This document shows positions 1-64,000 of a DNA stretch of 64,000 nucleotides, piece after piece. The stretch is from Rhodothermales bacterium (GTDB taxonomy: Bacteria; Bacteroidota; Rhodothermia; Rhodothermales; Bin80): assembly GCA_951812585.1 (NCBI GenBank), contig OX638318.1:2795978-2859977 (forward strand), in the 5' to 3' direction. Numbering within the stretch: the stretch's first letter is position 1; the number at the start of each line of letters is the position of its first letter. The notes beneath the pieces are model-generated. The model searched no databases. It had not been told where the DNA came from and saw nothing but the letters and a program-made list of their open reading frames with translations. Made by a program: the position numbers and the translations under genes.

Positions 1-6
1 GGACGC

Positions 7-2910
7 GTGACGACGGTGGCGGGGCACCGCGCGACGCCCATGACCTTTTATATGGGGTCCACAGGCGGCGGCGTGTGGAAGACGACCAATGCAGGCCATT
101 CGTGGGAAAACATCTCGGACGGGTATTTCTCCACCGCCTCCATCGGGTCCATCGATGTGGCTGACAGCGACCCGCGCGTCCTGTACGTCGGGACAGGCTC
201 GGATGGCATTCGCAGCAATGTGATCATTGGGCGCGGCCTATACAAGTCCACCGATAGTGGCGACTCGTGGTCATTCATGGGACTTCGGGCAGCGGGGCAG
301 ATCGGATCGGTGGTGGTTCATCCCACCAACCCGGATGTCGTTTATGTAGCTGCGCTGGGCAGTCCCTTTGGGCCGAACCCGGAGCGAGGGGTCTACAAGA
401 CGGTGGATGGGGGACGGACCTGGAGCCATGCGCTGTATGTCTCGGACCGGACCGGTGCCGTTGATATTGAGCTGAACCCTGCCAATCCCGATATTGTCTA
501 TGCGGCGCTCTGGCGCGCAGAGCGCAAGCCGTGGACGATCATCAGCGGGGATGACAAGGAAGATGGCATATACATCTCGCGCGACGCGGGGGCTACCTGG
601 ACCAAGAGCGAAGCTGGACTGCCGCAGGGACTCATTGGAAAGATCGACTTCGCGGTATCGCCCGCCGATCCAAGCCGCGTGTACGCGCTGGTGGAGGCCA
701 AGCCGGAAGAGGAGGGACTCTACCGATCCAATGATCGTGGCCAGTCCTGGCACTTGGTCAACAGCGCGGGCTACCTGATGACGCGCCCATTCTATTACAC
801 GAATGTGGATGCCGATCCCACCAATGCCGATATCGTCTGGGTCAACAACCTGGGGCTACATCGCTCCGAGGACGGGGGCGTCTCCTTCACGCGCGTCGGT
901 ACGCCGCACGGCGACAACCACGATATGTGGATTAATCCAGACAATCCATACATCATGGTGCAATCCAATGACGGGGGTGCCAACGTGACGCTTGATGGCG
1001 GGGCCACTTGGAGCACGCAGGAAAACCAGCCTACCGCAGAACTCTATCAGATCGACGTAGACAATCGCTTTCCGTACTGGGTGTATGCAGGGCAGCAGGA
1101 CAACACCACTATCGCCGTACCCAGCCTGCCACCCGACGCGCGACCGGGCGGGGCCGTTGCATACTGGGAAGCCATCGGGGGCTGCGAAACCGGCCCGGCT
1201 GTGCCGCATCCCGTAGACGCCAACATCGTCTACAGCAACTGCAAAGGAACCTTCCGGCGGTACAACCGCAGCACCGGGCAGGAGCAGCACTACTATGTGG
1301 GCGGCGTCTATCTGTACGGCGTCAATCCAAGCACGCTACCGTACCGCTTTCAGCGTGTGGTGCCGATCGAGGTTTCGCCGCATGATCCGGGCGTGATCTA
1401 TCACGGCTCGCAGTATGTACATCGCACGACGGATGAAGGCAAGACCTGGGAAACGATCAGCCCCGACCTCACAGCCTTCAGGCCGGAGCGCCAAGTCGTT
1501 TCCGGTGCTCCGATCACCAGAGACATCACGGGCGAGGAGCACTACAGCACGCTCTATGTTATTGAGGTTTCACCTGTGGATGCGCAGGTGATCTGGACCG
1601 GGGCCAATGACGGGCCGGTTCACGTCACGCGCGACGGCGGAGGCACCTGGGCAGATGTCACGCCGCCATCCATGCCGCCAGAAGGGCGCATACAAACCAT
1701 CGATCCTTCTCCCCACAGTGCTGGCAAGGCCTACGTAGCCGGCTATCGCTATCTGCTGGGGGACTTCCGGCCCTACATCTATCGGACGGACGACTACGGC
1801 GCATCCTGGCTTTTGTTGACGCCTGGGGACAACGGCATCCCCGATGACACGCCAACGCGCGTGGTGCGCGAGGATCCAGATCGGGCGGGGCTGCTCTATG
1901 CAGGCACTGAGTTTGGGATGTACGTGTCGTTTGACGATGGACGCTCATGGCAATCGTTTCAGCTGAACCTTCCCGTTACGCCGGTAACGGGTATCCGCGT
2001 ACACCAAAAGGATCTCGTGCTGTCCACCATGGGGCGCGGGTTCTATATCCTGGACAATGTGACGCTGCTGCACACTTTGAGCGCCGAGGTTGCCGCTGCG
2101 CAGCAACACCTGTTTCCTGTGCGCTCAGCGCATTTGATGCGATACAGCGCGGGACGCCGCGGGGCGGCCAGCCCCGAGTACCTTGCGCCCGGCGCCATCA
2201 TAGACTACTATCTTGCAGAAGGCCAGGATGAGGCCGTGATCCTTGACGTGATGGATGCCTCGGGGGCTGTGATTCGTACGTTTGCGGGCGCGGCACCGCC
2301 CGAGGAAGGCGCGGAGCAAGGCATGCGGGGTCTGCCCGCCCGGTTCCAAAGGAATGCCGGCCCCGCGGCTACAGCCGGTATGCACCGGTTCATCTGGGAT
2401 CTCCGACACACCGGAGTGGGCGGGGCCGGCCCCAGGGTAGCACCGGGGACCTACACCGTACGGCTTCGCAGCGGAAGCTGGCAGGTGTCTCAGGCGGTCG
2501 AGGTCCTGATGGACCCGCGCGTAGCCGCCGACGGTGTCACACAGGCGGACCTGGAGCAGCAGGTCGCCTTCAACCTGGAGCTGCGCGATATCAGGTCCGA
2601 CGCGGGTGACGTATCTGCGCGGATCGATACGCTGCAGGCCCGGTTGGAATATCACATCGACGGAGAGGAGCTGCTAGCCGACTTGAAGCAGCTTAAGGAT
2701 GCCCTGGTAACCCGGCGGGGCGACAGCTATCCTGCGCCGATGCTTATGGATCAGCTCGGGTACCTGTCGGGCTTCACCAGTCAGAGTTTCCAGCGCGTTG
2801 GACGCGATGCCGTACAGCGGCTTGATGACCTCAAGGCCGCACTGATTGCGCACAAGGCCACGTTAGAAGCGCTGGAAGAGCGTGCCGCTGCGCTTATTGC
2901 AGAACAGTAG
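7..2910 (+). CDS. BNR/Asp-box repeat (VPS10/sortilin-like, YCF48-related) glycosyl hydrolase; N-terminus lies before the window
   Basis: 967-aa ORF with repeated S/T-x-D-x-G-x-T/S-W boxes (KTTNAGHSW, KSTDSGDSW, KTVDGGRTW, RTTDEGKTW), the HGDNHDMW motif and a C-terminal helical tail. The frame is open at the window edge. Confidence 0.85.
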   Translation: MTTVAGHRATPMTFYMGSTGGGVWKTTNAGHSWENISDGYFSTASIGSIDVADSDPRVLYVGTGSDGIRSNVIIGRGLYKSTDSGDSWSFMGLRAAGQIGSVVVHPTNPDVVYVAALGSPFGPNPERGVYKTVDGGRTWSHALYVSDRTGAVDIELNPANPDIVYAALWRAERKPWTIISGDDKEDGIYISRDAGATWTKSEAGLPQGLIGKIDFAVSPADPSRVYALVEAKPEEEGLYRSNDRGQSWHLVNSAGYLMTRPFYYTNVDADPTNADIVWVNNLGLHRSEDGGVSFTRVGTPHGDNHDMWINPDNPYIMVQSNDGGANVTLDGGATWSTQENQPTAELYQIDVDNRFPYWVYAGQQDNTTIAVPSLPPDARPGGAVAYWEAIGGCETGPAVPHPVDANIVYSNCKGTFRRYNRSTGQEQHYYVGGVYLYGVNPSTLPYRFQRVVPIEVSPHDPGVIYHGSQYVHRTTDEGKTWETISPDLTAFRPERQVVSGAPITRDITGEEHYSTLYVIEVSPVDAQVIWTGANDGPVHVTRDGGGTWADVTPPSMPPEGRIQTIDPSPHSAGKAYVAGYRYLLGDFRPYIYRTDDYGASWLLLTPGDNGIPDDTPTRVVREDPDRAGLLYAGTEFGMYVSFDDGRSWQSFQLNLPVTPVTGIRVHQKDLVLSTMGRGFYILDNVTLLHTLSAEVAAAQQHLFPVRSAHLMRYSAGRRGAASPEYLAPGAIIDYYLAEGQDEAVILDVMDASGAVIRTFAGAAPPEEGAEQGMRGLPARFQRNAGPAATAGMHRFIWDLRHTGVGGAGPRVAPGTYTVRLRSGSWQVSQAVEVLMDPRVAADGVTQADLEQQVAFNLELRDIRSDAGDVSARIDTLQARLEYHIDGEELLADLKQLKDALVTRRGDSYPAPMLMDQLGYLSGFTSQSFQRVGRDAVQRLDDLKAALIAHKATLEALEERAAALIAEQ

Positions 2911-2914
2911 GCGC

Positions 2915-3838
2915 GTGTCAGGGATTCGTCTTGCAAATGCGCCCTGCTCCTGGGGTACGCTGGAATTCAAGGGACTCTCCGGCAAGCAAATCGGCTACAG
3001 CCAGATGCTGGACGAGCTGGGGGCCACCGGCTACGTAGGTACGGAGCTGGGTGACTGGGGCTACATGCCCACGGAGCCAATGCTGCTGCGCCGTGCGTTG
3101 GCGGCGCGCGGCCTCTCGCTGCGGGGGGCGTTCGTGCCGGTGATGCTCCGGGATGCGGCGGCCCATGCGGCCGGGCAGGCGAAGGCGTTGCGTACCGCAT
3201 CGCTCTTGGCGGCAGCGGGGGACGCAAGCGATCCGCCGGTGGTCGTGTTGTCCGACGCGAACGGCAGCGACGCTGTCCGGACGAGAAACGCCGGACGCAT
3301 CACCCAGGCCATGGGTCTGACAGACGCTGAATGGGTGGTGGCGGCGCGTGGAGTGACGGCCATCGCCCGCGCTGTGCAGCAAGAGACGGGACTGAAGTCG
3401 GTATTTCATCACCACGCTGCAGGATTTGTGGAAACGCCTGGCGAGATGGAGACCTTTTGTGCGAAGACCGATGCAACGGACATCGGACTGGTTTTTGATA
3501 CGGGGCATTATGCCTTTGGCGCAGGCGCTTGCGAAGCGGTCCTGGCCGGGATGGAACGCTTCAGGGATCGCATCCGGTATGTGCACTTCAAGGACTGCCA
3601 CGAAGGCGTGATGAAGCAGGTGCAGAGCGACGGCTGCAGCTACTTTGAGGCTGTGGGCCGGGGCATCTTCTGCGAGCTCGGACAGGGGGGTGTGGACTTT
3701 CCGGGCGTGCTAAAGCAGCTGGAAACAATGGATTATAAGGGTTGGGTCGTCGTTGAGCAGGACGTCTTGCCCGGCATGGGTCGCCCGAAGGAAAGCGCTG
3801 CGCGCAATCGCACGTACCTTCGCAGCATCGGTCTTTAA
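2915..3838 (+). CDS. iolE: Sugar phosphate isomerase/epimerase TIM barrel, IolE (inosose dehydratase)-like
   Basis: Motifs ANAPCSWG, FHHH, FDTGH, HFKD, FCELGQG and VVEQD. GTG start at 2915 follows the upstream stop; adjacent to iolG. Confidence 0.75.
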   Translation: MSGIRLANAPCSWGTLEFKGLSGKQIGYSQMLDELGATGYVGTELGDWGYMPTEPMLLRRALAARGLSLRGAFVPVMLRDAAAHAAGQAKALRTASLLAAAGDASDPPVVVLSDANGSDAVRTRNAGRITQAMGLTDAEWVVAARGVTAIARAVQQETGLKSVFHHHAAGFVETPGEMETFCAKTDATDIGLVFDTGHYAFGAGACEAVLAGMERFRDRIRYVHFKDCHEGVMKQVQSDGCSYFEAVGRGIFCELGQGGVDFPGVLKQLETMDYKGWVVVEQDVLPGMGRPKESAARNRTYLRSIGL

Positions 3839-3851
3839 GCGTTTTGGTGGT

Positions 3852-4865
3852 ATGCACGACAGAAAGCTTCGCGTTGCGCTGATCGGCGCAGGTCGTATTG
3901 GCCGGATGCACGCGGCGCATATTGCGCATCGCCTGCCGGAGGCAACCCTGGCAGCGGTTGTTGACCTGAACGAGGAAGCGGCCAGGGCATGCGCGGAGCG
4001 GTATCAAGCGCGGTGGCACACGCGGTACGAAGCGGTGCTGCAGGACAGTCGCATCGACGCGGTGGCGATCTGCACCACCAGCACCACGCACACAGAGATC
4101 ATTGAAGCGGCCGCCGCAGCCGGCAAGCACATCTTTTGCGAGAAGCCGATAGATCTTACGCTGGCGCGCATCGATCATGCGCTGCGCTGCGTACGGAAGG
4201 CGGGCGTCCTGCTGCAGGTGGGCTTCCAGCGGCGTTTTGATCCGGGCTTTCAGCGGGTTCGCCAGGCCATCACGGCGGGCGAGATAGGCGAGCCGCATTC
4301 GGTACATATCATCAGTCGCGATCCTTCACCACCGCCGATAGCGTTTCTGGCATCCTCTGGCGGGCTGTTTCTGGACATGTCGATACACGACTTCGATATG
4401 GCGTACTTCTTGCTCAGGCAGCCGATACGCCGCGTCTACGCAACGGGTGCCGTGCGTATTGATCCAGCGATCCGGCAGATCGACGATGTGGACACTGCCA
4501 CCGTTGTGCTGCAGTGCGCCGATGAGACCTTTGTCACGATAGAAAACAGCCGGCAGGCCACCTTCGGCTATGATCAGCGCCTGGAGGTCTTTGGTAGCAG
4601 GGGCAGCATCCGATTGGAGAATGTCTATCCTAACACCACCGTGCGGCTGGTCCAGGGCGGCCTGAAGCGAGACAATCCGCACCACTTCTTTATTGAGCGC
4701 TACCGCGACGCCTATGTCTCTGAGCTGCGAGCCTTTACCGAGGCGGCGCTACGGGGCGGCCCTTCGCCGCTGTCGGGCGAAGATGCCCGCGTCTCTGTAG
4801 AGGTTGGACTGGCGGCTTTGCACTCGCTTCGCACCGGGTTGCCGGTGGACCTTGCACCGGCGTGA
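3852..4865 (+). CDS. iolG: Inositol 2-dehydrogenase (Gfo/Idh/MocA family)
   Basis: Motifs IGAGRIG, CEKP, GFQRRFD, SRDP, SGGLFLDMSIHDFD and YDQRLEVFGS. Confidence 0.88.
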   Translation: MHDRKLRVALIGAGRIGRMHAAHIAHRLPEATLAAVVDLNEEAARACAERYQARWHTRYEAVLQDSRIDAVAICTTSTTHTEIIEAAAAAGKHIFCEKPIDLTLARIDHALRCVRKAGVLLQVGFQRRFDPGFQRVRQAITAGEIGEPHSVHIISRDPSPPPIAFLASSGGLFLDMSIHDFDMAYFLLRQPIRRVYATGAVRIDPAIRQIDDVDTATVVLQCADETFVTIENSRQATFGYDQRLEVFGSRGSIRLENVYPNTTVRLVQGGLKRDNPHHFFIERYRDAYVSELRAFTEAALRGGPSPLSGEDARVSVEVGLAALHSLRTGLPVDLAPA

Positions 4866-5926
4866 ACGTGTCTACACGTGTGGAAGCGGCCCTAGGTGCG
4901 GCGGCGAAGGACCTCCTGGAGCATCGATGCCAGGCCATCCTGCGCGGAAGCATCGCGACACCGGGGCCGGATTTTGTTGATCGGGTCTTTGGCGGAAGCA
5001 ACCGCAACCCGCGCGTGCTGGCATCGATGCGGCGGCTCTTTGGGGCTGGGCGGCTTGGCGGCTCGGGCTACCTGAGCATTCTTCCCGTAGATCACGGTGT
5101 GGCGCATACCGCGGGAATGGTATTTGCGCCGAATCCGGCATACCTGGATCCTTTATCTATTGCGGAACTCGCCATTGAAGGTGGCTGCAGCGGGCTTGTT
5201 ACGACCTACGGTGCCGTGGGTACGGTGGCGCGCGCCGTAGCCCACCGGCTGCCACTGATTCTCAAGATCAACCACGACGAGCAGTTTGCGCACCCTGCCC
5301 GCTACGACAACATCCTGTTTGCGCGTGTGCGCGAAGCAGCATCGATGGGCTGCGTAGCGGTTGGTGCTACGGTGTACTTTGGGGGACCGGAGGCGCGCCG
5401 ACAGCTCCAGGAGGTTGCGCGCGCGTTTACTGAGGCCCATGTGTTAGGCCTGGCGACGATCCTTTTCTGCTACTTGCATCCCCGGGCGCTGCTTGCAGGA
5501 GGCAAGGACATAATCTTCGCGGCAGATCTTACGGGCGAGGCCAATCATCAGGGCGCGACGATTGGGGCGGACTTCATAAAACAGAAGCAGCCCCTTTTCG
5601 GTAGCGGCCTGCGCGCTTTGCAGCCTGGGTACGGCCGGACCGATGAGCGTCTCTATCCCACGCTCATCGCCGGTCATCCCATAGATCTCACGCGCTATCA
5701 GGTGATGTTGTCGTATGCCGGGCGCTGCGGCGTGATTCACAGTGGTGGCGCGAGCAGCCCCGATAGCTTGCGCCAGGCGCTGCGCGCCGCTGTCGTCAAC
5801 AAGCGCGGTGGGGGCATGGGCCTGCTTGCGGGGCGCAAGGTGTTTCAGAAGCCGTTGTCCGACGGCGTCGCGCTGCTGCATGCCATCCAGGATGTGTACC
5901 TTGATCCTTCCGTCACCGTGGCGTGA
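4862..5926 (+). CDS. fbaB: Class I fructose-bisphosphate aldolase (DhnA/FbaB family), divergent
   Basis: Motifs LSILPVDHG, LKINH, GATVYFG, Schiff-base GADFIKQK, NKRGGGMGL and GRKVFQKP. Confidence 0.8.
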   Translation: MNVSTRVEAALGAAAKDLLEHRCQAILRGSIATPGPDFVDRVFGGSNRNPRVLASMRRLFGAGRLGGSGYLSILPVDHGVAHTAGMVFAPNPAYLDPLSIAELAIEGGCSGLVTTYGAVGTVARAVAHRLPLILKINHDEQFAHPARYDNILFARVREAASMGCVAVGATVYFGGPEARRQLQEVARAFTEAHVLGLATILFCYLHPRALLAGGKDIIFAADLTGEANHQGATIGADFIKQKQPLFGSGLRALQPGYGRTDERLYPTLIAGHPIDLTRYQVMLSYAGRCGVIHSGGASSPDSLRQALRAAVVNKRGGGMGLLAGRKVFQKPLSDGVALLHAIQDVYLDPSVTVA

Positions 5927-6135
5927 TCGGATGCGGTGCGCAAAAGGCTTTTCGCGCGAAGCCTGCTGGCACGCAGGCGATGAATTATCAGTGCAGCCGA
6001 CCAGCCGCCCTCTGCGTACCTGATCGATGTCGTGTGCTCTGGCCTTCGATCAGCTCTGCACGGGCCGCCTGATATGAAATAGGAACGTTGTCAAAGGGCT
6101 TTGCCCCATCCCGCAGCGAGCGGCCACGATCAGGA

Positions 6136-6594
6136 TCACTCCGCCTGTCTGATCATCTTGACCAGATCGTAGATCAGCGCATTGGGCACGGGGAGCGTGA
6201 GGTGGTACTGCGCGATTTTCCATGTGTTGCCCGTCCGGACCAGTACGCCAGTGCCCCGGGTAAGGCCGAACGAGTCATTCAGGAGCGTCTCATCAAACCA
6301 GGCCGTATCACCGTTGAAGAAGACGGCGCGGTGCTGCGGTACGTATGTCCACCCACGACCCGCCCTGAAGTGCGGCGCGGCATAGGCCTGAAACGCCTCC
6401 AGCGACCAGCGCTCGGTGAGGTCGGTTCCAAAAAAGACGGCACTGGGCGCGAAGTGCCCGAAATACCGTGCGCTGTCGGCCGCACTTGCCGCGGCATGAA
6501 AGTCATTCAGCACTGCCTCGACGGCTTCGGTCGGCTGTGCCTCAGCTGCCGGCGCAGCAGCCGCAAGCGCGGCAAGAAGTAAAAAAATACGCAT
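6136..6594 (-). CDS. Secreted SnoaL-like/NTF2 family protein
   Basis: Signal peptide; motifs DFHAAAS, FFGTDLTERW, AWFDE and WKIAQYHL. Confidence 0.8.
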   Translation of the reverse strand: MRIFLLLAALAAAAPAAEAQPTEAVEAVLNDFHAAASAADSARYFGHFAPSAVFFGTDLTERWSLEAFQAYAAPHFRAGRGWTYVPQHRAVFFNGDTAWFDETLLNDSFGLTRGTGVLVRTGNTWKIAQYHLTLPVPNALIYDLVKMIRQAE

Positions 6595-6624
6595 GATTCT
6601 ATGAATTCAGCTTGGAATAAACGC

Positions 6625-8091
6625 TCAGCGCATCAGATGATCCGCCACGCGAAGGGCTTGTGCCGCAATGGTAAGCGCAGGATTCATTGCGGCCGAGGAC
6701 GGGAAGAAGGACGCATCAACAACGTAAAGGTTGTCCACATCATGGCTGCGACACCAGGGATTCAGTACGCTGGTGGCTGGATCGTGGCCCATACGCAGTG
6801 TTCCGCACTGGTGCGAGTTGGTGGCGATTCCCATTGTTTCTACTAACGTGGTCGTGTAGCCTGCGCGCTGCATGATCAGTCTTGCTTCCCTTATGAACCG
6901 CTGATGCGTAGCCACGTTTGTCGGCTGCCAGTGTACGCGGATGCGTCCGCTGGAGCTCAAGGTGACACGATTGGATTCGATGGGCAAGTCCTCTGACATC
7001 ACCCACCAGTCCATGCTGCGCGCCGCCAGAGCTCTTAGAAACGGCAGCGGCACGCGCGGTCGCACGCTTTTCAGCATGGCGCCCTGGATCTTGCCTATGA
7101 TCTGCAGGTTTCCGAGCGGGTAAGGCCAGTCCGGTCCACGCAGGTAGTAGTCGTTGAGCGCCAGCGTCTTCTGGAACGTTGTGCGGTTGCGCTGACCAGC
7201 CTTGACGGCCATCAGGACCGTGTTGTTGTGCATCATATAGTTGCGACCCACCTGCCCGGAGCTGTTGGCAAGGCCGGAGCGCAATAGGAGCGCCGCGGAG
7301 TTTACTGCGCCGCAGGACACGACGAAGCGGTCGGCTTTTATCAGCTTGCACTCGTCGCGCCGTACAACTTCCACCGCTTCCACGCGCCGCCTCGCTGGGC
7401 CCGGCAAGAGGCGAACGGCCCGTGCACCGGTCAGCATCGAGACATCGGCACTCTCCAGGGCCGGCCGCACGCAACAGACATCCGCATCGCTTTTGGCCAG
7501 CACCTTGCACGGAAATCCGTCGCAGGTGTGGCAGCGGATGCAGCGTCCGCCCAGGTCAATGCCCATCGGCAGTGCAAAGGGTCGCAGGCCTTGTGCTGTC
7601 AGCGTGTCCGCTAGTGCGGCTACGCCGGGCTCGTGCGGGACAGCCGGCAGCGCGTACGCGCCTGATCGGGGCGGTTCAACAGGGTCGGCGCCAGCCTGCC
7701 CGCGTACGCGATACAACCGTTCGGCCTGCCCGTAGAAGGGTTCCAGTTCGGCATAGTGGATTGGCCAGGCCGGCGAGGTACCGCCTTCATGTTCTAGGGC
7801 CTCGAAGTCCTCCTTTCTGAAGCGGGGCAATGCTGCGCCGTAGACCTTCGTGTTGCCGCCGACGAAGTAGTGAACGCCTGGCGTGAAGCGTTGGCCGCGG
7901 CCGTCCTCCCAGTGCTCGTGCGGCTTGTAGCGACTTTGGCCGAAGACCGCGTCGGGTTTCCAGTTTTCGTCTTCTTGCGGCAGGAAGTCGCCCCGCTCAA
8001 TGAGGAGAACCTTGGCACCGCTATGGCGGAGGCCCCACGCGAGCGTGCCCCCTCCAGCGCCACTCCCAATGATGGCGATATCGGTGGTCAT
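6625..8091 (-). CDS. GMC family oxidoreductase
   Basis: IIGSGAGG FAD motif, VGGNTKVYGA, HQCGT and NPALTI. Confidence 0.9.
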   Translation of the reverse strand: MTTDIAIIGSGAGGGTLAWGLRHSGAKVLLIERGDFLPQEDENWKPDAVFGQSRYKPHEHWEDGRGQRFTPGVHYFVGGNTKVYGAALPRFRKEDFEALEHEGGTSPAWPIHYAELEPFYGQAERLYRVRGQAGADPVEPPRSGAYALPAVPHEPGVAALADTLTAQGLRPFALPMGIDLGGRCIRCHTCDGFPCKVLAKSDADVCCVRPALESADVSMLTGARAVRLLPGPARRRVEAVEVVRRDECKLIKADRFVVSCGAVNSAALLLRSGLANSSGQVGRNYMMHNNTVLMAVKAGQRNRTTFQKTLALNDYYLRGPDWPYPLGNLQIIGKIQGAMLKSVRPRVPLPFLRALAARSMDWWVMSEDLPIESNRVTLSSSGRIRVHWQPTNVATHQRFIREARLIMQRAGYTTTLVETMGIATNSHQCGTLRMGHDPATSVLNPWCRSHDVDNLYVVDASFFPSSAAMNPALTIAAQALRVADHLMR

Positions 8092-8897
8092 GCCTTGACT
8101 GCACCCGCGATCAGGCCGCGGACAAAAAGCCGACCGAGTCCCAGGTAGACCATTGCCGTGGGCAGTGCGGCCAAGACCGCGCCTGCCATCACCACATTCC
8201 AGTCCACAGAAAAGGAGCCCGACAGGTTATTGAGCGCGATGGTCACCGGCTGGGCTTGCGGGTTGGGCACCACGGTGATGCCAAAGAGGAAGTCGTTCCA
8301 GATGTTGGTGAACTGAAAGATCAGCGTTACGGCAAACGCAGGCAATGAAAGTGGCAGCATGATGCGCCAGAAAGCTTGCAGCATGCCGGCGCCATCCACA
8401 GTTGCCGCTTCTACGATAGCGCGTGGAATGGCTACATAGAAGTTGCGAAACAGCAGCGTGGTGACGGAGATGCCGTAGACTATGTGCGTGAGCACAAGGC
8501 CCGGGAGCGTACCGTACAGACCAATCCACTGCAGGAAACGCACCAGGGGCAGGAGGATGGCCTGGTATGGGATGAAGAACCCGAACAGGAGCAGCGCAAA
8601 GAGTACTTCAGAGCCACGAAAGCGCCACTTGGAGAACACGTACCCATTGAGTGCGCCGATGATCGATGAAATCACCGCGGCCGGGATCACCATCGCGAAG
8701 CTGTTGAGCAGGTTGGGGGAGAGCATCCGCCAGGCCTCGCCGAATCCCCCAAGGCCCACCGTGACCGGGAGCTTCCACATAGTGGACAGGCTGACGGTGT
8801 CTGCCGACTTCAGCCCGTTGGCCACCATCACATAGATGGGCAGCACATAAAAGAGCAGCGCGCAGAGCAAAAGGCTCCAGAGCAAGATCCGTCTCAT
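8088..8897 (-). CDS. Carbohydrate ABC transporter permease (glucose/mannose GtsC-like)
   Basis: Multiple TM segments, EAATVDGA loop, FQFTNIWNDFLFG. Confidence 0.9.
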   Translation of the reverse strand: MRRILLWSLLLCALLFYVLPIYVMVANGLKSADTVSLSTMWKLPVTVGLGGFGEAWRMLSPNLLNSFAMVIPAAVISSIIGALNGYVFSKWRFRGSEVLFALLLFGFFIPYQAILLPLVRFLQWIGLYGTLPGLVLTHIVYGISVTTLLFRNFYVAIPRAIVEAATVDGAGMLQAFWRIMLPLSLPAFAVTLIFQFTNIWNDFLFGITVVPNPQAQPVTIALNNLSGSFSVDWNVVMAGAVLAALPTAMVYLGLGRLFVRGLIAGAVKA

Positions 8898-8900
8898 GTG

Positions 8901-9896
8901 CTACTCTCCTTTGCGAACAAGCCGGATGAGGTAGGGCACAATGATCAGGCATGACAAGACGAGCATGACCATCGAAGCGGCGGCCCCCAGGTTGTATCGT
9001 GCTGCTTTGAACATCATTTCAAAGACAAAAATCGCCGGCACATCAGTCGCGAACCCAGGCCCGACGCCTGACATCGCAAAGACCAGGTCGAAGATCTTCA
9101 GTGATACATGCAGCAGAATGATCGCTGTTGCGATGGTGATAGGCCACAGCATCGGAATGATGATGGATCTGTAGAGCCTGAACTCGCTTGCACCATCGAT
9201 CCGCGCAGCGTCTCGCACGGCTTGTCCGATGCCGCTGAGGCCCCCTAGGTACATTGCCATCACAAAGCCGGAGAGCTGCCAGGTTGCAGCGATGGCGACT
9301 GGAATCAGCGCCACGGGCACACCCCATTCCACCTGAAAAGTATTGCCCCCAGGAATGACAGCCGCTAAGGCCTGATTGACCGACAGCACGACGGAAGGAT
9401 CAGTGGTCCAGCCTGGCGCCAGCGGGCCTATGCCGACCGTTGTCAGGACACGGTTGATGCCCAGGATCTCGAAGAACAGGTTGATGCCGGTCTCGGGGTT
9501 GAAGATCCAGCGCCAGACGACACCCGTCACGATGAAGGAAAGCGCGTACGGAAACAGGAACACGCTCCGAAAAAACCCGCGGCCTCGAATCGCGCGATCC
9601 AGGAGGATGGCAAGCGTAAGCCCCAGGCCGATGGAGAAGCCGATGAAGAGCACCGTGAAGACGAACGTGTTGCGCAAGTCAGCCTGAAAGCGCGGCATGC
9701 GAAGCATGTCTGCGTACGTTTGCCAGAGCGGCTCCCGCAGGCTGAGGTCAACGGCCAGTGTGCGCCAGTTCGTAAGAGAGAAGAAGAAGCTGGTGCCAAC
9801 AAACCCGTAGACAAAGATGCCTGTGAGCACCAGGGAAGGCAGCAGGAGGAGCAGACCCTGTTTGCGCGGTCCCAGCGTACGTCCGATCACCGGCAA
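8901..9896 (-). CDS. Carbohydrate ABC transporter permease (GtsB-like)
   Basis: TM segments, DAARIDGAS loop, KIFDLV. Confidence 0.9.
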   Translation of the reverse strand: MPVIGRTLGPRKQGLLLLLPSLVLTGIFVYGFVGTSFFFSLTNWRTLAVDLSLREPLWQTYADMLRMPRFQADLRNTFVFTVLFIGFSIGLGLTLAILLDRAIRGRGFFRSVFLFPYALSFIVTGVVWRWIFNPETGINLFFEILGINRVLTTVGIGPLAPGWTTDPSVVLSVNQALAAVIPGGNTFQVEWGVPVALIPVAIAATWQLSGFVMAMYLGGLSGIGQAVRDAARIDGASEFRLYRSIIIPMLWPITIATAIILLHVSLKIFDLVFAMSGVGPGFATDVPAIFVFEMMFKAARYNLGAAASMVMLVLSCLIIVPYLIRLVRKGE

Positions 9897-10333
9897 TGGT
9901 CTCTCACGCCTTGCCGCGCTTCATACCAGCTGCAGGGTACTTCTTTAGAGGCGAAAACACGGTCAATACGGTTCTGCTAAAGCCAACAGCGTCGCCCCTA
10001 GCCGTGCCGGGCGCACCTTAATCTAATGTGGTGCAACGTGGATTGCCAGCGACAGCGCAGCGCTGCTGCTGAATGCTCCAAAGAAGGCTGCAACATGTCC
10101 GTTCGCGTGATATCAACATAATGCCATTCAGCATACGCTATCCCAGTTGTGGCAGCACTTCTGCGGGTGGCGAGGTGTATGCTGGATTTACCCATGTGGC
10201 TGTTTGTCGCGGACTGAACCGTTTCTCTTCTTTCTATAGGCCTTCACCGGGGCTTCCGCTGCCTGCGCCGGTATTCTCCGGAGCTGCTCCACCAGTACCT
10301 CCTTGATTTTGCCTCCTTTATCGCCCCATGTGG

Positions 10334-11066
10334 TCATGTACCGCCATGCCATGTCATGATGCTACAGTACGATTTCGTAGACATCCTTTGCATGGATGTT
10401 GAGGGTACGTAGATACCGAACCTCCCTCGTATCGCTCTTTTCCCCACCACATCCCCCTTCGAGGCCTGCTGCGCAGCACCCGAATGTGCGATACCATTCG
10501 TACTTGGTTGAGCGGCACCACCGCCCACACTTCTGCCTCGTTCTGGTTGGTTTAAGATTGGTTCTATTGGTTCTACGCGCAGATTTTCAGGGGTTTTCTG
10601 CGCATTGGCTTTTGATTGTCAGCCGGATAACAGTACTCCCACGGATCAGCGTCAACGTCCACCTCATACAGATTCGACCGCGGCCGGTGGTCTATGACCG
10701 TGACTATTCCCAGCGCCTCCAGCCGCCACAGGATGCCCTGCACCGCCCGCCTCCCTAGGCGGCAATGTTCCACCAGCGTGGCTACGGTCGGCCAGCACTG
10801 GCCGTAGTTCGTAATCGCGGATCGTACCGTACGGACAGGGCCAAGTACATGACTACCCGCTGCATATTGCGCCACTCTTTCCCCTGTAGATCAGGGTGCG
10901 TTAACACCGCATCTGTCCACGCGCGCCGGGCACGGTGGCAGTCTACTTCAGGAGTGGACGGCTTTGTACGGTCGCCGGAATTGGTACGGGACGCACTTGC
11001 ACCTTTGCGCGCGGAATGGGTATCTTTGGTACGCATAAACGACGCTCCAGCAAGCCTACGAGGCAA
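10334..11066 (-). pseudogene. Frameshifted HTH-domain Rep-like gene, copy 1 (diverged variant)
   Basis: Overlapping frames 10782-11066 and 10573-10875 give RRAWTDAVLTHPDLQG...CWPTVATLVEHCRLGRRAVQGILWRLEALGIVTV, resembling the HTH_36-type N-terminus of phage/plasmid replication proteins. Confidence 0.55.
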
Positions 11067-11171
11067 CCACGTACGAGGACGCCAAAGAAGCAGCTGAACC
11101 CTGGTCGTATGGCCTCCATTTGTCGTTGGCTCACAAGGTCAATTTTCGTTCATCAGCATAAATGAAGCACA

Positions 11172-11669
11172 ATGCGTAAGTGGCAATTACTTTTTCTGAT
11201 CCTGGCCGTGGGGTGCGAAGGGCCTGTGGGGCCGCAAGGAGAGCAGGGACTACAAGGCGAACCGGGCCCACGCGGCCCCAGTGTCATAACCAAGACGGTC
11301 ACCTTTGCGAGTGCATCGTCCACTATCTACGACGTTGACTATGTTCGTGGTTCGTGGCGCGATTCGGACATCACACCAACCGTAATAGACGAGGGCACAA
11401 TCCTAGCCTTTGCCCGCACGCCCTTTAGTCAGGATTGGTATGCGCTGCCCATAAGGTCGGATGGGGACCACGTCTACTACTATTACACGATCGGATTTGT
11501 ATCCGTCGTCTCCAGAACGTTTGACGGGTATACCTACCCTGATCCCTATTTTGTTGACGATTACACCTTCAAGTACGTCATCATACTACCGGAGGAGACG
11601 CACCGGATGGATGATATCGATGTGACCAGCCATGAAGCCATAATGAACGCCTTGGGAGGTGCAATATGA
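11172..11669 (+). CDS. Collagen-like lipoprotein, copy 1
   Basis: Lipobox LAVGC followed by seven Gly-X-Y triplets (GPV GPQ GEQ GLQ GEP GPR GPS) and an aromatic-rich globular domain; 165 aa. Confidence 0.8.
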   Translation: MRKWQLLFLILAVGCEGPVGPQGEQGLQGEPGPRGPSVITKTVTFASASSTIYDVDYVRGSWRDSDITPTVIDEGTILAFARTPFSQDWYALPIRSDGDHVYYYYTIGFVSVVSRTFDGYTYPDPYFVDDYTFKYVIILPEETHRMDDIDVTSHEAIMNALGGAI

Positions 11670-11679
11670 ACACTTCATC

Positions 11680-11790
11680 ATGAGATTGCTTGCTGCATGT
11701 TTGTTTACAGTGTTACTGGCAAGTTGTGACACTGGCAGCAGGATTATGGTTCTGCAGACACCTTCAGAAATGCCCACAGGGCTGATTTAA
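11680..11790 (+). pseudogene. Short or truncated second lipoprotein, copy 1
   Basis: Hand translation MRLLAACLFTVLLASCDTGSRIMVLQTPSEMPTGLI* has lipobox LLASC and stops after 36 aa; repeated at 15459-15569. Confidence 0.45.
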
Positions 11791-12641
11791 GGCCCCCTCT
11801 CGCGCCGCTCCGCAGAAAAGTCATATCATCCACACTGCCCGCACGGAAGAGGAGGCGTGCATGGCCGCCCATAGTGGCGTTGGTTCCTTCTGCTATGGCT
11901 ACGTATGCGACCAATCTCCCACCGGCTTCGCGGCAGTCTGGCAACGGGGAAGGACAGACGTCGGCGTCCCGCATACGGCGCGACTTAAGCCGGCCCAAGC
12001 TTGAGCGCCGCTTTGAGCTGTCCCTCGAGGATCACCGGGGGCGGCGCCGGATCGCATCCGAAGCGTTTGGCGCTGGCCTGGGATCGCGGGCGTGGTGATG
12101 ATATGGGGCTGTAGGCAGGTCGAGAATCGTCGTAAGTCGGGTAAATACCCGATCGAGTGCCATTTACGGCGATTCTGACGTAAGAGCTGAAACGACGCCA
12201 TACGGCCCGTATGAGCCGCGTAGAGTTGTTCTGACGCGGGTTAAGTGAGGGACAGGGTTTTTAAAGAGGAACCGCGCCGTAAGCATGTCAGGGCAGCGCC
12301 TGGATAACGGCGCTCACGGCCGCCCGCTCAATAGGGATCCGGTACGCATCGTAGAGGCACCGCCAATCCCGATCCTCCCGAAAGCGCTCAGTGGCGCCCT
12401 GGTGCGCCACTGCCTGCTGTTCTCCGGAGAGGAGCACCAGACGCTCCTTATTGCGCGCACGCAGTGTTTCCGCCTTTGCCTCTTCCGCTTCCAACACCGC
12501 GGCATCCGCCGCTTTTCTTCTTTCTCCTGCTGGGCCTTCATCTGGGCTTCCGCTGCCGGTTCAGATTTTATAGTAGGACCGTCCCGGCTGGGCGAGCTAC
12601 TTTGGCTCGTTACCGCCACTCACCCAAACCGGAACGGTCTC

Positions 12642-13792
12642 ATGCAAAAACACACTCAACCCTCCACTTTCGCTTCGCCGTTGTTTGTCGGCATGGACAT
12701 GCACAAGAAGACGATTGCATTCTGTGTTTACGACGATGAGACGGGCGAGCTCATTGACGAGCGGCAATTGCCAAACGATTGGGCGAAGATCCGCAAGTAT
12801 ATTGACAACGTGCAGAAGCAGCATGGTGAACCCCAGTGTTGTTATGAGGCGTCGTCCTGCGGGTTCGTGTTGTATCGTGCGCTGCGGGCGCTGGGCGTGC
12901 ATTGTGATGTGATTGCTCCCTCGTCCATTCCGCGCCGTCCCGGCGATCGGGTCAAGACGGATCACCGGGATGCTAGAAAGCTGGCCACGCTGTATGCCGC
13001 CGGCCTGTTGACGCCGGTTACCGTGCCGGACGAGGAACGGGAAGCGATGCGGTCGCTGGTGCGTTGCCGGGCCGACTTGGTGGACGTGCTGACGCGGACC
13101 AAGCAGCGGGCCTTGTTTTTCGTACAGGCCCGCGGATACCGTTACTGCGGCGGCCGTCACTGGAGCTGCGCCTTCCGAAAGTGGATCACCACGCTGCCGT
13201 TGTCCGCGGTGGATCAGATCACGCTGCAAGCGTATCTGCACAAGATCACGTACCTGGAGCAGGAAGTACGTAGGCTAGAGGATCTTTTGGCGCAAGCGGC
13301 CCAAAAGGATCGCTACCGGGACACGGTCAACGTGCTGTCGGCCTTCCGGGGTATTGGACTCATGACTGCACTGACGCTGCTGTGCGAGCTCGGGGATATT
13401 CGGCGCTTTGCCCATCCGCGCCAGTTGATGGCATATTTGGGCTTGGTGCCCAGCGAGCATACTTCAGGGGATCGGGTTATGCGCGGCTCCATCACCAAGA
13501 CAGGCAACACGCATGCCCGCAAGGCCTTGGTGTCAACGGCGTGGAAGTATGCGACCGCTCCCCGATGCAGCGCGGCCTTGCGAGCGCGGCACAGGGCGTC
13601 TCCGCTGAAGTCATACGGATTGCCTGGAAAGCCCCGTGCCGGCTGCACAAGCGCTTCAGAAAGCTGATCCATTCCAAATCGCAGTGTGTGGCGAACGTAG
13701 CGGTGGCGCGTGAGTTGGCAGGCTTTCTATGGGAGGCAATGCAAGCACACGCCGGCACAGCGGTAGCGCAGGCCGCCTGGTTCGTACCTTAA
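12642..13792 (+). pseudogene. IS110-family DEDD transposase/recombinase with a single frameshift near 13591
   Basis: Motifs VGMDMHK, CYEASSCG, KTDHRDA and GLVPSEHTSG. The C-terminus (QGVSAEVIRIAWKA...VAVARELAGFLW) continues in another frame. Confidence 0.88.
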
Positions 13793-13824
13793 CCTTGCAA
13801 TGACTTATGGAGAAACGATCTGGC

Positions 13825-13985
13825 ACGGATGGAGAACCCACGAGCATGTCTTGCGATAGCCTGGCGTACTGCCGGCGAGCTCGCATTTTCAGATAGTGGC
13901 AGCTCCCGACGAATCCGAAATCATGCGTTACGGCCGACCTCGGCCCAGCACGCGAATGCCAGAGTGATTCACCGTCGAAGACGCC
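13825..13985 (+). ncRNA. Putative bridge RNA/seekRNA of the IS1111-type element
   Basis: Two stem-internal loop-stem modules. Loop 1 strands GAGCATGTCT (13842-13851) and TTCAG (13888-13892) match the target; loop 2 strands AAATC (13918-13922) and ATGCCAG (13956-13962) match the IS circle junction. RNA ends are approximate. Confidence 0.75.
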
Positions 13986-14059
13986 CGGTCGCTTCTTCAT
14001 AGGTCAAGACACAAATGCTTCATGTAATCTTAACTTGACATAGGGTCCTACTATGCCAG

Positions 14060-14845
14060 GTATGCTCCGGAGCCGCTCCACCAGTACCCCCTTGATTTTG
14101 CCTTCTTCATCTCCCCATGTGGTCATGCACCGCCATGCCATGTCACGGTGCACCCGTGCGATTGCGTAAACATCCTTTGCATGGATGTTGAGGGTACGGA
14201 GATACGAACCGCTCTCGTCTCTGTCGTGCCGTAGTACGCCGGCATGCTTGCGGCGTGCTGCGCAGCGCCCGAATGTGCGATACCATTCGTACTTGGTTGA
14301 GCGGCACCACCGCCCACACTTCTGCCTCGTTCTGGTTGGTTTAATCGTTGTTCTATCCTATGCGGCGTTTTCCCGGGGATTTTGCCGCGTAGAACTTTTG
14401 ACTCCCGGATGGCTCGCAGTACGTCCACGGGTCAGCACCAACAGGCAACGTGTACACATTCGATAGCGGCCGCCGGTCTGTGACCGTGAGGATTCCCAGT
14501 GATTCCAGCCGCCGCAGAATCCTCTGCATCGTCCGCCGATCGAATTTACAATGCTCCGCCAGTGCTGGGACAGTCGTGGCTGTAGTGGGATAAGCGCGGA
14601 TCGTAGCACATGGACATCGCAAGCTGAACAGCGACGCGGTGCATTCCGAGCTTGCGCGCACCCTGCAACTCAGGGTGAGCTAATGCCGCGTCTATCCAGG
14701 CGCGCCGGGCGCGGTGGCAGTCTACTTCAGGAGTGGACGGCTTTGTACGGTCGCCGGAATTGGTACGGGGCACACTTGCACCTTTGCGCGCGGAATGGGT
14801 ATCTTTGGTACGCATAAACGACGCTCCAGCAAGCCTACGAGGCAA
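14060..14845 (-). pseudogene. Frameshifted HTH-domain Rep-like gene, copy 2 (5' part; continues past the IS towards 12314)
   Basis: Frames give RRAWIDAALAHPELQG and TVPALAEHCKFDRRTMQRILRRLESLGILTV. The IS interrupts the ERLRSIP|E(P/Q)AAEAQMKA segment that is intact at 16682-17026. Confidence 0.55.
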
Positions 14846-14950
14846 CCATGTACGAGGACGCCAAAGAAGCAGCTGAACCCTGGTCGTATGGCCTCCATTT
14901 GTCGTTGGCTCACAAGGTCAATTTTCGTTCATCAGCATAAATGAAGCACA

Positions 14951-15448
14951 ATGCGTAAGTGGCAATTACTTTTTCTGATCCTGGCCGTGGGGTGCGAAGG
15001 GCCTGTGGGGCCGCAAGGAGAGCAGGGACTACAAGGCGAACCGGGCCCACGCGGCCCCGGTGTCATAACCAAGACGGTCACCTTTGCGAGTGCATCGTCC
15101 ACTATCTACGACGTTGACTATGTTCGTGGTTCGTGGCGCGATTCGGACATCACACCAACCGTAATAGACGAGGGCGCAATTCTAGTCTTTGTCCGCTTTC
15201 CTACTGGTCAGGATTGGTATGCGCTGCCCAGAACGTGGGATGGGCACCACGCCTACTACTATTACACGATCGGATTTGTATCCGTCGTCTTCAGAACGTT
15301 TGACGGGTATACCTACTCTGATCCCTATTTTGTTGACGATTACACCTTCAAGTACGTCATCATACCACCGGAGGAGACGCACCGGATGGATGATATCGAT
15401 GTGACCAGCCATGAAGCCATAATGAACGCCTTGGGAGGTGCAATATGA
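14951..15448 (+). CDS. Collagen-like lipoprotein, copy 2 (variant allele)
   Basis: Same 165-aa architecture as 11172-11669, with 15 amino-acid differences. Confidence 0.8.
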   Translation: MRKWQLLFLILAVGCEGPVGPQGEQGLQGEPGPRGPGVITKTVTFASASSTIYDVDYVRGSWRDSDITPTVIDEGAILVFVRFPTGQDWYALPRTWDGHHAYYYYTIGFVSVVFRTFDGYTYSDPYFVDDYTFKYVIIPPEETHRMDDIDVTSHEAIMNALGGAI

Positions 15449-16174
15449 ACACTTCATCATGAGATTGCTTGCTGCATGTTTGTTTACAGTGTTACTGGCA
15501 AGTTGTGACACTGGCAGCAGGATTATGGTTCTGCAGACACCTTCAGAAATGCCCACAGGGCTGATTTAAGGCCCCCTCTCGCGCCGCTCCGCAGAAAAGT
15601 CATATCATCCACACTGCCCGCACGGAAGAGGAGGCGTGCATGGCCGCCCATAGTGGCGTTGGTTCCTTCTGCTATGGCTACGTATGCGACCAATCTCCCA
15701 CCGGCTTCGCGGCAGTCTGGCAACGGGGAAGGACAGACGTCGGCGTCCCGCATACGGCGCGACTTAAGCCGGCCCAAGCTTGAGCGCCGCTTTGAGCTGT
15801 CCCTCGAGGATCACCGGGGGCGGCGCCGGATCGCATCCGAAGCGTTTGGCGCTGGCCTGGGATCGCGGGCGTGGTGATGATATGGGGCTGTAGACAGGTC
15901 GAGAATCGTCGTAAGTCGGGTAAATACCCGATCGAGTGCCATTTACGGCGATTCTGACGTAAGAGCTGAAACGACGCCATACGGCCCGTATGAGTCGCGT
16001 AGAATTGTTCTGACGCGGGTTAAGTGAGGGACAGGGTTTTTAAAGAGGAACCGCGCCGTAAGCATGTCAGGGCAGCGCCTGGATAACGGCGATCACGGCC
16101 GCGGCGGCCGCAATGAGGCCAAGACCTATACCGATGGTCCACTGGATGAGCTTGGCAGAGGCTTGGGCCACGAC

Positions 16175-16336
16175 CTAGAAAAAGACGATGTATGCCCCGC
16201 CAGCTGCCAGGATGGCGACGCCGATACCGATGAACCAAAACAGCAAGTTGAATTTGGCGTTTTGTGCCTCCAACTTGCTCTCGAAGCGATGGATAAGGTT
16301 GGTTGAGGCCATTTCTTCAACCAGTTTCGTGAGCAT
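16175..16336 (-). CDS. Small coiled-coil plus C-terminal TM protein, probably the 3' part of a frameshifted gene
   Basis: Hand translation MLTKLVEEMASTNLIHRFESKLEAQNAKFNLLFWFIGIGVAILAAGGAYIVFF*; below the ORF-track cutoff; deleted in copy 1. Confidence 0.5.
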   Translation of the reverse strand: MLTKLVEEMASTNLIHRFESKLEAQNAKFNLLFWFIGIGVAILAAGGAYIVFF

Positions 16337-16436
16337 CTCGGCCCTGAAGGCCGGCGCGGGTCAGAATGTCGTACAGCTGTGCCCGAGCGTCCGGCCGACG
16401 GGCAGGCGTTCCGGTTCGTTACCAGCCATAGCGGCT

Positions 16437-17326
16437 TTACGATGCGCACACCTGTACCGGTTCCACCTCAGGCCGGACAATGCCCGCCCATTTCGCGCCG
16501 GCGCTTCCGCCTGCTCCACATCGCCCCAATGGGTCCGTACAGGTCCATTGCCACCGGTGGATCGCCGTCCTGTGGGGGACGGGAAGCTCGTCCTTGTCCA
16601 GCGCGTCAAGCGCCTGCGTCAGGCACTTCTCCAGCCTCTTGGGTAAAAGCGCCCTCGGCAGCGCATCCCAATCTGCGGCGCTCACGGCCGCCCGCTCAAT
16701 AGGGATCCGGTACGTATCGTAGAGGCACTGCCAATCCCGATCCTCCCGAAAGCACTCAGTGGCGCCCTGGCGCGCCACTGTCTGCTGTTCTCCGGAGAGG
16801 AGCACCAGACGCTCTTTATTGCGCGCATGCAGCGCCTCCACCTTTGCCTCTTCCGCTTCCAACACCGCGGCATCCGCCGCTTTTCTTCTTTCTTCTGCCG
16901 GGCCTTCATCTGGGCTTCCGCTGCCTGTTCAGGTATGCTCCGGAGTCGCTCCACCAGTACCCCCTTGATTTTGCCTTCTTCATCTCCCCATGTGGTCATG
17001 CACCGCCATGCCATGTCACGGTGCACCCGTGCGATTGCGTAAACATCCTTTGCATGGATGTTGAGGGTACGGAGATACGAACCGCTCTCGTCTCTGTCGT
17101 GCCGTAGTACGCCGGCATGCTTGCGGCGTGCTGCGCAGCGCCCGAATGTGCGATACCATTCGTACTTGGTTGAGCGGCACCACCGCCCACACTTCTGCCT
17201 CGTTCTGGTTGGTTTAATCGTTGTTCTATCCTATGCGGCGTTTTCCCGGGGATTTTGCCGCGTAGAACTTTTGACTCCCGGATGGCTCGCAGTACGTCCA
17301 TGGGTCAACACCAACAGGCAACGTGT
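16437..17326 (-). pseudogene. 3' part of the Rep-like gene, running across the unit junction (several frames)
   Basis: Overlapping ORFs 16996-17301, 16682-17026 and 16437-16865 with coiled-coil-like EAEEAKVEALHARNKERL; homologous to 12288-12564. Confidence 0.45.
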
Positions 17327-17570
17327 TAAACTCGCTTTACAAGTCTTCGCGCTTTGACTTTTGCGGGCCAAGGGCTCCGCCCCTTGGAATCCCTCGCCGG
17401 CGGAAGCGCGGCGAGGGCGGGATTACTGCGACGGAATGAAACTCAACGCCACCAGTAGTGCAAACGCGAGGGAGCGCTCATGATGCGCATCGGCTTGGAT
17501 CTGAAAAGCCCAACGTAGTTGCGCGCCTCTAGTGGATGCGTGGATCGTGCTTTCAAAGACGAAACGTGTC

Positions 17571-18247
17571 CTAACGACTACCGTCGGGCATGCGGATGTT
17601 CTTCATGGCATCGCGAAGTTCCTCGAGTTTGTCCTTTGCGATATAGCGAACTCTTGCACGGTGACTTCCTGTCCTTCGTTAGGCGCTCGACTATAGGCGC
17701 GCCTTCCAAAGTCGATTCGGATAGCAGAGTACGTTGCCTTGTAAGGCCCCTTCCTACCCTCAATATGCACTTACTACCAGGATCAAGCCTGGCAGCCCGC
17801 CATACAGTGCTGGCCCTACTGGTACGGAATCTCTGGTGTGTACCAAGCCTCTAAAGCCAAAGTATCCTCAGATGCTGTGGCCTTTATTATCCGGTGTCCG
17901 AGAAACGTGCGCTCTTCTTCGGACAGCTTCCATTCAGGTACTTATAATTTGCCCGACACCAAAAACAGCCGATTCAAAAGCGTACGCTCCAACAGGTAAG
18001 TCCCCGCATCAAAGTCAAGCACGTGTCGCATGTAGCCCGACTGAACGGCGGCCAGCTTTTCGTATAGCGCTTCCATGCCCTCTACGTCCTTAAGTGCATC
18101 GGGAACCGCATGATCTATGGCTCCATGGTATTCATAGTATACGGTGCCATACTGCGCAGTGGCAGCAGCAAGAAGAAATGCGTGTGCAAGGACATACAGT
18201 CCTAAGCCTAGGATGTGATGCAGATTGCGCGAACGAACCACGCGCAT
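17571..18247 (-). pseudogene. GLPGLI-family protein (Bacteroidota) pseudogene
   Basis: Hand translation across frameshifts gives a signal peptide plus AQYGTVYYEY, then WKLSEEERTFLGHRIIKATA...EAWYTPEIP and VPVGPALYGGLPGLILVV. Confidence 0.75.
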
Positions 18248-18334
18248 GTCAGTTTTGGAGCTCAGGTGGCAGAAAACTGTACCTTCCGCACCTGCAGTAG
18301 GTAGGTACAGTTCGAACATCCAATGGGCGGAGAG

Positions 18335-18772
18335 TTACACCGTTTTTGCCTTTGCCAGGCAATACTCTTGGTATCTGTGGTAAGCAGACCAAGCCACAAC
18401 CCCAAACATGAGAATCGACCACGGTGGACTCCAAAAGATAACAGCGAGTCCGACCAAAAACGTACCTGAAATCCCTGCCATCCATAGGGCGGTTTGTGGG
18501 TGCCTACTGCGAACAATCTTGCGCTGCAGCTTTGCCTTTGCCAGGCGATACTCTTGGTATCTGTGGTAAACAGACCAAGCTACAACCCCAAACATGAGAA
18601 TCGACCACGGTGGACTCCAAAAGATAACAGCGAGCCCAACCAAAAACGTACCTGAAATCCCTACCACCCATAGGGCGGTTTGTGGGTGCCTACTGCGAAC
18701 AAACTTGCGCTTCAACGCGTAGGCCACAGCAAACCCTGCCACTAACAGGACCACAAAGAGTATAGAATCCAT
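18335..18772 (-). CDS. Small membrane protein with an internal 62-aa (186-bp) tandem duplication
   Basis: VRSRHPQTALW...WSPPWSILMFGVVAWSxYHRYQEYxLAKAK occurs twice. Confidence 0.65.
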   Translation of the reverse strand: MDSILFVVLLVAGFAVAYALKRKFVRSRHPQTALWVVGISGTFLVGLAVIFWSPPWSILMFGVVAWSVYHRYQEYRLAKAKLQRKIVRSRHPQTALWMAGISGTFLVGLAVIFWSPPWSILMFGVVAWSAYHRYQEYCLAKAKTV

Positions 18773-19105
18773 AACCTGGGATTATATTCGTTATGGTGCA
18801 AAATCCCACCTTACATGGTAAGGAAATGATAAGGCTTCTTGGCCAAAATATCAAGCATCATGCCCGTAATGCCACAGAAACGCGCTCTAAGTGCCCCGGT
18901 AGTCGCAGCTATCTGTTACCACTCCCGCATGGCGCATCGCGCTGTGTGGTTTTATGGCAATTCAAAACCCTGGTGAGCGACGCGGGCTAGTGGTCAGCGC
19001 AAACCGTGATTGCCCACCGCTCATGGTCATGGCAGTCGGTCAGCCGGAGCAGAGGAACGCGTGACTGGTATTACCGTCTATGCGCCGGTCGCTGCCCGGT
19101 GAACC

Positions 19106-20380
19106 CTAATCGCCAATGCCGGCCATGGCTGCTTCGCGCGCCAGGGTGCGCGCGAAAGCGTTCTCATCGCGACGCACAACAAAGGACGTAAGGGCATCGT
19201 TGAGCGCCTGCTGAAAGGCTGCCGGTGCGGCGGAGCCGTGGATAACAGTGGGCACCAATACGCCACTTGCATAGGTGTCCATGGCCCAGTTGAGGTAGGG
19301 GCCGAACCGCGTGCGGTCGCAGTCCGTGCGTGCACAAATCGCGCCCTTCTGCAGGTTAAAGTCCTCCTGCACCACGCGTTGTCCCATAATGCGCAGCATC
19401 TCCCGCGTCTCTTTGGGATTGGGCGCGCCACGGGCAAGCGTAAATCCATCAGATACGAGAAGATAGGTTCCCTCACTTCCCGGATGTGCGACCCACCCGA
19501 AGTCTACATCGTCCTCCAGATTGGCCTGCACGAACTCGCCGTAGACCCAGTCTCCCATGGAATACATCGCGCAGCTGCCCTGAATAAGCTTGTCCACCGC
19601 CTGATCCCAGGATAAGGCCGCGTGGTCCTTGTTGAGATAGTCCAGAAGCCGGGCGTAGGTGGCGATGGCCTGCCGCACATCGGCATCGGTAAACTGCGTG
19701 GAGCCATCCCAGAGCCCCAGGTAGCGTTCCGCGCCAATGACGCCCACAAGGGTATTCTCGAACATGATGCCCGTGGCCCAGATGCCAGAATCTCCCATGC
19801 AAAGGGGCGTTACCCCCTGGCGCTGCAGGTCGTCGGCGATGGCAAAGAGTGCCTCATGCGTGAGTGCGGTGCCGATCTCAATGCCGTGCTGTTGCAAGAG
19901 CGGCTTGTTATACCAGAGCGTGTTGCTGCGGTGCAGGTTGAGGATCACCAGGTAGGGTTCGCCCTGTGCACGCACCATGTTCAGGAGCGCGTCCGGAAAT
20001 ACCTCGAACCAACCTTCCTCTTCATAGAGGTCCGTAAGCGGTGCAGCAAAGCCGGGTGCGACGTACTGCTCCAGGACCTCCGTGCCGGGATGGGTTTGCC
20101 ATGTGTCCGGGGGATTGCCTCCAACGAGGCGTGTCTGAAGCACCGGGCGGGCGGCGGAGCCGCCGCCCCCAGCGATGGAAGCGTTGATGACAGCGGTTTC
20201 TGGGAAGGTCCGGCGATAAGCGGAAAAGACTGTTTCCAGCGCCGCGGCCTCGCTGCCGGAAGTCCACCACGAGAACACTTCCACGGTGCTCTCAGAGGAC
20301 TGGTTCTGGCTGCCTGCCCCGCAGGAAGCGACCACGAATGCTATGAGTGCCCAGAGCGGAGCCGCACAAGTGCTGTTCAT
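19106..20380 (-). CDS. Sugar ABC transporter substrate-binding lipoprotein (glucose/mannose GtsA-like)
   Basis: Lipobox VVASC; motifs VEVFSWWTSGSEAAAL, GNPPDTWQ, HRSNTLWYN and MGDW. Confidence 0.9.
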   Translation of the reverse strand: MNSTCAAPLWALIAFVVASCGAGSQNQSSESTVEVFSWWTSGSEAAALETVFSAYRRTFPETAVINASIAGGGGSAARPVLQTRLVGGNPPDTWQTHPGTEVLEQYVAPGFAAPLTDLYEEEGWFEVFPDALLNMVRAQGEPYLVILNLHRSNTLWYNKPLLQQHGIEIGTALTHEALFAIADDLQRQGVTPLCMGDSGIWATGIMFENTLVGVIGAERYLGLWDGSTQFTDADVRQAIATYARLLDYLNKDHAALSWDQAVDKLIQGSCAMYSMGDWVYGEFVQANLEDDVDFGWVAHPGSEGTYLLVSDGFTLARGAPNPKETREMLRIMGQRVVQEDFNLQKGAICARTDCDRTRFGPYLNWAMDTYASGVLVPTVIHGSAAPAAFQQALNDALTSFVVRRDENAFARTLAREAAMAGIGD

Positions 20381-20394
20381 AGAATTGCCGAAGG

Positions 20395-21867
20395 CTATAG
20401 CCATGAAGACCGCGTGGGGCCCAGATGAAGCTGGACCGTCTTGAGTTCAGTGAATTCGTCCACGGAGAACCGGCCCAGTTCCCGTCCCAGACCGCTGTCC
20501 CGATATCCGCCGAAGGGGAGCTCCGGATAGCCGTCCATGAAGCAGTTGATCCAAATCGTGCCCGCGCGCACCGCGCGGCTGACCTCGAAGGCTGTACCTA
20601 CATCCCGTGTCCACACGCCTGCGCTCAGGCCGTACAACGTGTCGTTGGCAAGCTGAACAGCTTCGTCGACCGTGTCAAACGGTATCACCGACAACACGGG
20701 GCCGAAGATTTCATCGCGTGCAACCGCCATGTCAGGCGCCACATCGCCGAGCACTGTGGCTTCAAAAAAGCGCCCGCTTGCAGTGCTTATGGGCTGACCG
20801 CCAAGCAGCAGATTTGCGCCATCCTTAAGGCCTGATGCTACGTATCGCTCAATCTTGTCGAGGTGTGCCTGGCTGATTATCGCGCCCACCTTGGTAGATG
20901 TCTCCAGCGGATCGCCGATGCGGATTGTGCGCGCCAGCGCCACGATCTGTTCAGTAAACGTGTCTGCGATGCTCCGCTGTACCAGTAATCGGCTGCCGCT
21001 GTTGCAGCACTCCCCCATGTTGAAGTACACGCCGAACACCACGGCATCGAGCGCCGCGTCCAGATCGGCATCTGCAAAAACGATGTGCGGGTTTTTGCCG
21101 CCAAGCTCCAAAGAAACCCTTTTCAAGTTCGCCCCCGCGCGCGCGGCTACGATCCGCCCTACGCGCGTAGAGCCGGTGAAGGACAGCGCATCCACATCCG
21201 CGTGTTCGGCTATGGCCTGACCCACCGGTGTTCCAAAGCCCGTAACGACATTGACCACGCCCGGAGGCACGCCCGCTTCATGCAGGATGGTGCTGAGCGC
21301 CAGCGTGGTGCCCGGGGTGAGTTCGCTCGGTTTGATCACGGCCGTGCAGCCCGCCGCCAGTGCAAACGGCAGCTTCTGACTGATGACGAGGAGTGGAAAA
21401 TTCCACGGCGTAATCATGCCCACCACGCCTGTCGGCTCGCGCAGCACCATGCCGAGCTTATCTCGGCCTAGCGTGTTGTACGTGTCGCCGCGCGTATGGC
21501 GGCAGAGCGTGCTGGCGTACTCCCAGAGGTCTACTGCAGCGGCTATTTCGCCATAGGCCTGCGTGATGGGTTTGCCGCTTTCCATCACCTCCAGGCGGGC
21601 CAGCGATGCTTTGTCGGCCCTTATGCGCTGCGCAACATCATGCAGGAGGCGGGCCCGCCGCCTGCCAGGAAGCATCGCCCAGTCTCCCTGATCGAACGCG
21701 GCGCGCGCCGCTGCGACCGCGGCGTCCACATCGGCAGCCTGCCCGCGCACGTAGGTGGCCACCGGGCTGTCGTGCGCCGGGCTGACGGTTGTAAAGCACT
21801 TCGCGTCCTGTGCGCCTATCTGGCGCCCCCCGATCCACATGCGCTGCACTCCGGTCGTATACGGCAT
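20395..21867 (-). CDS. Aldehyde dehydrogenase (betaine-aldehyde/sorbosone dehydrogenase-like)
   Basis: Motifs ITPWNFP, FTGSTRVG, LELGGKNP, catalytic Cys in GECCNSG, and EIFGPV. Confidence 0.92.
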   Translation of the reverse strand: MPYTTGVQRMWIGGRQIGAQDAKCFTTVSPAHDSPVATYVRGQAADVDAAVAAARAAFDQGDWAMLPGRRRARLLHDVAQRIRADKASLARLEVMESGKPITQAYGEIAAAVDLWEYASTLCRHTRGDTYNTLGRDKLGMVLREPTGVVGMITPWNFPLLVISQKLPFALAAGCTAVIKPSELTPGTTLALSTILHEAGVPPGVVNVVTGFGTPVGQAIAEHADVDALSFTGSTRVGRIVAARAGANLKRVSLELGGKNPHIVFADADLDAALDAVVFGVYFNMGECCNSGSRLLVQRSIADTFTEQIVALARTIRIGDPLETSTKVGAIISQAHLDKIERYVASGLKDGANLLLGGQPISTASGRFFEATVLGDVAPDMAVARDEIFGPVLSVIPFDTVDEAVQLANDTLYGLSAGVWTRDVGTAFEVSRAVRAGTIWINCFMDGYPELPFGGYRDSGLGRELGRFSVDEFTELKTVQLHLGPTRSSWL

Positions 21868-21870
21868 GGT

Positions 21871-23457
21871 TCAGCTATCAGCAAGGATCATGTCGGCGGC
21901 TTTCTCGCCGATCATGATCGAGGTGGCTTGCGTGTTGCCGCTGATGAGGCGCGGCATAATAGAAGCATCGGCTACGCGCAGGCTGCGCAGGCCGCGTACT
22001 CTGAGCTGCGGATCTACCACAGCCGCCTCGTGCACGCCCATGGTGCAGGATCCAACAGGGTGATAGTCATTCTTGGACCAAGTGCGGATATAGGCTGCGA
22101 TGTCGTCGTCAGACTGCACTGCGGAGCCGGGCAAGAGCTCCGAAGCAATATAGGGCCTGAACGACGGGGCCTGAAGGATGCGGCGACCCCACCGAAAACC
22201 CTCCATGGACACATGCAGGTCATAGGGGTCGTCTAGGAAGTTGGGGTCGATGGCGGGAGGCACGGACGGGTCAGCGCTGCGCAAGGTCACCGACCCGATG
22301 CTCCGCGGCCTGAGGTTGCAGGTGTTGATGGTGATACCGTGGCCTTTAATGCGCATTCGCCCATGGTCGATCACAAACGCAGGCAAACAATGAATCTGGA
22401 TATCGGGCGAGCGCACCTCGGGCGCGGACTTCAGAAAGCACCCTGCTTCAGCGACGCAAGCCGTCACCGGTCCGGTTTTGTAGAGCAGGTACTGGAAGCC
22501 GTGGCGCACGGCGCGGTCCCAACGGTCCTGCCCGTTGTAGCTCACCGGTTGACTGACCCGCGCCGCAAGGTACACATCCATGTGGTCCTGGAAGTTCTTG
22601 CCGACTCCCGGCAAGGCGTGCTTGACCACGATGCCGTGTGAAAGGAGCTCGTCCGGCGGCCCAACGCCTGACAGCAAAAGCAGCTTAGGCGAATTCACAG
22701 CGCCGCCACACAAGACGACCTCGCGGTCCGCGTAGGCCCGGTGCATCTGGCCGCTTTTGGAGGCGTACTCGATGCCTGCGGCGCAGCTGCCCTCAAACAG
22801 CACACAGGTGGCTAGGGCGCGGGTCCGTACGGTGAGGTTGGCGCTTCGTTCCTTCAGGAACGCCGTAGCTGCACTTTCACGGCGGACGTTGCGCTGCGTA
22901 ACCTGGTAGAAGCTGACGCCCGCCTGCTGCGCGCCGTTGAGGTCGGGGTTGTACGGTATGCCGACTTCCTGTGCCGCGCGAACGAATACTTTGCTTAGCG
23001 GATTATGCTGCGTCTGATCTGCCACGTTCAGGAGGCCTCCCTGACCATGGTACGGGTCGACGAAGCGCTCGTTGTTTTCGCTCCGTTTGAAGTACGGCAA
23101 TACATCCGAATAGCTCCAGCCCGCGCAGCCCAACGCGCTCCATTCATCGAAGTCCAGGCGGTGCCCCCGGATATAGATCATCGCGTTGATGGAGGTACTT
23201 CCGCCCAGCGTCCGGCCTTGGGGATAGTGCATCTCACGCTGATTTACCTGCGCTTGCGGCACCGTTTTGAAGCCCCAGTTGACATTCTTTCCCGTGAGCT
23301 TGGTGAAGCCTGCGGGCATGTGAATGAGCGGCGAAGTGTCTTTGCCGCCGGCCTCGAGGAGCAGCACGCGCGCGTGTTCACTCAGACGCCGCGCAACGAC
23401 GCATCCTGCTGCACCTGCGCCGACAACCACATAATCAAAGGACTCCGTGCGCGGCAT
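21871..23457 (-). CDS. GMC oxidoreductase (choline/sorbose dehydrogenase-like)
   Basis: Motifs VVGAGAAG, LGGSTSINAMIYIRG, GAVNSPKLLLLSG, YHPVGSC and SGNT. Confidence 0.92.
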   Translation of the reverse strand: MPRTESFDYVVVGAGAAGCVVARRLSEHARVLLLEAGGKDTSPLIHMPAGFTKLTGKNVNWGFKTVPQAQVNQREMHYPQGRTLGGSTSINAMIYIRGHRLDFDEWSALGCAGWSYSDVLPYFKRSENNERFVDPYHGQGGLLNVADQTQHNPLSKVFVRAAQEVGIPYNPDLNGAQQAGVSFYQVTQRNVRRESAATAFLKERSANLTVRTRALATCVLFEGSCAAGIEYASKSGQMHRAYADREVVLCGGAVNSPKLLLLSGVGPPDELLSHGIVVKHALPGVGKNFQDHMDVYLAARVSQPVSYNGQDRWDRAVRHGFQYLLYKTGPVTACVAEAGCFLKSAPEVRSPDIQIHCLPAFVIDHGRMRIKGHGITINTCNLRPRSIGSVTLRSADPSVPPAIDPNFLDDPYDLHVSMEGFRWGRRILQAPSFRPYIASELLPGSAVQSDDDIAAYIRTWSKNDYHPVGSCTMGVHEAAVVDPQLRVRGLRSLRVADASIMPRLISGNTQATSIMIGEKAADMILADS

Positions 23458-24210
23458 CTATGCACCCTTGAAGATTCCTGGACGTCGTTCCCTGAAACTC
23501 GCCAGGCCTTCCTGCGCGTCTTCAGTAAAGGCGGCCACCGTGCTTGCCATCGCCTCTCGTGTATCCCCGTTCAGGCAAGCTTTGGCCAGCTGCACCGCCA
23601 CGGGCGCTTGCGCCGCGATCTGCGCGGCGACGGCAGCGGCTTCGCCCTGGAGCTGATCGGATGCCGCAACCCGGTTGACTAGGCCCCAGCGGCATGCAGT
23701 ATCCGCGTCGATGCGCCGACCGGTAAATATCAGCTCCTTGGCGCGTGCAGCTCCTACAGACGCAGAAAGGCGCGTGGTGCCGCCCCAGCCTGGCACCGTC
23801 GCGATTGCTGCTTCGGGCATGGCGAACTGCGCGGATGCTGCCGCAATCCTGATATCGGCTGTCAGCGCAAGCTCTAGCCCGCCGCCGAAGGCAAACCCGT
23901 TGATGGCGGCGATCAGCGGCACGCGGAGCCCAGCCAGGCGGTCCATGATGCGATGCCCTTCCCGGATCCACTGGCGCCACATGTCCAGCGGCTGAAGCGC
24001 CGTCCACGCGTGTATGTCGGCGCCCACGCAGAATGCCCGTGTGCCCGCACCCGTCAGGATGGCAACCCGCACGTCAGTGTGGTGATCTATAGACGCGGCG
24101 GCCGCTTCCAGCCCCCGAAGCAACGTGGGGTCGATGGCGTTGAGTTTTTCCGGGCGCTGCAACGTAATGCGTGCGATCGCCCCTTCGATGTTGAGGTCAA
24201 TCTTTTCCAT
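23458..24210 (-). CDS. Enoyl-CoA hydratase/isomerase family protein
   Basis: Motifs RPEKLNA, AFCVGADI, GGGLELAL and PEAAI..PGWGG. Confidence 0.9.
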   Translation of the reverse strand: MEKIDLNIEGAIARITLQRPEKLNAIDPTLLRGLEAAAASIDHHTDVRVAILTGAGTRAFCVGADIHAWTALQPLDMWRQWIREGHRIMDRLAGLRVPLIAAINGFAFGGGLELALTADIRIAAASAQFAMPEAAIATVPGWGGTTRLSASVGAARAKELIFTGRRIDADTACRWGLVNRVAASDQLQGEAAAVAAQIAAQAPVAVQLAKACLNGDTREAMASTVAAFTEDAQEGLASFRERRPGIFKGA

Positions 24211-25780
24211 TCAGCTTAAGTCCCATGGGTACATCGTTGAAGAGGCGCGCGTCCATAGTGGTCAGGTGTGGGCTTACGCGAAGACGCACGCGGGTCTGCG
24301 CGAGCACATCTCGTGCCAGATCGACCCCCGGCGCAATCTCGGTTACCGTAAGGCCCTCTGGCCGCAGCACCATCACACATCGCTCGGTGATATAGGTCAC
24401 CTTTTGGCCCTGGCGCAGTGCGCGCGGGCCGCTGAAGGTGACATGCTCCACCCGCGGTACGACCTTCTGCACGGCGCCTTCCCGTTCAATGAGCAGCTGC
24501 CCGTCTCTGATTCCTAGGCGCAGGCCCGCAGCGGTGAAGTAGCCCACAAAGATGATGCGCTGTGCGTTGGCGGTGATGTCTATGAACCCGCCTACGCCCG
24601 CGGTGAGATGGGGCCGCGCTTTGAGGCGGGACACGTTGACGTTGCCTTCTGCATCAATCTCCAAAAAGGACAAAAGGCTCTTGTCAAAGCCGCCGCCGTG
24701 AAAGTAGGTGAACTGATCCGGCGACGCCATGATGGCCTGTGCCCCGGCGGCGCATCCGAACTGAAAATCCAAGAGTGGCATGCCCCCGACCGCGCCCTGT
24801 TCAATGATCCAGGTGACTTTGGAGGCGCAGCCTTCTTCAAGTAGGATTCGCGGCACCAGCGCAGAGATGCCGAAGCCCAGGTTTACGGCATCGCCTGCCT
24901 CCAGCGCGCAGGCGGCCCGGCGGGCCAGCGGCTTGGATACGCCCCACGGCATAAGCGCAAAGCTGCTTTGAATTGGGCGATACTCGCCGCTGATGGCTGG
25001 GTCATAGTGCGTTTCTGTGGTTTGCATCTGCGCCGGGTCCACAACGACATGGTCCACCACTACGCTGGGCACACGCACCTGCTGCGCCGGCAGCGAGCCA
25101 GCCGCGGCCAGGCGCTTGACTTGTACAATAACGAGCCCGCCGTTGTTGTGCGCCGCCAGCGCCTGGTCATAAATCCCCAGGAATCCGCCCTCATGCTCGG
25201 TCGTGATGTTGCCGTCTGCATCGGCGGTCGTCCCGCGAATCAGCGCGACATCGACCGGGATGGCGGGAAAGTACAACCAATCCTGGCCATCGAAGTGCAC
25301 CCGGCGCACGATATCGGTCGTGGTGCAGGCATTCATGCGTCCGCCGAGCAGTGCAGGGTCCACAAAGGTGTCCATGCCTACTTTGGTGAGCACGCCCGGG
25401 CGTTTGGCGGCACTTTCCCGATGCATGTGGTAGAGGATCCCGCTGGGTAGGTTGTACGCTTCCACACGGTTTTCGCAGATCATTCGCCAGATTGCCGGGG
25501 GGCGCATGGCGGAGGGGCCGCTCGGAAACGACCCCGCGATGGTGCGCCTGAGCAGGCCGTCCTGGGCTAGGTGATCGATCCCGGCAATGCCATACATGTC
25601 CCCCGCGGCAATGGGATGCAGGCTGGTGATGCCGGCCGGGTGGCCCGTGGCCTTGAATCGGTCGCTGATCGCCTTCAGGAGGGCGTCGGGGCAGCCCAGT
25701 CCGCTGGAGGCGCTCACCGTCACCACCGCGCCGTCGGGCACCAGCGCAGCGGCATCTTGGAGGCTCAGCAGCTTACGCAT
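24197..25780 (-). CDS. Acyl-CoA:acetate/3-ketoacid CoA transferase (YdiF/Pct-like)
   Basis: Fused alpha/beta CoA transferase with TKVGMDTFVDP, VNLGFGI, catalytic EQG and YITERCV. Confidence 0.88.
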   Translation of the reverse strand: MRKLLSLQDAAALVPDGAVVTVSASSGLGCPDALLKAISDRFKATGHPAGITSLHPIAAGDMYGIAGIDHLAQDGLLRRTIAGSFPSGPSAMRPPAIWRMICENRVEAYNLPSGILYHMHRESAAKRPGVLTKVGMDTFVDPALLGGRMNACTTTDIVRRVHFDGQDWLYFPAIPVDVALIRGTTADADGNITTEHEGGFLGIYDQALAAHNNGGLVIVQVKRLAAAGSLPAQQVRVPSVVVDHVVVDPAQMQTTETHYDPAISGEYRPIQSSFALMPWGVSKPLARRAACALEAGDAVNLGFGISALVPRILLEEGCASKVTWIIEQGAVGGMPLLDFQFGCAAGAQAIMASPDQFTYFHGGGFDKSLLSFLEIDAEGNVNVSRLKARPHLTAGVGGFIDITANAQRIIFVGYFTAAGLRLGIRDGQLLIEREGAVQKVVPRVEHVTFSGPRALRQGQKVTYITERCVMVLRPEGLTVTEIAPGVDLARDVLAQTRVRLRVSPHLTTMDARLFNDVPMGLKLNGKD

Positions 25781-26786
25781 AGGACACGGTTATGTGCGTG
25801 CCTGCCTGCGCGGCCTTCAGTACGGCGAGTCCCACGGCCAAGCTGCGGATGCCGTCCTCGGCCGTTGCTGCGGGACTGCCACAGTTCTCCATGGCGCGAT
25901 GAAAGCAGCGCACTGCATGCGTGTAGAGGTCTTCGGGCGCGCTATCCAGGGCAACGGGATGCACCCGGCCCGCCTGCCGAAGCCGGATCTCTCCAACGGG
26001 CGCTTGCGTCATGACGCCTGTGGCGACGAGAGAGCCTTCGGTGCCATGGATTTCCAGGCCGGTGCCTGCATGGGCGACCGTGAAGGCGTCGTGAAACTGT
26101 GCCATGACGCCGCCTCTGAATTGCATCACACCCATCACAGCATCCTCGATGATGCCGGAGCCCAGCCCGGTCTGCGCCGTCATGGCTGTGACAGTCTCGA
26201 CCTCGTCTTGCAGCAGAAAGCGGAGCGTGTCCGTATCATGGACGGTGATATCCAGGACGACGCCTGCGCCTGTCGCGGGGTCGTTGATGCGCCACGTTCG
26301 AAGGTGTTCGGGCAGCGACACGGCATGGAAGACGCGGGCTGCCAAGGGCTTGCCAATGGTGCCGGACTGGATCATCCGCATCAGCGTGCGGTGGGTCGCC
26401 GCATTGCGCAGGTGATGATTGGTTCCCATGACAACCCCGGCATCACGACAGGCCTTGGCCATGGCGTGTGCATCCTGCAGCGAGAGCGCCAGGGGTTTTT
26501 CGCAGAGGACATGCTTGCCCGCGCCTGCGGCCGCCAGCGTTTCGCTGTAGTGCCGCTCGTTGGTCGTGCAGATATAGATGGCGTCCAGGTCGGCGTCACC
26601 TACGATGTCCTCAACCCGGTGATAGCTGCGCGGGATCTGGTGGGCCGCTGCAAAGGCCCGCGCCCGTTCTGGCGAGCGGCTCATGATGGCGGCCACGCGG
26701 CCATCGGGCTGCGCGTTGATGGCGCGTATCATGTATTGGCGCGCGATTGTCGCCGCACCGATGATGCCCCACTGTTTTGTTTTCAA
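25773..26786 (-). CDS. afr: Gfo/Idh/MocA oxidoreductase, 1,5-anhydro-D-fructose reductase-like
   Basis: Motifs WGIIGAATIA, CEKPLA, GTNHHLRNA and GVVLDITVHD. TTG start inferred at 26786 behind an AGGA. Confidence 0.75.
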   Translation of the reverse strand: MKTKQWGIIGAATIARQYMIRAINAQPDGRVAAIMSRSPERARAFAAAHQIPRSYHRVEDIVGDADLDAIYICTTNERHYSETLAAAGAGKHVLCEKPLALSLQDAHAMAKACRDAGVVMGTNHHLRNAATHRTLMRMIQSGTIGKPLAARVFHAVSLPEHLRTWRINDPATGAGVVLDITVHDTDTLRFLLQDEVETVTAMTAQTGLGSGIIEDAVMGVMQFRGGVMAQFHDAFTVAHAGTGLEIHGTEGSLVATGVMTQAPVGEIRLRQAGRVHPVALDSAPEDLYTHAVRCFHRAMENCGSPAATAEDGIRSLAVGLAVLKAAQAGTHITVSYA

Positions 26787-26895
26787 GGCGGTTTCCTGAT
26801 GGCTGCGGGCAAATATCCCAAAAAACGTGCACATTCTGCACTGTGCGGTTGATCCTACTCTGTGCAGCATGGTTGAATTGCCAAGAGGACTCGCT

Positions 26896-27636
26896 ATGAA
26901 GATTGCTGTTTGCATCAAGCAGACGCCGGACACGGAAGCGCGAATTCGCATTGGACCCGAGGGCATTGACGAAGCCGGGTTGACCTGGATCATCAGTCCG
27001 CACGATGAGTCGGCGGTTGAGCAGGCGCTGCAGCTGAAGGAGAGGCAGGGCGGGCATGTCACGGCGATTGCGCTGGGGCCAGGTCGCGTGGAAAGCGCCA
27101 TCCGTGAAGCACTGGCGATGGGCGCCGACAGTGGATTGCATCTGGCCTGCGATGTTATGCCGCACGACGCGGTGGTGATAGCCCGCGCGTTAGCCGAAGC
27201 CATTTCGCCTCGGGCGTTTGATCTGGTGCTCACCGGGGAGCAATCCATAGATCAGGCAGGATCGCAGGTGCCGCAGCGCCTGGCGGTAGCACTCCGGTGG
27301 CCCTGTGTGACCGCGGTGGAATCGCTGCAGGTTGTCGATGGCATCGTGCGAGCCCGGCGTCCGGTGGAGCAGGAAGAGGAGGCGGTGCAGTTTGCAGTGC
27401 CCGGGGTCGTGGGGATCAACCGCCGGATTGGAGAGCCGCGTTATCCGTCCTTCAGGGGGATCATGCAGGCCAGGCGCAAGACCATCGAAGTGGTGCGGGT
27501 GCAGCTTGGGGCCGGTCCCGAGATGGTGCAGCGCCTTCAGATCCCTGCGCCGAAGGCCGCGGGGCAGGTCCAAGAGTTTGGCAGCGGCATAGAGCGCGAG
27601 GTTGCAAACCTGCTGGCGGGCAAGGCCGCCGCATAG
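26896..27636 (+). CDS. etfB: Electron transfer flavoprotein beta subunit
   Basis: MKIAVCIKQTPDTE, EALAMGAD, GEQSID and PRYPSFRGIM. Confidence 0.9.
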   Translation: MKIAVCIKQTPDTEARIRIGPEGIDEAGLTWIISPHDESAVEQALQLKERQGGHVTAIALGPGRVESAIREALAMGADSGLHLACDVMPHDAVVIARALAEAISPRAFDLVLTGEQSIDQAGSQVPQRLAVALRWPCVTAVESLQVVDGIVRARRPVEQEEEAVQFAVPGVVGINRRIGEPRYPSFRGIMQARRKTIEVVRVQLGAGPEMVQRLQIPAPKAAGQVQEFGSGIEREVANLLAGKAAA

Positions 27637-27642
27637 TGGATC

Positions 27643-28548
27643 ATGCCGGAGATACTGGTCATCATAGCGGCAAGCGGCGACGCAACGGACGGCGCAGAAC
27701 GCTCTACCAGTCGGGAGGTCGCCCATGTGGCCCAGGACATTGCAAGTCAGATGGGCTGGCAGTGGGGGAAGGTGTTCGTCCCAACGGATTACATCGATGC
27801 GTGCGCCGAGGCGTTGGCACAGCACGCACAGAGCGCCAGGCTCCTGTTGATGGCGGCTACAGCCAAGGGCAAGGATCTGATGGCTCGCGTGGCTGGGCAC
27901 CTTGCGGCACCGCTGGCCCAGGATTGTGTGGGATATCGCGTGGATGTGAGCACGATAATCTTCCGGCGTCCCCTGTATGGGGGCAAACTGCTGGCGGATG
28001 TGCAGTATGCCGCGTCACCAGTGCTCGCGACCTTCCGGCCGCGGACGCAGCCGGCCTTAGGTGCAGCTGCAGATGTGTTGCAGCATGTGATTGGCCTTGC
28101 TCCCGAAGCGGATCCTCGCGTGCGCGTGGAGCGCCGCGAAGCGGAGACGGGAAGAGCGCTGGATGTTACCGAAGCGGCCATCGTGGTCAGCGGCGGGCGC
28201 GGCATGCAGGGGCCGGAGCACTGGCCTATCCTGGAGGAACTGGTAAGCGTCCTAGGCCCTAGGGCCACGTTGGCCTGTTCTCGTCCCGTGAGCGATGAGG
28301 GCTGGCGACCGCGGGCGGAGCATGTAGGCCAGACAGGCCGGTCGATTGCTCCCGATGTCTATGTGGCCGTCGGTATTTCGGGTGCCATTCAGCATGTGGC
28401 GGGCATTGCCGGTTCCCGGTGTATCATCGCCATCAACAAGGACGCAGCCGCACCGATCTTCGAGGTGGCGGACTACGGCATTGTAGGAGATCTGTTTGCG
28501 GTTGTGCCCGCGTTGACCAAGGCCATCCGGGTGCTTAAGGCGCGCTGA
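27643..28548 (+). CDS. etfA: Electron transfer flavoprotein alpha subunit
   Basis: VVSGGRG, VGQTG, VGISGAIQH and INKD..APIF. Confidence 0.92.
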   Translation: MPEILVIIAASGDATDGAERSTSREVAHVAQDIASQMGWQWGKVFVPTDYIDACAEALAQHAQSARLLLMAATAKGKDLMARVAGHLAAPLAQDCVGYRVDVSTIIFRRPLYGGKLLADVQYAASPVLATFRPRTQPALGAAADVLQHVIGLAPEADPRVRVERREAETGRALDVTEAAIVVSGGRGMQGPEHWPILEELVSVLGPRATLACSRPVSDEGWRPRAEHVGQTGRSIAPDVYVAVGISGAIQHVAGIAGSRCIIAINKDAAAPIFEVADYGIVGDLFAVVPALTKAIRVLKAR

Positions 28549-29158
28549 ACACGACTTTGCTGCCACGCTCCGGTCCGAGGAGGCGTTCGTAGTCTGCGAG
28601 GGTATCGATATCTGCAGTGCTCGCCGCAAGCGGCACGGCCACCAGGTGGGTCTCGTTACAGGAGATGATGTCGGCGCAGCCGTGCGGCGCGCGGCAAGCG
28701 AGGATTTCTTCGCGATACGTCCCTGCAAAGATCACTGGATGGCCGGGTTCGCCGTCATGCATGGCGCGTACGATAAGGCGCGCATCGAGCGGCAATGCCT
28801 GTTTGAATCGGCTGGTCAGCACCAACAGCTGGGTCGCGGTTAGTCCAGGCAGATCGCCGAGGCAAATCATCAAGCCGGTGGCCTCCCTGGAAGCTGCCCG
28901 TACGCCTGCTTGAACAGACGACGTTATTCCTTGCGCAAAGCGGGGGTTATGAATGAGGCGGACCGGCAGCGCAGCGAGCACGGCTGCAACCGAGACTGCT
29001 TCATATCCGGTGACGACAATCACCTCGTCTGCCTCGGCATGGCACACCTGCCGCACCACATGGGTGACGAGGGCCTCGCCGTTGCAGGGAAGCAGCAGTT
29101 TATTCGCTCGGCCTGTTCGCTCGGACATCCCGGCAGCCAGGACGATGGCACTGATCAT
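28535..29158 (-). CDS. MocA/MobA-like nucleotidyltransferase
   Basis: MISAIVLAAG, NKLLL, LGDLP, GHPVIF and DIDT. Confidence 0.85.
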   Translation of the reverse strand: MISAIVLAAGMSERTGRANKLLLPCNGEALVTHVVRQVCHAEADEVIVVTGYEAVSVAAVLAALPVRLIHNPRFAQGITSSVQAGVRAASREATGLMICLGDLPGLTATQLLVLTSRFKQALPLDARLIVRAMHDGEPGHPVIFAGTYREEILACRAPHGCADIISCNETHLVAVPLAASTADIDTLADYERLLGPERGSKVVFSAP

Positions 29159-29355
29159 GCGATGCGGGCGGTATAGCCTTCGTTCGCGATGGCTTCGCGC
29201 ACCTTTTTCCGCTGCTCGGCGGGACAAGTGATGGTTGCGCTGCCGACGGTGACTTCGTGCACCGCGACCTCGGGAAGTCGACGCAGCGCATCCTTGATGG
29301 CGCGGACGCAGTGGCCGCAGGACATGCCATCAATGCGTATAACCTCTTTATGCAT
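29155..29355 (-). CDS. copZ: Heavy-metal-associated (CopZ-like) chaperone
   Basis: GMSCGHC motif; 66 aa. Confidence 0.8.
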   Translation of the reverse strand: MHKEVIRIDGMSCGHCVRAIKDALRRLPEVAVHEVTVGSATITCPAEQRKKVREAIANEGYTARIA

Positions 29356-29576
29356 GGCTGGCCATAGGGTCGGTGAAGGAGGCGTCCTGTCAACGTATGT
29401 ACGTCATGCGCGGCCCCTTGTGCCATTCCCATCCTTAGCGAGACTGCATGCCAGTTGCCGCCTGCTTGAATAGCGCGCCGTTTGCGCGTTGTCGAGCGTG
29501 TCTGCGATGATCCTGCCCTGCACAGCGGGAGGGGTGCTCTGTGCCCCACGCGCTATGCATATTGTGGCCGGGCCCG

Positions 29577-30704
29577 CTACGCGAAGTCCGAGAGGAGCGC
29601 GAGCCACTTTGCGCATACGGCTTTTTCGCTGAAGTACTGATCATAGCGGCTCCGTGCATGCATTGAAGCAGACTGCCAGGTGCTGATGTCTGCAAGTACT
29701 TCGATGGCCTGGGCAATCGATGCTGGCGACCGGGCAGGCACAAAGCGAGCTTCCATGCCTTCCCGTACCATGTCGCGGATGCCGCTGTGACGGGTCACGA
29801 TGACAGGCGTTGCCGCACTCAGCGCCTCAATGATAGCGTTGGGCTGTGCCTCCTCCGGATAGTAGGAAGGCAGCAGGAAGATGTCTGCCACCCGGTGCAG
29901 CGCATTGACCCGGGCGCGGTCACGGATTGCGCCGTGGTGCGTCACAACAGCCTCCAGACCTAGTGCGTGGACGCGCGCCGTGAAGCGGGACCGGTCTTGA
30001 TCCGCGTTCCATCGGCCCGCAAAGTCCGCTGTCACGGGGATGCCGCGCGCGTGCACCGTTCCAATCGCCTCCAGCACATCCAGATAGCCCTTTGAGGCGA
30101 TCATGTTGCTGAGGTAAAGCAGCCTGAGGGGTGCGTCAGGCCTGCGGCCGTGCTGCTTTGCGCGTGCATTTGTACGGGAAGCACATGGCTCGACAGTGTA
30201 TGGAATGATTGCACGCTGCGCTTCTGGGATCCAGGAGGCGACCTGCGTGGACAAGTAGTCGCTGGTGAACACGAATCGGTCCACGCGTCGCACCAGCTTT
30301 CGGGTAGATCTTGCGGTGATTCTGCTGCGAAAGATTCGATCAAACCCGCCTCTATGGGCGATGGCAATGATGGCTTGGTTCGCCTGGAAGCAGGGCAGCG
30401 TGGCAATGATATCACGGGCATGGCCCAACAGCCCGGGGGAGATGGCTCCCCATAGCACCGGTGCCGCAGGCTGTTCTGCCAAGGCGCGCTGAAGGCCGGC
30501 GCGCAGGCGCAGATAGTGGCGCAGCGTTCGGAACTGCGTGCGCAGCCCTTTAGGCGTTAGCCGCTGGTCCTTCATCGCGGTATCGAACCGCCGCACATCG
30601 AAGGTGTCCTGCAGCATGCGCGCCAGGCGCTCGGTTGCCAGCGACTGCCCGTCAACAGGGGGCGGATAACGGCCGACGAGATGGATGGAGCGGCGCTTGG
30701 ACAA
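29577..30704 (-). CDS. Glycosyltransferase family 4
   Basis: LYLSNMIASKG, ADIFLLPS and EAQPNAIIEA motifs. Confidence 0.88.
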   Translation of the reverse strand: MSKRRSIHLVGRYPPPVDGQSLATERLARMLQDTFDVRRFDTAMKDQRLTPKGLRTQFRTLRHYLRLRAGLQRALAEQPAAPVLWGAISPGLLGHARDIIATLPCFQANQAIIAIAHRGGFDRIFRSRITARSTRKLVRRVDRFVFTSDYLSTQVASWIPEAQRAIIPYTVEPCASRTNARAKQHGRRPDAPLRLLYLSNMIASKGYLDVLEAIGTVHARGIPVTADFAGRWNADQDRSRFTARVHALGLEAVVTHHGAIRDRARVNALHRVADIFLLPSYYPEEAQPNAIIEALSAATPVIVTRHSGIRDMVREGMEARFVPARSPASIAQAIEVLADISTWQSASMHARSRYDQYFSEKAVCAKWLALLSDFA

Positions 30705-30838
30705 GGCGTAGGCTGCGCACGGGCTGTGCGGCCAAGATAGGGGACGCTGCCCTTATCGAAGGTCCGGCCGTACCGGTGCGGCGCTTAGACCTGGCCGGGC
30801 GCGCGACGCTACCGTTTGACGTGGCGCACACCTGACGC

Positions 30839-30880
30839 AAAAAAACGCGGGCGCCCTATTACCTGCTAAGGGCCGCCCGC
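30839..30880 (-). terminator. Intrinsic terminator downstream of ssrA
   Basis: On the minus strand, a CGCGGGCGGCCCT...AGGGCGCCCGCG hairpin followed by a T-run. Confidence 0.7.
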
Positions 30881-30897
30881 GGCAATGATGGTAATGA

Positions 30898-31271
30898 TGG
30901 TGGAGATGCCGGGAATCGAACCCGGGTCCGCATGGACATGCCAGTCAGATATCTACGTGTGTAGGCCATCCATTAGGGCTTACCCCTGCCGCGCCTGCCG
31001 ATGACCAAGGCTGGGGCAAAGGCACAGGCTGATCAGTAGCCATCACCCTTCATACAGCCGGAATGAAGGGTACGGCGCTCATCATTGACGATGCCTCCTG
31101 ATGCGCCGATGAGCAGGCACACACAGGAGACAGATGGGGCGTTTATGCCGCCATCGCGTACGAGTAGTCGTTCGCAGTTCTGTGATTCCTGGCCTGATTT
31201 ACGAGAAGTGCCAGGCGAACTCGACACGCCATCTGCTGCACGAAACCATCCGTCGAAGCCGTGTCATCCCC
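30898..31271 (-). ncRNA. ssrA: tmRNA
   Basis: 5' end GGGGATGACACGGCTTCGACGG; 3' tRNA-like GACCCGGGTTCGATTCCCGGCATCTCCACCA; tag reading frame ANDYSYAMAA* at about 31143-31175. Confidence 0.95.
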
Positions 31272-31346
31272 ATTAAGAAAAAGAACGCCCGCCGGACGAG
31301 CGGCCGGTTGTTGGTATACACACGAGCGGCGAATAAGATGCAATGC

Positions 31347-31796
31347 CTAGCGCGTGCTGTCGCGGTCGCGCGAGATGCCCGTGCCTACCGCGGCCAAATT
31401 CTGTGCTGCCATCGCCGAATCGAAGTCGCGCATGATCTTGCGTCGAATCGTAGCATTCAGAAACGGGATCTTGCTGCGCGTGCGCCAGATGTATTTGCGA
31501 TACGGGTGCACGAGCACGCGCACGTAGCCGTCCCCTAGGGGGACGGCTTCAAGCGAGACCACCACCGAATACACGCCCCAGTTGCGTATGCGCCGCTCGT
31601 TGGTTGCGATCACGTTGGGAGCGGGGGCTTGCGCACGCAACCATCCGGCCCCTTCCATGGCCGCTTCGACACGTGCTTCCACCGGCAAGGCGTGCGGCTG
31701 GACCTCATAGTCGCGATACAAGGGATGCAAGGCCGGCGAACACGCCGAAAGCATCAAAATCAGCCCTGCTGCGAATGCTGCGCGCGCGAGTGGCAT
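31347..31796 (-). CDS. Hypothetical lipoprotein
   Basis: Signal peptide with lipobox LSAC; coding-like ORF in an operon with the hydrolase. Confidence 0.65.
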   Translation of the reverse strand: MPLARAAFAAGLILMLSACSPALHPLYRDYEVQPHALPVEARVEAAMEGAGWLRAQAPAPNVIATNERRIRNWGVYSVVVSLEAVPLGDGYVRVLVHPYRKYIWRTRSKIPFLNATIRRKIMRDFDSAMAAQNLAAVGTGISRDRDSTR

Positions 31797-31823
31797 ATAG
31801 CCGTCTCCCAGCAAAAGTGCACC

Positions 31824-32630
31824 CTACACAGCGTGCAGGGTGCCGTTCTCTTTGATTTTGTGCAAGAATTGCACCACATGGCGCCCGAACGTCTGAGGAT
31901 GCTCGATCATGGGCGCATGGCCGCACTCTTTGATGAAGTGCAGCTCGGCATTGGGAATGTTGTCCAGGAATTGCTCCGCCACATCGGGCGGCGTGATCGT
32001 ATCGTTTTGTCCCCAGATAAGTGCAGTATGGGCGTTGATTTCGCCGAGCCGATTCTGCAGGCTCAGTCTTTGCGAATCCCTACCCAAGTGGATGATATTG
32101 GTCAGGTAACGACGATCGCTACCGACAGAGCTGATCCGGTCGACCAGCTTTTCGGTGGCATGTGCCGGGTTGAAGAAGACGATCTGCGCCCGTTCCCGGA
32201 TGTAGTTGCGATCTCGACGCCGGATCGGACTCGTACCCAGAGGCACCTCGTACAACCCGGCCGAGCCGGATAAGACCAAAGCCGACACCGATTCCGGGTA
32301 GGCAAGCGTATACCGCAGCGCCAGCTGCCCGCCCAGTGAGTTGCCGGCAATCACGACAGGATTCAGATCCAGTGATTCCATGAAGCCGCGGACATACGCT
32401 ACCACACCGTCGACCGTGCACTTGCTCAGCGGAAAGTCTTTGAACGGCAGCATCGGCACCAGAGTCCGGTAGCCGTGGGCTCCCACGTAGGCCGCCGAAG
32501 CCATCCACTCGTCCGCATTGCCCAAAATTCCGTGAAGGCACACAATGGGATAGTCGCTCGCGGAACCGCCTGCTTCGAAGTACTTGTACTGCCGCTGTTC
32601 GCGGTAGTAGTCGGATAAAGCCTGCATCAT
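31824..32630 (-). CDS. Alpha/beta hydrolase
   Basis: LHGILG, nucleophile GNSLGG, WGQND and CGHAPMIEHP. Confidence 0.9.
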   Translation of the reverse strand: MMQALSDYYREQRQYKYFEAGGSASDYPIVCLHGILGNADEWMASAAYVGAHGYRTLVPMLPFKDFPLSKCTVDGVVAYVRGFMESLDLNPVVIAGNSLGGQLALRYTLAYPESVSALVLSGSAGLYEVPLGTSPIRRRDRNYIRERAQIVFFNPAHATEKLVDRISSVGSDRRYLTNIIHLGRDSQRLSLQNRLGEINAHTALIWGQNDTITPPDVAEQFLDNIPNAELHFIKECGHAPMIEHPQTFGRHVVQFLHKIKENGTLHAV

Positions 32631-32847
32631 ATCCGGGGGTTCACGTTCGGTCCGCCATACCGGGTCAATTTAAGGCTTACGCACACAAATCTTGCGGCAA
32701 ATGAATGCAAATTATTCTCCAATGGCGGGCAGGGCAGCACAACATGCGCACAACATATGGGTGCCGTGCTGAAACCATTTGCCCGCTGGATGGTTGCATG
32801 GATGCATGCGGCCTCTGAGCCGTGTCTGATCATCAAAGTGATGCCCT

Positions 32848-32943
32848 ATGCCCTGCGGTAGAAAACGAAAGCGGCACAAGATAGCCACGCACAAGCGCAA
32901 GAAGCGCCTCCGCAAGAATCGGCACAAGAAACGCAACCGGTAG
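32848..32943 (+). CDS. Small basic ribosomal protein bS22-like (AURKAIP1/COX24 domain)
   Basis: Hand translation MPCGRKRKRHKIATHKRKKRLRKNRHKKRNR*; below the ORF-track cutoff. Confidence 0.85.
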   Translation: MPCGRKRKRHKIATHKRKKRLRKNRHKKRNR

Positions 32944-33029
32944 CACTGCGCTGTAGGCGTGGTGCTGCAGCGCCGTGCGTCGGATGCAGCCCGCGGGTTG
33001 CAGCCGCGCCGGCAAGTACATCAGCCAAC

Positions 33030-33347
33030 ATGAAGAACGACAACGTAGGCACCATTGCGCGTGCCATTGGAATGGGCGTAGTCGTTGGGGCTATGACAGG
33101 ATTCGTCGCGGGACTCCTTGTGGCTCCAGAGGAAGGAACGCGTCTACGCCGGCGTATCAGCTACCACCTGGAAGGCGTGCGGAAGCAGCTGAAAGAATTC
33201 ATGGAGAGCAGCCTGGGCGAGGAATACGACAACGAGGCCCGTCGTCACGGAGAGGAACTGGTTACGGAGGTGCATGAGCGCGCGCAGGAGATCAGCGATA
33301 ATATCGACGCGGTCCTCGAAGAGGTCCCGGGCCGCGGTACCAGTTAA
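33030..33347 (+). CDS. YtxH domain-containing protein
   Basis: Hydrophobic GAMTGFVAGLLVAPEEGTRLR followed by an amphipathic helix. Confidence 0.8.
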   Translation: MKNDNVGTIARAIGMGVVVGAMTGFVAGLLVAPEEGTRLRRRISYHLEGVRKQLKEFMESSLGEEYDNEARRHGEELVTEVHERAQEISDNIDAVLEEVPGRGTS

Positions 33348-33356
33348 GGTACATCA

Positions 33357-34148
33357 ATGTCCAAGTTCGCGATCCTGCTTCCGCCATCAGTTCAGCAGAC
33401 CAGGCAGGGCAACAGGTTTGCGCCCGATGTTTTTGATTACCGGGAGAAAACCACATTCAACTATTTCCACCAGCTTATCGCGGAGCGCCGCTATCTGATT
33501 GATACGCTGCACCGCGTGATGGATGTGGAAGGTGAGGACGTAGTGGCGGAGGTTCTCGGGGATCCCGAGGCGGTGACGCTGATGAAGAACGTCTATTCTG
33601 CGGAGCTGGTGGCCGCACGCAAGCGCTACGAGGCGGGCCCCATGTACGCGGCGATGGACTTTCCGCGACTCCCAACCGGTGCGCAACGGCGATTCCTGGA
33701 AAACAGCGTGATTATATCAGGACTGTTCGGAATTTTGCGTCCGGACGACCTCACCCCAAGGTACGTGCTGCCGATCGATGCGGTGATCCCCGGCATCGGG
33801 TATGTTGCCGACTACTGGCGTCCGCTCGTAAGCCCGTTTGTTAACGAAGCCATCCGGGACTGTTTCGTGTGGGATCTGCTCACTGACGTGCATCGCAGTG
33901 CCTGGGACGATGCGAAGACGTACAGTGCGCGTGCATGCGTCACCTTCTATGATCGTCAAGGGGTTGCGCTTACGGATACGTTGGCGCTGCGCGGCAAGCT
34001 GGTGCATCACTTGGTGCAGCAAAATCATGTCAAGCTCGACACGGTGAAGACATGGAAACCGCGAGATGCGCAGGGGTACCAGTTCGACGAGGACCGTTCT
34101 GACCTGAGCGATCCGACGAGTCTGGTCGTGGCCTTGTCAAAGAAGTAG
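33357..34148 (+). CDS. yaaA: Peroxide stress protein YaaA family
   Basis: ILLPPS, RYEAGPMYAAMD and IISGLFGILRPDD..Y.L. Confidence 0.75.
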   Translation: MSKFAILLPPSVQQTRQGNRFAPDVFDYREKTTFNYFHQLIAERRYLIDTLHRVMDVEGEDVVAEVLGDPEAVTLMKNVYSAELVAARKRYEAGPMYAAMDFPRLPTGAQRRFLENSVIISGLFGILRPDDLTPRYVLPIDAVIPGIGYVADYWRPLVSPFVNEAIRDCFVWDLLTDVHRSAWDDAKTYSARACVTFYDRQGVALTDTLALRGKLVHHLVQQNHVKLDTVKTWKPRDAQGYQFDEDRSDLSDPTSLVVALSKK

Positions 34149-34181
34149 CGCACCTGGGCGAACGGGCACAGAGCCGCCTCC

Positions 34182-34925
34182 ATGCCTGAAATAGCGCAGC
34201 TTGCCATCCTCTTTGGCGTCGGATGTTTTGCAGGTGCTATCAACGTGATGGCCGGTGGCGGTTCCACCTTGACCCTTCCGGCACTGATCTTCCTGGGATT
34301 GGATGCCGGCACGGCCAATGGGACCAATCGCGTTGCGATACTGGTCCAGAACATCTTCGCAACGGCTTCTTTCAGGTCGGAAGGTGTCACCGAGCTCAAA
34401 AGGAGTCTCCTGTTTGCGGTCTGGGCGCTGCCAGGCGCATCCGTTGGCGCGTTTGCGGCCGTTCAGGTGGCCGACGTATGGTTTGAACGAATCCTGGGCG
34501 TCGTGATGATCGGGGTCGTGGTGTCGATGCTTATTCCGCGTCCGGTCGCGTCAGCGGCAGGTTCTGCTCGCTCTGCGCCATGGCTTTATTTGACGCTCTT
34601 CGGCATCGGCTTCTACGGCGGGTTTATCCAGATGGGGGTGGGCTTTTTGTTCATGGCCGCGTTCTTTCACATTATGCATATGGATCTGGTGCGGACCACC
34701 GTGCACAAGGTCACTGTCATACTTCTTTACACCGTGCCCACCCTGTTGATTTTTGCATGGACGGGACATGTGGATTGGCTGCTGGGGCTCGGGCTGGCCG
34801 CAGGCAACGCTACAGGTGGCTGGATCGCTGCCCGCATTGCGGTGCGCAGGGGAGACCGCGCGATTCGCGCGGTCCTGATCGTGGCCATCCTGGTGATGGC
34901 GGCTAGGCTGCTGGGCGTCGTATAG
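34182..34925 (+). CDS. TauE/SafE family sulfite exporter
   Basis: AGGGSTLTLP, ANGTNR and GFYGGF; highly hydrophobic. Confidence 0.88.
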   Translation: MPEIAQLAILFGVGCFAGAINVMAGGGSTLTLPALIFLGLDAGTANGTNRVAILVQNIFATASFRSEGVTELKRSLLFAVWALPGASVGAFAAVQVADVWFERILGVVMIGVVVSMLIPRPVASAAGSARSAPWLYLTLFGIGFYGGFIQMGVGFLFMAAFFHIMHMDLVRTTVHKVTVILLYTVPTLLIFAWTGHVDWLLGLGLAAGNATGGWIAARIAVRRGDRAIRAVLIVAILVMAARLLGVV

Positions 34926-34993
34926 CGTGTTTTTATATGAATCATGTGCCACAGGATTTGCGTAGAGTGGGTAGGGTTTAGATATTGGGCGCT

Positions 34994-36370
34994 ATGAGGA
35001 GGATCATGGCATTCCATGGCATGCTGGCAGTGCTGCTCTGTGCGCAGGCAGTGCATGCGCAGCTTCGGACGCCCAAGCCACTGACCTTCGAAGGTGGCCT
35101 GGGCGCGGGGCCCGTGTATGTGGTCCCTGTTGAGGGCATGATTGACAACGGGCTGGCCGCCTACATTGATCGTGCCCTCAATGATGCGGCCAGCGAAGAG
35201 GCGTCCTTCGTCGTGTTTCATATTGATACGTTCGGCGGGCTGGTCGATGCGGCGGACAAGATTCGCAAAAACATCCTGGATGCAGCCACACCGACGGTTG
35301 CCTTTATCGACAAGAATGCGGCGTCTGCCGGGGCGCTCATCTCGTACGCAGCCGACCGCATTATCATGGTGCCTGGCGCCTCCATTGGTGCGGCGACGGT
35401 TGTTGAAGGCACAGGCGGCGAGGCCGCGCCCGACAAGTACCAGAGCTACATGCGGGGTTTGATGCGTGCTACGGCGGAAGCCAACGGGCGTGATCCGCAG
35501 ATCGCGGAGTCCATGGTGGACCCGGACCTTGAGGTGGCGGGCATCACAGAAAAGGGCAAGGTGCTTACGCTTTCGTCTCAGGAGGCCTTCCGCCTGGGGG
35601 TGGCGGACGACATCTTGGAAGATCCTGATGCGGTGATCAGCGCATTCGGTGCGGCATCCGCTGCCGTTGTCGAACATCGCGAAACCGGCGCCGAGCGTGT
35701 GTTGCGGTTCCTGGGGTCGCCGGTCTTGCAGTCGCTATTGATGCTGATGATGTTGGGCGGGCTGTATTTTGAGCTTCAGACCCCAGGGGTTGGCTTTGCA
35801 GGGCTGATCGCACTCATTGGCGCGATGCTATTTTTTGCGCCTTTGTACCTTTTGGGACTGGTACAGATCTGGGAGATTGTGCTCTTCGTCATTGGTGTTG
35901 TGCTGATTCTTGTCGAGTTGTTTGTGCTTCCTGGCTTTGGTCTTGCCGGTATCACGGGTATCATGCTGGTGCTGCTTGGGCTGGTGGCATCGCTGGTGGG
36001 CAATGTGGGGTTGTCGTTTCCGCCATTGATGCGCTTTACGCCGGCGATTGTGACGGTGGCTTCCGCACTGGCGATGCTGGTACTGCTTATGATCACCATG
36101 GGTCGCATGTTGCCGCGGTCCAGCCGGTTCGGTGCGCTTGTCCTAACCCCGGCGCTGAGCAGTGCATCCGGCTATACGTCCGCCGAAACGCATAGCGAGT
36201 ATCTTGGCCGCACGGGTATGACGCTGACGCCACTGCGACCATCTGGCGCGATGGCATTGGGAGAAAAGCGGGTGGATGTAATCACTGCAGGCGAGTTTAT
36301 CGAGAAGGGAGTCGAGGTCAAGGTTGTGGATGTGCGCGGCAACCGCGTAGAGGTGCGGGCCGTAGTGTAA
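34994..36370 (+). CDS. NfeD family membrane-bound serine protease (YqeZ-like)
   Basis: IDTFGG, AASAGALI, GASIGAA, ELQTPG and a C-terminal OB fold TPLRPSG. Confidence 0.88.
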   Translation: MRRIMAFHGMLAVLLCAQAVHAQLRTPKPLTFEGGLGAGPVYVVPVEGMIDNGLAAYIDRALNDAASEEASFVVFHIDTFGGLVDAADKIRKNILDAATPTVAFIDKNAASAGALISYAADRIIMVPGASIGAATVVEGTGGEAAPDKYQSYMRGLMRATAEANGRDPQIAESMVDPDLEVAGITEKGKVLTLSSQEAFRLGVADDILEDPDAVISAFGAASAAVVEHRETGAERVLRFLGSPVLQSLLMLMMLGGLYFELQTPGVGFAGLIALIGAMLFFAPLYLLGLVQIWEIVLFVIGVVLILVELFVLPGFGLAGITGIMLVLLGLVASLVGNVGLSFPPLMRFTPAIVTVASALAMLVLLMITMGRMLPRSSRFGALVLTPALSSASGYTSAETHSEYLGRTGMTLTPLRPSGAMALGEKRVDVITAGEFIEKGVEVKVVDVRGNRVEVRAVV

Positions 36371-36386
36371 TCAGAGACGCGCTACA

Positions 36387-36875
36387 GTGGAACTGTTGAT
36401 TCCCATATTGCTCATTGCTTCGGGGTTTCTATTAATCCTGGTAGAGGTCTACCTGGTCCCCGGGTTCAACGTGGTTGGCATTCTCGGCTTTCTGCTGGTG
36501 CTGTTTGCCATTGGGCATGTCTTCGTGGAGGGTGGCCTTATTGCCGGGGCGCTGGCGTTGGCTGGGTCCATGGTGTTCGGGGTTTTCTTCTTCTGGGCGC
36601 TATGGCGCTCCGGTGCCTGGCAGCGGTTCGTGCTTTCTGCGAGTCTCACGACTGATACGGTGGCCGCCTCGCGCGAGATGGAGCAGCGGAAGCGTTTTTT
36701 GGGTCGCACGGGCCATGCTGTCACACCGCTTAGGCCCGTAGGAACCGCTGAGGTGGACGGCAAGCGCATTGAGGTCACCACTGAAGGCGAGTACATCGCC
36801 AAGGGGAGCGAGATTTGCGTGGTTGCGATGAAGCGTCGTTCTCATGTGGTGCGCCTGGCTTCCGACATGCCATAG
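36387..36875 (+). CDS. Short NfeD-like protein
   Basis: TM N-terminus (LVEVYLVPG) and TPLRPVG...EGEYI OB fold. Confidence 0.82.
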   Translation: MELLIPILLIASGFLLILVEVYLVPGFNVVGILGFLLVLFAIGHVFVEGGLIAGALALAGSMVFGVFFFWALWRSGAWQRFVLSASLTTDTVAASREMEQRKRFLGRTGHAVTPLRPVGTAEVDGKRIEVTTEGEYIAKGSEICVVAMKRRSHVVRLASDMP

Positions 36876-37059
36876 CCTCGCCCGTGCGCCTGATGGTGCG
36901 CGAAGCGGCGACTTTGCTTTGCGTGCAGCCGCCCGCCGGGCGGCATCAGGCAGTGTACCGTAGCGGCAGCGGCGCTGTGGATTTGGACGGGGGAGGCTGC
37001 AGGAGCGCGTCCGGTGAAATCAGCTGCGCGCATGGCAAACGCGGCGCTGCCCCGGGATG

Positions 37060-39879
37060 CTACCAGTGCAGGCGCAGGGAGAGCGACAGGATGCGTCCGA
37101 TAAGATTCTTGCTCTCTATGATCAGGTCGGACGTTTCTTCAAAGGAATCATCTGGCAAGTCTATCACGGGCACCGTGGAGATTTCCCTCAGGAAAAGTTC
37201 GGCCTGATTCTTCCGATTCAGCACATTGAGCACATCCACGCTGAAGTGGAGGGTGGATGAACTGACGTTGAATTGGTAGGCCAGGCCAAGGTCCAGTTGC
37301 TTCAGCGGACTTAATTGGTGCTGCTCCGAAGTGGGTTCGCGGAAATCAACACCCCCAAAGGTCAGACCCTGGGCCGCGTCTGTTGCCAGGTAGTCGTAGT
37401 AGGGCTTTCGAAATCCCCAAACGCGGCCCCAGACGCCGCGCCAGCGTCCGCTTGCCTCCAAGTTTCGGAACATCGTCACCTTGCCATCAAGGTGAAGCCG
37501 CTGGGGCTCGCTCCACGGCACCGGGACCATGCGGATATTGCCGCCGCGAAAGGCGTACTCGCGCTCTGCGATGTTGTGCTCATACCGTGCACTGAGGCGC
37601 AAGCGTGCAGATTCTCTTTCCAGCACAAACGCTGTCCCGTAGGCGTAGCCTTTGGCCAGCGCCACAAAGTCGGATTGCGACGTAAGGTCCTTCGCCTCGG
37701 TGCCGACTGTTTCCTGGTTCTCCGGCTGCCAGAGCCGCGGGTAGTCTATCCTGAATACGCGCGGCTGATCCTTGTAGTACCCTTCTACGCGCACCGACCA
37801 GTGGTCCCAAAACTCCATCCCCACATCCGCTGTCAGGTGGTAGCTCTTGGGGGGTGGGAGCGTCTCGTCCACCGGCAACCAGACACGCGTGGAAGATATC
37901 AGCGTGCTCGGGCTGATGGTGGATACGTCGAACAAGTTCAAGAACTGGTAATAAAGTCCCCCGGCCAGTCGCGTAACAATGACGCCGCGCCTGCCGGTCC
38001 GAAGGCGCGATTCCAAGCGAAGGCGCGGCTCAGCATAGACTTGTTCGCGCGCGCGCAGATAGGTCATCCGCAGGCCACCAGTGATGTCAATGCCCGGGAG
38101 CGCGGTTAGCACCTCTTCAGCGTACATCGCCAGGCTGGTGGCCCTGCGCTCATGGCGCAAGCCCTGTGGAAAGATGTCACGCACCACGAAGCGGTGATCG
38201 CTCATCATGTATTCCAGCGATGCCGCAAACTTGCCCCCCGCATGCGTGACCTCCACGACCTGCTCCAGTCCAACTTCACTGATATTATTGCCATCCTCGG
38301 CGGGCGTCAGCTCAATGAAAAGGCGCTCGCCGACCGGAAGGACGCGCGCATCGTCGCGGTCCAGACCCGCGTACTTGTGACTCAGCTTGTAGCTGCTGCC
38401 CCGGAATTTGGTGCTCAGCAGCACGCTTGGCGAAGCCTGCAAGGACCAGGACAGCTCGCCAGTGACGTTGACCCAGTCGTATGCATCAGGCCGAGGTATG
38501 GACTCATCGTCTTCCAGCAAGGAGGTGATCAGGTGCCGCCCGTGCAGCTTGTTGCCGCCGCGGTAGAATGAAGCGCGTAGCCAGTTGTCGTCAAACAGCA
38601 CCTGCCCCGCCAGATGGAAGTCGTCAAAAGCGATTTGCGGCAGCGCCGGGGGCGGGACCTCCGAGAGATTATCGGTCCATAACTTGTACAGGTCCGGCCT
38701 GAGCTTCTTGAGCGGATACATGCTGGCCCGAAAGAGGAAGAGGTCGGGCTCACTCCAGCTCAGCAGAAGTTTGTCGACACTGCTGCTGCGAATACCCGAC
38801 CACCAGCCGTTCCATACGCTCGTGCGATACGCCGCCATCAGCGTGGACCGGTACGCACGGCCGTTGCCCACCCGAAGGTTTACGCGACCGTTGAAGCTAA
38901 AGGGATCAACATGCACATCCAGCACCGTGCCCAATGTATCGATGAACGCATGCTCTGCACGTACGACGCCGGAGAGGTAGCTGCCTTGAGACGCCTCAAA
39001 TCCTGCCTTGTGCACGGTGACTTTTTCCAGGGCAAAGGGGTTGAAGCCACCCACGCCGAAGACATGAACCGGATTGAAGACCTTGCTGCCACCCAGATAG
39101 AACTGATGTTCACCGAAGTTGCCACCCTGAATGTGCAAATCGGCCGACTTTTCGTCCATGGAAACCCCCGGAATACCTCCGAGATTGCGAATGACATCCG
39201 AAATGCCCACTCCCATGGGCCTGCTTAGCGCCGGTCCTTGGACCAGATCCATGCGCATAAGCTGCGACGCGAAAAGCTCCATGCCCCAAACTTCTATAGG
39301 CTCGTACTCGATGGGCATCGGCACCAGACTTGCCTCCATCAGCTGATGTGCGCCTGGAGTGAGCAGGAGCACCTCCGATTTAGACGCGTAGCCAATGTAC
39401 CGGTAAACCAGCGTCATATTGCCGGCTGTCACATTCTCCAGCGTGAAACGGCCGTGCTGGTCGGTCGCCGTGCCATAGGGCGTCCCTTTGATGGTGATGG
39501 TCGCAAAGCGCAGCGGCTGCCGCGTCTCAGCGTCCAGCACTACTCCGGAAATCGTACCATGACGCGTCTCTGACGGGCGCAGCCCTATGGTGCCGCTTTC
39601 CAGGCGGTAAGCAACGATGCCAGTGCCGACCAGCAGGACTGCGAGGTCGTCTTCCGCGTTCTGCCTTTCCGGTTTGGACCAAGCCGTCCACCGGTTCTCC
39701 ATCAGTGCGGCGTCGTACGCCAGGTCCACACCCCAGATGTTCTGGTAATCCACCAGAGCATCGTGAAGTGAGGTATAGTAGCTGGTCTGAGCCTGGGAAT
39801 ACGCCGGCGAGGCGCACGCAATAAGCGCCGCACCCAGTACCAACAGCCATGACCCTTTCAAGCGAAAAAGCACAGGCAA
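37060..39879 (-). CDS. TonB-dependent receptor with N-terminal signalling and carboxypeptidase-like domains
   Basis: GTISGVVLDAETRQPL, GTATDQHGRF, plug region PGVS and a C-terminal beta-strand ending in W; downstream of fecR. The start codon is uncertain. Confidence 0.85.
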   Translation of the reverse strand: MPVLFRLKGSWLLVLGAALIACASPAYSQAQTSYYTSLHDALVDYQNIWGVDLAYDAALMENRWTAWSKPERQNAEDDLAVLLVGTGIVAYRLESGTIGLRPSETRHGTISGVVLDAETRQPLRFATITIKGTPYGTATDQHGRFTLENVTAGNMTLVYRYIGYASKSEVLLLTPGAHQLMEASLVPMPIEYEPIEVWGMELFASQLMRMDLVQGPALSRPMGVGISDVIRNLGGIPGVSMDEKSADLHIQGGNFGEHQFYLGGSKVFNPVHVFGVGGFNPFALEKVTVHKAGFEASQGSYLSGVVRAEHAFIDTLGTVLDVHVDPFSFNGRVNLRVGNGRAYRSTLMAAYRTSVWNGWWSGIRSSSVDKLLLSWSEPDLFLFRASMYPLKKLRPDLYKLWTDNLSEVPPPALPQIAFDDFHLAGQVLFDDNWLRASFYRGGNKLHGRHLITSLLEDDESIPRPDAYDWVNVTGELSWSLQASPSVLLSTKFRGSSYKLSHKYAGLDRDDARVLPVGERLFIELTPAEDGNNISEVGLEQVVEVTHAGGKFAASLEYMMSDHRFVVRDIFPQGLRHERRATSLAMYAEEVLTALPGIDITGGLRMTYLRAREQVYAEPRLRLESRLRTGRRGVIVTRLAGGLYYQFLNLFDVSTISPSTLISSTRVWLPVDETLPPPKSYHLTADVGMEFWDHWSVRVEGYYKDQPRVFRIDYPRLWQPENQETVGTEAKDLTSQSDFVALAKGYAYGTAFVLERESARLRLSARYEHNIAEREYAFRGGNIRMVPVPWSEPQRLHLDGKVTMFRNLEASGRWRGVWGRVWGFRKPYYDYLATDAAQGLTFGGVDFREPTSEQHQLSPLKQLDLGLAYQFNVSSSTLHFSVDVLNVLNRKNQAELFLREISTVPVIDLPDDSFEETSDLIIESKNLIGRILSLSLRLHW

Positions 39880-39943
39880 AAAAAAGCCTGGTTCAGGAAC
39901 CGCAGTCCCTGCACCAGGCTCTTTAACGGCTAACGGACGCTCA

Positions 39944-40957
39944 CTAGAGCGGCGTTATACGAAATGCCCTACCGTCAGGGTCTACGGTGTACGTACAACC
40001 GTGTAACTCACAAAGGTCGTCAAGGATCTGTTCCGGCCCTTCGGGATTCTCCAGAAGGATGCCGCTACGGGTCCTCTCCATATCTTCTACACCGACCTGG
40101 ATGTCAATATCGTATCTGCGCTCAAGTTCTTCCAGAATATCGCCTGTGCTGTGGTCGGAAAACTTGAAGCTGCTGCGCGGCCACGACAGCAGGTTTTCGG
40201 CGTCGGTGCTGCTCTTTGCCAGGTAAGTCCGACCGCCTTTGCCCAGCCGTACAGCTTCTCCTGCTGCCAGTGCGATCTCATCACCCGATTTGGATCTGAC
40301 CAGCACGAGGCCAGATTCCACCGCCACATCAGTGCCGTTTTCAGCGTCCGAGGGCCAATATCGCACATTGAACGTGGTGCCTACCACATTGATTTCACCA
40401 TGCGGCGTGTGCACGGCAAAGAGTGCGTCTGATTCCTCCACATCAAACAGTACTTCGCCGCGCATTATCCGAATGCTTCGGGCGTTCTTGTTGTAGTTCG
40501 GGGCAATGCGTATGCGCGTGCCGCTGTTGAGAAGCATGGTGCTGCCATCGGACAGCGTATGGGTTACCTGTTCGCCAAAGGGTGCTTCAATCGTATTGCT
40601 GTCTACTGTGATGCCGATGGCAAGGAGAATAGCCACACACGCAGCGATGGCTGTGTAGCCCTTCCATGGGTGGAGCTGATAGAGGCGTGCCTGTCGGAAG
40701 GGGAGTGCAAAAATCCGCGCTTTGGATTTTGCTGCAGGGAGTGCTCCAACGGTGCGCAATGCCACACGCATCTCGTCGGCGGCCTGGGTAATCCAAGCCT
40801 CATCCGCGGCGCCAGGTGGCAGGTCGGGGATGTCAACGTCACAGCCAGATGCCTCCATCCACACCCGCTCATGCGCATCGATTTCGTCGGGTGTGAACGC
40901 TGCCCAGATATCCGGGGGCAGCGCGCGACCGGGATCGCTGTTCTTCATGGGCTTCAA
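39944..40957 (-). CDS. fecR: FecR family anti-sigma factor
   Basis: TM segment, LSDGSTMLLNSGT, GEVLFDV, VVGTTFNV and LEELERRY. Confidence 0.88.
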   Translation of the reverse strand: MKPMKNSDPGRALPPDIWAAFTPDEIDAHERVWMEASGCDVDIPDLPPGAADEAWITQAADEMRVALRTVGALPAAKSKARIFALPFRQARLYQLHPWKGYTAIAACVAILLAIGITVDSNTIEAPFGEQVTHTLSDGSTMLLNSGTRIRIAPNYNKNARSIRIMRGEVLFDVEESDALFAVHTPHGEINVVGTTFNVRYWPSDAENGTDVAVESGLVLVRSKSGDEIALAAGEAVRLGKGGRTYLAKSSTDAENLLSWPRSSFKFSDHSTGDILEELERRYDIDIQVGVEDMERTRSGILLENPEGPEQILDDLCELHGCTYTVDPDGRAFRITPL

Positions 40958-41532
40958 GAGTCTAGTCCGCCTAAGCGCCCACGCAAATAGCGCAGCGCAA
41001 GCACGATGTGGGTATTGACCGTACGTGAGGTCAAATTCATTTCCTTTGCAATCTCTGCATGCGTGAGCCCGTGAAAGCGGCTAAGCACGAATGCTTCGCG
41101 GCGGCGTGGAGGCAGCTCGTCAATGAACTGCTTGATGTACTTCTCTCGCATGCTCGCATCGAGTCGCATCGCAGCTGACGGGTTGCCATCGTCAATGCCG
41201 TACAGCGGCAAGGGATCGCTAGCGTTGCGCGCGGACCGGATGTAATTCAGCGACAGGTTGCGGACGATGGTGTACATCAATGACTTCAGCGAGCGCTTCG
41301 GATCAATTGTTGCGCGGACCTGCCACAGTTTTAAGAACGCGTCCTGCACGACATCGCGCGCGGCCTCCCGATTGCCGGTGAAGCGTTCCGCATATCGCAG
41401 TAGGGGAGCGTGCATGACATTAAACAGTTCGGAAAAAGCCCGCTGGCCTGAATTCCTGATGTGCTCGCCCCAGTTAGCGAACACCTCGTCATCATGTCGT
41501 TGCGGTCTCTGTTCCTGTTCTCGTCGCTTCAA
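40954..41532 (-). CDS. ECF RNA polymerase sigma-70 factor
   Basis: ARDVVQDAFLKLW, RNLSLN and LPPRRREAFVLSRFHGLTHAEIA. Confidence 0.92.
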   Translation of the reverse strand: MKRREQEQRPQRHDDEVFANWGEHIRNSGQRAFSELFNVMHAPLLRYAERFTGNREAARDVVQDAFLKLWQVRATIDPKRSLKSLMYTIVRNLSLNYIRSARNASDPLPLYGIDDGNPSAAMRLDASMREKYIKQFIDELPPRRREAFVLSRFHGLTHAEIAKEMNLTSRTVNTHIVLALRYLRGRLGGLDS

Positions 41533-41674
41533 CGGGTTGGTGCGTCTGAAAGTGGTACACTAGAGCCTAAATCCATAGCGTAGCACTTAAAGTGATTCAT
41601 TAGATAGGAAGCGCGCCGCGCACATGTCCACGCAGTTTGCGCCTGCTTCGCCCGCGCAGCGGGCAAATCAGGCG

Positions 41675-43030
41675 CTACGCGATCAGCACCCCCGCGATTG
41701 TGGCCGTCATCATGTTCGCAAGCGTGCCAGCAAGGACGGCTTTGGGGCCGAGCGAGGCCAAGAGCGGTTTCTGGGACGGGGCCAAAGGCCCAATGCCGCC
41801 AATCATGATTGCAATAGATGAAAAGTTCGCGAAGCCGCAGAGCGCAAAGGTGGCCATCACGACCGTCTTGGGATCCAGCCCACCCGTGGCTATGTGGCCC
41901 GAGAGTTGCATATAGGCAACAAACTCGTTGGCCACAATAGAGATTCCGACCATCGATCCGAAGTCGGTGACATCGGCCAAGGGAACGCCCATGGCCCAGG
42001 CCACGGGTGCAAATCCCCAGCCCAGCACCTGTCCCAGCGTAAGTTCGGCTCCGAAGAGGCCTGCAACCCACCCCAAAAAGAAATCCAGCATGGCGATCAG
42101 CGCCAGGAAGGCGATCAGCATGGCGGCGATGTTGAGCGCCAGCTTCAGGCCATCCCCCGCCCCGGCGGCGGCGGCATCAATTAGGTTTTTGGACTCTGTG
42201 GCGGCAAACGCGGCGCTCTCGCCGTGGGTTACGGGCGTAGCCGTCTCGGGGACCATGATCTTGGCGATCACCAATGCCGCTGGAGCCGCCATCAGACTGG
42301 CTCCCAGAAGATGCTCCGCGAAGTGCAACTGCGCTTGGCCGATGGCGATGCCTTCAGCCGCAGCGTAGGAGGCCCCCAGGAACAGGATGTAGGCCGCCAT
42401 CACACCGCCGGCGATGGTGGCCATTCCGCCCGCCATCACGGCCATCACCTCGGACCGCGTCATGTCCTTCAGGTAAGGGCGAATGGCCAGCGGCGCCTCC
42501 GTCTGTCCGATGAAGATGTTGGCGACCGCGGAAAGCGACTCTGCGCCGCTGGTGCCGAGCGCCTTGCGCACCAGGCGCGCCATCACATTCACGGTGCGTT
42601 GCATGATGCCCAGATGGTACAGCACGGCCATCAGCGAGCCGAAGAAGATGATCGTAGGCAGTACCTGAAAGGCGAAAGCGCTGCCCCAACTCTGGCCCGT
42701 CACCAATGGGGTACCGGGTGCCATGCCCCCGTCTGGCGTCCGTGCCAGGTCGCCGAAAACAAACTCCGCACCGGCGGCCGTGAAGCTGAGCACATGTACG
42801 AACAGAGAGCTGATCCAGGTGAACACCATCTTGGGCCAGCCCAGCGGTGCCCACGCAGCACCCATCTGGCTTCCCTGCAGAATGAAGACCGCAAGAAAGA
42901 GTTGGATGCCCACGCCCCAGAGCACCATGCGCCATGGCGTCTTGCGGCGGTTCTCTGAGACCAGTAACGCAACGGCTAGGATCACCGCTAGTCCAAGTGC
43001 GGCGCGAAGTGACGAAACGAGTATTTCCAT
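41675..43030 (-). CDS. nupC: NupC/NupG family CNT nucleoside transporter
   Basis: AFQVLPTIIFF, NIFIGQTEAP, GGMATIAG, NEFVAY and FALCGFANFSS. Confidence 0.92.
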   Translation of the reverse strand: MEILVSSLRAALGLAVILAVALLVSENRRKTPWRMVLWGVGIQLFLAVFILQGSQMGAAWAPLGWPKMVFTWISSLFVHVLSFTAAGAEFVFGDLARTPDGGMAPGTPLVTGQSWGSAFAFQVLPTIIFFGSLMAVLYHLGIMQRTVNVMARLVRKALGTSGAESLSAVANIFIGQTEAPLAIRPYLKDMTRSEVMAVMAGGMATIAGGVMAAYILFLGASYAAAEGIAIGQAQLHFAEHLLGASLMAAPAALVIAKIMVPETATPVTHGESAAFAATESKNLIDAAAAGAGDGLKLALNIAAMLIAFLALIAMLDFFLGWVAGLFGAELTLGQVLGWGFAPVAWAMGVPLADVTDFGSMVGISIVANEFVAYMQLSGHIATGGLDPKTVVMATFALCGFANFSSIAIMIGGIGPLAPSQKPLLASLGPKAVLAGTLANMMTATIAGVLIA

Positions 43031-43294
43031 TGAAGACGAGGCTGTCTGGCGGCTAAAATACGCAGTTGCAGCCTATCTTCAGGGGCCGCACCATGCCAGC
43101 GGCGTATCGTGCGGATGCCTGCTTATCTTTGGGGCTTCAGATACGCAATTGCGCGCCTACTGTCCTGTTGTCCTGTGCAGCGATGTTCCAAGGGCGCAGG
43201 CATCGGTTAGGCATGGGATTTGTGCCATTGGTCCCTTGCGCAGGGCCGCCCACACCGGCTCACAATGCCGTGCGTGAAGGATAGACATGAACGT

Positions 43295-43340
43295 ATACAT
43301 ACATATCAATGGGTATATGCATTCATTGATATGTATGTAT
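43295..43340. promoter_or_regulatory. Perfect 17-bp AT-rich inverted repeat in the divergent nupC/pcrA intergenic region
   Basis: ATACATACATATCAATG (43295-43311), a 12-nt spacer, then CATTGATATGTATGTAT (43324-43340). Confidence 0.55.
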
Positions 43341-43366
43341 GTAATCAATTATTTAATAAACAGTAA

Positions 43367-45649
43367 ATGAGCGAATTGGCGAGCAACAGGGACGCGGAGC
43401 GCATCCTGCGCGACCTTAATGACAGGCAGAAGGAAGCAGTGCGATGCACATCAGGGCCGCTCCTGGTCATTGCGGGGCCTGGTTCCGGCAAGACCCGCGC
43501 GCTGACAGCGCGGGTGGCGTACCTTATCGCGGTCCGGGCGGCGTGGCCGAGTCAGATTCTTGCGCTGACCTTCACCAACAAGGCGGCGCGGGAAATGCAG
43601 CGGCGCGTGCTGGCGCTCTTGCCGCGCGGCGCGGGCCAGGGCATCGCGATGGGAACGTTTCATTCGGTGATGGCACGCCTGCTGCGAAGGGAACTGCGTG
43701 ACGGCTGGCTTCCGGGGTATACGAACAGGTTTGCCATCTACGATAAGGATGACTCGTTGCGCGTAATCCGGCAGCTCATGGACGAGCATAACATTGACAA
43801 AAAGTCCATTAACCCGAACAGTGTGGCGGCCATCATTTCGCGCGCAAAGAACGCGATGATAGCGCCCGGGCAGTTCGAGCAGAATGCCCGGACGCCAATC
43901 GAAAAGCAGGTAGCAAAGCTCTATCACCCCTACCTGGAGACGCTGCATCGCGCAGACGCCATGGACTTTGACGACCTGCTGCTGAAGCCCCTGGAACTCT
44001 TCAGAAGCTGCCCGCCCGTGCTGGAAAAATATCAGCAGCGATGGCGGCACGTTCATATAGACGAGTACCAAGACACCAACCGCGTGCAGTACCTGCTCTC
44101 GCACGCCATATCCCAGGACCATCGGAACATCTGCGTGGTCGGCGACGATGCGCAGAGCATCTATTCCTTTCGCGGGGCTGACATGCGCAACATACTGGAC
44201 TTCAATAAGGACTATCCTGATGCCAAGGTGGTTCGCCTCGAGCAGAACTACCGCTCTACGCAGACGATCGTCCGCTTGGCGGATTCGATTATCAAGGGCA
44301 ACACGAATCAGCTTAAGAAGAACCTGTGGACGCAGAATGATCCGGGAGATCGGGTTGTGCTGATCGATGCGCTTAATGGCGTGATGGAAGCCAACAAAGC
44401 GACCGACTGCATCCGGTCGCACCGGCAGCGGAACGCGTACGCTTACAAGGACTTCGCCATCCTGTATCGAACCAACGCGCAGAGCCGCCCCTTTGAAGAT
44501 TCTCTCCGGGCGAAGGGCGTACCGTACCGCGTGGTTGGCGGCACCTCGTTCTATCAGCGTAAGGAAGTCAAGGATGCGTTGGCGTACCTGCGACTGATGG
44601 TAAATACCGACGATCAGGTCAATCTCTTCCGCATCATCAACTACCCGACGCGAGCTATTGGTCTCAAGACGCAGGAAAAGCTCCGTTCTTACGCACGCTT
44701 CAATGGCATCAGCGCTTGGGAAGCATTGGAGCAGTGCGGGAACATGCCGGTAGGCACCCGCGCCAGCAATGCGCTTAAGAGGTTTCGCGATCTCATCACA
44801 AGGCATAGAGCGCAGCTTTCCAGCAGTCCGCCTGATGAGGTCGCGCGACGGCTGCTTACACGGGCCAACCTCTTCATGGATCTCAACAAGGATTCCACCG
44901 ACCGCGGCGTGATGCGGGTGCAGAACGTCCAGGAGGTCATAAGCGCCATCAAGGAGCACATGGACAAAGATGCAGAACACACGCTGAGCACCTATCTGCA
45001 GTCCATCGCGCTCTTAACTGATGCCGACGAAGGGCAGGACGATGACGACCGGGTTACGCTGATGACGCTGCACGCTTCCAAGGGGCTGGAGTTCAAGGTG
45101 GTGTTCATCGGCGGGTTGGAGGAAGGGCTGTTTCCAACGTATCGGGCCATCCACAGTCCCGGTCCGAATGCAATAGAAGAAGAGCGCCGCCTGTTCTATG
45201 TAGGCGTCACGCGCGCCGAGCGACACCTGTACCTTGCGTGCGCCAGGTCGCGCCTCCGCTTTGGTCGCGTCGAAGATTGCGTGCCCAGCCAGTTTCTGGA
45301 GGAGATTGATACGTCCGTAACACGGCCTGAAGGGACATCGCCGTATGAACGGCGGCCCAAGGCAGGGAGGTCTGCGCGAGGGTACCGGCCACAGCCTTAC
45401 GGCCTGTCATCGCATGGCGACACCTTTACGAATCGGCCGGCCCCGCACAGAGAGGCTACTGGGGGTATGCCCGCAGCACGAATCAAGGACATCAAGCCAG
45501 GCGCGCGCGTCTTGAGCGAAACCTTCGGCACCGGGCGCGTGGTGTCCACCAGCGGCCGCGGTCTCCAGAAAACGGCCACGGTCCAATTTGATACCAGAGG
45601 GCACAAGAAGCTGATGCTGCGCTATGCCAGACTCCGCCTCTTGCGGTAG
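43367..45649 (+). CDS. pcrA: ATP-dependent DNA helicase PcrA/UvrD
   Basis: AGPGSGKT, DEYQDTN, VGDDAQSIYSFRGA, NYRST, TLHASKGLEF and EERRLFYVGVTRA. Confidence 0.95.
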   Translation: MSELASNRDAERILRDLNDRQKEAVRCTSGPLLVIAGPGSGKTRALTARVAYLIAVRAAWPSQILALTFTNKAAREMQRRVLALLPRGAGQGIAMGTFHSVMARLLRRELRDGWLPGYTNRFAIYDKDDSLRVIRQLMDEHNIDKKSINPNSVAAIISRAKNAMIAPGQFEQNARTPIEKQVAKLYHPYLETLHRADAMDFDDLLLKPLELFRSCPPVLEKYQQRWRHVHIDEYQDTNRVQYLLSHAISQDHRNICVVGDDAQSIYSFRGADMRNILDFNKDYPDAKVVRLEQNYRSTQTIVRLADSIIKGNTNQLKKNLWTQNDPGDRVVLIDALNGVMEANKATDCIRSHRQRNAYAYKDFAILYRTNAQSRPFEDSLRAKGVPYRVVGGTSFYQRKEVKDALAYLRLMVNTDDQVNLFRIINYPTRAIGLKTQEKLRSYARFNGISAWEALEQCGNMPVGTRASNALKRFRDLITRHRAQLSSSPPDEVARRLLTRANLFMDLNKDSTDRGVMRVQNVQEVISAIKEHMDKDAEHTLSTYLQSIALLTDADEGQDDDDRVTLMTLHASKGLEFKVVFIGGLEEGLFPTYRAIHSPGPNAIEEERRLFYVGVTRAERHLYLACARSRLRFGRVEDCVPSQFLEEIDTSVTRPEGTSPYERRPKAGRSARGYRPQPYGLSSHGDTFTNRPAPHREATGGMPAARIKDIKPGARVLSETFGTGRVVSTSGRGLQKTATVQFDTRGHKKLMLRYARLRLLR

Positions 45650-45650
45650 T

Positions 45651-46637
45651 CTATGCAGGAGGCGCAAAGCCATCCTTGCCTTCGGTAAAGATGGCCGGGG
45701 GGCAGAGTCGTGAGCGGAGCGCCGCGCGCACCTTTTCATAGTGGGCCCGGTACTGCTTTCTGAACGCCCCAATGCTGCATCCGAGCCTGGAAGCAATAAG
45801 GCGCTGCGCTTCCGCTCGGGTGCTGGCGACAAAGTGCCCGCCGCCAAACTGAAAGTCCTGGCACACAAAGCGGCGGACATTCGTCTCCAGTAGCTGATCC
45901 GCAAAGCGGCGGGCATCTCTGATCAGAAGGAGGGGCGTCAGCGTGATGCAGGCATCAATACCCGCAGCCCGAACCTGTGCGATTGCCGTAAGGCGCCGCC
46001 GGTTACTGGGGCAAAAAGGTTCAAACGTGCGCCGGATGTCCTCGTCATCCGTAGTGATGGTCATGTTGACCTGAACCGTGCCGCCGCTATCCTGGAGTGC
46101 GCCTAACAGGTCCAGGTCCCGGACTATGTCCGGGCTGCGCGTCTGGATTACCAGCACTGGCGCGTGTCGTTTGCACAAGACCGCAAGGAGGCTGCGCGTT
46201 AGCTGCACCGTGCGTTCTACCGGCTGGTAGGGATCCGTGACGCTGCTCATGTAGATGCGCTTACCATCCAAGGTGCCGTCGCGGCGTTTGGCAAGCGTAT
46301 CCACTGCATTGCGCTTGACCGTTACCCAGTATCCCCAGGAATCACGGGCTGCTCTTGACCGCGAAAAGAACGCGGCATAGCAGTATGTGCAGCCGAAGGA
46401 GCAGCCCGCATACGGGTTGAGGGAGTAGTCGTACGCCTTAAGGTAGCCCGATGTACGCGTGAGAATGTCGCGCGTCTGCCCGTAGGCGATGGACGCGTGT
46501 CCAACCTTATGCGGCGCGGCGCCCTCGGCCTTGTTATCCGGCGCGCGCGTCAGTGCTCGCTGCCAGCCGGCAGGTACTGGTCGGGAATCGGCAAGTCCGG
46601 CCATTCCGGTTGCCATGCGACAGAGTGGATCCACCAC
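45651..46637 (-). CDS. Radical SAM protein, spore photoproduct lyase-like (SPL/Rv2578c) family
   Basis: LNPYAGCSFGCTYCYA CxxxCxxC motif, SSVTDPYQPVE and FEP. The true start is probably near 46550. Confidence 0.85.
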   Translation of the reverse strand: MVDPLCRMATGMAGLADSRPVPAGWQRALTRAPDNKAEGAAPHKVGHASIAYGQTRDILTRTSGYLKAYDYSLNPYAGCSFGCTYCYAAFFSRSRAARDSWGYWVTVKRNAVDTLAKRRDGTLDGKRIYMSSVTDPYQPVERTVQLTRSLLAVLCKRHAPVLVIQTRSPDIVRDLDLLGALQDSGGTVQVNMTITTDDEDIRRTFEPFCPSNRRRLTAIAQVRAAGIDACITLTPLLLIRDARRFADQLLETNVRRFVCQDFQFGGGHFVASTRAEAQRLIASRLGCSIGAFRKQYRAHYEKVRAALRSRLCPPAIFTEGKDGFAPPA

Positions 46638-47086
46638 CGGCCCTGGCCATACAGGACCTGAATGCTGTTGATGCCTCTCATGAAAGGCGCCTCGTCCTCT
46701 AGGCTGCGGAACGACTCATAGGTGCTGAAGGCATGCACTACGTTGCCGTACCGCTCCGAGGTGCGCGCGGTCTCCACCTCAAAGAAGCCATTGTTTTCGA
46801 AGTAATCGTCCACCCTGTTGATGTACTCTTCTACCGTCCAGGTCATTTGCACTGCGGCACCCGTAGAATCTCGCGCGGTTGGCGTCAGTCGGCATGACGG
46901 CGTTGTCAGCGAGCGCAGACGGTCCCAGTCCCTAGGGCCCGCCGGCCCGGAAATCACATCATACAGTGCGGCTATGATCGCGTCCACTGAGGCCACATCA
47001 GCGGGGTCAGGGACGGGTGCATCCTGGGCGCGTGTACTGTGCGCGGCCAGGCTGATGCACAGCAGCAGGCATAAAAACTTGGGCAT
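46550..47086 (-). CDS. Secreted NTF2-like hypothetical protein
   Basis: Signal peptide MPKFLCLLL...RAQ, YDVISGPAG..RDWDR and RGINSIQ. Confidence 0.75.
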   Translation of the reverse strand: MPKFLCLLLCISLAAHSTRAQDAPVPDPADVASVDAIIAALYDVISGPAGPRDWDRLRSLTTPSCRLTPTARDSTGAAVQMTWTVEEYINRVDDYFENNGFFEVETARTSERYGNVVHAFSTYESFRSLEDEAPFMRGINSIQVLYGQGRWWIHSVAWQPEWPDLPIPDQYLPAGSEH

Positions 47087-47167
47087 TGCAGGGAGGGCGC
47101 TATGGCAAGGATGACGTTTTGGGATGTAGGATGCTGCGGCATCCGTCATGGCTTGCAGGGCATGGCG

Positions 47168-48430
47168 CTATCGCAACACATGGCGGATGGCCTCAAGGTC
47201 GCCATCATTCGGCGCAGGCGCAACCCCCAGGACTGCGCAAAGCAGCGCGTATACATGAATGTTGGCGAAGCCATCCACGATAATCCCCTCCTTGAACGCA
47301 GGTCCGCGGGCTATAAAGATGCCGTGCATGGCCGCGTGCGCCGGATCGTAGCCGTGCGTGCCGCCATCGAACCGAGCCCTGTTGTTCTGGAAGTAGTCGC
47401 GGCTGGAAATGCGCCAGCCTACCTCTGCGATGCCGATGATGCTGGGGATACGGTGATGATCCTGGTAGTGCAGGCGCGCGGGGATTTCCTCCTTCTTGAA
47501 GAACGACACATGAGGCATGCGTTCCAGTCTCGCCAGTACGGTGTCCAGCGCCATGCCGTCCGGCTCCAATGCAAGGATCGGATCCCAGTCCGTTACGGCG
47601 ACTGCGTCCAGGCTGATGAAGTCGTCGAGCAGGACCACTGAATCGGCCGACGTGCTGGCCATGCCGTGATCGCTGGTGATGACGAGATTGACCGCATCCA
47701 GGAGATCTTGCGCTACGAGCCGCTCTACCAGCTGACCGAGGTATCCGTCGACAGCTGCGATGGCGCGTCGCGTTTCGTCTCCGTGCGGACCCGTCCGATG
47801 GCCTGCGCCATCCACATCCTCGAAGTACAAGGAGATCAGGTGCGGGCGTTCTGATGGCGGCCGGGCCAGTGCCTCCATCACCCAGTCCACGCGCGTTAGC
47901 CCGGGCACCTCTGAGTCAAACGTCTTGTAGTCATCGGGCCTTATGCCGTGGATTTCCGCCTCGGAGCCGGGCCAGAAATACATCGCGCTCCTTAGACCAG
48001 CCTTATGCAGGGTAACCCAGATGGGCTCGGCATCGTCCCACCAGCGCCCGTCAACGACTGCGCTGCGCGTGCCGAGGCTGAAGTACCCCAGTTCCGAATC
48101 CCGCATAGTGTTGCTGACGATGCCGTGTCCGTCCGCGTATCGGCCAGTCACCAGCGTATAGTGGTTCGGAAAGGTCTTCGTCGGGAAGATCGACTCCAGA
48201 TGCGCGGCCCAAACCCCTTCACGCGCCAGTGCATTGAGCGTCGTGGGCTCGAAGCGACTCAGGTAGTCCGGGTGAAAACCGTCCAGGGAGACCAGGATGG
48301 TGGTCGCTGCAGGCGGAGTGGAGCGCGGCGAGCTGACGCAGCCGGCGAGCATAGCCACTGCCGCAAGAGCAAAATGCAGCAGGCGCGGCAACAGCGCATA
48401 AGGGATTCTTTCGAGGCGGGGGAGCAGCAT
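47168..48430 (-). CDS. Ectonucleotide pyrophosphatase/phosphodiesterase (alkaline phosphatase superfamily), lipoprotein
   Basis: LVSLDGF, PTKTFPNHYTLVTG, TSDHGM and GTHGYD; lipobox LAGC. Confidence 0.92.
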   Translation of the reverse strand: MLLPRLERIPYALLPRLLHFALAAVAMLAGCVSSPRSTPPAATTILVSLDGFHPDYLSRFEPTTLNALAREGVWAAHLESIFPTKTFPNHYTLVTGRYADGHGIVSNTMRDSELGYFSLGTRSAVVDGRWWDDAEPIWVTLHKAGLRSAMYFWPGSEAEIHGIRPDDYKTFDSEVPGLTRVDWVMEALARPPSERPHLISLYFEDVDGAGHRTGPHGDETRRAIAAVDGYLGQLVERLVAQDLLDAVNLVITSDHGMASTSADSVVLLDDFISLDAVAVTDWDPILALEPDGMALDTVLARLERMPHVSFFKKEEIPARLHYQDHHRIPSIIGIAEVGWRISSRDYFQNNRARFDGGTHGYDPAHAAMHGIFIARGPAFKEGIIVDGFANIHVYALLCAVLGVAPAPNDGDLEAIRHVLR

Positions 48431-48908
48431 GCGGTGGTGCGGCAAGCGTGCAGTCTTGGAAGGCCGGGGGCACCTCGGCATGAAGGCGGCCGTCAGGAAG
48501 CACGAACGGCCCGCCCAAGATAGGCTGAATTCCGGTAATTATGTACCCAGGTGGTCCCTGCCCATGGTCTTTTCTGGTGGTCCAACCTGGAAGCTTGGCG
48601 AACGATATCGCCCGAGATCAGACGCGAAGGAAACGATGTTCCACCCGCCTCGGAAACAGGGCTGCTTATCGCCTTGCTGAGTCTCCGCAAACGAATGCTA
48701 TCCCCATGAATGCTGCTTCGGGTCGGGTATGTTGCAGATCAGTCAACGCGTACACATAAGCACCACCGATTTCTTTGGTTTCCACCGGTGGCTTGCTTGC
48801 GGTGAAAGTGTATCGCCGCCTTTACGTACCGGGCTGCATCCGAACGGGCGCTTGGTCAGGCGCACACGGCCTCGGAAACAGCCTGACAGCATGCCTGTTG
48901 CACATGCC

Positions 48909-49934
48909 ATGCGGATTGGTACTATTGAACTCGGCCCGCGCCCCTTGATGCTGGCGCCGATGGAAGATGTCTCAGATCCACCGTTTCGCGCGATCTGCAA
49001 GCGTTACGGCGCGGATGTGGTGTATACGGAATTCATCTCGTCCGGGGGCCTGGTTTATGATGCAGCGGATTCTGTGATGAAGCTGGACATTCGCGCGGAC
49101 GAGCGTCCGGTAGGCATCCAGATCTTCGGTGGCAACCTCGGCCAGGTTCAGCAGGCGACCGCCATCGTGGACGCGGCCGGGCCGGACATCATCGACATCA
49201 ATTTTGGATGCCCCGTCAGGAAGGTGGTATGCAAGGATGGCGGTGCGGGCATCCTGCGCAATCTGCCCAAGATGGAAGCCATCACGCGGGCCGTCGTTGA
49301 GATTTCCAGCTGTCCGGTGACGGTTAAGACGCGTCTAGGTTGGGATGATGCCTCGATTGCGATTACAGAGGTGGCCCGCATGCTTGAGGATTGCGGCATA
49401 GCGGCCTTGGCGGTGCATGCGCGCACCCGCAAACAGATGTACCGTGGTCACGCGCGTTGGGGCTATCTGAGGGACATCAAAGCCAGTGGGCTGCGCAGTA
49501 TACCGCTTATTGGCAACGGGGATGCGATGTCGCCGCAGTCTATTGCCCGGATGTTTGATGAGACGGGCGTGGACGGCGTGATGATCGGGCGGGGCGCTAT
49601 TGGAAACCCGTGGATCTTCAGGGATGCCAAAGCCTTTATGGAGACCGGCGCGGTGCCGCCGCGGCCCTCATGGCGCGAACGTATTGGCGTGGTCGCGGAG
49701 CATCTCGAACGCAAGTGCAACTGGCTTGGAGAGCGCCGGGGCGTGGCGGAGATGCGCCGCATGTACGGCGGCTATTTCAAGGGGTTCAGGCACGCCAGTC
49801 AGCTCAGGGCTCGCCTGATGAAGGCCACGGTTATGGATGAAGTGCTCGGCATTCTCTGGAGCTCACGGGAAAATGAGCCCGTTTGCATGCCTTCACGCAG
49901 GGTTGCCGTGCCGGCGGCGCTTACGCCGGCGTAG
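48909..49934 (+). CDS. dusB: tRNA dihydrouridine synthase DusB
   Basis: LAPMEDVSD, DINFGCP, TVKTRLGW, GNGD and MIGRGAIGNPW. Confidence 0.92.
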   Translation: MRIGTIELGPRPLMLAPMEDVSDPPFRAICKRYGADVVYTEFISSGGLVYDAADSVMKLDIRADERPVGIQIFGGNLGQVQQATAIVDAAGPDIIDINFGCPVRKVVCKDGGAGILRNLPKMEAITRAVVEISSCPVTVKTRLGWDDASIAITEVARMLEDCGIAALAVHARTRKQMYRGHARWGYLRDIKASGLRSIPLIGNGDAMSPQSIARMFDETGVDGVMIGRGAIGNPWIFRDAKAFMETGAVPPRPSWRERIGVVAEHLERKCNWLGERRGVAEMRRMYGGYFKGFRHASQLRARLMKATVMDEVLGILWSSRENEPVCMPSRRVAVPAALTPA

Positions 49935-51134
49935 TGCACCGATGAGGGCGTAATCCAAGCCGATCAACAGCAGCAGCAACGCGCCCAGTGCCGGGAGTGC
50001 CAGCCAGCGTTCAAAGATTACAAGGCCTCCCACAAAGCCTAGCAGGCCGCCCAGGTATTTGATGTAGTTGAACTGCTCGTTGCTCGAGTGCTTGATGAGG
50101 TCTTCCAGGCGCTGCTCATCAAATTCCTGCATCCTGCCAAGCAGCATGCTGTATATATCCTGCGTGCCCACAAACTGCTGAACGGCCCCGCTGGCCCACG
50201 CCTCCAAACCCGCGGAGTGTGAAGCTACATGATCGGGCAGCGTGTCCAATGCCGCATCCAGCTTGCTCAGCACGATTTCCAGTCCGCTGGGAACCTCTCG
50301 GACAATGCGATCAACGGCAGACCGCAGGGGGGCTTGGCCTAACTGCACCACGGCCTTAAGCGCCCGTCCGCCCACCGCGCTGTCGAGATTGTCTGCAATC
50401 CGACGCATTGTGAAGTCCGCTATTTCCTGACGGAAGGCCTCAGAGCTTATGGCTTCGTGCACATAGCGGTGGATGACCGATCGTATTTCCTCCCGGAACG
50501 CTTCATCCGTCAGGAGCTCGCGCAAGGCGCGCTGCGCCTCAGCAAGGAACTCCTGCACGATGCCGCTGTCATGAATGCCTTTTTGGATCACGTCGGTGCT
50601 GATCAGCTCCCGGTTAACCGCGCTGGCGAGCTGCACGACGATGCTGTCGCGCTGCGCCGGGATCACGCCTTGACCAAAGATGGGGTGACGTGTACGTGGT
50701 CTGAACAGCATCGTAATCGCTATCCAGTTCGTCAGAAACCCGATCAGGCCGCTAGAGCTGGTCACCAGCAGCAGCCCCTCGAGTGAGAGCACGCCTTCGC
50801 CCCATGGCAGAGCCAGGTCGCCCAGGTGCCAGGCCACTGTCTCACCACCTTGCACCATAAAGCGCAGTGCACCGTCCGCATACGCCACAGCGAGCCCGTC
50901 AAAGTCCCAGAAGAACGACAGCACAAAGAGAAAGCCCAGCACCCACGGAACGAAGCGGATCAGCAGCCGTGTAGTCGGGGACAGGGTAGGCAGGGCATCT
51001 GGGTCTGCCGGTGCCGGCGGCGGAGCAGGCGCGCGGACCGTGTGCAGGTGATGCCTGACGATGCCCCACAGGCCCGCGAGCGTTCCCGGAGCGTCTTCTT
51101 CTGCTGGCGCTGCGGGCATCTGTGGCGAGGGCAT
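49893..51134 (-). CDS. DUF445 family membrane protein
   Basis: GFLTNWIAITMLFRP, QGVIP and YIKYLGGLLG. Confidence 0.85.
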   Translation of the reverse strand: MPSPQMPAAPAEEDAPGTLAGLWGIVRHHLHTVRAPAPPPAPADPDALPTLSPTTRLLIRFVPWVLGFLFVLSFFWDFDGLAVAYADGALRFMVQGGETVAWHLGDLALPWGEGVLSLEGLLLVTSSSGLIGFLTNWIAITMLFRPRTRHPIFGQGVIPAQRDSIVVQLASAVNRELISTDVIQKGIHDSGIVQEFLAEAQRALRELLTDEAFREEIRSVIHRYVHEAISSEAFRQEIADFTMRRIADNLDSAVGGRALKAVVQLGQAPLRSAVDRIVREVPSGLEIVLSKLDAALDTLPDHVASHSAGLEAWASGAVQQFVGTQDIYSMLLGRMQEFDEQRLEDLIKHSSNEQFNYIKYLGGLLGFVGGLVIFERWLALPALGALLLLLIGLDYALIGALRRRKRRRHGNPA

Positions 51135-51139
51135 CAGCT

Positions 51140-51694
51140 CTACTGCAGCTGCAGCCGCGCGGCGCGGAGCTGCATGCCCGTGATGACGTTGGCGATATGT
51201 GTCGACAGCTCCACGCCAAACTCTTCGGCACCCTGCAAGATTTCTTCGCGGCTTACCGCGGCCGCAAAGGCCTTGTCCTTCAGCTTCTTGCGCACGGATT
51301 TGACCTTCATGCCTGTCATTTTGGTAGGACGCACATAGGCAACGGCTGTTATGAAGCCGGCCAGCTCATCGCAGGCAAAGAGTGCCTTGGCCATAAGGGA
51401 CATACGGGGCGTGCCGCTATAGGCAGCATGTCCCAGGATGGCGTCGGTGACCTCCGCCGGATATCCTAGACTCTTCAGTAGCGCTACGCCGACAAACGGA
51501 TGCTTATCACGGGTGGGGTGCCGCTCGTAGTCTAGATCATGAAGCAGGCCCGTGATTCGCCATAAGGCTACGTCCTGGTCCAGAAGGTTTGCATAGTGTT
51601 CCATGGCGGCTTCGACCGCGTACGCATGACGTCGGAGACTGTCCGACTGTGTCCACTCGTGAAAAAGCGTCAGTGCCTCGTCATAGGTTGGCAT
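51140..51694 (-). CDS. HDIG/HD-domain metalloprotein
   Basis: RRH, GLLHDLDYE, ACDELAGF and KLKDKAFA. Confidence 0.85.
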   Translation of the reverse strand: MPTYDEALTLFHEWTQSDSLRRHAYAVEAAMEHYANLLDQDVALWRITGLLHDLDYERHPTRDKHPFVGVALLKSLGYPAEVTDAILGHAAYSGTPRMSLMAKALFACDELAGFITAVAYVRPTKMTGMKVKSVRKKLKDKAFAAAVSREEILQGAEEFGVELSTHIANVITGMQLRAARLQLQ

Positions 51695-51696
51695 GG

Positions 51697-52614
51697 TCAG
51701 AATATGTCTACAAGGCGAATGTCCTTCAGGTACTTTCGCGGGTTCTGCTCAAAGTCCTCCAGCAGTCGGCGCAGCGCAGCCGCAGCTTCGGCGGTGCTGT
51801 TGTACAGCTGATCATCGGTAGCCAGCTTTCCCAGGGTACCGTGACCGCTGTTGATCCGCTCCAAAAATATATTAAGCGCTGCCGTCGTCCTAGCCAGCCC
51901 GGTCAGGTTGTCCTGCAGCTGTGCGATGACCCTGTTGAGTTCTTCCACGGTGGTGGTGAGAGAGTCCGCCGCCAAGGCAGACAGGGCATGAGCGAGCGTG
52001 CGCACATCTTCCAGGGTGGCCCCGATCTGGGCCGATTCGGCATTCAGCAAATCCGTAAGGGCGGTCGCCGTAGCGCCTACAGAATGTATGGATTGCCGGA
52101 GTTCACCTTCAGGGCTGCTCAGCAGCGCGTCCGTTGCGCTGAATGTGCTGGACGCGCCGGACAGCAGGCTGTCCAGCTGCGCGAGCAGCGCAGGCGCATA
52201 GGCCGCCAGGTCAGCCAGCATATCCTCTCGCGGGCTTTCCGGGATGATGTCGCCTGGGGCGTAGTAGGTCGTGTCGGGCGGTCCCAGGATCAGGTCCAGG
52301 CGCACATCGCCTACGAAGCCGAAGCCGCCGAGGATCGCCGTCGTGCCGTGTGGCAGGCGTACATCGGTGCTGACGGTGAAACCGACCCAGGCAGCGCCTT
52401 CATTGATGCGCACGTCGGTAACAGACCCCACATATACGCCATTGATGCGGACCGCATTGCCCGGTATGATGCCTGCGGCATCCTGGGCCACTGTGATGTA
52501 GGAGTGTGTGCCCGCGAACAGTGGCAGATCTCGAAAGAATCGCTGTCCGACGTAAAAGAGCAAGGCTGCCAGGACCAGCGATCCTCCGATCTGAACTTCT
52601 CTGCTGTACTTCAT
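51697..52614 (-). CDS. mlaD: MlaD/MCE family protein
   Basis: N-terminal TM, AAGIIPGNAVRINGVYVGSV and GHGTLGKL; in an operon with mlaF and mlaE. Confidence 0.85.
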   Translation of the reverse strand: MKYSREVQIGGSLVLAALLFYVGQRFFRDLPLFAGTHSYITVAQDAAGIIPGNAVRINGVYVGSVTDVRINEGAAWVGFTVSTDVRLPHGTTAILGGFGFVGDVRLDLILGPPDTTYYAPGDIIPESPREDMLADLAAYAPALLAQLDSLLSGASSTFSATDALLSSPEGELRQSIHSVGATATALTDLLNAESAQIGATLEDVRTLAHALSALAADSLTTTVEELNRVIAQLQDNLTGLARTTAALNIFLERINSGHGTLGKLATDDQLYNSTAEAAAALRRLLEDFEQNPRKYLKDIRLVDIF

Positions 52615-52626
52615 AAGGGAAAGCCG

Positions 52627-53391
52627 TTACGAATAAGCCTGCGCAGGATGGCCGATCGCGTACTCGTTGGCCTTCACGAAGGCGCGCAGCGTCCGGTCTT
52701 CGCTGCGGTGCAGTGCGTCGATGTCGCCGACCCAGTGCATGCGTGTTCTGTGGATGAATGCCACGCGGTGTGCAATGCTGAGCACCGAACGCATGTCATG
52801 CGTGACCACGATGCTGGTCACATCAAGTTGGTCAGCCAGGCCTTTGATCAGGTTATTGATCGTGGTTGAGGTATGCGGGTCGAGTCCACTGGTCGGTTCG
52901 TCGTAGAGGATGTAGCGCGGTTCCAGGGCGACGGCGCGCGCAAGCGCCACGCGCTTGATCATTCCGCCCGAAAGCTCGGAAGGTCGCTTCGTACCCACAT
53001 CAGACAGGTTAACCAGGTCCAGGCATCGGAGCACGCGATCGCGGACCTGCTGCTCGGTGCTGTCGGTGAAGGTGCGTATCGGAAAGGCTACGTTGTCAAA
53101 GGCGCTCATGGAATCAAACAGCGCGCCGCCTTGAAACAGTACGCCAAACTGTCGGCGCACCGTGCGCAGCTCCCTGTAGGAGATGCGCCCAATGTCGATG
53201 CCGTCCACCAGAACCCGTCCTTTGTCCGGCTGCAAAAGTCCAATGGCATGCTTCATGAGGACGCTCTTGCCTGATCCGCTGCGCCCAATGATAGCGAGGG
53301 TTTCGCCCTCTTGCATTTCGAGGGATACATCGCGCAGCACGGCGCGCCCGTTGAACGACTTGGATATGTTCTCCACGCAGATCATATGCAC
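52627..53391 (-). CDS. mlaF: MlaF ABC transporter ATP-binding protein
   Basis: GRSGSGKS, FQGGALFDSM, LSGGM, DEPTSGLDP and VTHD. Confidence 0.9.
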   Translation of the reverse strand: MHMICVENISKSFNGRAVLRDVSLEMQEGETLAIIGRSGSGKSVLMKHAIGLLQPDKGRVLVDGIDIGRISYRELRTVRRQFGVLFQGGALFDSMSAFDNVAFPIRTFTDSTEQQVRDRVLRCLDLVNLSDVGTKRPSELSGGMIKRVALARAVALEPRYILYDEPTSGLDPHTSTTINNLIKGLADQLDVTSIVVTHDMRSVLSIAHRVAFIHRTRMHWVGDIDALHRSEDRTLRAFVKANEYAIGHPAQAYS

Positions 53392-53401
53392 ATTCGGCTG
53401 C

Positions 53402-54163
53402 CTAAAGCAATACCAGTGCCAACACGAGGTCAGACAACAGGATATAGACGCAGCTGATCACCGCGGCCTGCGTGGTACTGCGGCCCACGCCTTCGGCGCC
53501 GCCCTCGGTGTAGTATCCCATGTAGCACGATATGGAGGTGATGACAAAGCCAAACACGAAGGACTTGATCAGCCCGAACATGGGCCCAAAGACCAGATAG
53601 TTTTCGCGGGCGCCGCGAATAAACTCGCCTGTGCTGACCACATCGGTGGCCACCGCGGCTGCCAGGCCGCCGCCCACGCCGACCAGCACGGCGGTAACGT
53701 ATAGCACGGGAAACATTATTATACCGGCCATGATCCGTGGTACGATCAGGTAGCCGATGGAGTTAAGTCCCATTGCTTCCAAGGCGTCTATCTGCTCAGT
53801 GACGCGCATGGTACCCAGCTCGGCTGCAATGCGGGCACCCACACGTCCTGCGAGGATAAACCCGGTGACGACGGCACCAAGCTCAAGAATCAGGGAGGGC
53901 ACGACGACTGCGCCGATGACCGACGGTGGGATGAAAGGCGAAACAAGCTGGTATGCGGTCTGCACGGTGGTGACAGCACCGGAGAAGGCGGCGGCGAGTG
54001 CCACTATAGGGATGGAGTCGATCCCTACGCGTCCGCACTGGACAATCAGATTCTTGCGGTAGACACTGAAATGGCCGAGTGACGTGAACCCTTTGGACAA
54101 CAGCAGTGCATATCGCCCAAGGCTGTATAGTGGCCGAATCAGCCGCTGCTCCAATGCAGCCAT
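53402..54163 (-). CDS. mlaE: MlaE ABC transporter permease
   Basis: ELG..AGRVGA..AELGTMRVTEQIDALEAMG and GGAEGVGRSTT. Confidence 0.92.
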   Translation of the reverse strand: MAALEQRLIRPLYSLGRYALLLSKGFTSLGHFSVYRKNLIVQCGRVGIDSIPIVALAAAFSGAVTTVQTAYQLVSPFIPPSVIGAVVVPSLILELGAVVTGFILAGRVGARIAAELGTMRVTEQIDALEAMGLNSIGYLIVPRIMAGIIMFPVLYVTAVLVGVGGGLAAAVATDVVSTGEFIRGARENYLVFGPMFGLIKSFVFGFVITSISCYMGYYTEGGAEGVGRSTTQAAVISCVYILLSDLVLALVLL

Positions 54164-55542
54164 ACTGTGCTTTTATCGTGCCGGGTTCAATGGTTTAGGG
54201 TGCCCGTTGTTTCGTGCATCAGGCGGGCGAGCCAGGCGCGGCTCCGTTTGTGATTGCCGCATCCCCACAGTCCGTCATGGCTAGGCCTCCCAAGTAGTCA
54301 TAAATCAGACTTACACAATGGCCTTCATAACGTTTGGCTTGCCGTTATGGAGGCGCAGCATCAGATCTTGCGTACGCTTCGGACCTCGGAGCCGGCCTTA
54401 CTGGCAACACTGGGCGCGCTAAGGTGACAATCACCTCAAATCACGGCGAAAACCTGGCTTTCAGGGCCATTTGTGCCCAAATCGGCCCAAAAACGACTAA
54501 AAAAGGTGTCAAAATGGGCCTACTGACTGCGCCGCGAGGGTGAGGCTGCGCCCGACTACTATGAAGTTCAGATTAGAATCGCCGCCTTGATCATCATACG
54601 TAAATTCCATTACAACAAAAGCCCCATGGGCTTGGCCTCGCTTAGGATCGCCGATCCTGCGAGCAAGATGGAAGCGGGGCGTACTGCCAAGGGGCGAATA
54701 CCCAGCAATACCGCGAATCCACAGACAGGTCCGACCCCCTGCCCCGAGCATGTCCCGGCACATGGCGTCTATGACAGCCTGCGCCGTCGGGTGTTTCCTG
54801 TCTATGTTGGGCGCACGTGCAGAGGAGTTCAGGTCTGAGGAGGAGATTGCTCAGACGTATCAGTTCTCCCGGACAACAAAGTTCTCGCGTGCTGCGCACA
54901 GGTACATTATCATTCTGGGACTAATCTTTGTAGGGTTATGGCGTGTGGTGCAGGTTGGCAATCCCACAGCATGCAGGCCCACGCTAGGTGACCGAGACCA
55001 AGTCGGAGGGACGAAATGCGTCGGAATACGCCCTAGATCACATCTTTACGTGGCCAACCAACTGCTGAGAGAGCCGTTTGCGCTGCGTGCAAACACGGAC
55101 TATGGGTTTCAGGGTAGGGTCCACTTTTTTCAACAGCGCTTGATTAAGGGGCATTGTATTGCTTAACATTACAGGCCAGCGTGGTCGTACCGATCTATCC
55201 AGCAGAATAACCGGCAGGTTTACAATTGGCTTTTACGTTGTTGGTGTAGGACTTCTTCTCCTCGCGGGGAAGGCTTGGTACGGTGCGACGAAAAGTGCCG
55301 CTGCGAGGTGTGCGGGGAGTTTTGCGGTTGCAGCGACGACGAGTAGCGTACAATGGAGGGTTATCTCTTCCGGTCGGCCCTAACTGGGGTCACGCCCGTT
55401 GCGGTCAAGTGGCTGAGTCGGTCCGTTATCTTCTTAAGTCGTTGATCTGGAGTAACCGCTGCATTGTGCCCGGCTGCAGTGCTGGCTTTTTCGCGGCTGG
55501 TATCTGATGCCGCTCTTCGGTCCACAAAGATATACATGTATA

Positions 55543-55971
55543 GACGAAACGGACGGAACCGGACGACTCACCGTGCACCGATCCAAGACCGACCAGGAAG
55601 GCGCCGGCGCCGTGCTCTACCTCGGCGCGCCCACTATGCAGCGCGTGCAGGCCTGGCTTACCCGTGCAGGCATTGGTGCTGGACCCGTGTTCCGATCGGT
55701 CCGCAAGGCCGGCAGCGCTATCGGCCCCCGACTCACCGCCCGTAGCGTATCGCGCATCATCCAGCGTGTCGCCGAGCCGCTGAGTATCACCGGGCGCGTC
55801 AGCTCACACTCGTTCCGGGTGGGCTCTGCGCAGTCGCTCGTTAAACGCGGCGCCACACTCACAGAGACACAACTCGCAGGCCGGTGGAAGTCACCACGCA
55901 TGCCCGCCCACTATGCCCGCGGCCAGCTCGCAGGACGCGGCGCCATGGCCCGGTTGCGCTACGGAGCGTAA
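55543..55971 (+). pseudogene. Tyrosine recombinase (Cre-like integrase) C-terminal fragment
   Basis: RSKTDQEG, HSFRVGSAQSL and AGRWKS..MPAHYAR (catalytic K, HxxR, W, Y); the N-terminal domain and first catalytic Arg are missing. Confidence 0.85.
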
Positions 55972-56226
55972 ATCCGCGTCAGGACGCGCATAGACGCACT
56001 GTGCTGCCGCTGTGCACACAACATGGGCTAGTAGCTATCACCCACGTACAGAACGCACACAGCGCCTTGTCAGGGCTATTATGCGCGCAGCGGGAATCTA
56101 GGCGCTCTATGCGCCCGCATTTGGTCTGATCTGAAATTCAGAAAATGGTCTGGGCTGTTGTATATTGGCTTATCGTGCCGAGGCCGGATACAAGGGCCGC
56201 GGTCTCCATTAACTCACACACCTAGC

Positions 56227-56532
56227 ATGTCATGTAAACGTATTCTACTTATCTCGATGGCAATAGCGTCACTCAGCCTACCAAAGCGGTTGTTTCTCAT
56301 CGGCATCCTTGCCGTGCTGGGGTACTTTGCTGGCGCGATGCTCAACCCAGTTGTATCGTTTGCCGATGAATCGCATTGCGACAACAACGTGTGCGAAAGG
56401 CTCAACCCTGGCCACCCAGATCATTTCTGCCTGCCTGGAAAGGTAGAAATGGAGCAAAATTGCACGGCCTACAAGACGAGCAATCCAGAGGATGGTCCTC
56501 ATTATCATTGCAAGATCGATTATGACTGTTAG
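56227..56532 (+). CDS. Secreted cysteine-rich small protein (six Cys in the mature part)
   Basis: Hydrophobic leader ending VVSFA; mature DESHCDNNVC...CKIDYDC. The start may be 56227 or 56257. Confidence 0.65.
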   Translation: MSCKRILLISMAIASLSLPKRLFLIGILAVLGYFAGAMLNPVVSFADESHCDNNVCERLNPGHPDHFCLPGKVEMEQNCTAYKTSNPEDGPHYHCKIDYDC

Positions 56533-57703
56533 CACCTTGTTGAGAGCACAGGCAGGGGAAAGTAAAGCCATACCTGGTCGTTGGCGCACGGCACTGCTGG
56601 TAGTGGTCCTGAGCATTGCAGCCTGTTGGGGGGGGGGCGATAGGAGTGTTACGTTTCACCCGACCGACGACAAGATTCCGGTAATCACTGATCCCAAGTT
56701 CGTGCTTCACGAGCAGGGGACCGCAGCGCCATGGGTGGACTTCACCGCCATGCAGAGGCAAGTCATCGGAGTTGAGGAAGGAGCTCATCATGAAATGATT
56801 GGCTTGCTAGCAGACTTGGCTATCGTCCCTGGAACACTTATAGTGTATGCGGACTTCCTGCACCAGGAAGTCCGCACTTACGACCGCCGAGGCAACTTCG
56901 TGGGAATTATTGGAACAGATGGCCAAGGGCCGGGAGAATTCACCCGACCCAGGAAGGTAGAGATTGCTGATGACGGGGAGCTGATCATTGTAGGGGATCT
57001 GGAATCCCGGATTCAACTGTTCCGGCGCCAAGACTCAACCTATGTGCTACAGCACTCCTTCCGGGTATCGACACCTTTCGGGGGTATCTGTGTGATGGAT
57101 AGGCATTTATACACAATTGGTTACTCGGGAGATTTGGACGGGGTCATTCACAAATACACCCTTGAGGGGGCGTATGTGACCTCGTTTGGAGCGCCCTACA
57201 AGACATCTACGTGGGGAGTGGCAGACTGGATTTCGGGCCGTGGAAGTCTGCAGTGCAATAAGAAGCATCGCGTAATCGCTTATACCAATCCATATTTTCC
57301 CATTCTTACCGGATACTCGGAAAGTGGAGACATGGTCTGGCGTGTCAAGTTTCCCGATGCCAGACTTGTGCGGGTCCAGGTGTCCAAGACAGCCAACGGA
57401 GCGCCTTCCGTCACAGAGGCAACTCATGAGATAGGCGATTCAAGAAGTTTCCAGGTCCTCTCGTCCGCAGAATCGGATGCACTCATTGTGAAGTATTACA
57501 CCTACGATATTAACAAGACAAGCAAGTGGCATTTGTTTCGCGTGGATGCGTCATCTGGGGAAGGCGCGTATCTGGGTTGGCATGCGGGGTGGCATGCTAA
57601 CGTTAAACTGCCAGTCCTGACTGCACTGGATGCGGAGCGCCTATATGCGCAGGTGATTGAGCCGTACCCTCAGATTGGAATCTATCAGCGGCAGGACCAA
57701 TGA
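56522..57703 (+). CDS. 6-bladed beta-propeller (NHL/TolB-like) protein, probable lipoprotein
   Basis: IGTDGQGPGEF signature, VIGVEEGAHHEMIG and signal LLVVVLSIAAC; contains a G10 tract. Confidence 0.8.
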   Translation: MTVSTLLRAQAGESKAIPGRWRTALLVVVLSIAACWGGGDRSVTFHPTDDKIPVITDPKFVLHEQGTAAPWVDFTAMQRQVIGVEEGAHHEMIGLLADLAIVPGTLIVYADFLHQEVRTYDRRGNFVGIIGTDGQGPGEFTRPRKVEIADDGELIIVGDLESRIQLFRRQDSTYVLQHSFRVSTPFGGICVMDRHLYTIGYSGDLDGVIHKYTLEGAYVTSFGAPYKTSTWGVADWISGRGSLQCNKKHRVIAYTNPYFPILTGYSESGDMVWRVKFPDARLVRVQVSKTANGAPSVTEATHEIGDSRSFQVLSSAESDALIVKYYTYDINKTSKWHLFRVDASSGEGAYLGWHAGWHANVKLPVLTALDAERLYAQVIEPYPQIGIYQRQDQ

Positions 57704-57963
57704 CGCTTACATCGACGCTCCGACGCAGGCATGGCTGGTTCTTAGCCACCGTTTTTATCATGGTTTCCTGCTTCGGCCTTGGCATGATTGACATTCTGCC
57801 GACTCCCTCGGTGGAAATCCACTGGCCTGAGAGCGCTGCCGCGAACGCAGACCGTTACATACCTTCCTACACTCTCCAGCAAGGGCAGGAAGTCATGTTG
57901 GTGTATATCGGATCATCGTCATGTGGAGTCGGTGTATCTGTAGATTGGGATACAGACCCATGA
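57700..57963 (+). pseudogene. Truncated membrane-anchored thioredoxin-like protein
   Basis: N-terminal TM followed by EVMLVYIGSSSCG, which looks like the strand leading into a CxxC but breaks off after the first Cys. Confidence 0.4.
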
Positions 57964-59120
57964 ACCATCATTTAGATTTGCGGCGATTCCTTGTCGCGCT
58001 GGCTTTAGTGCCTTGCATCCTGGCCCCGGCCTCGGCCCAGGAGCTGTCCTTCACGCTCGTAGAGCAGTTGGTCTTAGGGGATGACGAGGAGGCGCCCGCC
58101 GAATACCTCCTCACTTTTCCCGAGCGGGTCCGGACGGACTCGAAGGGCCGGATCTATGTGAAGGATCGAAGGCGGGCGGACGTTCGCGTATTCGATGCAA
58201 GCGGGCAGTACGTCACCACGATCGGAAGCAGAGGCGAAGGCCCGGGGGAAATGCAGCGCATCGCAGGTATACACGTTGATGGCCAGGATCGGCTGACGGT
58301 GTCCGATCAAATGCTCGCACGGTTCACGATCTTCACGGATCTTGGCAATAGCCACGAAACAAAAGCCTTCGAGGTAGAGCGGACCATCTATCCAAGTCCA
58401 ATCCTATCACTTGGAGATTCCTTTGTACTCAAGTACATGGAATTTATAGACGATCCTGCTGGGAAACGCTCGGTGCTGCATCTGCACGACACCGAGTTGA
58501 ACTGGCTCGGGTCGTTTGCGCAGCTGGGGAACCTGTTTAACCTTGACATACCCTTCCAGAGGCATCGGTCCCGTAGCCGAGATGGATTAAAGGTCGCAAC
58601 GAACGGGTCGGATACGGTAGTCTTGGCCCATCGGGTTTACGGTGGATACGTCTACCGATACACACGCTCGAATGACACCTGGGTAATGGACAAGCTGAAA
58701 GGCGGACCAGCTCCCGAAAGACCATATATCCTCGTTAGCGAGCGCGACTTTGAGGCGAACCTGGATTATCGCAGATCGGCTATTTTGGGTTCATCACCGG
58801 AGGGGATCTTCCGTGCGAAAATCTTGAACTGGAGTCTGGGCGTCGTAATTCTGGCCAATGGCGAGATTGTCCACTTTACGAAGCAGACCCCGCTCGGTGA
58901 CACTGGATATACCAGCGCGGAAATGTTCAGCCAAGACGGCACCCTTGTGGGGTATGGGCCGCTGCAGTTAGATGATCCCGAGTTGGATGGCAACAAGAGG
59001 GTCAAGATCTCCATTTCCATCCTGTGGCAAGATGCGGCAGGCCGCATCTACCTTCGGCGGGAAAATGAAAGTGGCTTCTATGTTCTCAGTGTTGCCGAGC
59101 TAGTGGTCCGCCCGTTATGA
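57960..59120 (+). CDS. Secreted 6-bladed beta-propeller protein, copy 1
   Basis: Signal peptide ending ASA-Q, DSKGRIYVKD and TIGSRGEGPGEM. Confidence 0.85.
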   Translation: MNHHLDLRRFLVALALVPCILAPASAQELSFTLVEQLVLGDDEEAPAEYLLTFPERVRTDSKGRIYVKDRRRADVRVFDASGQYVTTIGSRGEGPGEMQRIAGIHVDGQDRLTVSDQMLARFTIFTDLGNSHETKAFEVERTIYPSPILSLGDSFVLKYMEFIDDPAGKRSVLHLHDTELNWLGSFAQLGNLFNLDIPFQRHRSRSRDGLKVATNGSDTVVLAHRVYGGYVYRYTRSNDTWVMDKLKGGPAPERPYILVSERDFEANLDYRRSAILGSSPEGIFRAKILNWSLGVVILANGEIVHFTKQTPLGDTGYTSAEMFSQDGTLVGYGPLQLDDPELDGNKRVKISISILWQDAAGRIYLRRENESGFYVLSVAELVVRPL

Positions 59121-59457
59121 ACCGTGCGGAGTACGAAGTACACGAAGGGCACGGATGCAGGCGGCCAGGCCCTCCAGGAAGAGCTCCTGGCACAGGAGGG
59201 TGCCGTCAGTCTCGCACCGCACCAGCAGGGCCTGCTCATCGAACTGGGGACGCAGCACGCTGGCCACTGCGGACGTGCCGCCACCATGCGGCAACAGGGA
59301 ATCAGGCATAGCCACAGTATGTACGACGCCCTGGCAAGTGAGCCGGCACTGTAAGGATTAGCCCGACCCAAGGCGGTGCAGGCTCTCGCACGCGTCCGCG
59401 TGCGAGCGCCAATAACTCCATTTTGCGCGGCTGGATAGTGCCTTTTTTTATGGCTGT

Positions 59458-59807
59458 TCAGAATGAACGGCACGGCCCATCGCGTGGGGTAGCCGGGTCA
59501 TTTTTTGGGTCCTCGGCGGCGGATCGATCGTCGGTGCTGCCTTGCCGACGCTGCTTGCTGAAGAGTTGACACGGTGTGCATCCCGCCAGCAGGAGTTCCG
59601 GGCTCGGCGTGGTCCCTGCCAGGCGGCGGATGTCGTGATCCGCTACGAAGCGGCGATCGGCAGCCACGAACCGCGTTTCAGGGTTGTTTCGGCGATAGGT
59701 TTCCGCCGTGGTCGGATCAGCGTCTATTCCGGCCATCACACCCCACCTGGCCCGGCGCAATCCTCGCGTCAGTCCCTTGCGCCGCAAAACAGGTCGCGTA
59801 CCTTCAT
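59458..59807 (-). pseudogene. DNA (cytosine-5) methyltransferase N-terminal remnant
   Basis: MKVRDLFCGA (motif I), a frameshift to GLTRGL, AGID...TYRRN, and motif IV LAGCTPCQLFS; truncated afterwards. Confidence 0.75.
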
Positions 59808-60087
59808 GTTTGACATTATCGGAAATCATTTAGGTCCCGAAACACGGACATGAACGAGGGGCAGGACACCCTGCACGCCGCCTGACATCACCGCGCATAA
59901 ACAAGGGTGGAACCTGCCTCAGAATCGCCGCAAATGGCGCTCGATTACATTCAGGTACGGTCAGGGGCGATTCCGGAGACCTTTTCCTGATTACCTGGCG
60001 GAAACTGGAGCCGTCGGTGCACGCTTTAGGCGGCAATAACAAGTGGGTGTTCATGGCTGGGTTGGGTTAGTGACCGGGGATGTTCAA

Positions 60088-60949
60088 TTATCTCTCCCCG
60101 CTGGTCACATCAAGTTGGTCAGCCAGGCCTTTGATCAGGTTATTGATCGTGGTTGAGGTATGCGGGTCGAGTCCACTGGTCGGTTCGTCGTAGAGGATGT
60201 AGCGCGGTTCCAGGGCGACGGCGCGCGCAAGCGCCACGCGCTTGATCATTCCGCCCGAAAGCTCGGAAGGTCGCTTCGTACCCACATCAGACAGGTTAAC
60301 CAGGTCCAGGCATCGGAGCACGCGATCGCGGACCTGCTGCCACGAAGGACTTGATCAGCCCGAACATGGGCCCAAAGACCAGATAGTTTTCGCGGGCGCC
60401 GCGAATAAACTCGCCTGTGCTGACCACATCGGTGGCCACCGCGGCTGCCAGGCCGCCGCCCACGCCGACCAGCACGGCGGTAACGTATAGCACGGGAAAC
60501 ATTATTATACCGGCCATGATCCGTGGTACGATCAGGTAGCCGATGGAGTTAAGTCCCATTGCTTCCAAGGCGTCTATCTGCTCAGTGACGCGCATGGTAC
60601 CCAGCTCGGCTGCAATGCGGGCACCCACACGTCCTGCGAGGATAAACCCGGTGACGATGGCACCAAGCTCAAGAATCAGCGAGGGCACGACGACCGCGCC
60701 GATGACCGACGGTGGGATGAAAGGCGAAACAAGCTGGTATGCGGTCTGCACGGTGGTGACAGCACCGGAGAAGGCGGCGGCGAGTGCCACTATAGGGATG
60801 GAGTCGATCCCTACGCGTCCGCACTGGACAATCAGATTCTTGCGGTAGACACTGAAATGGCCGAGTGACGTGAACCCTTTGGACAACAGCAGTGCATATC
60901 GCCCAAGGCTGTATAGTGGCCGAATCAGCCGCTGCTCCAATGCAGCCAT
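60088..60949 (-). pseudogene. Duplicated, deleted mlaE'-'mlaF remnant
   Basis: The mlaE copy is truncated after IKSFV and fused to an internal mlaF fragment through loss of 53054-53554. Confidence 0.85.
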
Positions 60950-62331
60950 ACTGTGCTTTTATCGTGCCGGGTTCAATGGTTTAGGGTGCCCGTTGTTTCG
61001 TGCATCAGGCGGGCGAGCCAGGCGCGGCTCCGTTTGTGATTGCCGCATCCCCACAGTCCGTCATGGCTAGGCCTCCCAAGTAGTCATAAATCAGACTTAC
61101 ACAATGGCCTTCATAACGTTTGGCTTGCCGTTATGGAGGCGCAGCATCAGATCTTGCGTACGCTTCGGACCTCGGAGCCGGCCTTACTGGCAACACTGGG
61201 CGCGCTAAGGTGACAATCACCTCAAATCACGGCGAAAACCTGGCTTTCAGGGCCATTTGTGCCCAAATCGGCCCAAAAACGACTAAAAAAGGTGTCAAAA
61301 TGGGCCTACTGACTGCGCCGCGAGGGTGAGGCTGCGCCCGACTACTATGAAGTTCAGATTAGAATCGCCGCCTTGATCATCATACGTAAATTCCATTACA
61401 ACAAAAGCCCCATGGGCTTGGCCTCGCTTAGGATCGCCGATCCTGCGAGCAAGATGGAAGCGGGGCGTACTGCCAAGGGGCGAATACCCAGCAATACCGC
61501 GAATCCACAGACAGGTCCGACCCCCTGCCCCGAGCATGTCCCGGCACATGGCGTCTATGACAGCCTGCGCCGTCGGGTGTTTCCTGTCTATGTTGGGCGC
61601 ACGTGCAGAGGAGTTCAGGTCTGAGGAGGAGATTGCTCAGACGTATCAGTTCTCCCGGACAACAAAGTTCTCGCGTGCTGCGCACAGGTACATTATCATT
61701 CTGGGACTAATCTTTGTAGGGTTATGGCGTGTGGTGCAGGTTGGCAATCCCACAGCATGCAGGCCCACGCTAGGTGACCGAGACCAAGTCGGAGGGACGA
61801 AATGCGTCGGAATACGCCCTAGATCACATCTTTACGTGGCCAACCAACTGCTGAGAGAGCCGTTTGTGCTGCGTGCAAACACGGACTATGGGTTTCAGGG
61901 TAGGGTCCATTTTTTTTTCAACAGGACTTGATTAAGGGGCATTGTATTGCTTAACATTACAGGCCAGCGTGGTCGTACCGATCTATCCAGCAGAATAACC
62001 GACAGGTTTACAATTGGCTTTTACGTTGTTGGTGTAGGACTTCTTCTCCTCGCGGGGAAGGTTTGGTACGGTGCGACGAAAAGTGCCGCTGCGAGGTGCG
62101 CGGGGAGCTTTGCGGTTGCAGCGACGACGAGTAGCGTACAATGGAGGGTTACCTCTTCCGGTCGGCCCTAACTGGGGTCACGCCCGTTGCGGTCAAGTGG
62201 CTGAGCCGGTCCGTTATCTTCTTAAGTCGTTGATCTGGAGCAACCGCTGCATCGTGCCCGGCTGCAGTGCTGGCTTTTTCGCGGCTGGTATCTGATGCCG
62301 CTCTTCGGTCCACAAAGATATACATGTATAC

Positions 62332-63492
62332 ATGAACCATCATTTAGATTTGCGGCGATTCCTTGTCGCGCTGGCTTTAGTGCCTTGCATCCTGGCCCCG
62401 GCCTCGGCCCAGGAGCTGTCCTTCACGCTCGTAGAGCAGTTGGTCTTAGGGGATGACGAGGAGGCGCCCGCCGAATACCTCCTCACTTTTCCCGAGCGGG
62501 TCCGGACGGACTCGAAGGGCCGGATCTATGTGAAGGATCGAAGGCGGGCGGACGTTCGCGTATTCGATGCAAGTGGGCAGTACGTCACCACGATCGGAAG
62601 CAGAGGCGAAGGCCCGGGGGAAATGCAGCGCATTGACGGTATACACGTTGATGGCCAGGATCGGCTGATCGTGTCCGATCAAATGCTCGCACGGTTCACG
62701 ATCTTCACGGATCTTGGCAATAGCCACGAAACAAAAGCCTTCGAGGTAGAGCGGACCATCTATCCAAGTCCAATCCTATCACTTGGAGATTCCTTTGTAC
62801 TCAAGTACATGGAATTTATAGACGATCCTGCTGGGAAACGCTCGGTGCTGCATCTGCACGACACCGAGTTGAACTGGCTCGGGTCGTTTGCGCAGCTGGG
62901 GAACCTGTTTAACCTTGACATACCCTTCCAGAGGCATCGGTCCCGTAGCCGAGATGGATTAAAGGTCGCAACGAACGGGTCGGATACGGTAGTCTTGGCC
63001 CATCGGGTTTACGGTGGATACGTCTACCGATACACACGCTCGAATGACACCTGGGTAATGGACAAGCTGAAAGGCGGACCAGCTCCCGAAAGACCATATA
63101 TCCTCGTTAGCGAGCGCGACTTTGAGGCGAACCTGGATTATCGCAGATCGGCTATTTTGGGTTCATCACCGGAGGGGATCTTCCGTGCGAAAATCTTGAA
63201 CTGGAGTCTGGGCGTCGTAATTCTGGCCAATGGCGAGATTGTCCACTTTACGAAGCAGACCCCGCTCGGTGACACTGGATATACCAGCGCGGAAATGTTC
63301 AGCCAAGACGGCACCCTTGTGGGGTATGGGCCGCTGCAGTTAGATGATCCCGAGTTGGATGGCAACAAGAGGGTCAAGATCTCCATTTCCATCCTGTGGC
63401 AAGATGCGGCAGGCCGCATCTACCTTCGGCGGGAAAATGAAAGTGGCTTCTATGTTCTCAGTGTTGCCGAGCTAGTGGTCCGCCCGTTATGA
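62332..63492 (+). CDS. Secreted 6-bladed beta-propeller protein, copy 2
   Basis: Near-identical to 57960-59120; differs at RIAG/RIDG and RLTV/RLIV. Confidence 0.85.
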   Translation: MNHHLDLRRFLVALALVPCILAPASAQELSFTLVEQLVLGDDEEAPAEYLLTFPERVRTDSKGRIYVKDRRRADVRVFDASGQYVTTIGSRGEGPGEMQRIDGIHVDGQDRLIVSDQMLARFTIFTDLGNSHETKAFEVERTIYPSPILSLGDSFVLKYMEFIDDPAGKRSVLHLHDTELNWLGSFAQLGNLFNLDIPFQRHRSRSRDGLKVATNGSDTVVLAHRVYGGYVYRYTRSNDTWVMDKLKGGPAPERPYILVSERDFEANLDYRRSAILGSSPEGIFRAKILNWSLGVVILANGEIVHFTKQTPLGDTGYTSAEMFSQDGTLVGYGPLQLDDPELDGNKRVKISISILWQDAAGRIYLRRENESGFYVLSVAELVVRPL

Positions 63493-64000
63493 ACCGTGCG
63501 GAGTACGAAGTACACGAAGGGCACGGATGCAGGCGGCCAGGCCCTCCAGGAAGAGCTCCTGGCACAGGAGGGTGCCGTCAGTCTCGCACCGCACCAGCAG
63601 GGCCTGCTCATCGAACTGGGGACGCAGCACGCTGGCCACTGCGGACGTGCCGCCACCATGCGGCAACAGGGAATCAGGCATAGCCACAGTATGTACGACG
63701 CCCTGGCAAGTGAGCCGGCACTGTAAGGATTAGCCCGACCCAAGGCGGTGCAGGCTCTCGCACGCGTCCGCGTGCGAGCGCCAATAACTCCATTTTGCGC
63801 GGCTGGATAGTGCCTTTTTTTATGGCTGTTCAGAATGAACGGCACGGCCCATCGCGTGGGGTAGCCGGGTCATTTTTTGGGTCCTCGGCGGCGGATCGAT
63901 CGTCGGTGCTGCCTTGCCGACGCTGCTTGCTGAAGAGTTGACACGGTGTGCATCCCGCCAGCAGGAGTTCCGGGCTCGGCGTGGTCCCTGCCAGGCGGCG

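Follow-up and report, generated by a model that had tools for sequence, protein, structure and literature searches.

A decayed tandem array of small plasmid-like units in a sponge-associated Rhodothermales chromosome

Anatomy of the repeat array

We analyzed a 64,000-nucleotide stretch (hereafter the window) of the chromosome of a sponge-associated Rhodothermales bacterium, an organism found in sponge metagenomes and represented by a single-contig assembly. In a variable, decaying gap between the solute-binding-protein (SBP) gene of an ABC sugar transporter and its permease genes, a plasmid-like unit of 2.9 kb is repeated head to tail in about two copies; it contains an initiator-like gene, a small membrane protein, and a collagen-like lipoprotein (Table 1). 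The GC content of the unit is 0.58, compared with 0.615–0.63 in the flanks.

Table 1. Features of the array, in window coordinates.
Feature	Position	Strand	Length	Remarks
Unit A	10219–12564		2346 bp	Diverged copy; lacks 589 bp matching 16088–16676 of unit B
IS110-family element	12565–14056	+	1492 bp	Exactly at the A/B junction
Unit B	14057–16929		2873 bp	Only full-length unit
Partial unit C	16930–17326		397 bp	
Rep_A, initiator-like pseudogene	10200–11036	-		Type-2-like N-terminus; covers aa 1–~300 of P0004
Rep_B, N-terminal part	14058–14815	-		aa 1–283; frameshifted; ends at the IS
Rep_B, C-terminal remnant	12309–12562	-		aa ~284–375; frameshifted; truncated by the 589-bp deletion
Rep_C	16440–17336	-		N-terminus missing to aa ~121 (right array end); reaches the natural C-terminus
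Collagen-like lipoprotein, copy A	11172–11669	+	165 aa	Intact
Collagen-like lipoprotein, copy B	14951–15448	+	165 aa	Intact
tm53, small membrane protein	16175–16336	-	53 aa	Helical N-terminus and one C-terminal transmembrane segment
R module	15734–16024			Non-coding; where the lipoprotein gene converges with the initiator and tm53 genes

The repetition in the array is far above chance expectation; the repeats are spaced 3789 and 2873 apart. A BLAST search of the array region within the window matched 14057–14453 to 16930–17326 (99.2% over 397 bp, offset 2873), 10270–12323 to 14059–16102 (90.3% over 2065 columns), 12308–12564 to 16676–16932 (94.6%), and 10219–10567 to 16877–17229 (83.4%). The head-to-tail 2873-bp period reported by a first-pass annotation is thus a real repeat but a less regular one, as that period relates unit B to partial unit C only. 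Unit A stands at an offset of 3789 bp because the IS110-family element occupies the A/B junction. Units A and B are about 90% identical overall, yet the match is a mosaic, with 98–100% identity over 10967–12307 and 64–87% over 10270–10966. The 589 bp missing from unit A lay between two near-identical 15-nt direct repeats.

Both ends of the array fall inside the initiator gene, the left one at aa ~300 and the right one at aa ~121. Two full periods separate them, and the gene order of the head-to-tail units is circularly permuted at the array ends. Because these ends lie at two different positions within the initiator gene, the ancestor must have been a head-to-tail array with at least three initiator genes. 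Inspection of the boundary sequences revealed no target duplication and no att direct repeats, and searches of 9.9–19.1 kb (Pfam on 14 ORFs, PHROGs, and NCBIfam) found no integrase or recombinase, relaxase, capsid, or phage gene, in agreement with the first-pass annotation, which had also seen no terminal repeats. The same annotation had listed a lipoprotein stub, which we did not identify, and long hairpins; the region contains only two inverted repeats, each of 15 nt, and a single imperfect stem of roughly 20 bp at ~15898–15953 (z -2.7), and no 90-nt DNA fold stood out. Iterons, an AT-rich stretch, or a convincing DnaA box were not found in the window's units, nor were direct repeats in its initiator copies.

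The element at the A/B junction matches the Pfam families DEDD_Tnp_IS110 (E 1.7e-22) and Transposase_20 (E 2.2e-21) and scores 230 bits against NCBIfam NF033542 (cutoff 140). It carries sub-terminal inverted repeats (ATAGTAGGACC), is present as one full copy in the genome, and is inserted in the Rep_B coding sequence between ...GTTCAG and GTATGC.... It is a secondary passenger, which interrupts the element without belonging to the unit. With both transposase domains, an NCBIfam equivalog hit, and sub-terminal inverted repeats, it resembles the RNA-guided insertion sequences of the IS110 family (IS1111-like). Near its C-terminus, the transposase reading frame appears shifted when set against a counterpart in a related genome (G013).

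The two lipoprotein copies, correctly described at first pass as variable, are 91% identical; their non-synonymous changes are clustered, at 15176–15252 in copy B. The protein of copy A has a lipobox-like LAVGC motif, about seven G-X-Y triplets, and a beta-rich C-terminal domain; the G-X-Y run (GPVGPQGEQGLQGEPGPRGP) is short, and the head was modeled with a low-confidence fold (pLDDT 51). Pfam Collagen (PF01391) scored 15.2–17.5 bits, below its cutoff of 27.2, and a sequence search placed only four proteins in the family. A short G-X-Y run before a globular, beta-rich head, a lipobox-like signal, and head-clustered variation recall collagen-like surface proteins of the Scl/BclA type, from which these proteins differ in their few triplets, sub-cutoff Collagen score, and very small family. 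Both intact genes may still serve the host. The small transmembrane protein, likewise present as first annotated, belongs to a multi-copy family in related genomes (tblastn matches in 9 of 10 relatives' loci searched, 38–73% identity). Finally, the R module is 86% identical to a sequence directly 3' of a Rep3_N/Rep3_C gene in G013 (L045:9068-9276), and a second R module in the organism's own genome, at ~1425.4–1426.0 kb, adjoins a Rep_3 C-terminal remnant.

Broken initiator-like genes and their intact relatives

None of the three initiator copies in the window is intact: frameshifts, a stop codon, a deletion, and the IS insertion occur among them, and the gene is truncated where the array stops on either side. 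By tblastn, Rep_A is read in frames -3/-2/-1/-3 with one in-frame stop before it is cut off at the left array end, and the N-terminal part of Rep_B in frames -1/-2/-1/-3. Rep_C carries several frameshifts (frames -3/-2/-1/-3, with a 'PQDGDPP...' segment in yet another frame). No intact initiator gene was found elsewhere in the genome. The winged-helix domain HTH_36 (PF13730; gathering score 25) is recognizable in Rep_A (26.7 bits) and Rep_B (27.9 bits) and is split by a frameshift, one ORF holding only profile positions 22–55. The frameshift sites near aa 75–84 lie at ~10812–10815 in Rep_A and 14564–14598 in Rep_B, and short contigs from other studies, introduced below, span both without gaps (X2 and X3 over 10526/10550–10962; X1 over 14520–14769). 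Across the DNA-binding half, copies A and B are only 64–77% identical, and they therefore represent two initiator types rather than a fresh amplification.

The first-pass annotation had traced one minus-strand gene across the unit junction, from 14845 to 14060 and on from 16932 to 16437. Homology to intact metagenome proteins of 449–455 aa (P0002–P0006) upholds this gene. Taken alone, its course across the junction is weak evidence for a circle, since a tandem array can be divided into units at any phase. The intact homologues consist of an N-terminal HTH_36 winged helix (PF13730, 26.4–58.5 bits), a linker, and a family-specific helical C-terminal domain; an AF2 model shows a confident winged helix (residues 33–136), a disordered linker, and a helical C-terminal domain. 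P0004 matched nine PHROGs families at E<=1e-3, all of them replication-initiation or primosomal and all through the winged helix; the best is phrog_391, 'replication initiation O-like' (E 3.1e-10, profile positions 20–94 of 298). These matches support the Rep-like identity first proposed for the gene, and the unit does have the build of a tiny replicon. The linker of the intact homologues contains two perfect tandem repeats of 11–12 aa, seen at the protein level only. The intact protein may initiate replication, and the linker repeat might mark its origin.

The PHROG and Pfam matches end at the winged helix. For the C-terminal domain no Pfam, NCBIfam, or PDB family was matched and a PDB profile search gave nothing relevant, and structure searches with the initiator-like protein returned generic winged-helix proteins only. 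Rep3_N (WH1) and Rep3_C (WH2) are absent from P0004, P0002, P0013, and P0007, and the family has no similarity to the Rep_3 protein of G013 (hhalign probability 0.8%). The family is tiny and consists mostly of fragments: among 1.84 billion representatives, 47 hits at E<=1e-3 included ~20 that were family-specific and only three near full length. No related protein turned up among 72,556 plasmid records. Viral contigs, searched with protein patterns, gave nothing beyond the winged-helix match, which in IMG/VR spans 37 residues, and among phage records tblastn hit the O-like genes of Pseudomonas phages, with matches that cover 11–16% of the query. Contigs of 5–33 kb, rather than 3-kb circles, carry the intact homologues. 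Going by equal contig size only, one 26,427-bp contig seems to hold two intact genes that differ in type, which could mean a stable chromosomal pair with another role.

Depth, junctions and distribution

The first-pass annotation had suggested a very small replicon or satellite that amplifies in tandem. We compared contigs of three independent sponge metagenome studies (X1, X2, and X3), whose values are contig depths and not true copy numbers. Copy-specific depth against flank depth was 81–88 against 82–86 in X2, 32–33 against 24–29 in X3, and 7.8–15.4 against 8–9 in X1. In X2 and X3 the copy-specific parts thus have roughly the depth of the flanks, in X1 they reach up to about twice that, and shared parts lie at about twice flank depth, again as contig depth. 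Runs from all three studies showed no large excess in contig depth that would indicate a high-copy free circle, and the A, IS, and B pieces recurred in runs dated 2016 to 2025.

These data bear on the possibility of a live mini-replicon or satellite that is still able to excise or amplify as a circle of 2873 bp. The 99% identity of B and C over the 397 bp they share speaks for it, and the twofold depth of shared parts would also fit, although two chromosomal copies explain it equally well. Such an element would have to replicate with no intact initiator gene in the array or elsewhere in the genome and no recombinase, at a depth without large excess, while leaving the same pieces in place across nearly a decade of samples, and we consider it highly improbable. 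The amplification proposed at first pass is not supported for the present day, as three initiators of three are broken and the A and B DNA-binding halves diverge. Nor do the contig depths support a free circle, or the gene content a satellite, no satellite or phage-interaction genes having been found in the array. The array looks dead because all its initiator genes are broken, and it has the look of an integrated relic rather than an active mini-replicon.

Misassembly, with a small plasmid or a collapsed repeat joined to the chromosome in error, would be a concern in any single-contig assembly of a metagenomic organism, where repeats are error-prone. However, 23-kb contigs in X2 and X3, together with JGI contig L016, span the left chromosome–array junction; contigs covering 17271–18425 in X1, X2, and X3 span the right one; X6 record 27 runs over the B/C junction and the right end; and contigs covering 12496–13972 span the A/IS junction. 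Moreover, A and B differ by ~10%, by the 589-bp deletion, and by the IS, and therefore are not copies of one molecule. We regard an assembly artefact as extremely unlikely.

Beyond the array, fragmentary copies occur at four further loci of the same genome. Matches were found in 7 of 24 same-family genomes; there was none in the same-genus genome G001 and none in the other 16 families of the order, each searched through one representative. In relatives, the related fragments adjoin tyrosine-recombinase fragments and IS elements, and the SBP–permease gap is variable there too.

Origin of the array and related systems

We think it probable, though well short of certain, that the block is a dead, chromosomally fixed, decayed tandem relic of small plasmid-like replicons. 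An ancestral unit of ~2.9 kb would have carried three genes, encoding an initiator-like protein of ~450 aa, a tail-anchored membrane protein, and a convergent collagen-like lipoprotein. The initiator would have had a lambda-O/plasmid-Rep type of HTH_36 winged helix at its N-terminus, a disordered linker, and an all-helical C-terminal domain, and the ancestor may have been a free circle. At least three initiator-bearing units would have come to lie in tandem, as an integrated multimer, a co-integrate, or an array from unequal crossing-over. Both outer units would then have been truncated inside the initiator gene, frameshifts would have built up in the initiator genes, an IS110 element would have landed in one of them, and a 589-bp slippage deletion would have taken the end of the IS-hit gene with the adjoining tm53. 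Several points count against this reading: it is winged-helix likeness by itself that suggests a replication function for the family; the A/B difference in the DNA-binding half is not what multimerization of a single circle would produce; no ori features were found in the window's units and no relatives in the plasmid records searched; and the intact homologues lie on contigs longer than the unit.

Some of these points would suit a chromosomal gene-family array, in which a winged-helix DNA-binding regulator or nucleoid-type protein is paired with a lipoprotein gene; tandem duplication of the segment, with gene conversion, would have built the array, which would now be in decay. HTH_36 in itself is a DNA-binding domain, the 5–33-kb contigs with intact homologues include one apparently bearing both types (from equal size only), the searches turned up neither ori features nor an integrase or mobilisation gene, the SBP–permease gap varies in relatives as well, and gene conversion is evident in the 98–100% identity over 14746–16087 beside 64–77% elsewhere. 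The family's patchy, decay-prone distribution, the unit's GC below that of its flanks, an R module common to Rep_3 plasmid initiator genes, and phage-family matches that are replication initiators in every case nevertheless suit a selfish element more than a regulator with a housekeeping role, and we regard the gene-family array as unlikely. The O-like PHROG matches, the Pseudomonas phage hits (short as they are), and the recombinase and IS neighbors of relatives' fragments could instead point to a larger mobile element, either a prophage or an integrative element whose initiator is lambda-O-like, of which a remnant of the replication module is left, its short period arising by local duplication. 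This is very unlikely in our view, as phage structural, lysis, and recombinase genes are absent within 9.9–19.1 kb, only the initiator, tm53, and the lipoprotein lie between successive head-to-tail initiator genes, and IMG/VR yielded nothing longer than the 37-residue match.

Read as a probable plasmid relic, the array shares features with several described systems. Its initiators resemble lambda O-type and HTH_36 initiators in a winged helix above the PF13730 cutoff, in matches to phrog_391 and eight other replication-initiator PHROGs, and in two domains joined by a flexible linker. The origin iterons of lambda lie inside the O gene, and the intact relatives similarly have a perfect tandem repeat within the linker coding region. 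They differ in a C-terminal domain unrelated to any described family, in having two repeat copies only, seen at the protein level and in none of the window's copies, and in a unit without a helicase-loader partner gene. Small Rep_3 (PF01051/PF21205) iteron theta plasmids are likewise small units with one initiator plus cargo, and the R module downstream of the initiator is shared with the Rep_3 gene of G013; in contrast, the unit's initiator has no Rep_3 domains and no iterons were found in the unit. Chromosomally integrated plasmid multimers and tandem amplified units also have head-to-tail units, an initiator across the nominal junction, and truncated outer copies, whereas this array has two initiator types, no att site, integrase, or target duplication, and is decayed and stable across samples.

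A bolder conjecture, which we hold to be doubtful, is that sponge-associated Rhodothermales host a new family of ~3 kb mini-replicons that combine a lambda-O-like winged helix, a linker-encoded origin, and a novel helical domain. These would swap HTH_36-type and Rep_3-type initiators on an R-module backbone and ferry patchily diversifying surface lipoproteins, with chromosomal arrays serving as graveyards or as reservoirs of lipoprotein variants through gene conversion.

Should the relic reading be right, the locus preserves a trace of earlier plasmid traffic in a lineage of sponge symbionts and points to a very small, uncharacterised initiator family (~20 family-specific clusters among the representatives searched), which could be a candidate replicon for genetic work on Rhodothermales. 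In itself the locus chiefly illustrates genome decay, through an IS insertion, a slippage deletion, and frameshifts within a chromosomal gap that is variable. Only the two intact lipoprotein genes, which differ in patches, may still be relevant to the cell.

Anatomy and surroundings of the array

The source contig is a single 3.198-Mb sequence, with the window at 2,795,978-2,859,977. Here the block at 9.9-19.1 kb is bordered by two minus-strand genes, one for an ABC permease (8901-9896) and one for a solute-binding protein (19106-20404). Because this gap is occupied by a 1077-aa secreted protein in the relative G006 and by other genes in the relative G013, we regard it as a variable spot rather than as a tight operon into which an element simply inserted. 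Self-comparison of 9-19 kb matched 14057-14453 to 16930-17326 (99.2%, offset 2873), 10270-12323 to 14059-16102 (90.3%), 12308-12564 to 16676-16932 (94.6%) and 10219-10567 to 16877-17229 (83.4%). The array thus comprises a 450-bp segment present three times and two ~2.4-kb segments separating its copies, arranged as plasmid-like units A, B and C (see table). GC content is 0.58 in the units versus 0.615-0.63 in the flanks, and neither a target duplication nor a terminal repeat was found at the array boundaries. Unit A lacks 589 bp found in B, the loss being flanked by a near-identical pair of 15-nt direct repeats. The two units are mosaic in their identity, which reaches 98-100% across 14746-16087 (bar one 85% patch) and just 64-77% in most of 14159-14746.

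Features of the array, in window coordinates; Rep_A, Rep_B and Rep_C are minus-strand initiator-like gene copies
Feature	Coordinates	Remarks
Unit A	10219-12564	
IS110-family insert	12565-14056	1492 bp
Unit B	14057-16929	2873 bp
Partial unit C	16930-17326	397 bp
Rep_A	11036 to 10200	three frame changes, in-frame stop, cut at left array boundary at ~residue 300
Rep_B	14815 to 14058, then 12562 to 12309 past the IS	at least four frame changes, split by the IS, C-terminus lost to the 589-bp deletion
Rep_C	17336 to 16440	starts at ~residue 121 at right array boundary, several frameshifts
R module	15734-16024	non-coding; lipoprotein gene and initiator/tm53 genes converge there

The insert between A and B encodes DEDD_Tnp_IS110 and Transposase_20 domains (NF033542, 230 bits) and has 11-bp sub-terminal inverted repeats. 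Its insertion is clean, between ...GTTCAG and GTATGC..., and the same site is uninterrupted at 16929/16930. Within the element, contigs from the public metagenome runs X1 and X2 carry an extra base at 13347, and those from X2 another at 13590; X3 matches the window at both. The transposase C-terminal motif ...VAVARELAGFLW... falls in ORF 13382-13792, out of frame with the main ORF, and is in frame in an intact G013 relative.

The sequence adjoining the array on the right (17327-19105, 53% GC) contains a small membrane ORF and a GLPGLI-like gene that is truncated. The 125-aa ORF at 17942-18319 (minus strand) resembles the truncated N-terminal part of a ~270-aa protein, whose full-length paralogues with a 'GLPGLILV' motif lie at genome positions 1593550-1594365, 1594513-1595346 and 902450-903265; we take this family to be GLPGLI. 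The membrane ORF, of 145 aa and without a family match (18335-18772, minus strand), contains a 186-bp tandem duplication (18345-18714; 2.0 copies, 95% identical) that doubles a two-helix module. An Rfam search (E<=1) across 9500-19500 returned just three sub-threshold matches and there is no tRNA near the array, which ruled out an RNA element or a tRNA att site; a promoter and terminator scan gave no signal exceeding shuffles. A tmRNA gene lies at 30898-31271 (minus strand), with the tag peptide ANDYSYAMAA.

Broken initiator-like genes and the origin of the array

The first-pass annotation had placed a minus-strand gene across the unit junction, and alignment of intact homologues bore this out, following the gene from 14815 to 14058 and then from 16929 to 16440. 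The route to these homologues ran through an intact 264-aa ORF in G013 (L011:9821-10615) to the metagenome proteins P0002-P0006, which are 449-455 aa long with PF13730 (HTH_36) near the N-terminus. None of the three copies in the array is intact. Near residues 75-84, Rep_A needs a net shift of -1 and Rep_B one of +1, indicating independent lesions. Contigs from other studies span this site gap-free (X2/X3 10526/10550-10962 for A, X1 14520-14769 for B), which excludes errors in the assembly of this genome as the source of the lesions there; such cover is limited to the residue 75-84 sites, with the frameshifts in the linker, at aa ~225-235 and at aa ~301 lying outside the listed pieces. Programmed frameshifting was ruled out by the opposite shifts in A and B and by the intact homologues being single ORFs.

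The two ends of the array show a circular permutation of the gene order, and this requires an ancestor in which three or more initiator genes stood head to tail. This ancestor may have been an integrated plasmid multimer or co-integrate; alternatively, a single integrated copy could have given rise to it by unequal crossing-over, with terminal deletions afterwards. The junction-crossing gene, which had been taken as the sign of a circle multimer, does not discriminate between these sources. That A and B have two initiator types alongside near-identical lipoprotein modules points to two related elements or to gene conversion, and away from a fresh amplification.

Because all initiator copies are broken and a recombinase is lacking, the most fitting reading of the array is that of a fixed relic, which it probably is. 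A circle that is still active is very unlikely. The large depth excess expected of a multicopy circle was absent from the contig means of X1, X2 and X3: depths were 82-86 in the flanks, 81-88 in copy-specific and 135-161 in shared sequence for X2, 24-29, 32-33 and ~54 for X3, and 8-9, 7.8-15.4 and 15.8 for X1, all being means of assembled contigs and hence not copy numbers. One joint in X2, from 10579 to 14369 (shorter side 30 letters, 3 letters between), may reflect recombination that removed one unit or may be a k-mer path linking copies that resemble each other, and was set aside.

That the array is an artefact of assembly is scarcely credible. Over 9500-19500, the pieces specific to A, to B and to the IS recur at 99-100% identity in contigs of X1, X2 and X3, which come from three studies, and these contigs also span the junctions with the chromosome. 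A 75-kb JGI contig (L016) has the same left junction and terminates within the element; in a further run, X6, depth is ~2 and 9500-11800 is uncovered, which is uninformative.

Identity and distribution of the putative initiator family

P0004 matched nine PHROG families at E<=1e-3, each of them a replication-initiation or primosomal family, the best being 'replication initiation O-like' (3e-10), and every match is confined to the winged helix; the window's own initiator pieces pointed the same way, though less strongly. In an AlphaFold model of P0004 (17 sequences; mean pLDDT 65), residues 33-136 form a winged helix predicted with confidence and 231-410 a C-terminal domain made up of helices only; the linker joining them (142-230) is disordered. 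Structure searches with it returned generic winged-helix proteins alone (Foldseek best E 0.014, VIA Z<=8.6) and barely probed the C-terminal domain, for which no sequence match was found in Pfam, NCBIfam or PDB. In the ESM Atlas, the C-terminal half fell nearest to unnamed clusters (0.89-0.90), the nearest named ones being plasmid Rep C-terminal domains; at 0.81-0.84, under the tool's trust level, this resemblance is a lead only.

The linkers of the intact homologues contain perfect 11-12-residue tandem repeats that differ between two N-terminal types; unit A is like the P0004 type and unit B, at its N-terminus, like the P0002 type. By analogy with lambda O and its origin iterons, these repeats could be origin iterons; they are absent from the window's initiator copies. 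Solely from contigs being equally long, we infer that two intact initiator types share one contig.

Among 1.84 billion representatives, the family had 47 matches at E<=1e-3, ~20 of them family-specific and three near full length; some short ones may be contig-end fragments rather than pseudogenes. That the array is what remains of a larger element, phage-like or integrative, with which the O-like resemblance would be compatible, is unlikely. Phage records yielded just winged-helix matches to O-like genes (11-16% coverage), and IMG/VR added nothing to these. No match was found among 72,556 plasmid records.

Fragmentary copies of the unit lie elsewhere in the same genome, at ~270.1-270.6, 896.3-896.7 and 1093.2-1094.6 kb, along with smaller pieces. 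A unit B DNA query matched 7 of 24 same-family genomes, none of 16 other families of the order (one representative each), and nothing in G001, a draft genome from the same genus (95% complete, 210 contigs). The protein profile matched 10 of 201 genomes of the order, by the N-terminal part alone (query positions 6-192) outside G000 and G006. The unit is present in eight public runs from five studies, those labelled by organism being sponge metagenomes, and a metagenome scan returned the same species' locus only. pRM21 is a 2.9-kb Rhodothermus plasmid; a literature search pairing the two names found nothing, and the titles listed for mobile elements in sponge-associated Rhodothermales included nothing specific.

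The window contains a second island at 54750-63845, where GC drops to 0.53 at 56-58 kb. It encodes a Phage_integrase fragment of 154 aa (55507-55971) and two or more paralogous six-bladed beta-propellers of the DUF5128 family (57921-59120, 62332-63492). Its kinds of genes also flank initiator fragments at L011 in G013, where a long tandem-repeat coding region (6846-7752) for a Cys-rich secreted repeat protein adjoins an initiator fragment and beta-propeller lipoprotein genes.

Lipoprotein, tm53 and R module

Units A and B each retain an intact lipoprotein gene, whose 165-aa product has a lipobox-like LAVGC, a run of ~7 G-X-Y triplets and a beta-rich head. The 15 residue differences between the copies cluster at 15176-15252 amid otherwise identical DNA, with 17.5 non-synonymous versus 2.5 synonymous changes (Nei-Gojobori; omega ~2.2, on small numbers). 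Just four database relatives were found, and two further variants vary in the same patches; a distant paralogue has a housekeeping context. The structure model (pLDDT 50.7) was too poor for a fold search. DGR-type mutagenesis was ruled out, as the substitutions are not adenine-specific and reverse transcriptase is absent.

The family of the 53-aa small membrane protein tm53 (16175-16336) is multi-copy in related genomes, where its genes frequently adjoin recombinase or IS genes. Relatives in same-family genomes (L007, L005 and other loci) have a conserved ...EEMASANLIHRFESKLE... followed by a transmembrane segment; some of the genes are in tandem with variable heptad-like inserts and adjoin a tyrosine recombinase (G007) or IS/TnpB genes (G003).

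The R module is 86% identical to a stretch directly 3' of a Rep_3 plasmid initiator (Rep3_N and Rep3_C) in G013, and recurs in its own genome next to a Rep_3 C-terminal remnant. One backbone module carrying two unrelated initiator genes is a plasmid-like trait. An array of a chromosomal gene family that never was a replicon is accordingly doubtful.

At L045 (G013:C1:3174000-3192000), a Rep_3-type initiator gene (7582-9072) is followed by an R-module homologue and two secreted-protein genes. The locus is bracketed by 2.87-kb direct repeats (99.6% identical) with several IS genes inside, among them IS110-family relatives that share 65% identity with the IS of the window, and looks like an IS-bracketed plasmid relic. 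A ~60-bp sequence with an imperfect ~20-bp stem (15898-15953) has 82-90% identical copies at many sites in G002, G006, G007 and G013, and is therefore possibly a REP/MITE-like repeat of its own.

Follow-up and report, generated by a model that had tools for sequence, protein, structure and literature searches.

Does the non-coding DNA that follows a broken transposase gene in a Rhodothermales genome encode a programmable guide RNA, and if so, which sequences do its guides read? We analyzed a window of 64,000 nucleotides (contig OX638318.1, assembly GCA_951812585.1), in which the original prediction had placed a bridge RNA with readable target and donor guides at positions 13825-13985. We are highly confident that positions 13797-14011 of the plus strand encode the bridge RNA (seekRNA) of an IS1111-type element of the IS110 family that occupies positions 12565-14059 of the same strand. 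The RNA is one further member of a class described in 2024, carried here by a decayed copy of its element. Statements below on published systems draw on excerpts of the cited reports.

The host of the RNA is an IS110-family element of the IS1111 group, and all of the features tested for this assignment were found. The boundaries of the element were fixed by an empty site. In BLAST searches of both flanks against the genome, the two were contiguous in a paralogous repeat unit, at 16932|16933. The left junction reads ..GGTTCAG|ATTTTATAG.. (in a longer reading ..GGTTCAG|ATTTTATAGTAGGACC..), the right junction reads ..CTATGCCAG|GTATGCTCC (longer, ..GGTCCTACTATGCCAG|GTATGCTCC..) and the empty paralogue reads ..CTGTTCAG|GTATGCTCC.. 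(longer, ..CCTGTTCAG|GTATGCTCCGGAG..). Because the empty paralogue joins both flanks exactly, the insert is 1495 bp long (12565-14059), and the insertion point and the common CAG are real. Since this one CAG is common to target and element, the boundary is ambiguous by 3 nt, and comparison with the empty paralogue showed that a target duplication is absent. The left target half is GGTTCAG (12558-12564, plus strand) with the AG core at its end, and the right half is GTATGCTC (14060-14067, plus strand). The unoccupied paralogous target, ..TTCAG|GTATGCTC.. (16926-16941, plus strand), is the one TTCAGGYATGCT site still left in the genome. Runs X3 and X4 contained joints that leave out 12561-14057 and 12557-14059, and these were considered as an excision product or empty allele. 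This was rejected, and the joints were read as paralogues because they carry the base differences of the repeat units (16932, 10271).

The element is flanked by tandem, diverged repeat units at 10270-12564, 14059-16932 and 16930-17326. Positions 10270-12323 resemble 14059-16102 (90%), 12308-12564 resemble 16676-16932 (94.6%) and 14057-14453 resemble 16930-17326 (99.2%). Each repeat unit contains a collagen-like G-X-Y open reading frame (11172-11669 and 14951-15448), and the target motif occurs once per unit. At the far end of the window there are further direct repeats (52813-55548 with 60100-62336, and 57959-59628 with 62331-64000), which are 99-100% identical over 0.24-2 kb.

Elements of the IS1111 group are described as having subterminal inverted repeats, 7-17 bp in length, beyond which lie short terminal extensions (PMC11208160), and a long non-coding region downstream of the transposase (PMC11187229). 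In the window a perfect 11-bp pair, ATAGTAGGACC (12570-12580, plus strand) and GGTCCTACTAT (14044-14054, plus strand), lies 5 nt inside both element ends. The non-coding DNA amounts to 77 nt 5' of the start codon and 267 nt 3' of the stop codon, the long region being the downstream one, as in the group. The DEDD transposase gene (12642-13792, plus strand) matches PF01548 (8.9e-23) and PF02371 (1.3e-21). Its product has the DEDD (RuvC-like) N-terminal domain, followed by a PF02371 domain with GLVPSEHTSG, an instance of the GL-P----S/T-G motif. The C-terminal domain aligns with that of the IS621 transposase 8wt6 (E 2.6e-10), and their SG motifs are in register.

The transposase gene is broken by a -1 frameshift near 13590. 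Three-frame translation placed the first 316 codons in one frame and the final ~67 homologous codons in a second, which closes at 13792. Seven homologues have an open transposase of 375-380 amino acids; an intact orthologue at L005, for example, has a 377-aa gene and is 82% identical, and the relatives G002 and G029 carry many intact copies. The same frameshift is present in contigs of runs X3 and X4, and a contig of run X6, from another organism, has one extra base at this place. PF01548 matched twice in the genome, to the window gene and to one truncated gene, and no intact IS110-family transposase was found among these matches. Because the recombinase is frameshifted and the genome is without another intact IS110-family enzyme, the window copy is probably immobile, most likely a relic in which the RNA gene is intact. 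The genome's only other IS110-type DEDD match (L003, G000:C1:801738-804904) is a truncated gene with a 192-aa open reading frame. Beside it lies an open reading frame which we take, from its motif pattern, to resemble a group II intron reverse transcriptase.

All three stems described for loop 1 are present: GGAG (13831-13834) with CTCC (13903-13906), CCAC (13838-13841) with GTGG (13896-13899) and TGCGA (13852-13856) with TCGCA (13881-13885). Together with an apical hairpin, stems GGAG/CTCC, CCAC/GTGG and TGCG/CGCA make up a target-binding module at 13831-13906 (plus strand). The donor-binding module follows at 13907-13977 (plus strand) and comprises an outer stem, the predicted inner stem of GCGT (13925-13928) with ACGC (13950-13953) and the GGCCGA/TCGGCC hairpin. 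The outer stem, CGACGAATC (13907-13915) with GATT/CGTCG (13966-13977), likewise exists in the window, with two outermost pairs that are unconserved in relatives. The predicted interval contains a genuine RNA and was too short. When the non-coding regions of relatives were aligned, sequences just beyond 13825-13985 were found to pair mutually; they form an outer closing stem of 20 pairs (5' strand 13801-13824, 3' strand 13983-14006, both plus strand) that encloses both loops, and the real extent is about 13797-14011 (~215 nt), beginning 5 nt past the transposase stop codon. Minimum free energy folding, which had been suggested as a check, gave a corresponding result: for 13825-13985 it reproduced loop 1 and most of loop 2 at an ordinary energy (z -0.50, with 55 of 200 shuffles equally good), and for 13800-14010, with the outer stem, it gave -81.3 kcal/mol (z -3.09, with 0 of 200 shuffles equally good).

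Across homologous elements, for which a covariance-model check had been proposed, the two-loop fold is retained and shows compensatory changes. Alignment A1 contained 212-nt stretches from 20 loci (21 of 33 loci with the RNA found by an anchor pattern, minus one duplicate). For these homologues RNAalifold returned 45 pairs, 22 of them with compensatory changes. A 50-pair structure that includes the loop 2 outer stem was paired in 90.1% of cells, compared with 32.8-44.9% when the partners were slid (32.8-47% when the larger alignment below is included), and 21 of its pairs had double changes against 13.0±2.3 in shuffles (0/500). On a model-fitted alignment of 82 distinct rows the same structure was 92.6% paired, with double changes in 33 of the 50 pairs. 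Around each loop the stems are conserved, with covariation at several pairs. In the outer closing stem, 15 of 20 pairs had compensatory changes and 91% of cells were paired in the 20 homologues; the target-module helices were 97-100% paired in this set and 96-99% paired in the 82 rows. Among the 20 homologues the inner stem of the donor module was 100% paired with one covarying pair, and in its outer stem ACG/CGU and AA/UU were kept (15-17 of 20 paired), the two outermost pairs being formed in only 4-6 of 20. U:G pairs were also kept, for example in 19 of 20 homologues at the loop-closing pair. A 57-aa open reading frame at 13829-14002, within the RNA gene, is most likely spurious, because the conservation here is one of paired stems, variable loops and non-triplet indels.

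When 61 related genomes were searched at the protein level, transposase homologues turned up in 27, including the window's genome, all from the window's family. A separate search of genome contigs with the transposase gave one distant match (31%), which was set aside. For the covariance-model search 100 of 114 loci were taken, with fragments and duplicates excluded. This returned 111 matches in the 100 loci, of which 104 were in the sense direction and downstream of the transposase, and both these and the window fit the statement of the original prediction that IS1111 members encode the RNA in this position. The remaining seven matches were antisense and scored 19.6-21.5 bits, compared with 211 bits (E 4.9e-65) for the sense strand of the window. 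Among whole genomes, 32 of the 36 sampled in the window's family gave a match to the model, compared with 0 of 25 from the order's other families; this genome set is a sample in which kin are dependent. A search of 12400-14200 on both strands gave no Rfam match at E up to 1. Because no Rfam family matches, membership in the class rests on architecture and is made without a curated model.

The first loop carries two target guides. The 5'-side guide, GAGCATGTCT (13842-13851, plus strand), is complementary to the top strand of the core and right flank; with the target AGGTATGCTC, the right half and its preceding AG, it forms the 8 Watson-Crick and 2 G:U pairs that had been claimed. The 3'-side guide is TTTTCAGATA (13886-13895, plus strand). 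Its TTCAG (13888-13892; UUCAG in the RNA) is identical to the left flank and core, as predicted, and the AT that follows is the same as the element's opening two bases. In the window 13842-13851 is complementary to the top strand and 13888-13892 to the bottom strand; the loop strands each read one target half, have the core in common and covary with their targets across relatives. Beyond the core, the 5' guide fits its own flank at 8 of 8 positions (6 Watson-Crick, 2 G:U) and the best of 64 non-cognate flanks at 6 of 8. The 3' strand matches at three of five variable positions, which is unremarkable alone, so support for the left side is carried by the family-wide test given below. The complementarity in the window is imperfect, with two G:U pairs on the right side and a match of only 5 nt on the left, and the natural target would appear to be wobble-tolerant.

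The genome has a single full copy of the element, the one in the window, and in addition one 129-nt 3' fragment with 96% identity. This solo fragment (L002 1507-1624, G000:C1:96617-96746) starts within the donor-loop hairpin and ends with ..CTATGCCAG. It adjoins GCATGCTAC, a second and similar natural right half-site that has the same G opposite the guide's U.

The guide-target covariation expected among homologues was found for both strands of the target loop. Element ends were located with simple end patterns, which failed in 15 of 86 full-length RNA matches; these 15 were excluded, leaving 71 with both ends and 65 unique insertions. Beyond the core, in 61 insertions, the 5'-strand guide matched its own right flank at 4.70 of 7 positions on average, non-cognate flanks giving 2.57; four insertions of the G016 lineage, in which the 5' guide is deleted, are excluded here, and counting them as zero gives 4.41. 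The 3'-strand guide matched its own left flank at a mean of 3.00 of 5 positions, against 1.35 for non-cognate flanks, in 64 insertions (locus L024, with a misread left end, is excluded). When flank sets were permuted among the 24 guide types of the right side and the 22 of the left, 0 of 10000 permutations reached the observed mean on either side, figures that overstate the significance because related sequences are not independent. Examples of guides and their flanks are CCGATACT with AG|TATCGG, GTGTCCTACT with AG|TAGGAC and GATATGCCCT with AG|GGCATA. Some relatives lie in sites that suit their own guide poorly: 11 of the 61 insertions scored 2-3 of 7.

Two groups of relatives depart from the usual arrangement. 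Several insertions in G006 and G013 (L064, L066, L068, L077, L085 and L086) read ..CCTATAG|element|AGTATCTGG.., with a right flank that opens with a second AG and a best guide match 2 nt off the junction. The host sequence is repeated here, and the offset is a shift of register. In G016 four copies at different sites (L095, L098, L099 and L100) have a common deletion of the 5' target guide, which leaves a loop of ~4 nt. Their 3' guide TTGCAAG matches the left flanks at five of five positions in three copies and at three of five in the fourth, and three of the four transposase matches contain a TAG.

The second loop was predicted to match the two strands of the circle junction through AAAUC (13918-13922) and AUGCCAG (13956-13962). 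These letters are present, fit the element ends and covary with them in relatives. The 5'-side donor guide is CGAAATCAT (13916-13924, plus strand), whose AAATC is complementary to GATTT at the junction of core and left end. The 3'-side donor guide is GAATGCCAGAGT (13954-13965, plus strand). Its ATGCCAG is identical to the final 7 nt of the right end, and the A that follows corresponds to the base with which the left end begins. The strands of this loop can thus pair with the joined right and left ends, and all four guides meet at the CT/AG core on which they had been said to converge.

The donor loop might still be a passive part of the RNA. It is conceivable, though improbable, that guiding is done by the first module only, as a short seekRNA of ~80-100 nt, with the second loop as scaffold or precursor without donor recognition; the ends would then be recognized by the protein on the subterminal repeats and by the flanking target halves. 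Such a reading would accord with published IS1111 members, in which the predominant co-purified RNA was the short form of 82-96 nt and retargeting required a matching donor flank (both in excerpts of PMC11187229). It would also accord with the modest match of the left-end donor guide, which is 5/6 in the window, 4/6 in the commonest relatives and 4-6/6, in two main covarying states, in all but 2 of 65 insertions. Against it stands the behavior of the donor heptamer, which in 62 of 65 unique insertions is identical to the terminus of the right end, across three states: ATACCAG (34), ACACCAG (27, plus 3 with decayed ends) and ATGCCAG, which is private to the window and found there in both places. 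The 5' donor strand covaries as well, AAATC occurring with GATTT and ATATC with GATAT, so that the strand changes alongside the left end. Furthermore, the second module and the closing stem are conserved as much as the first module, and loops complementary to target and donor have been reported in IS1111 examples (Durrant et al., in the excerpted text of PMC11208160). We therefore favor a bridge RNA in which both loops are read.

Evidence on expression came from run X1, an RNA-seq library, in which a single 165-nt contig lay exactly over 13824-13988, the part enclosed by the outer stem. The contig had three base differences; the two listed are in the closing pair of the inner stem and in the 3' target guide. 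We take it as a weak hint only, because contigs prove neither transcription nor RNA ends and DNA can contaminate an RNA library; stretches of this run without cover carry no information on expression. A promoter scan of 12400-14200 found no sigma-70-like promoter. TTGACA at 14035-14040, noticed by eye 19 nt from the right end, was tried together with the left end as a junction promoter, and no convincing promoter could be built. No terminator-like site was found in 13797-14059; one site was found at 12499-12512. Co-transcription with the transposase gene followed by processing is the likeliest origin of the RNA, because it begins 5 nt past the stop codon. The X1 contig starts and ends at the inner edge of the closing stem, and the 20-pair stem could be a processing signal that frees an RNA of ~165 nt from the transposase transcript.

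That the region acts instead as DNA (recombinase-binding sites) or as an mRNA terminator or stabilizer, its flank matches being due to chance, is very improbable: a location within the right end directly past the stop codon, a scan of 12400-14200 without a promoter of its own and the ordinary folding energy of 13825-13985 alone would suit this, whereas compensatory changes in 21-33 pairs, G:U pairs that suit one strand only, a score of 211 bits in sense against at most 21.5 bits in antisense, loop-flank covariation that 0 of 10000 permutations reached and the absence of a terminator-like site from 13797-14059 speak against it.

For the bridge RNA itself we propose the following mechanism. The RNA folds into a long closing stem around two internal-loop modules. 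The first loop would read the target through its two guides, which overlap on the AG/CT core, and the second would do the same for the junction at which the circle's two ends meet after excision. Strand exchange at the core would follow, carried out by a tetramer of the DEDD recombinase, and the circle would be inserted at TTCAG^GTATGCTC without target duplication. The binding of RNA by the protein, the strand exchange and the circular intermediate are put forward by analogy with IS621, ISEc11 and related work.

The arrangement agrees closely with that of the published IS1111 seekRNAs of ISEc11, ISPa11, ISKpn4 and ISPst6 (PMC11187229). As in the window, the RNA of these elements lies in the long downstream non-coding region, subterminal inverted repeats are present and a target duplication is absent. 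Both target strands are matched by short segments that share the insertion point, and these come in the same order, with the top-strand match on the 5' side of the bottom-strand one (Siddiquee et al. 2024, PMC11187229). These seekRNAs occur in short and long forms (PMC11187229), and the published long forms of 148-172 nt (PMC13604230) are close to the 165-nt contig of the RNA library. Sequence, target and host lineage differ, however, and IS1111 transposases are given as 330-350 aa (PMC11187229), compared with 375-380 aa for the intact homologues found here. In the window's family covariation supports a donor-matching second loop and a 20-pair closing stem, neither of which appears in the excerpted text of PMC11187229. 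IS1111 elements are reported to carry the RNA in the right end, with bridge RNAs predicted there in 93.0% of IS1111s (PMC11208160). The bridge RNAs predicted for ISfinder IS1111 elements such as ISPa11 (Durrant et al.), compared here by their description, have the same right-end placement as in the window and loops that complement target, donor and core.

The IS621 bridge RNA (PMC11208160; 8wt6-8wt9, as excerpted) also resembles that of the window in having two internal loops, target then donor, each with two guides on opposite strands that overlap at a CT core (AG on the plus strand of the window). Read with CT on top, each loop would have its long guide 5' and its short guide 3', as in IS621. 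The IS621 RNA lies in the left end before the gene, whereas in the window the RNA follows the gene, within the right end, and is encoded on the strand that carries AG at the core. The subterminal repeats of IS621 are 2-3 bp long, compared with 11 bp in the window, and of its recombinase the C-terminal domain alone aligns by sequence with that of the window.

The window RNA leaves the picture of how such elements work unchanged. It offers a cleanly decoded natural IS1111-type bridge RNA, in which four guides, the core and both an occupied and an unoccupied site can be read in one window. Its relatives, about two dozen naturally retargeted forms on one scaffold, are a comparative resource for asking which guide positions tolerate mismatches and G:U pairs in IS1111-type RNAs, whether the donor loop is used in the subgroup and whether the long closing stem plays a part. 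One conserved scaffold carries at least 24 target-guide types, and we suggest only tentatively, with the balance of judgment against it, that the window's lineage records natural reprogramming in action within one bacterial family.

In two genomes (G029 and G035; L007, L008, L057, L058 and L060) two guide variants are co-resident. Copies with the guide GAACACACCT were found in cognate sites (AG|GTGTGG..) and also in sites that fit the sister guide GAACACGGCT; at the latter both halves fit GAACACGGCT better (AG|CCGTGTGAG, left ..GTAAGAG). This suggests guidance in trans by the sibling's RNA, or a change of guide after insertion. A further locus (L117 739-2617, G013:C1:4544538-4546416) contains 5.6 tandem copies of a 343-bp unit made up of the last ~70 nt of the transposase gene, the bridge RNA and the right end. 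The joints between units read ..CACCAG|GCAGCTGAG.., and the corresponding place in full copies reads ..TTGCAAAAG|GCAGCTGAG.., which fits the lineage's left guide ACAAAAG. The array seems to have been built by recombination into a pseudo-target within the tail of the element's own gene and to have been amplified later.
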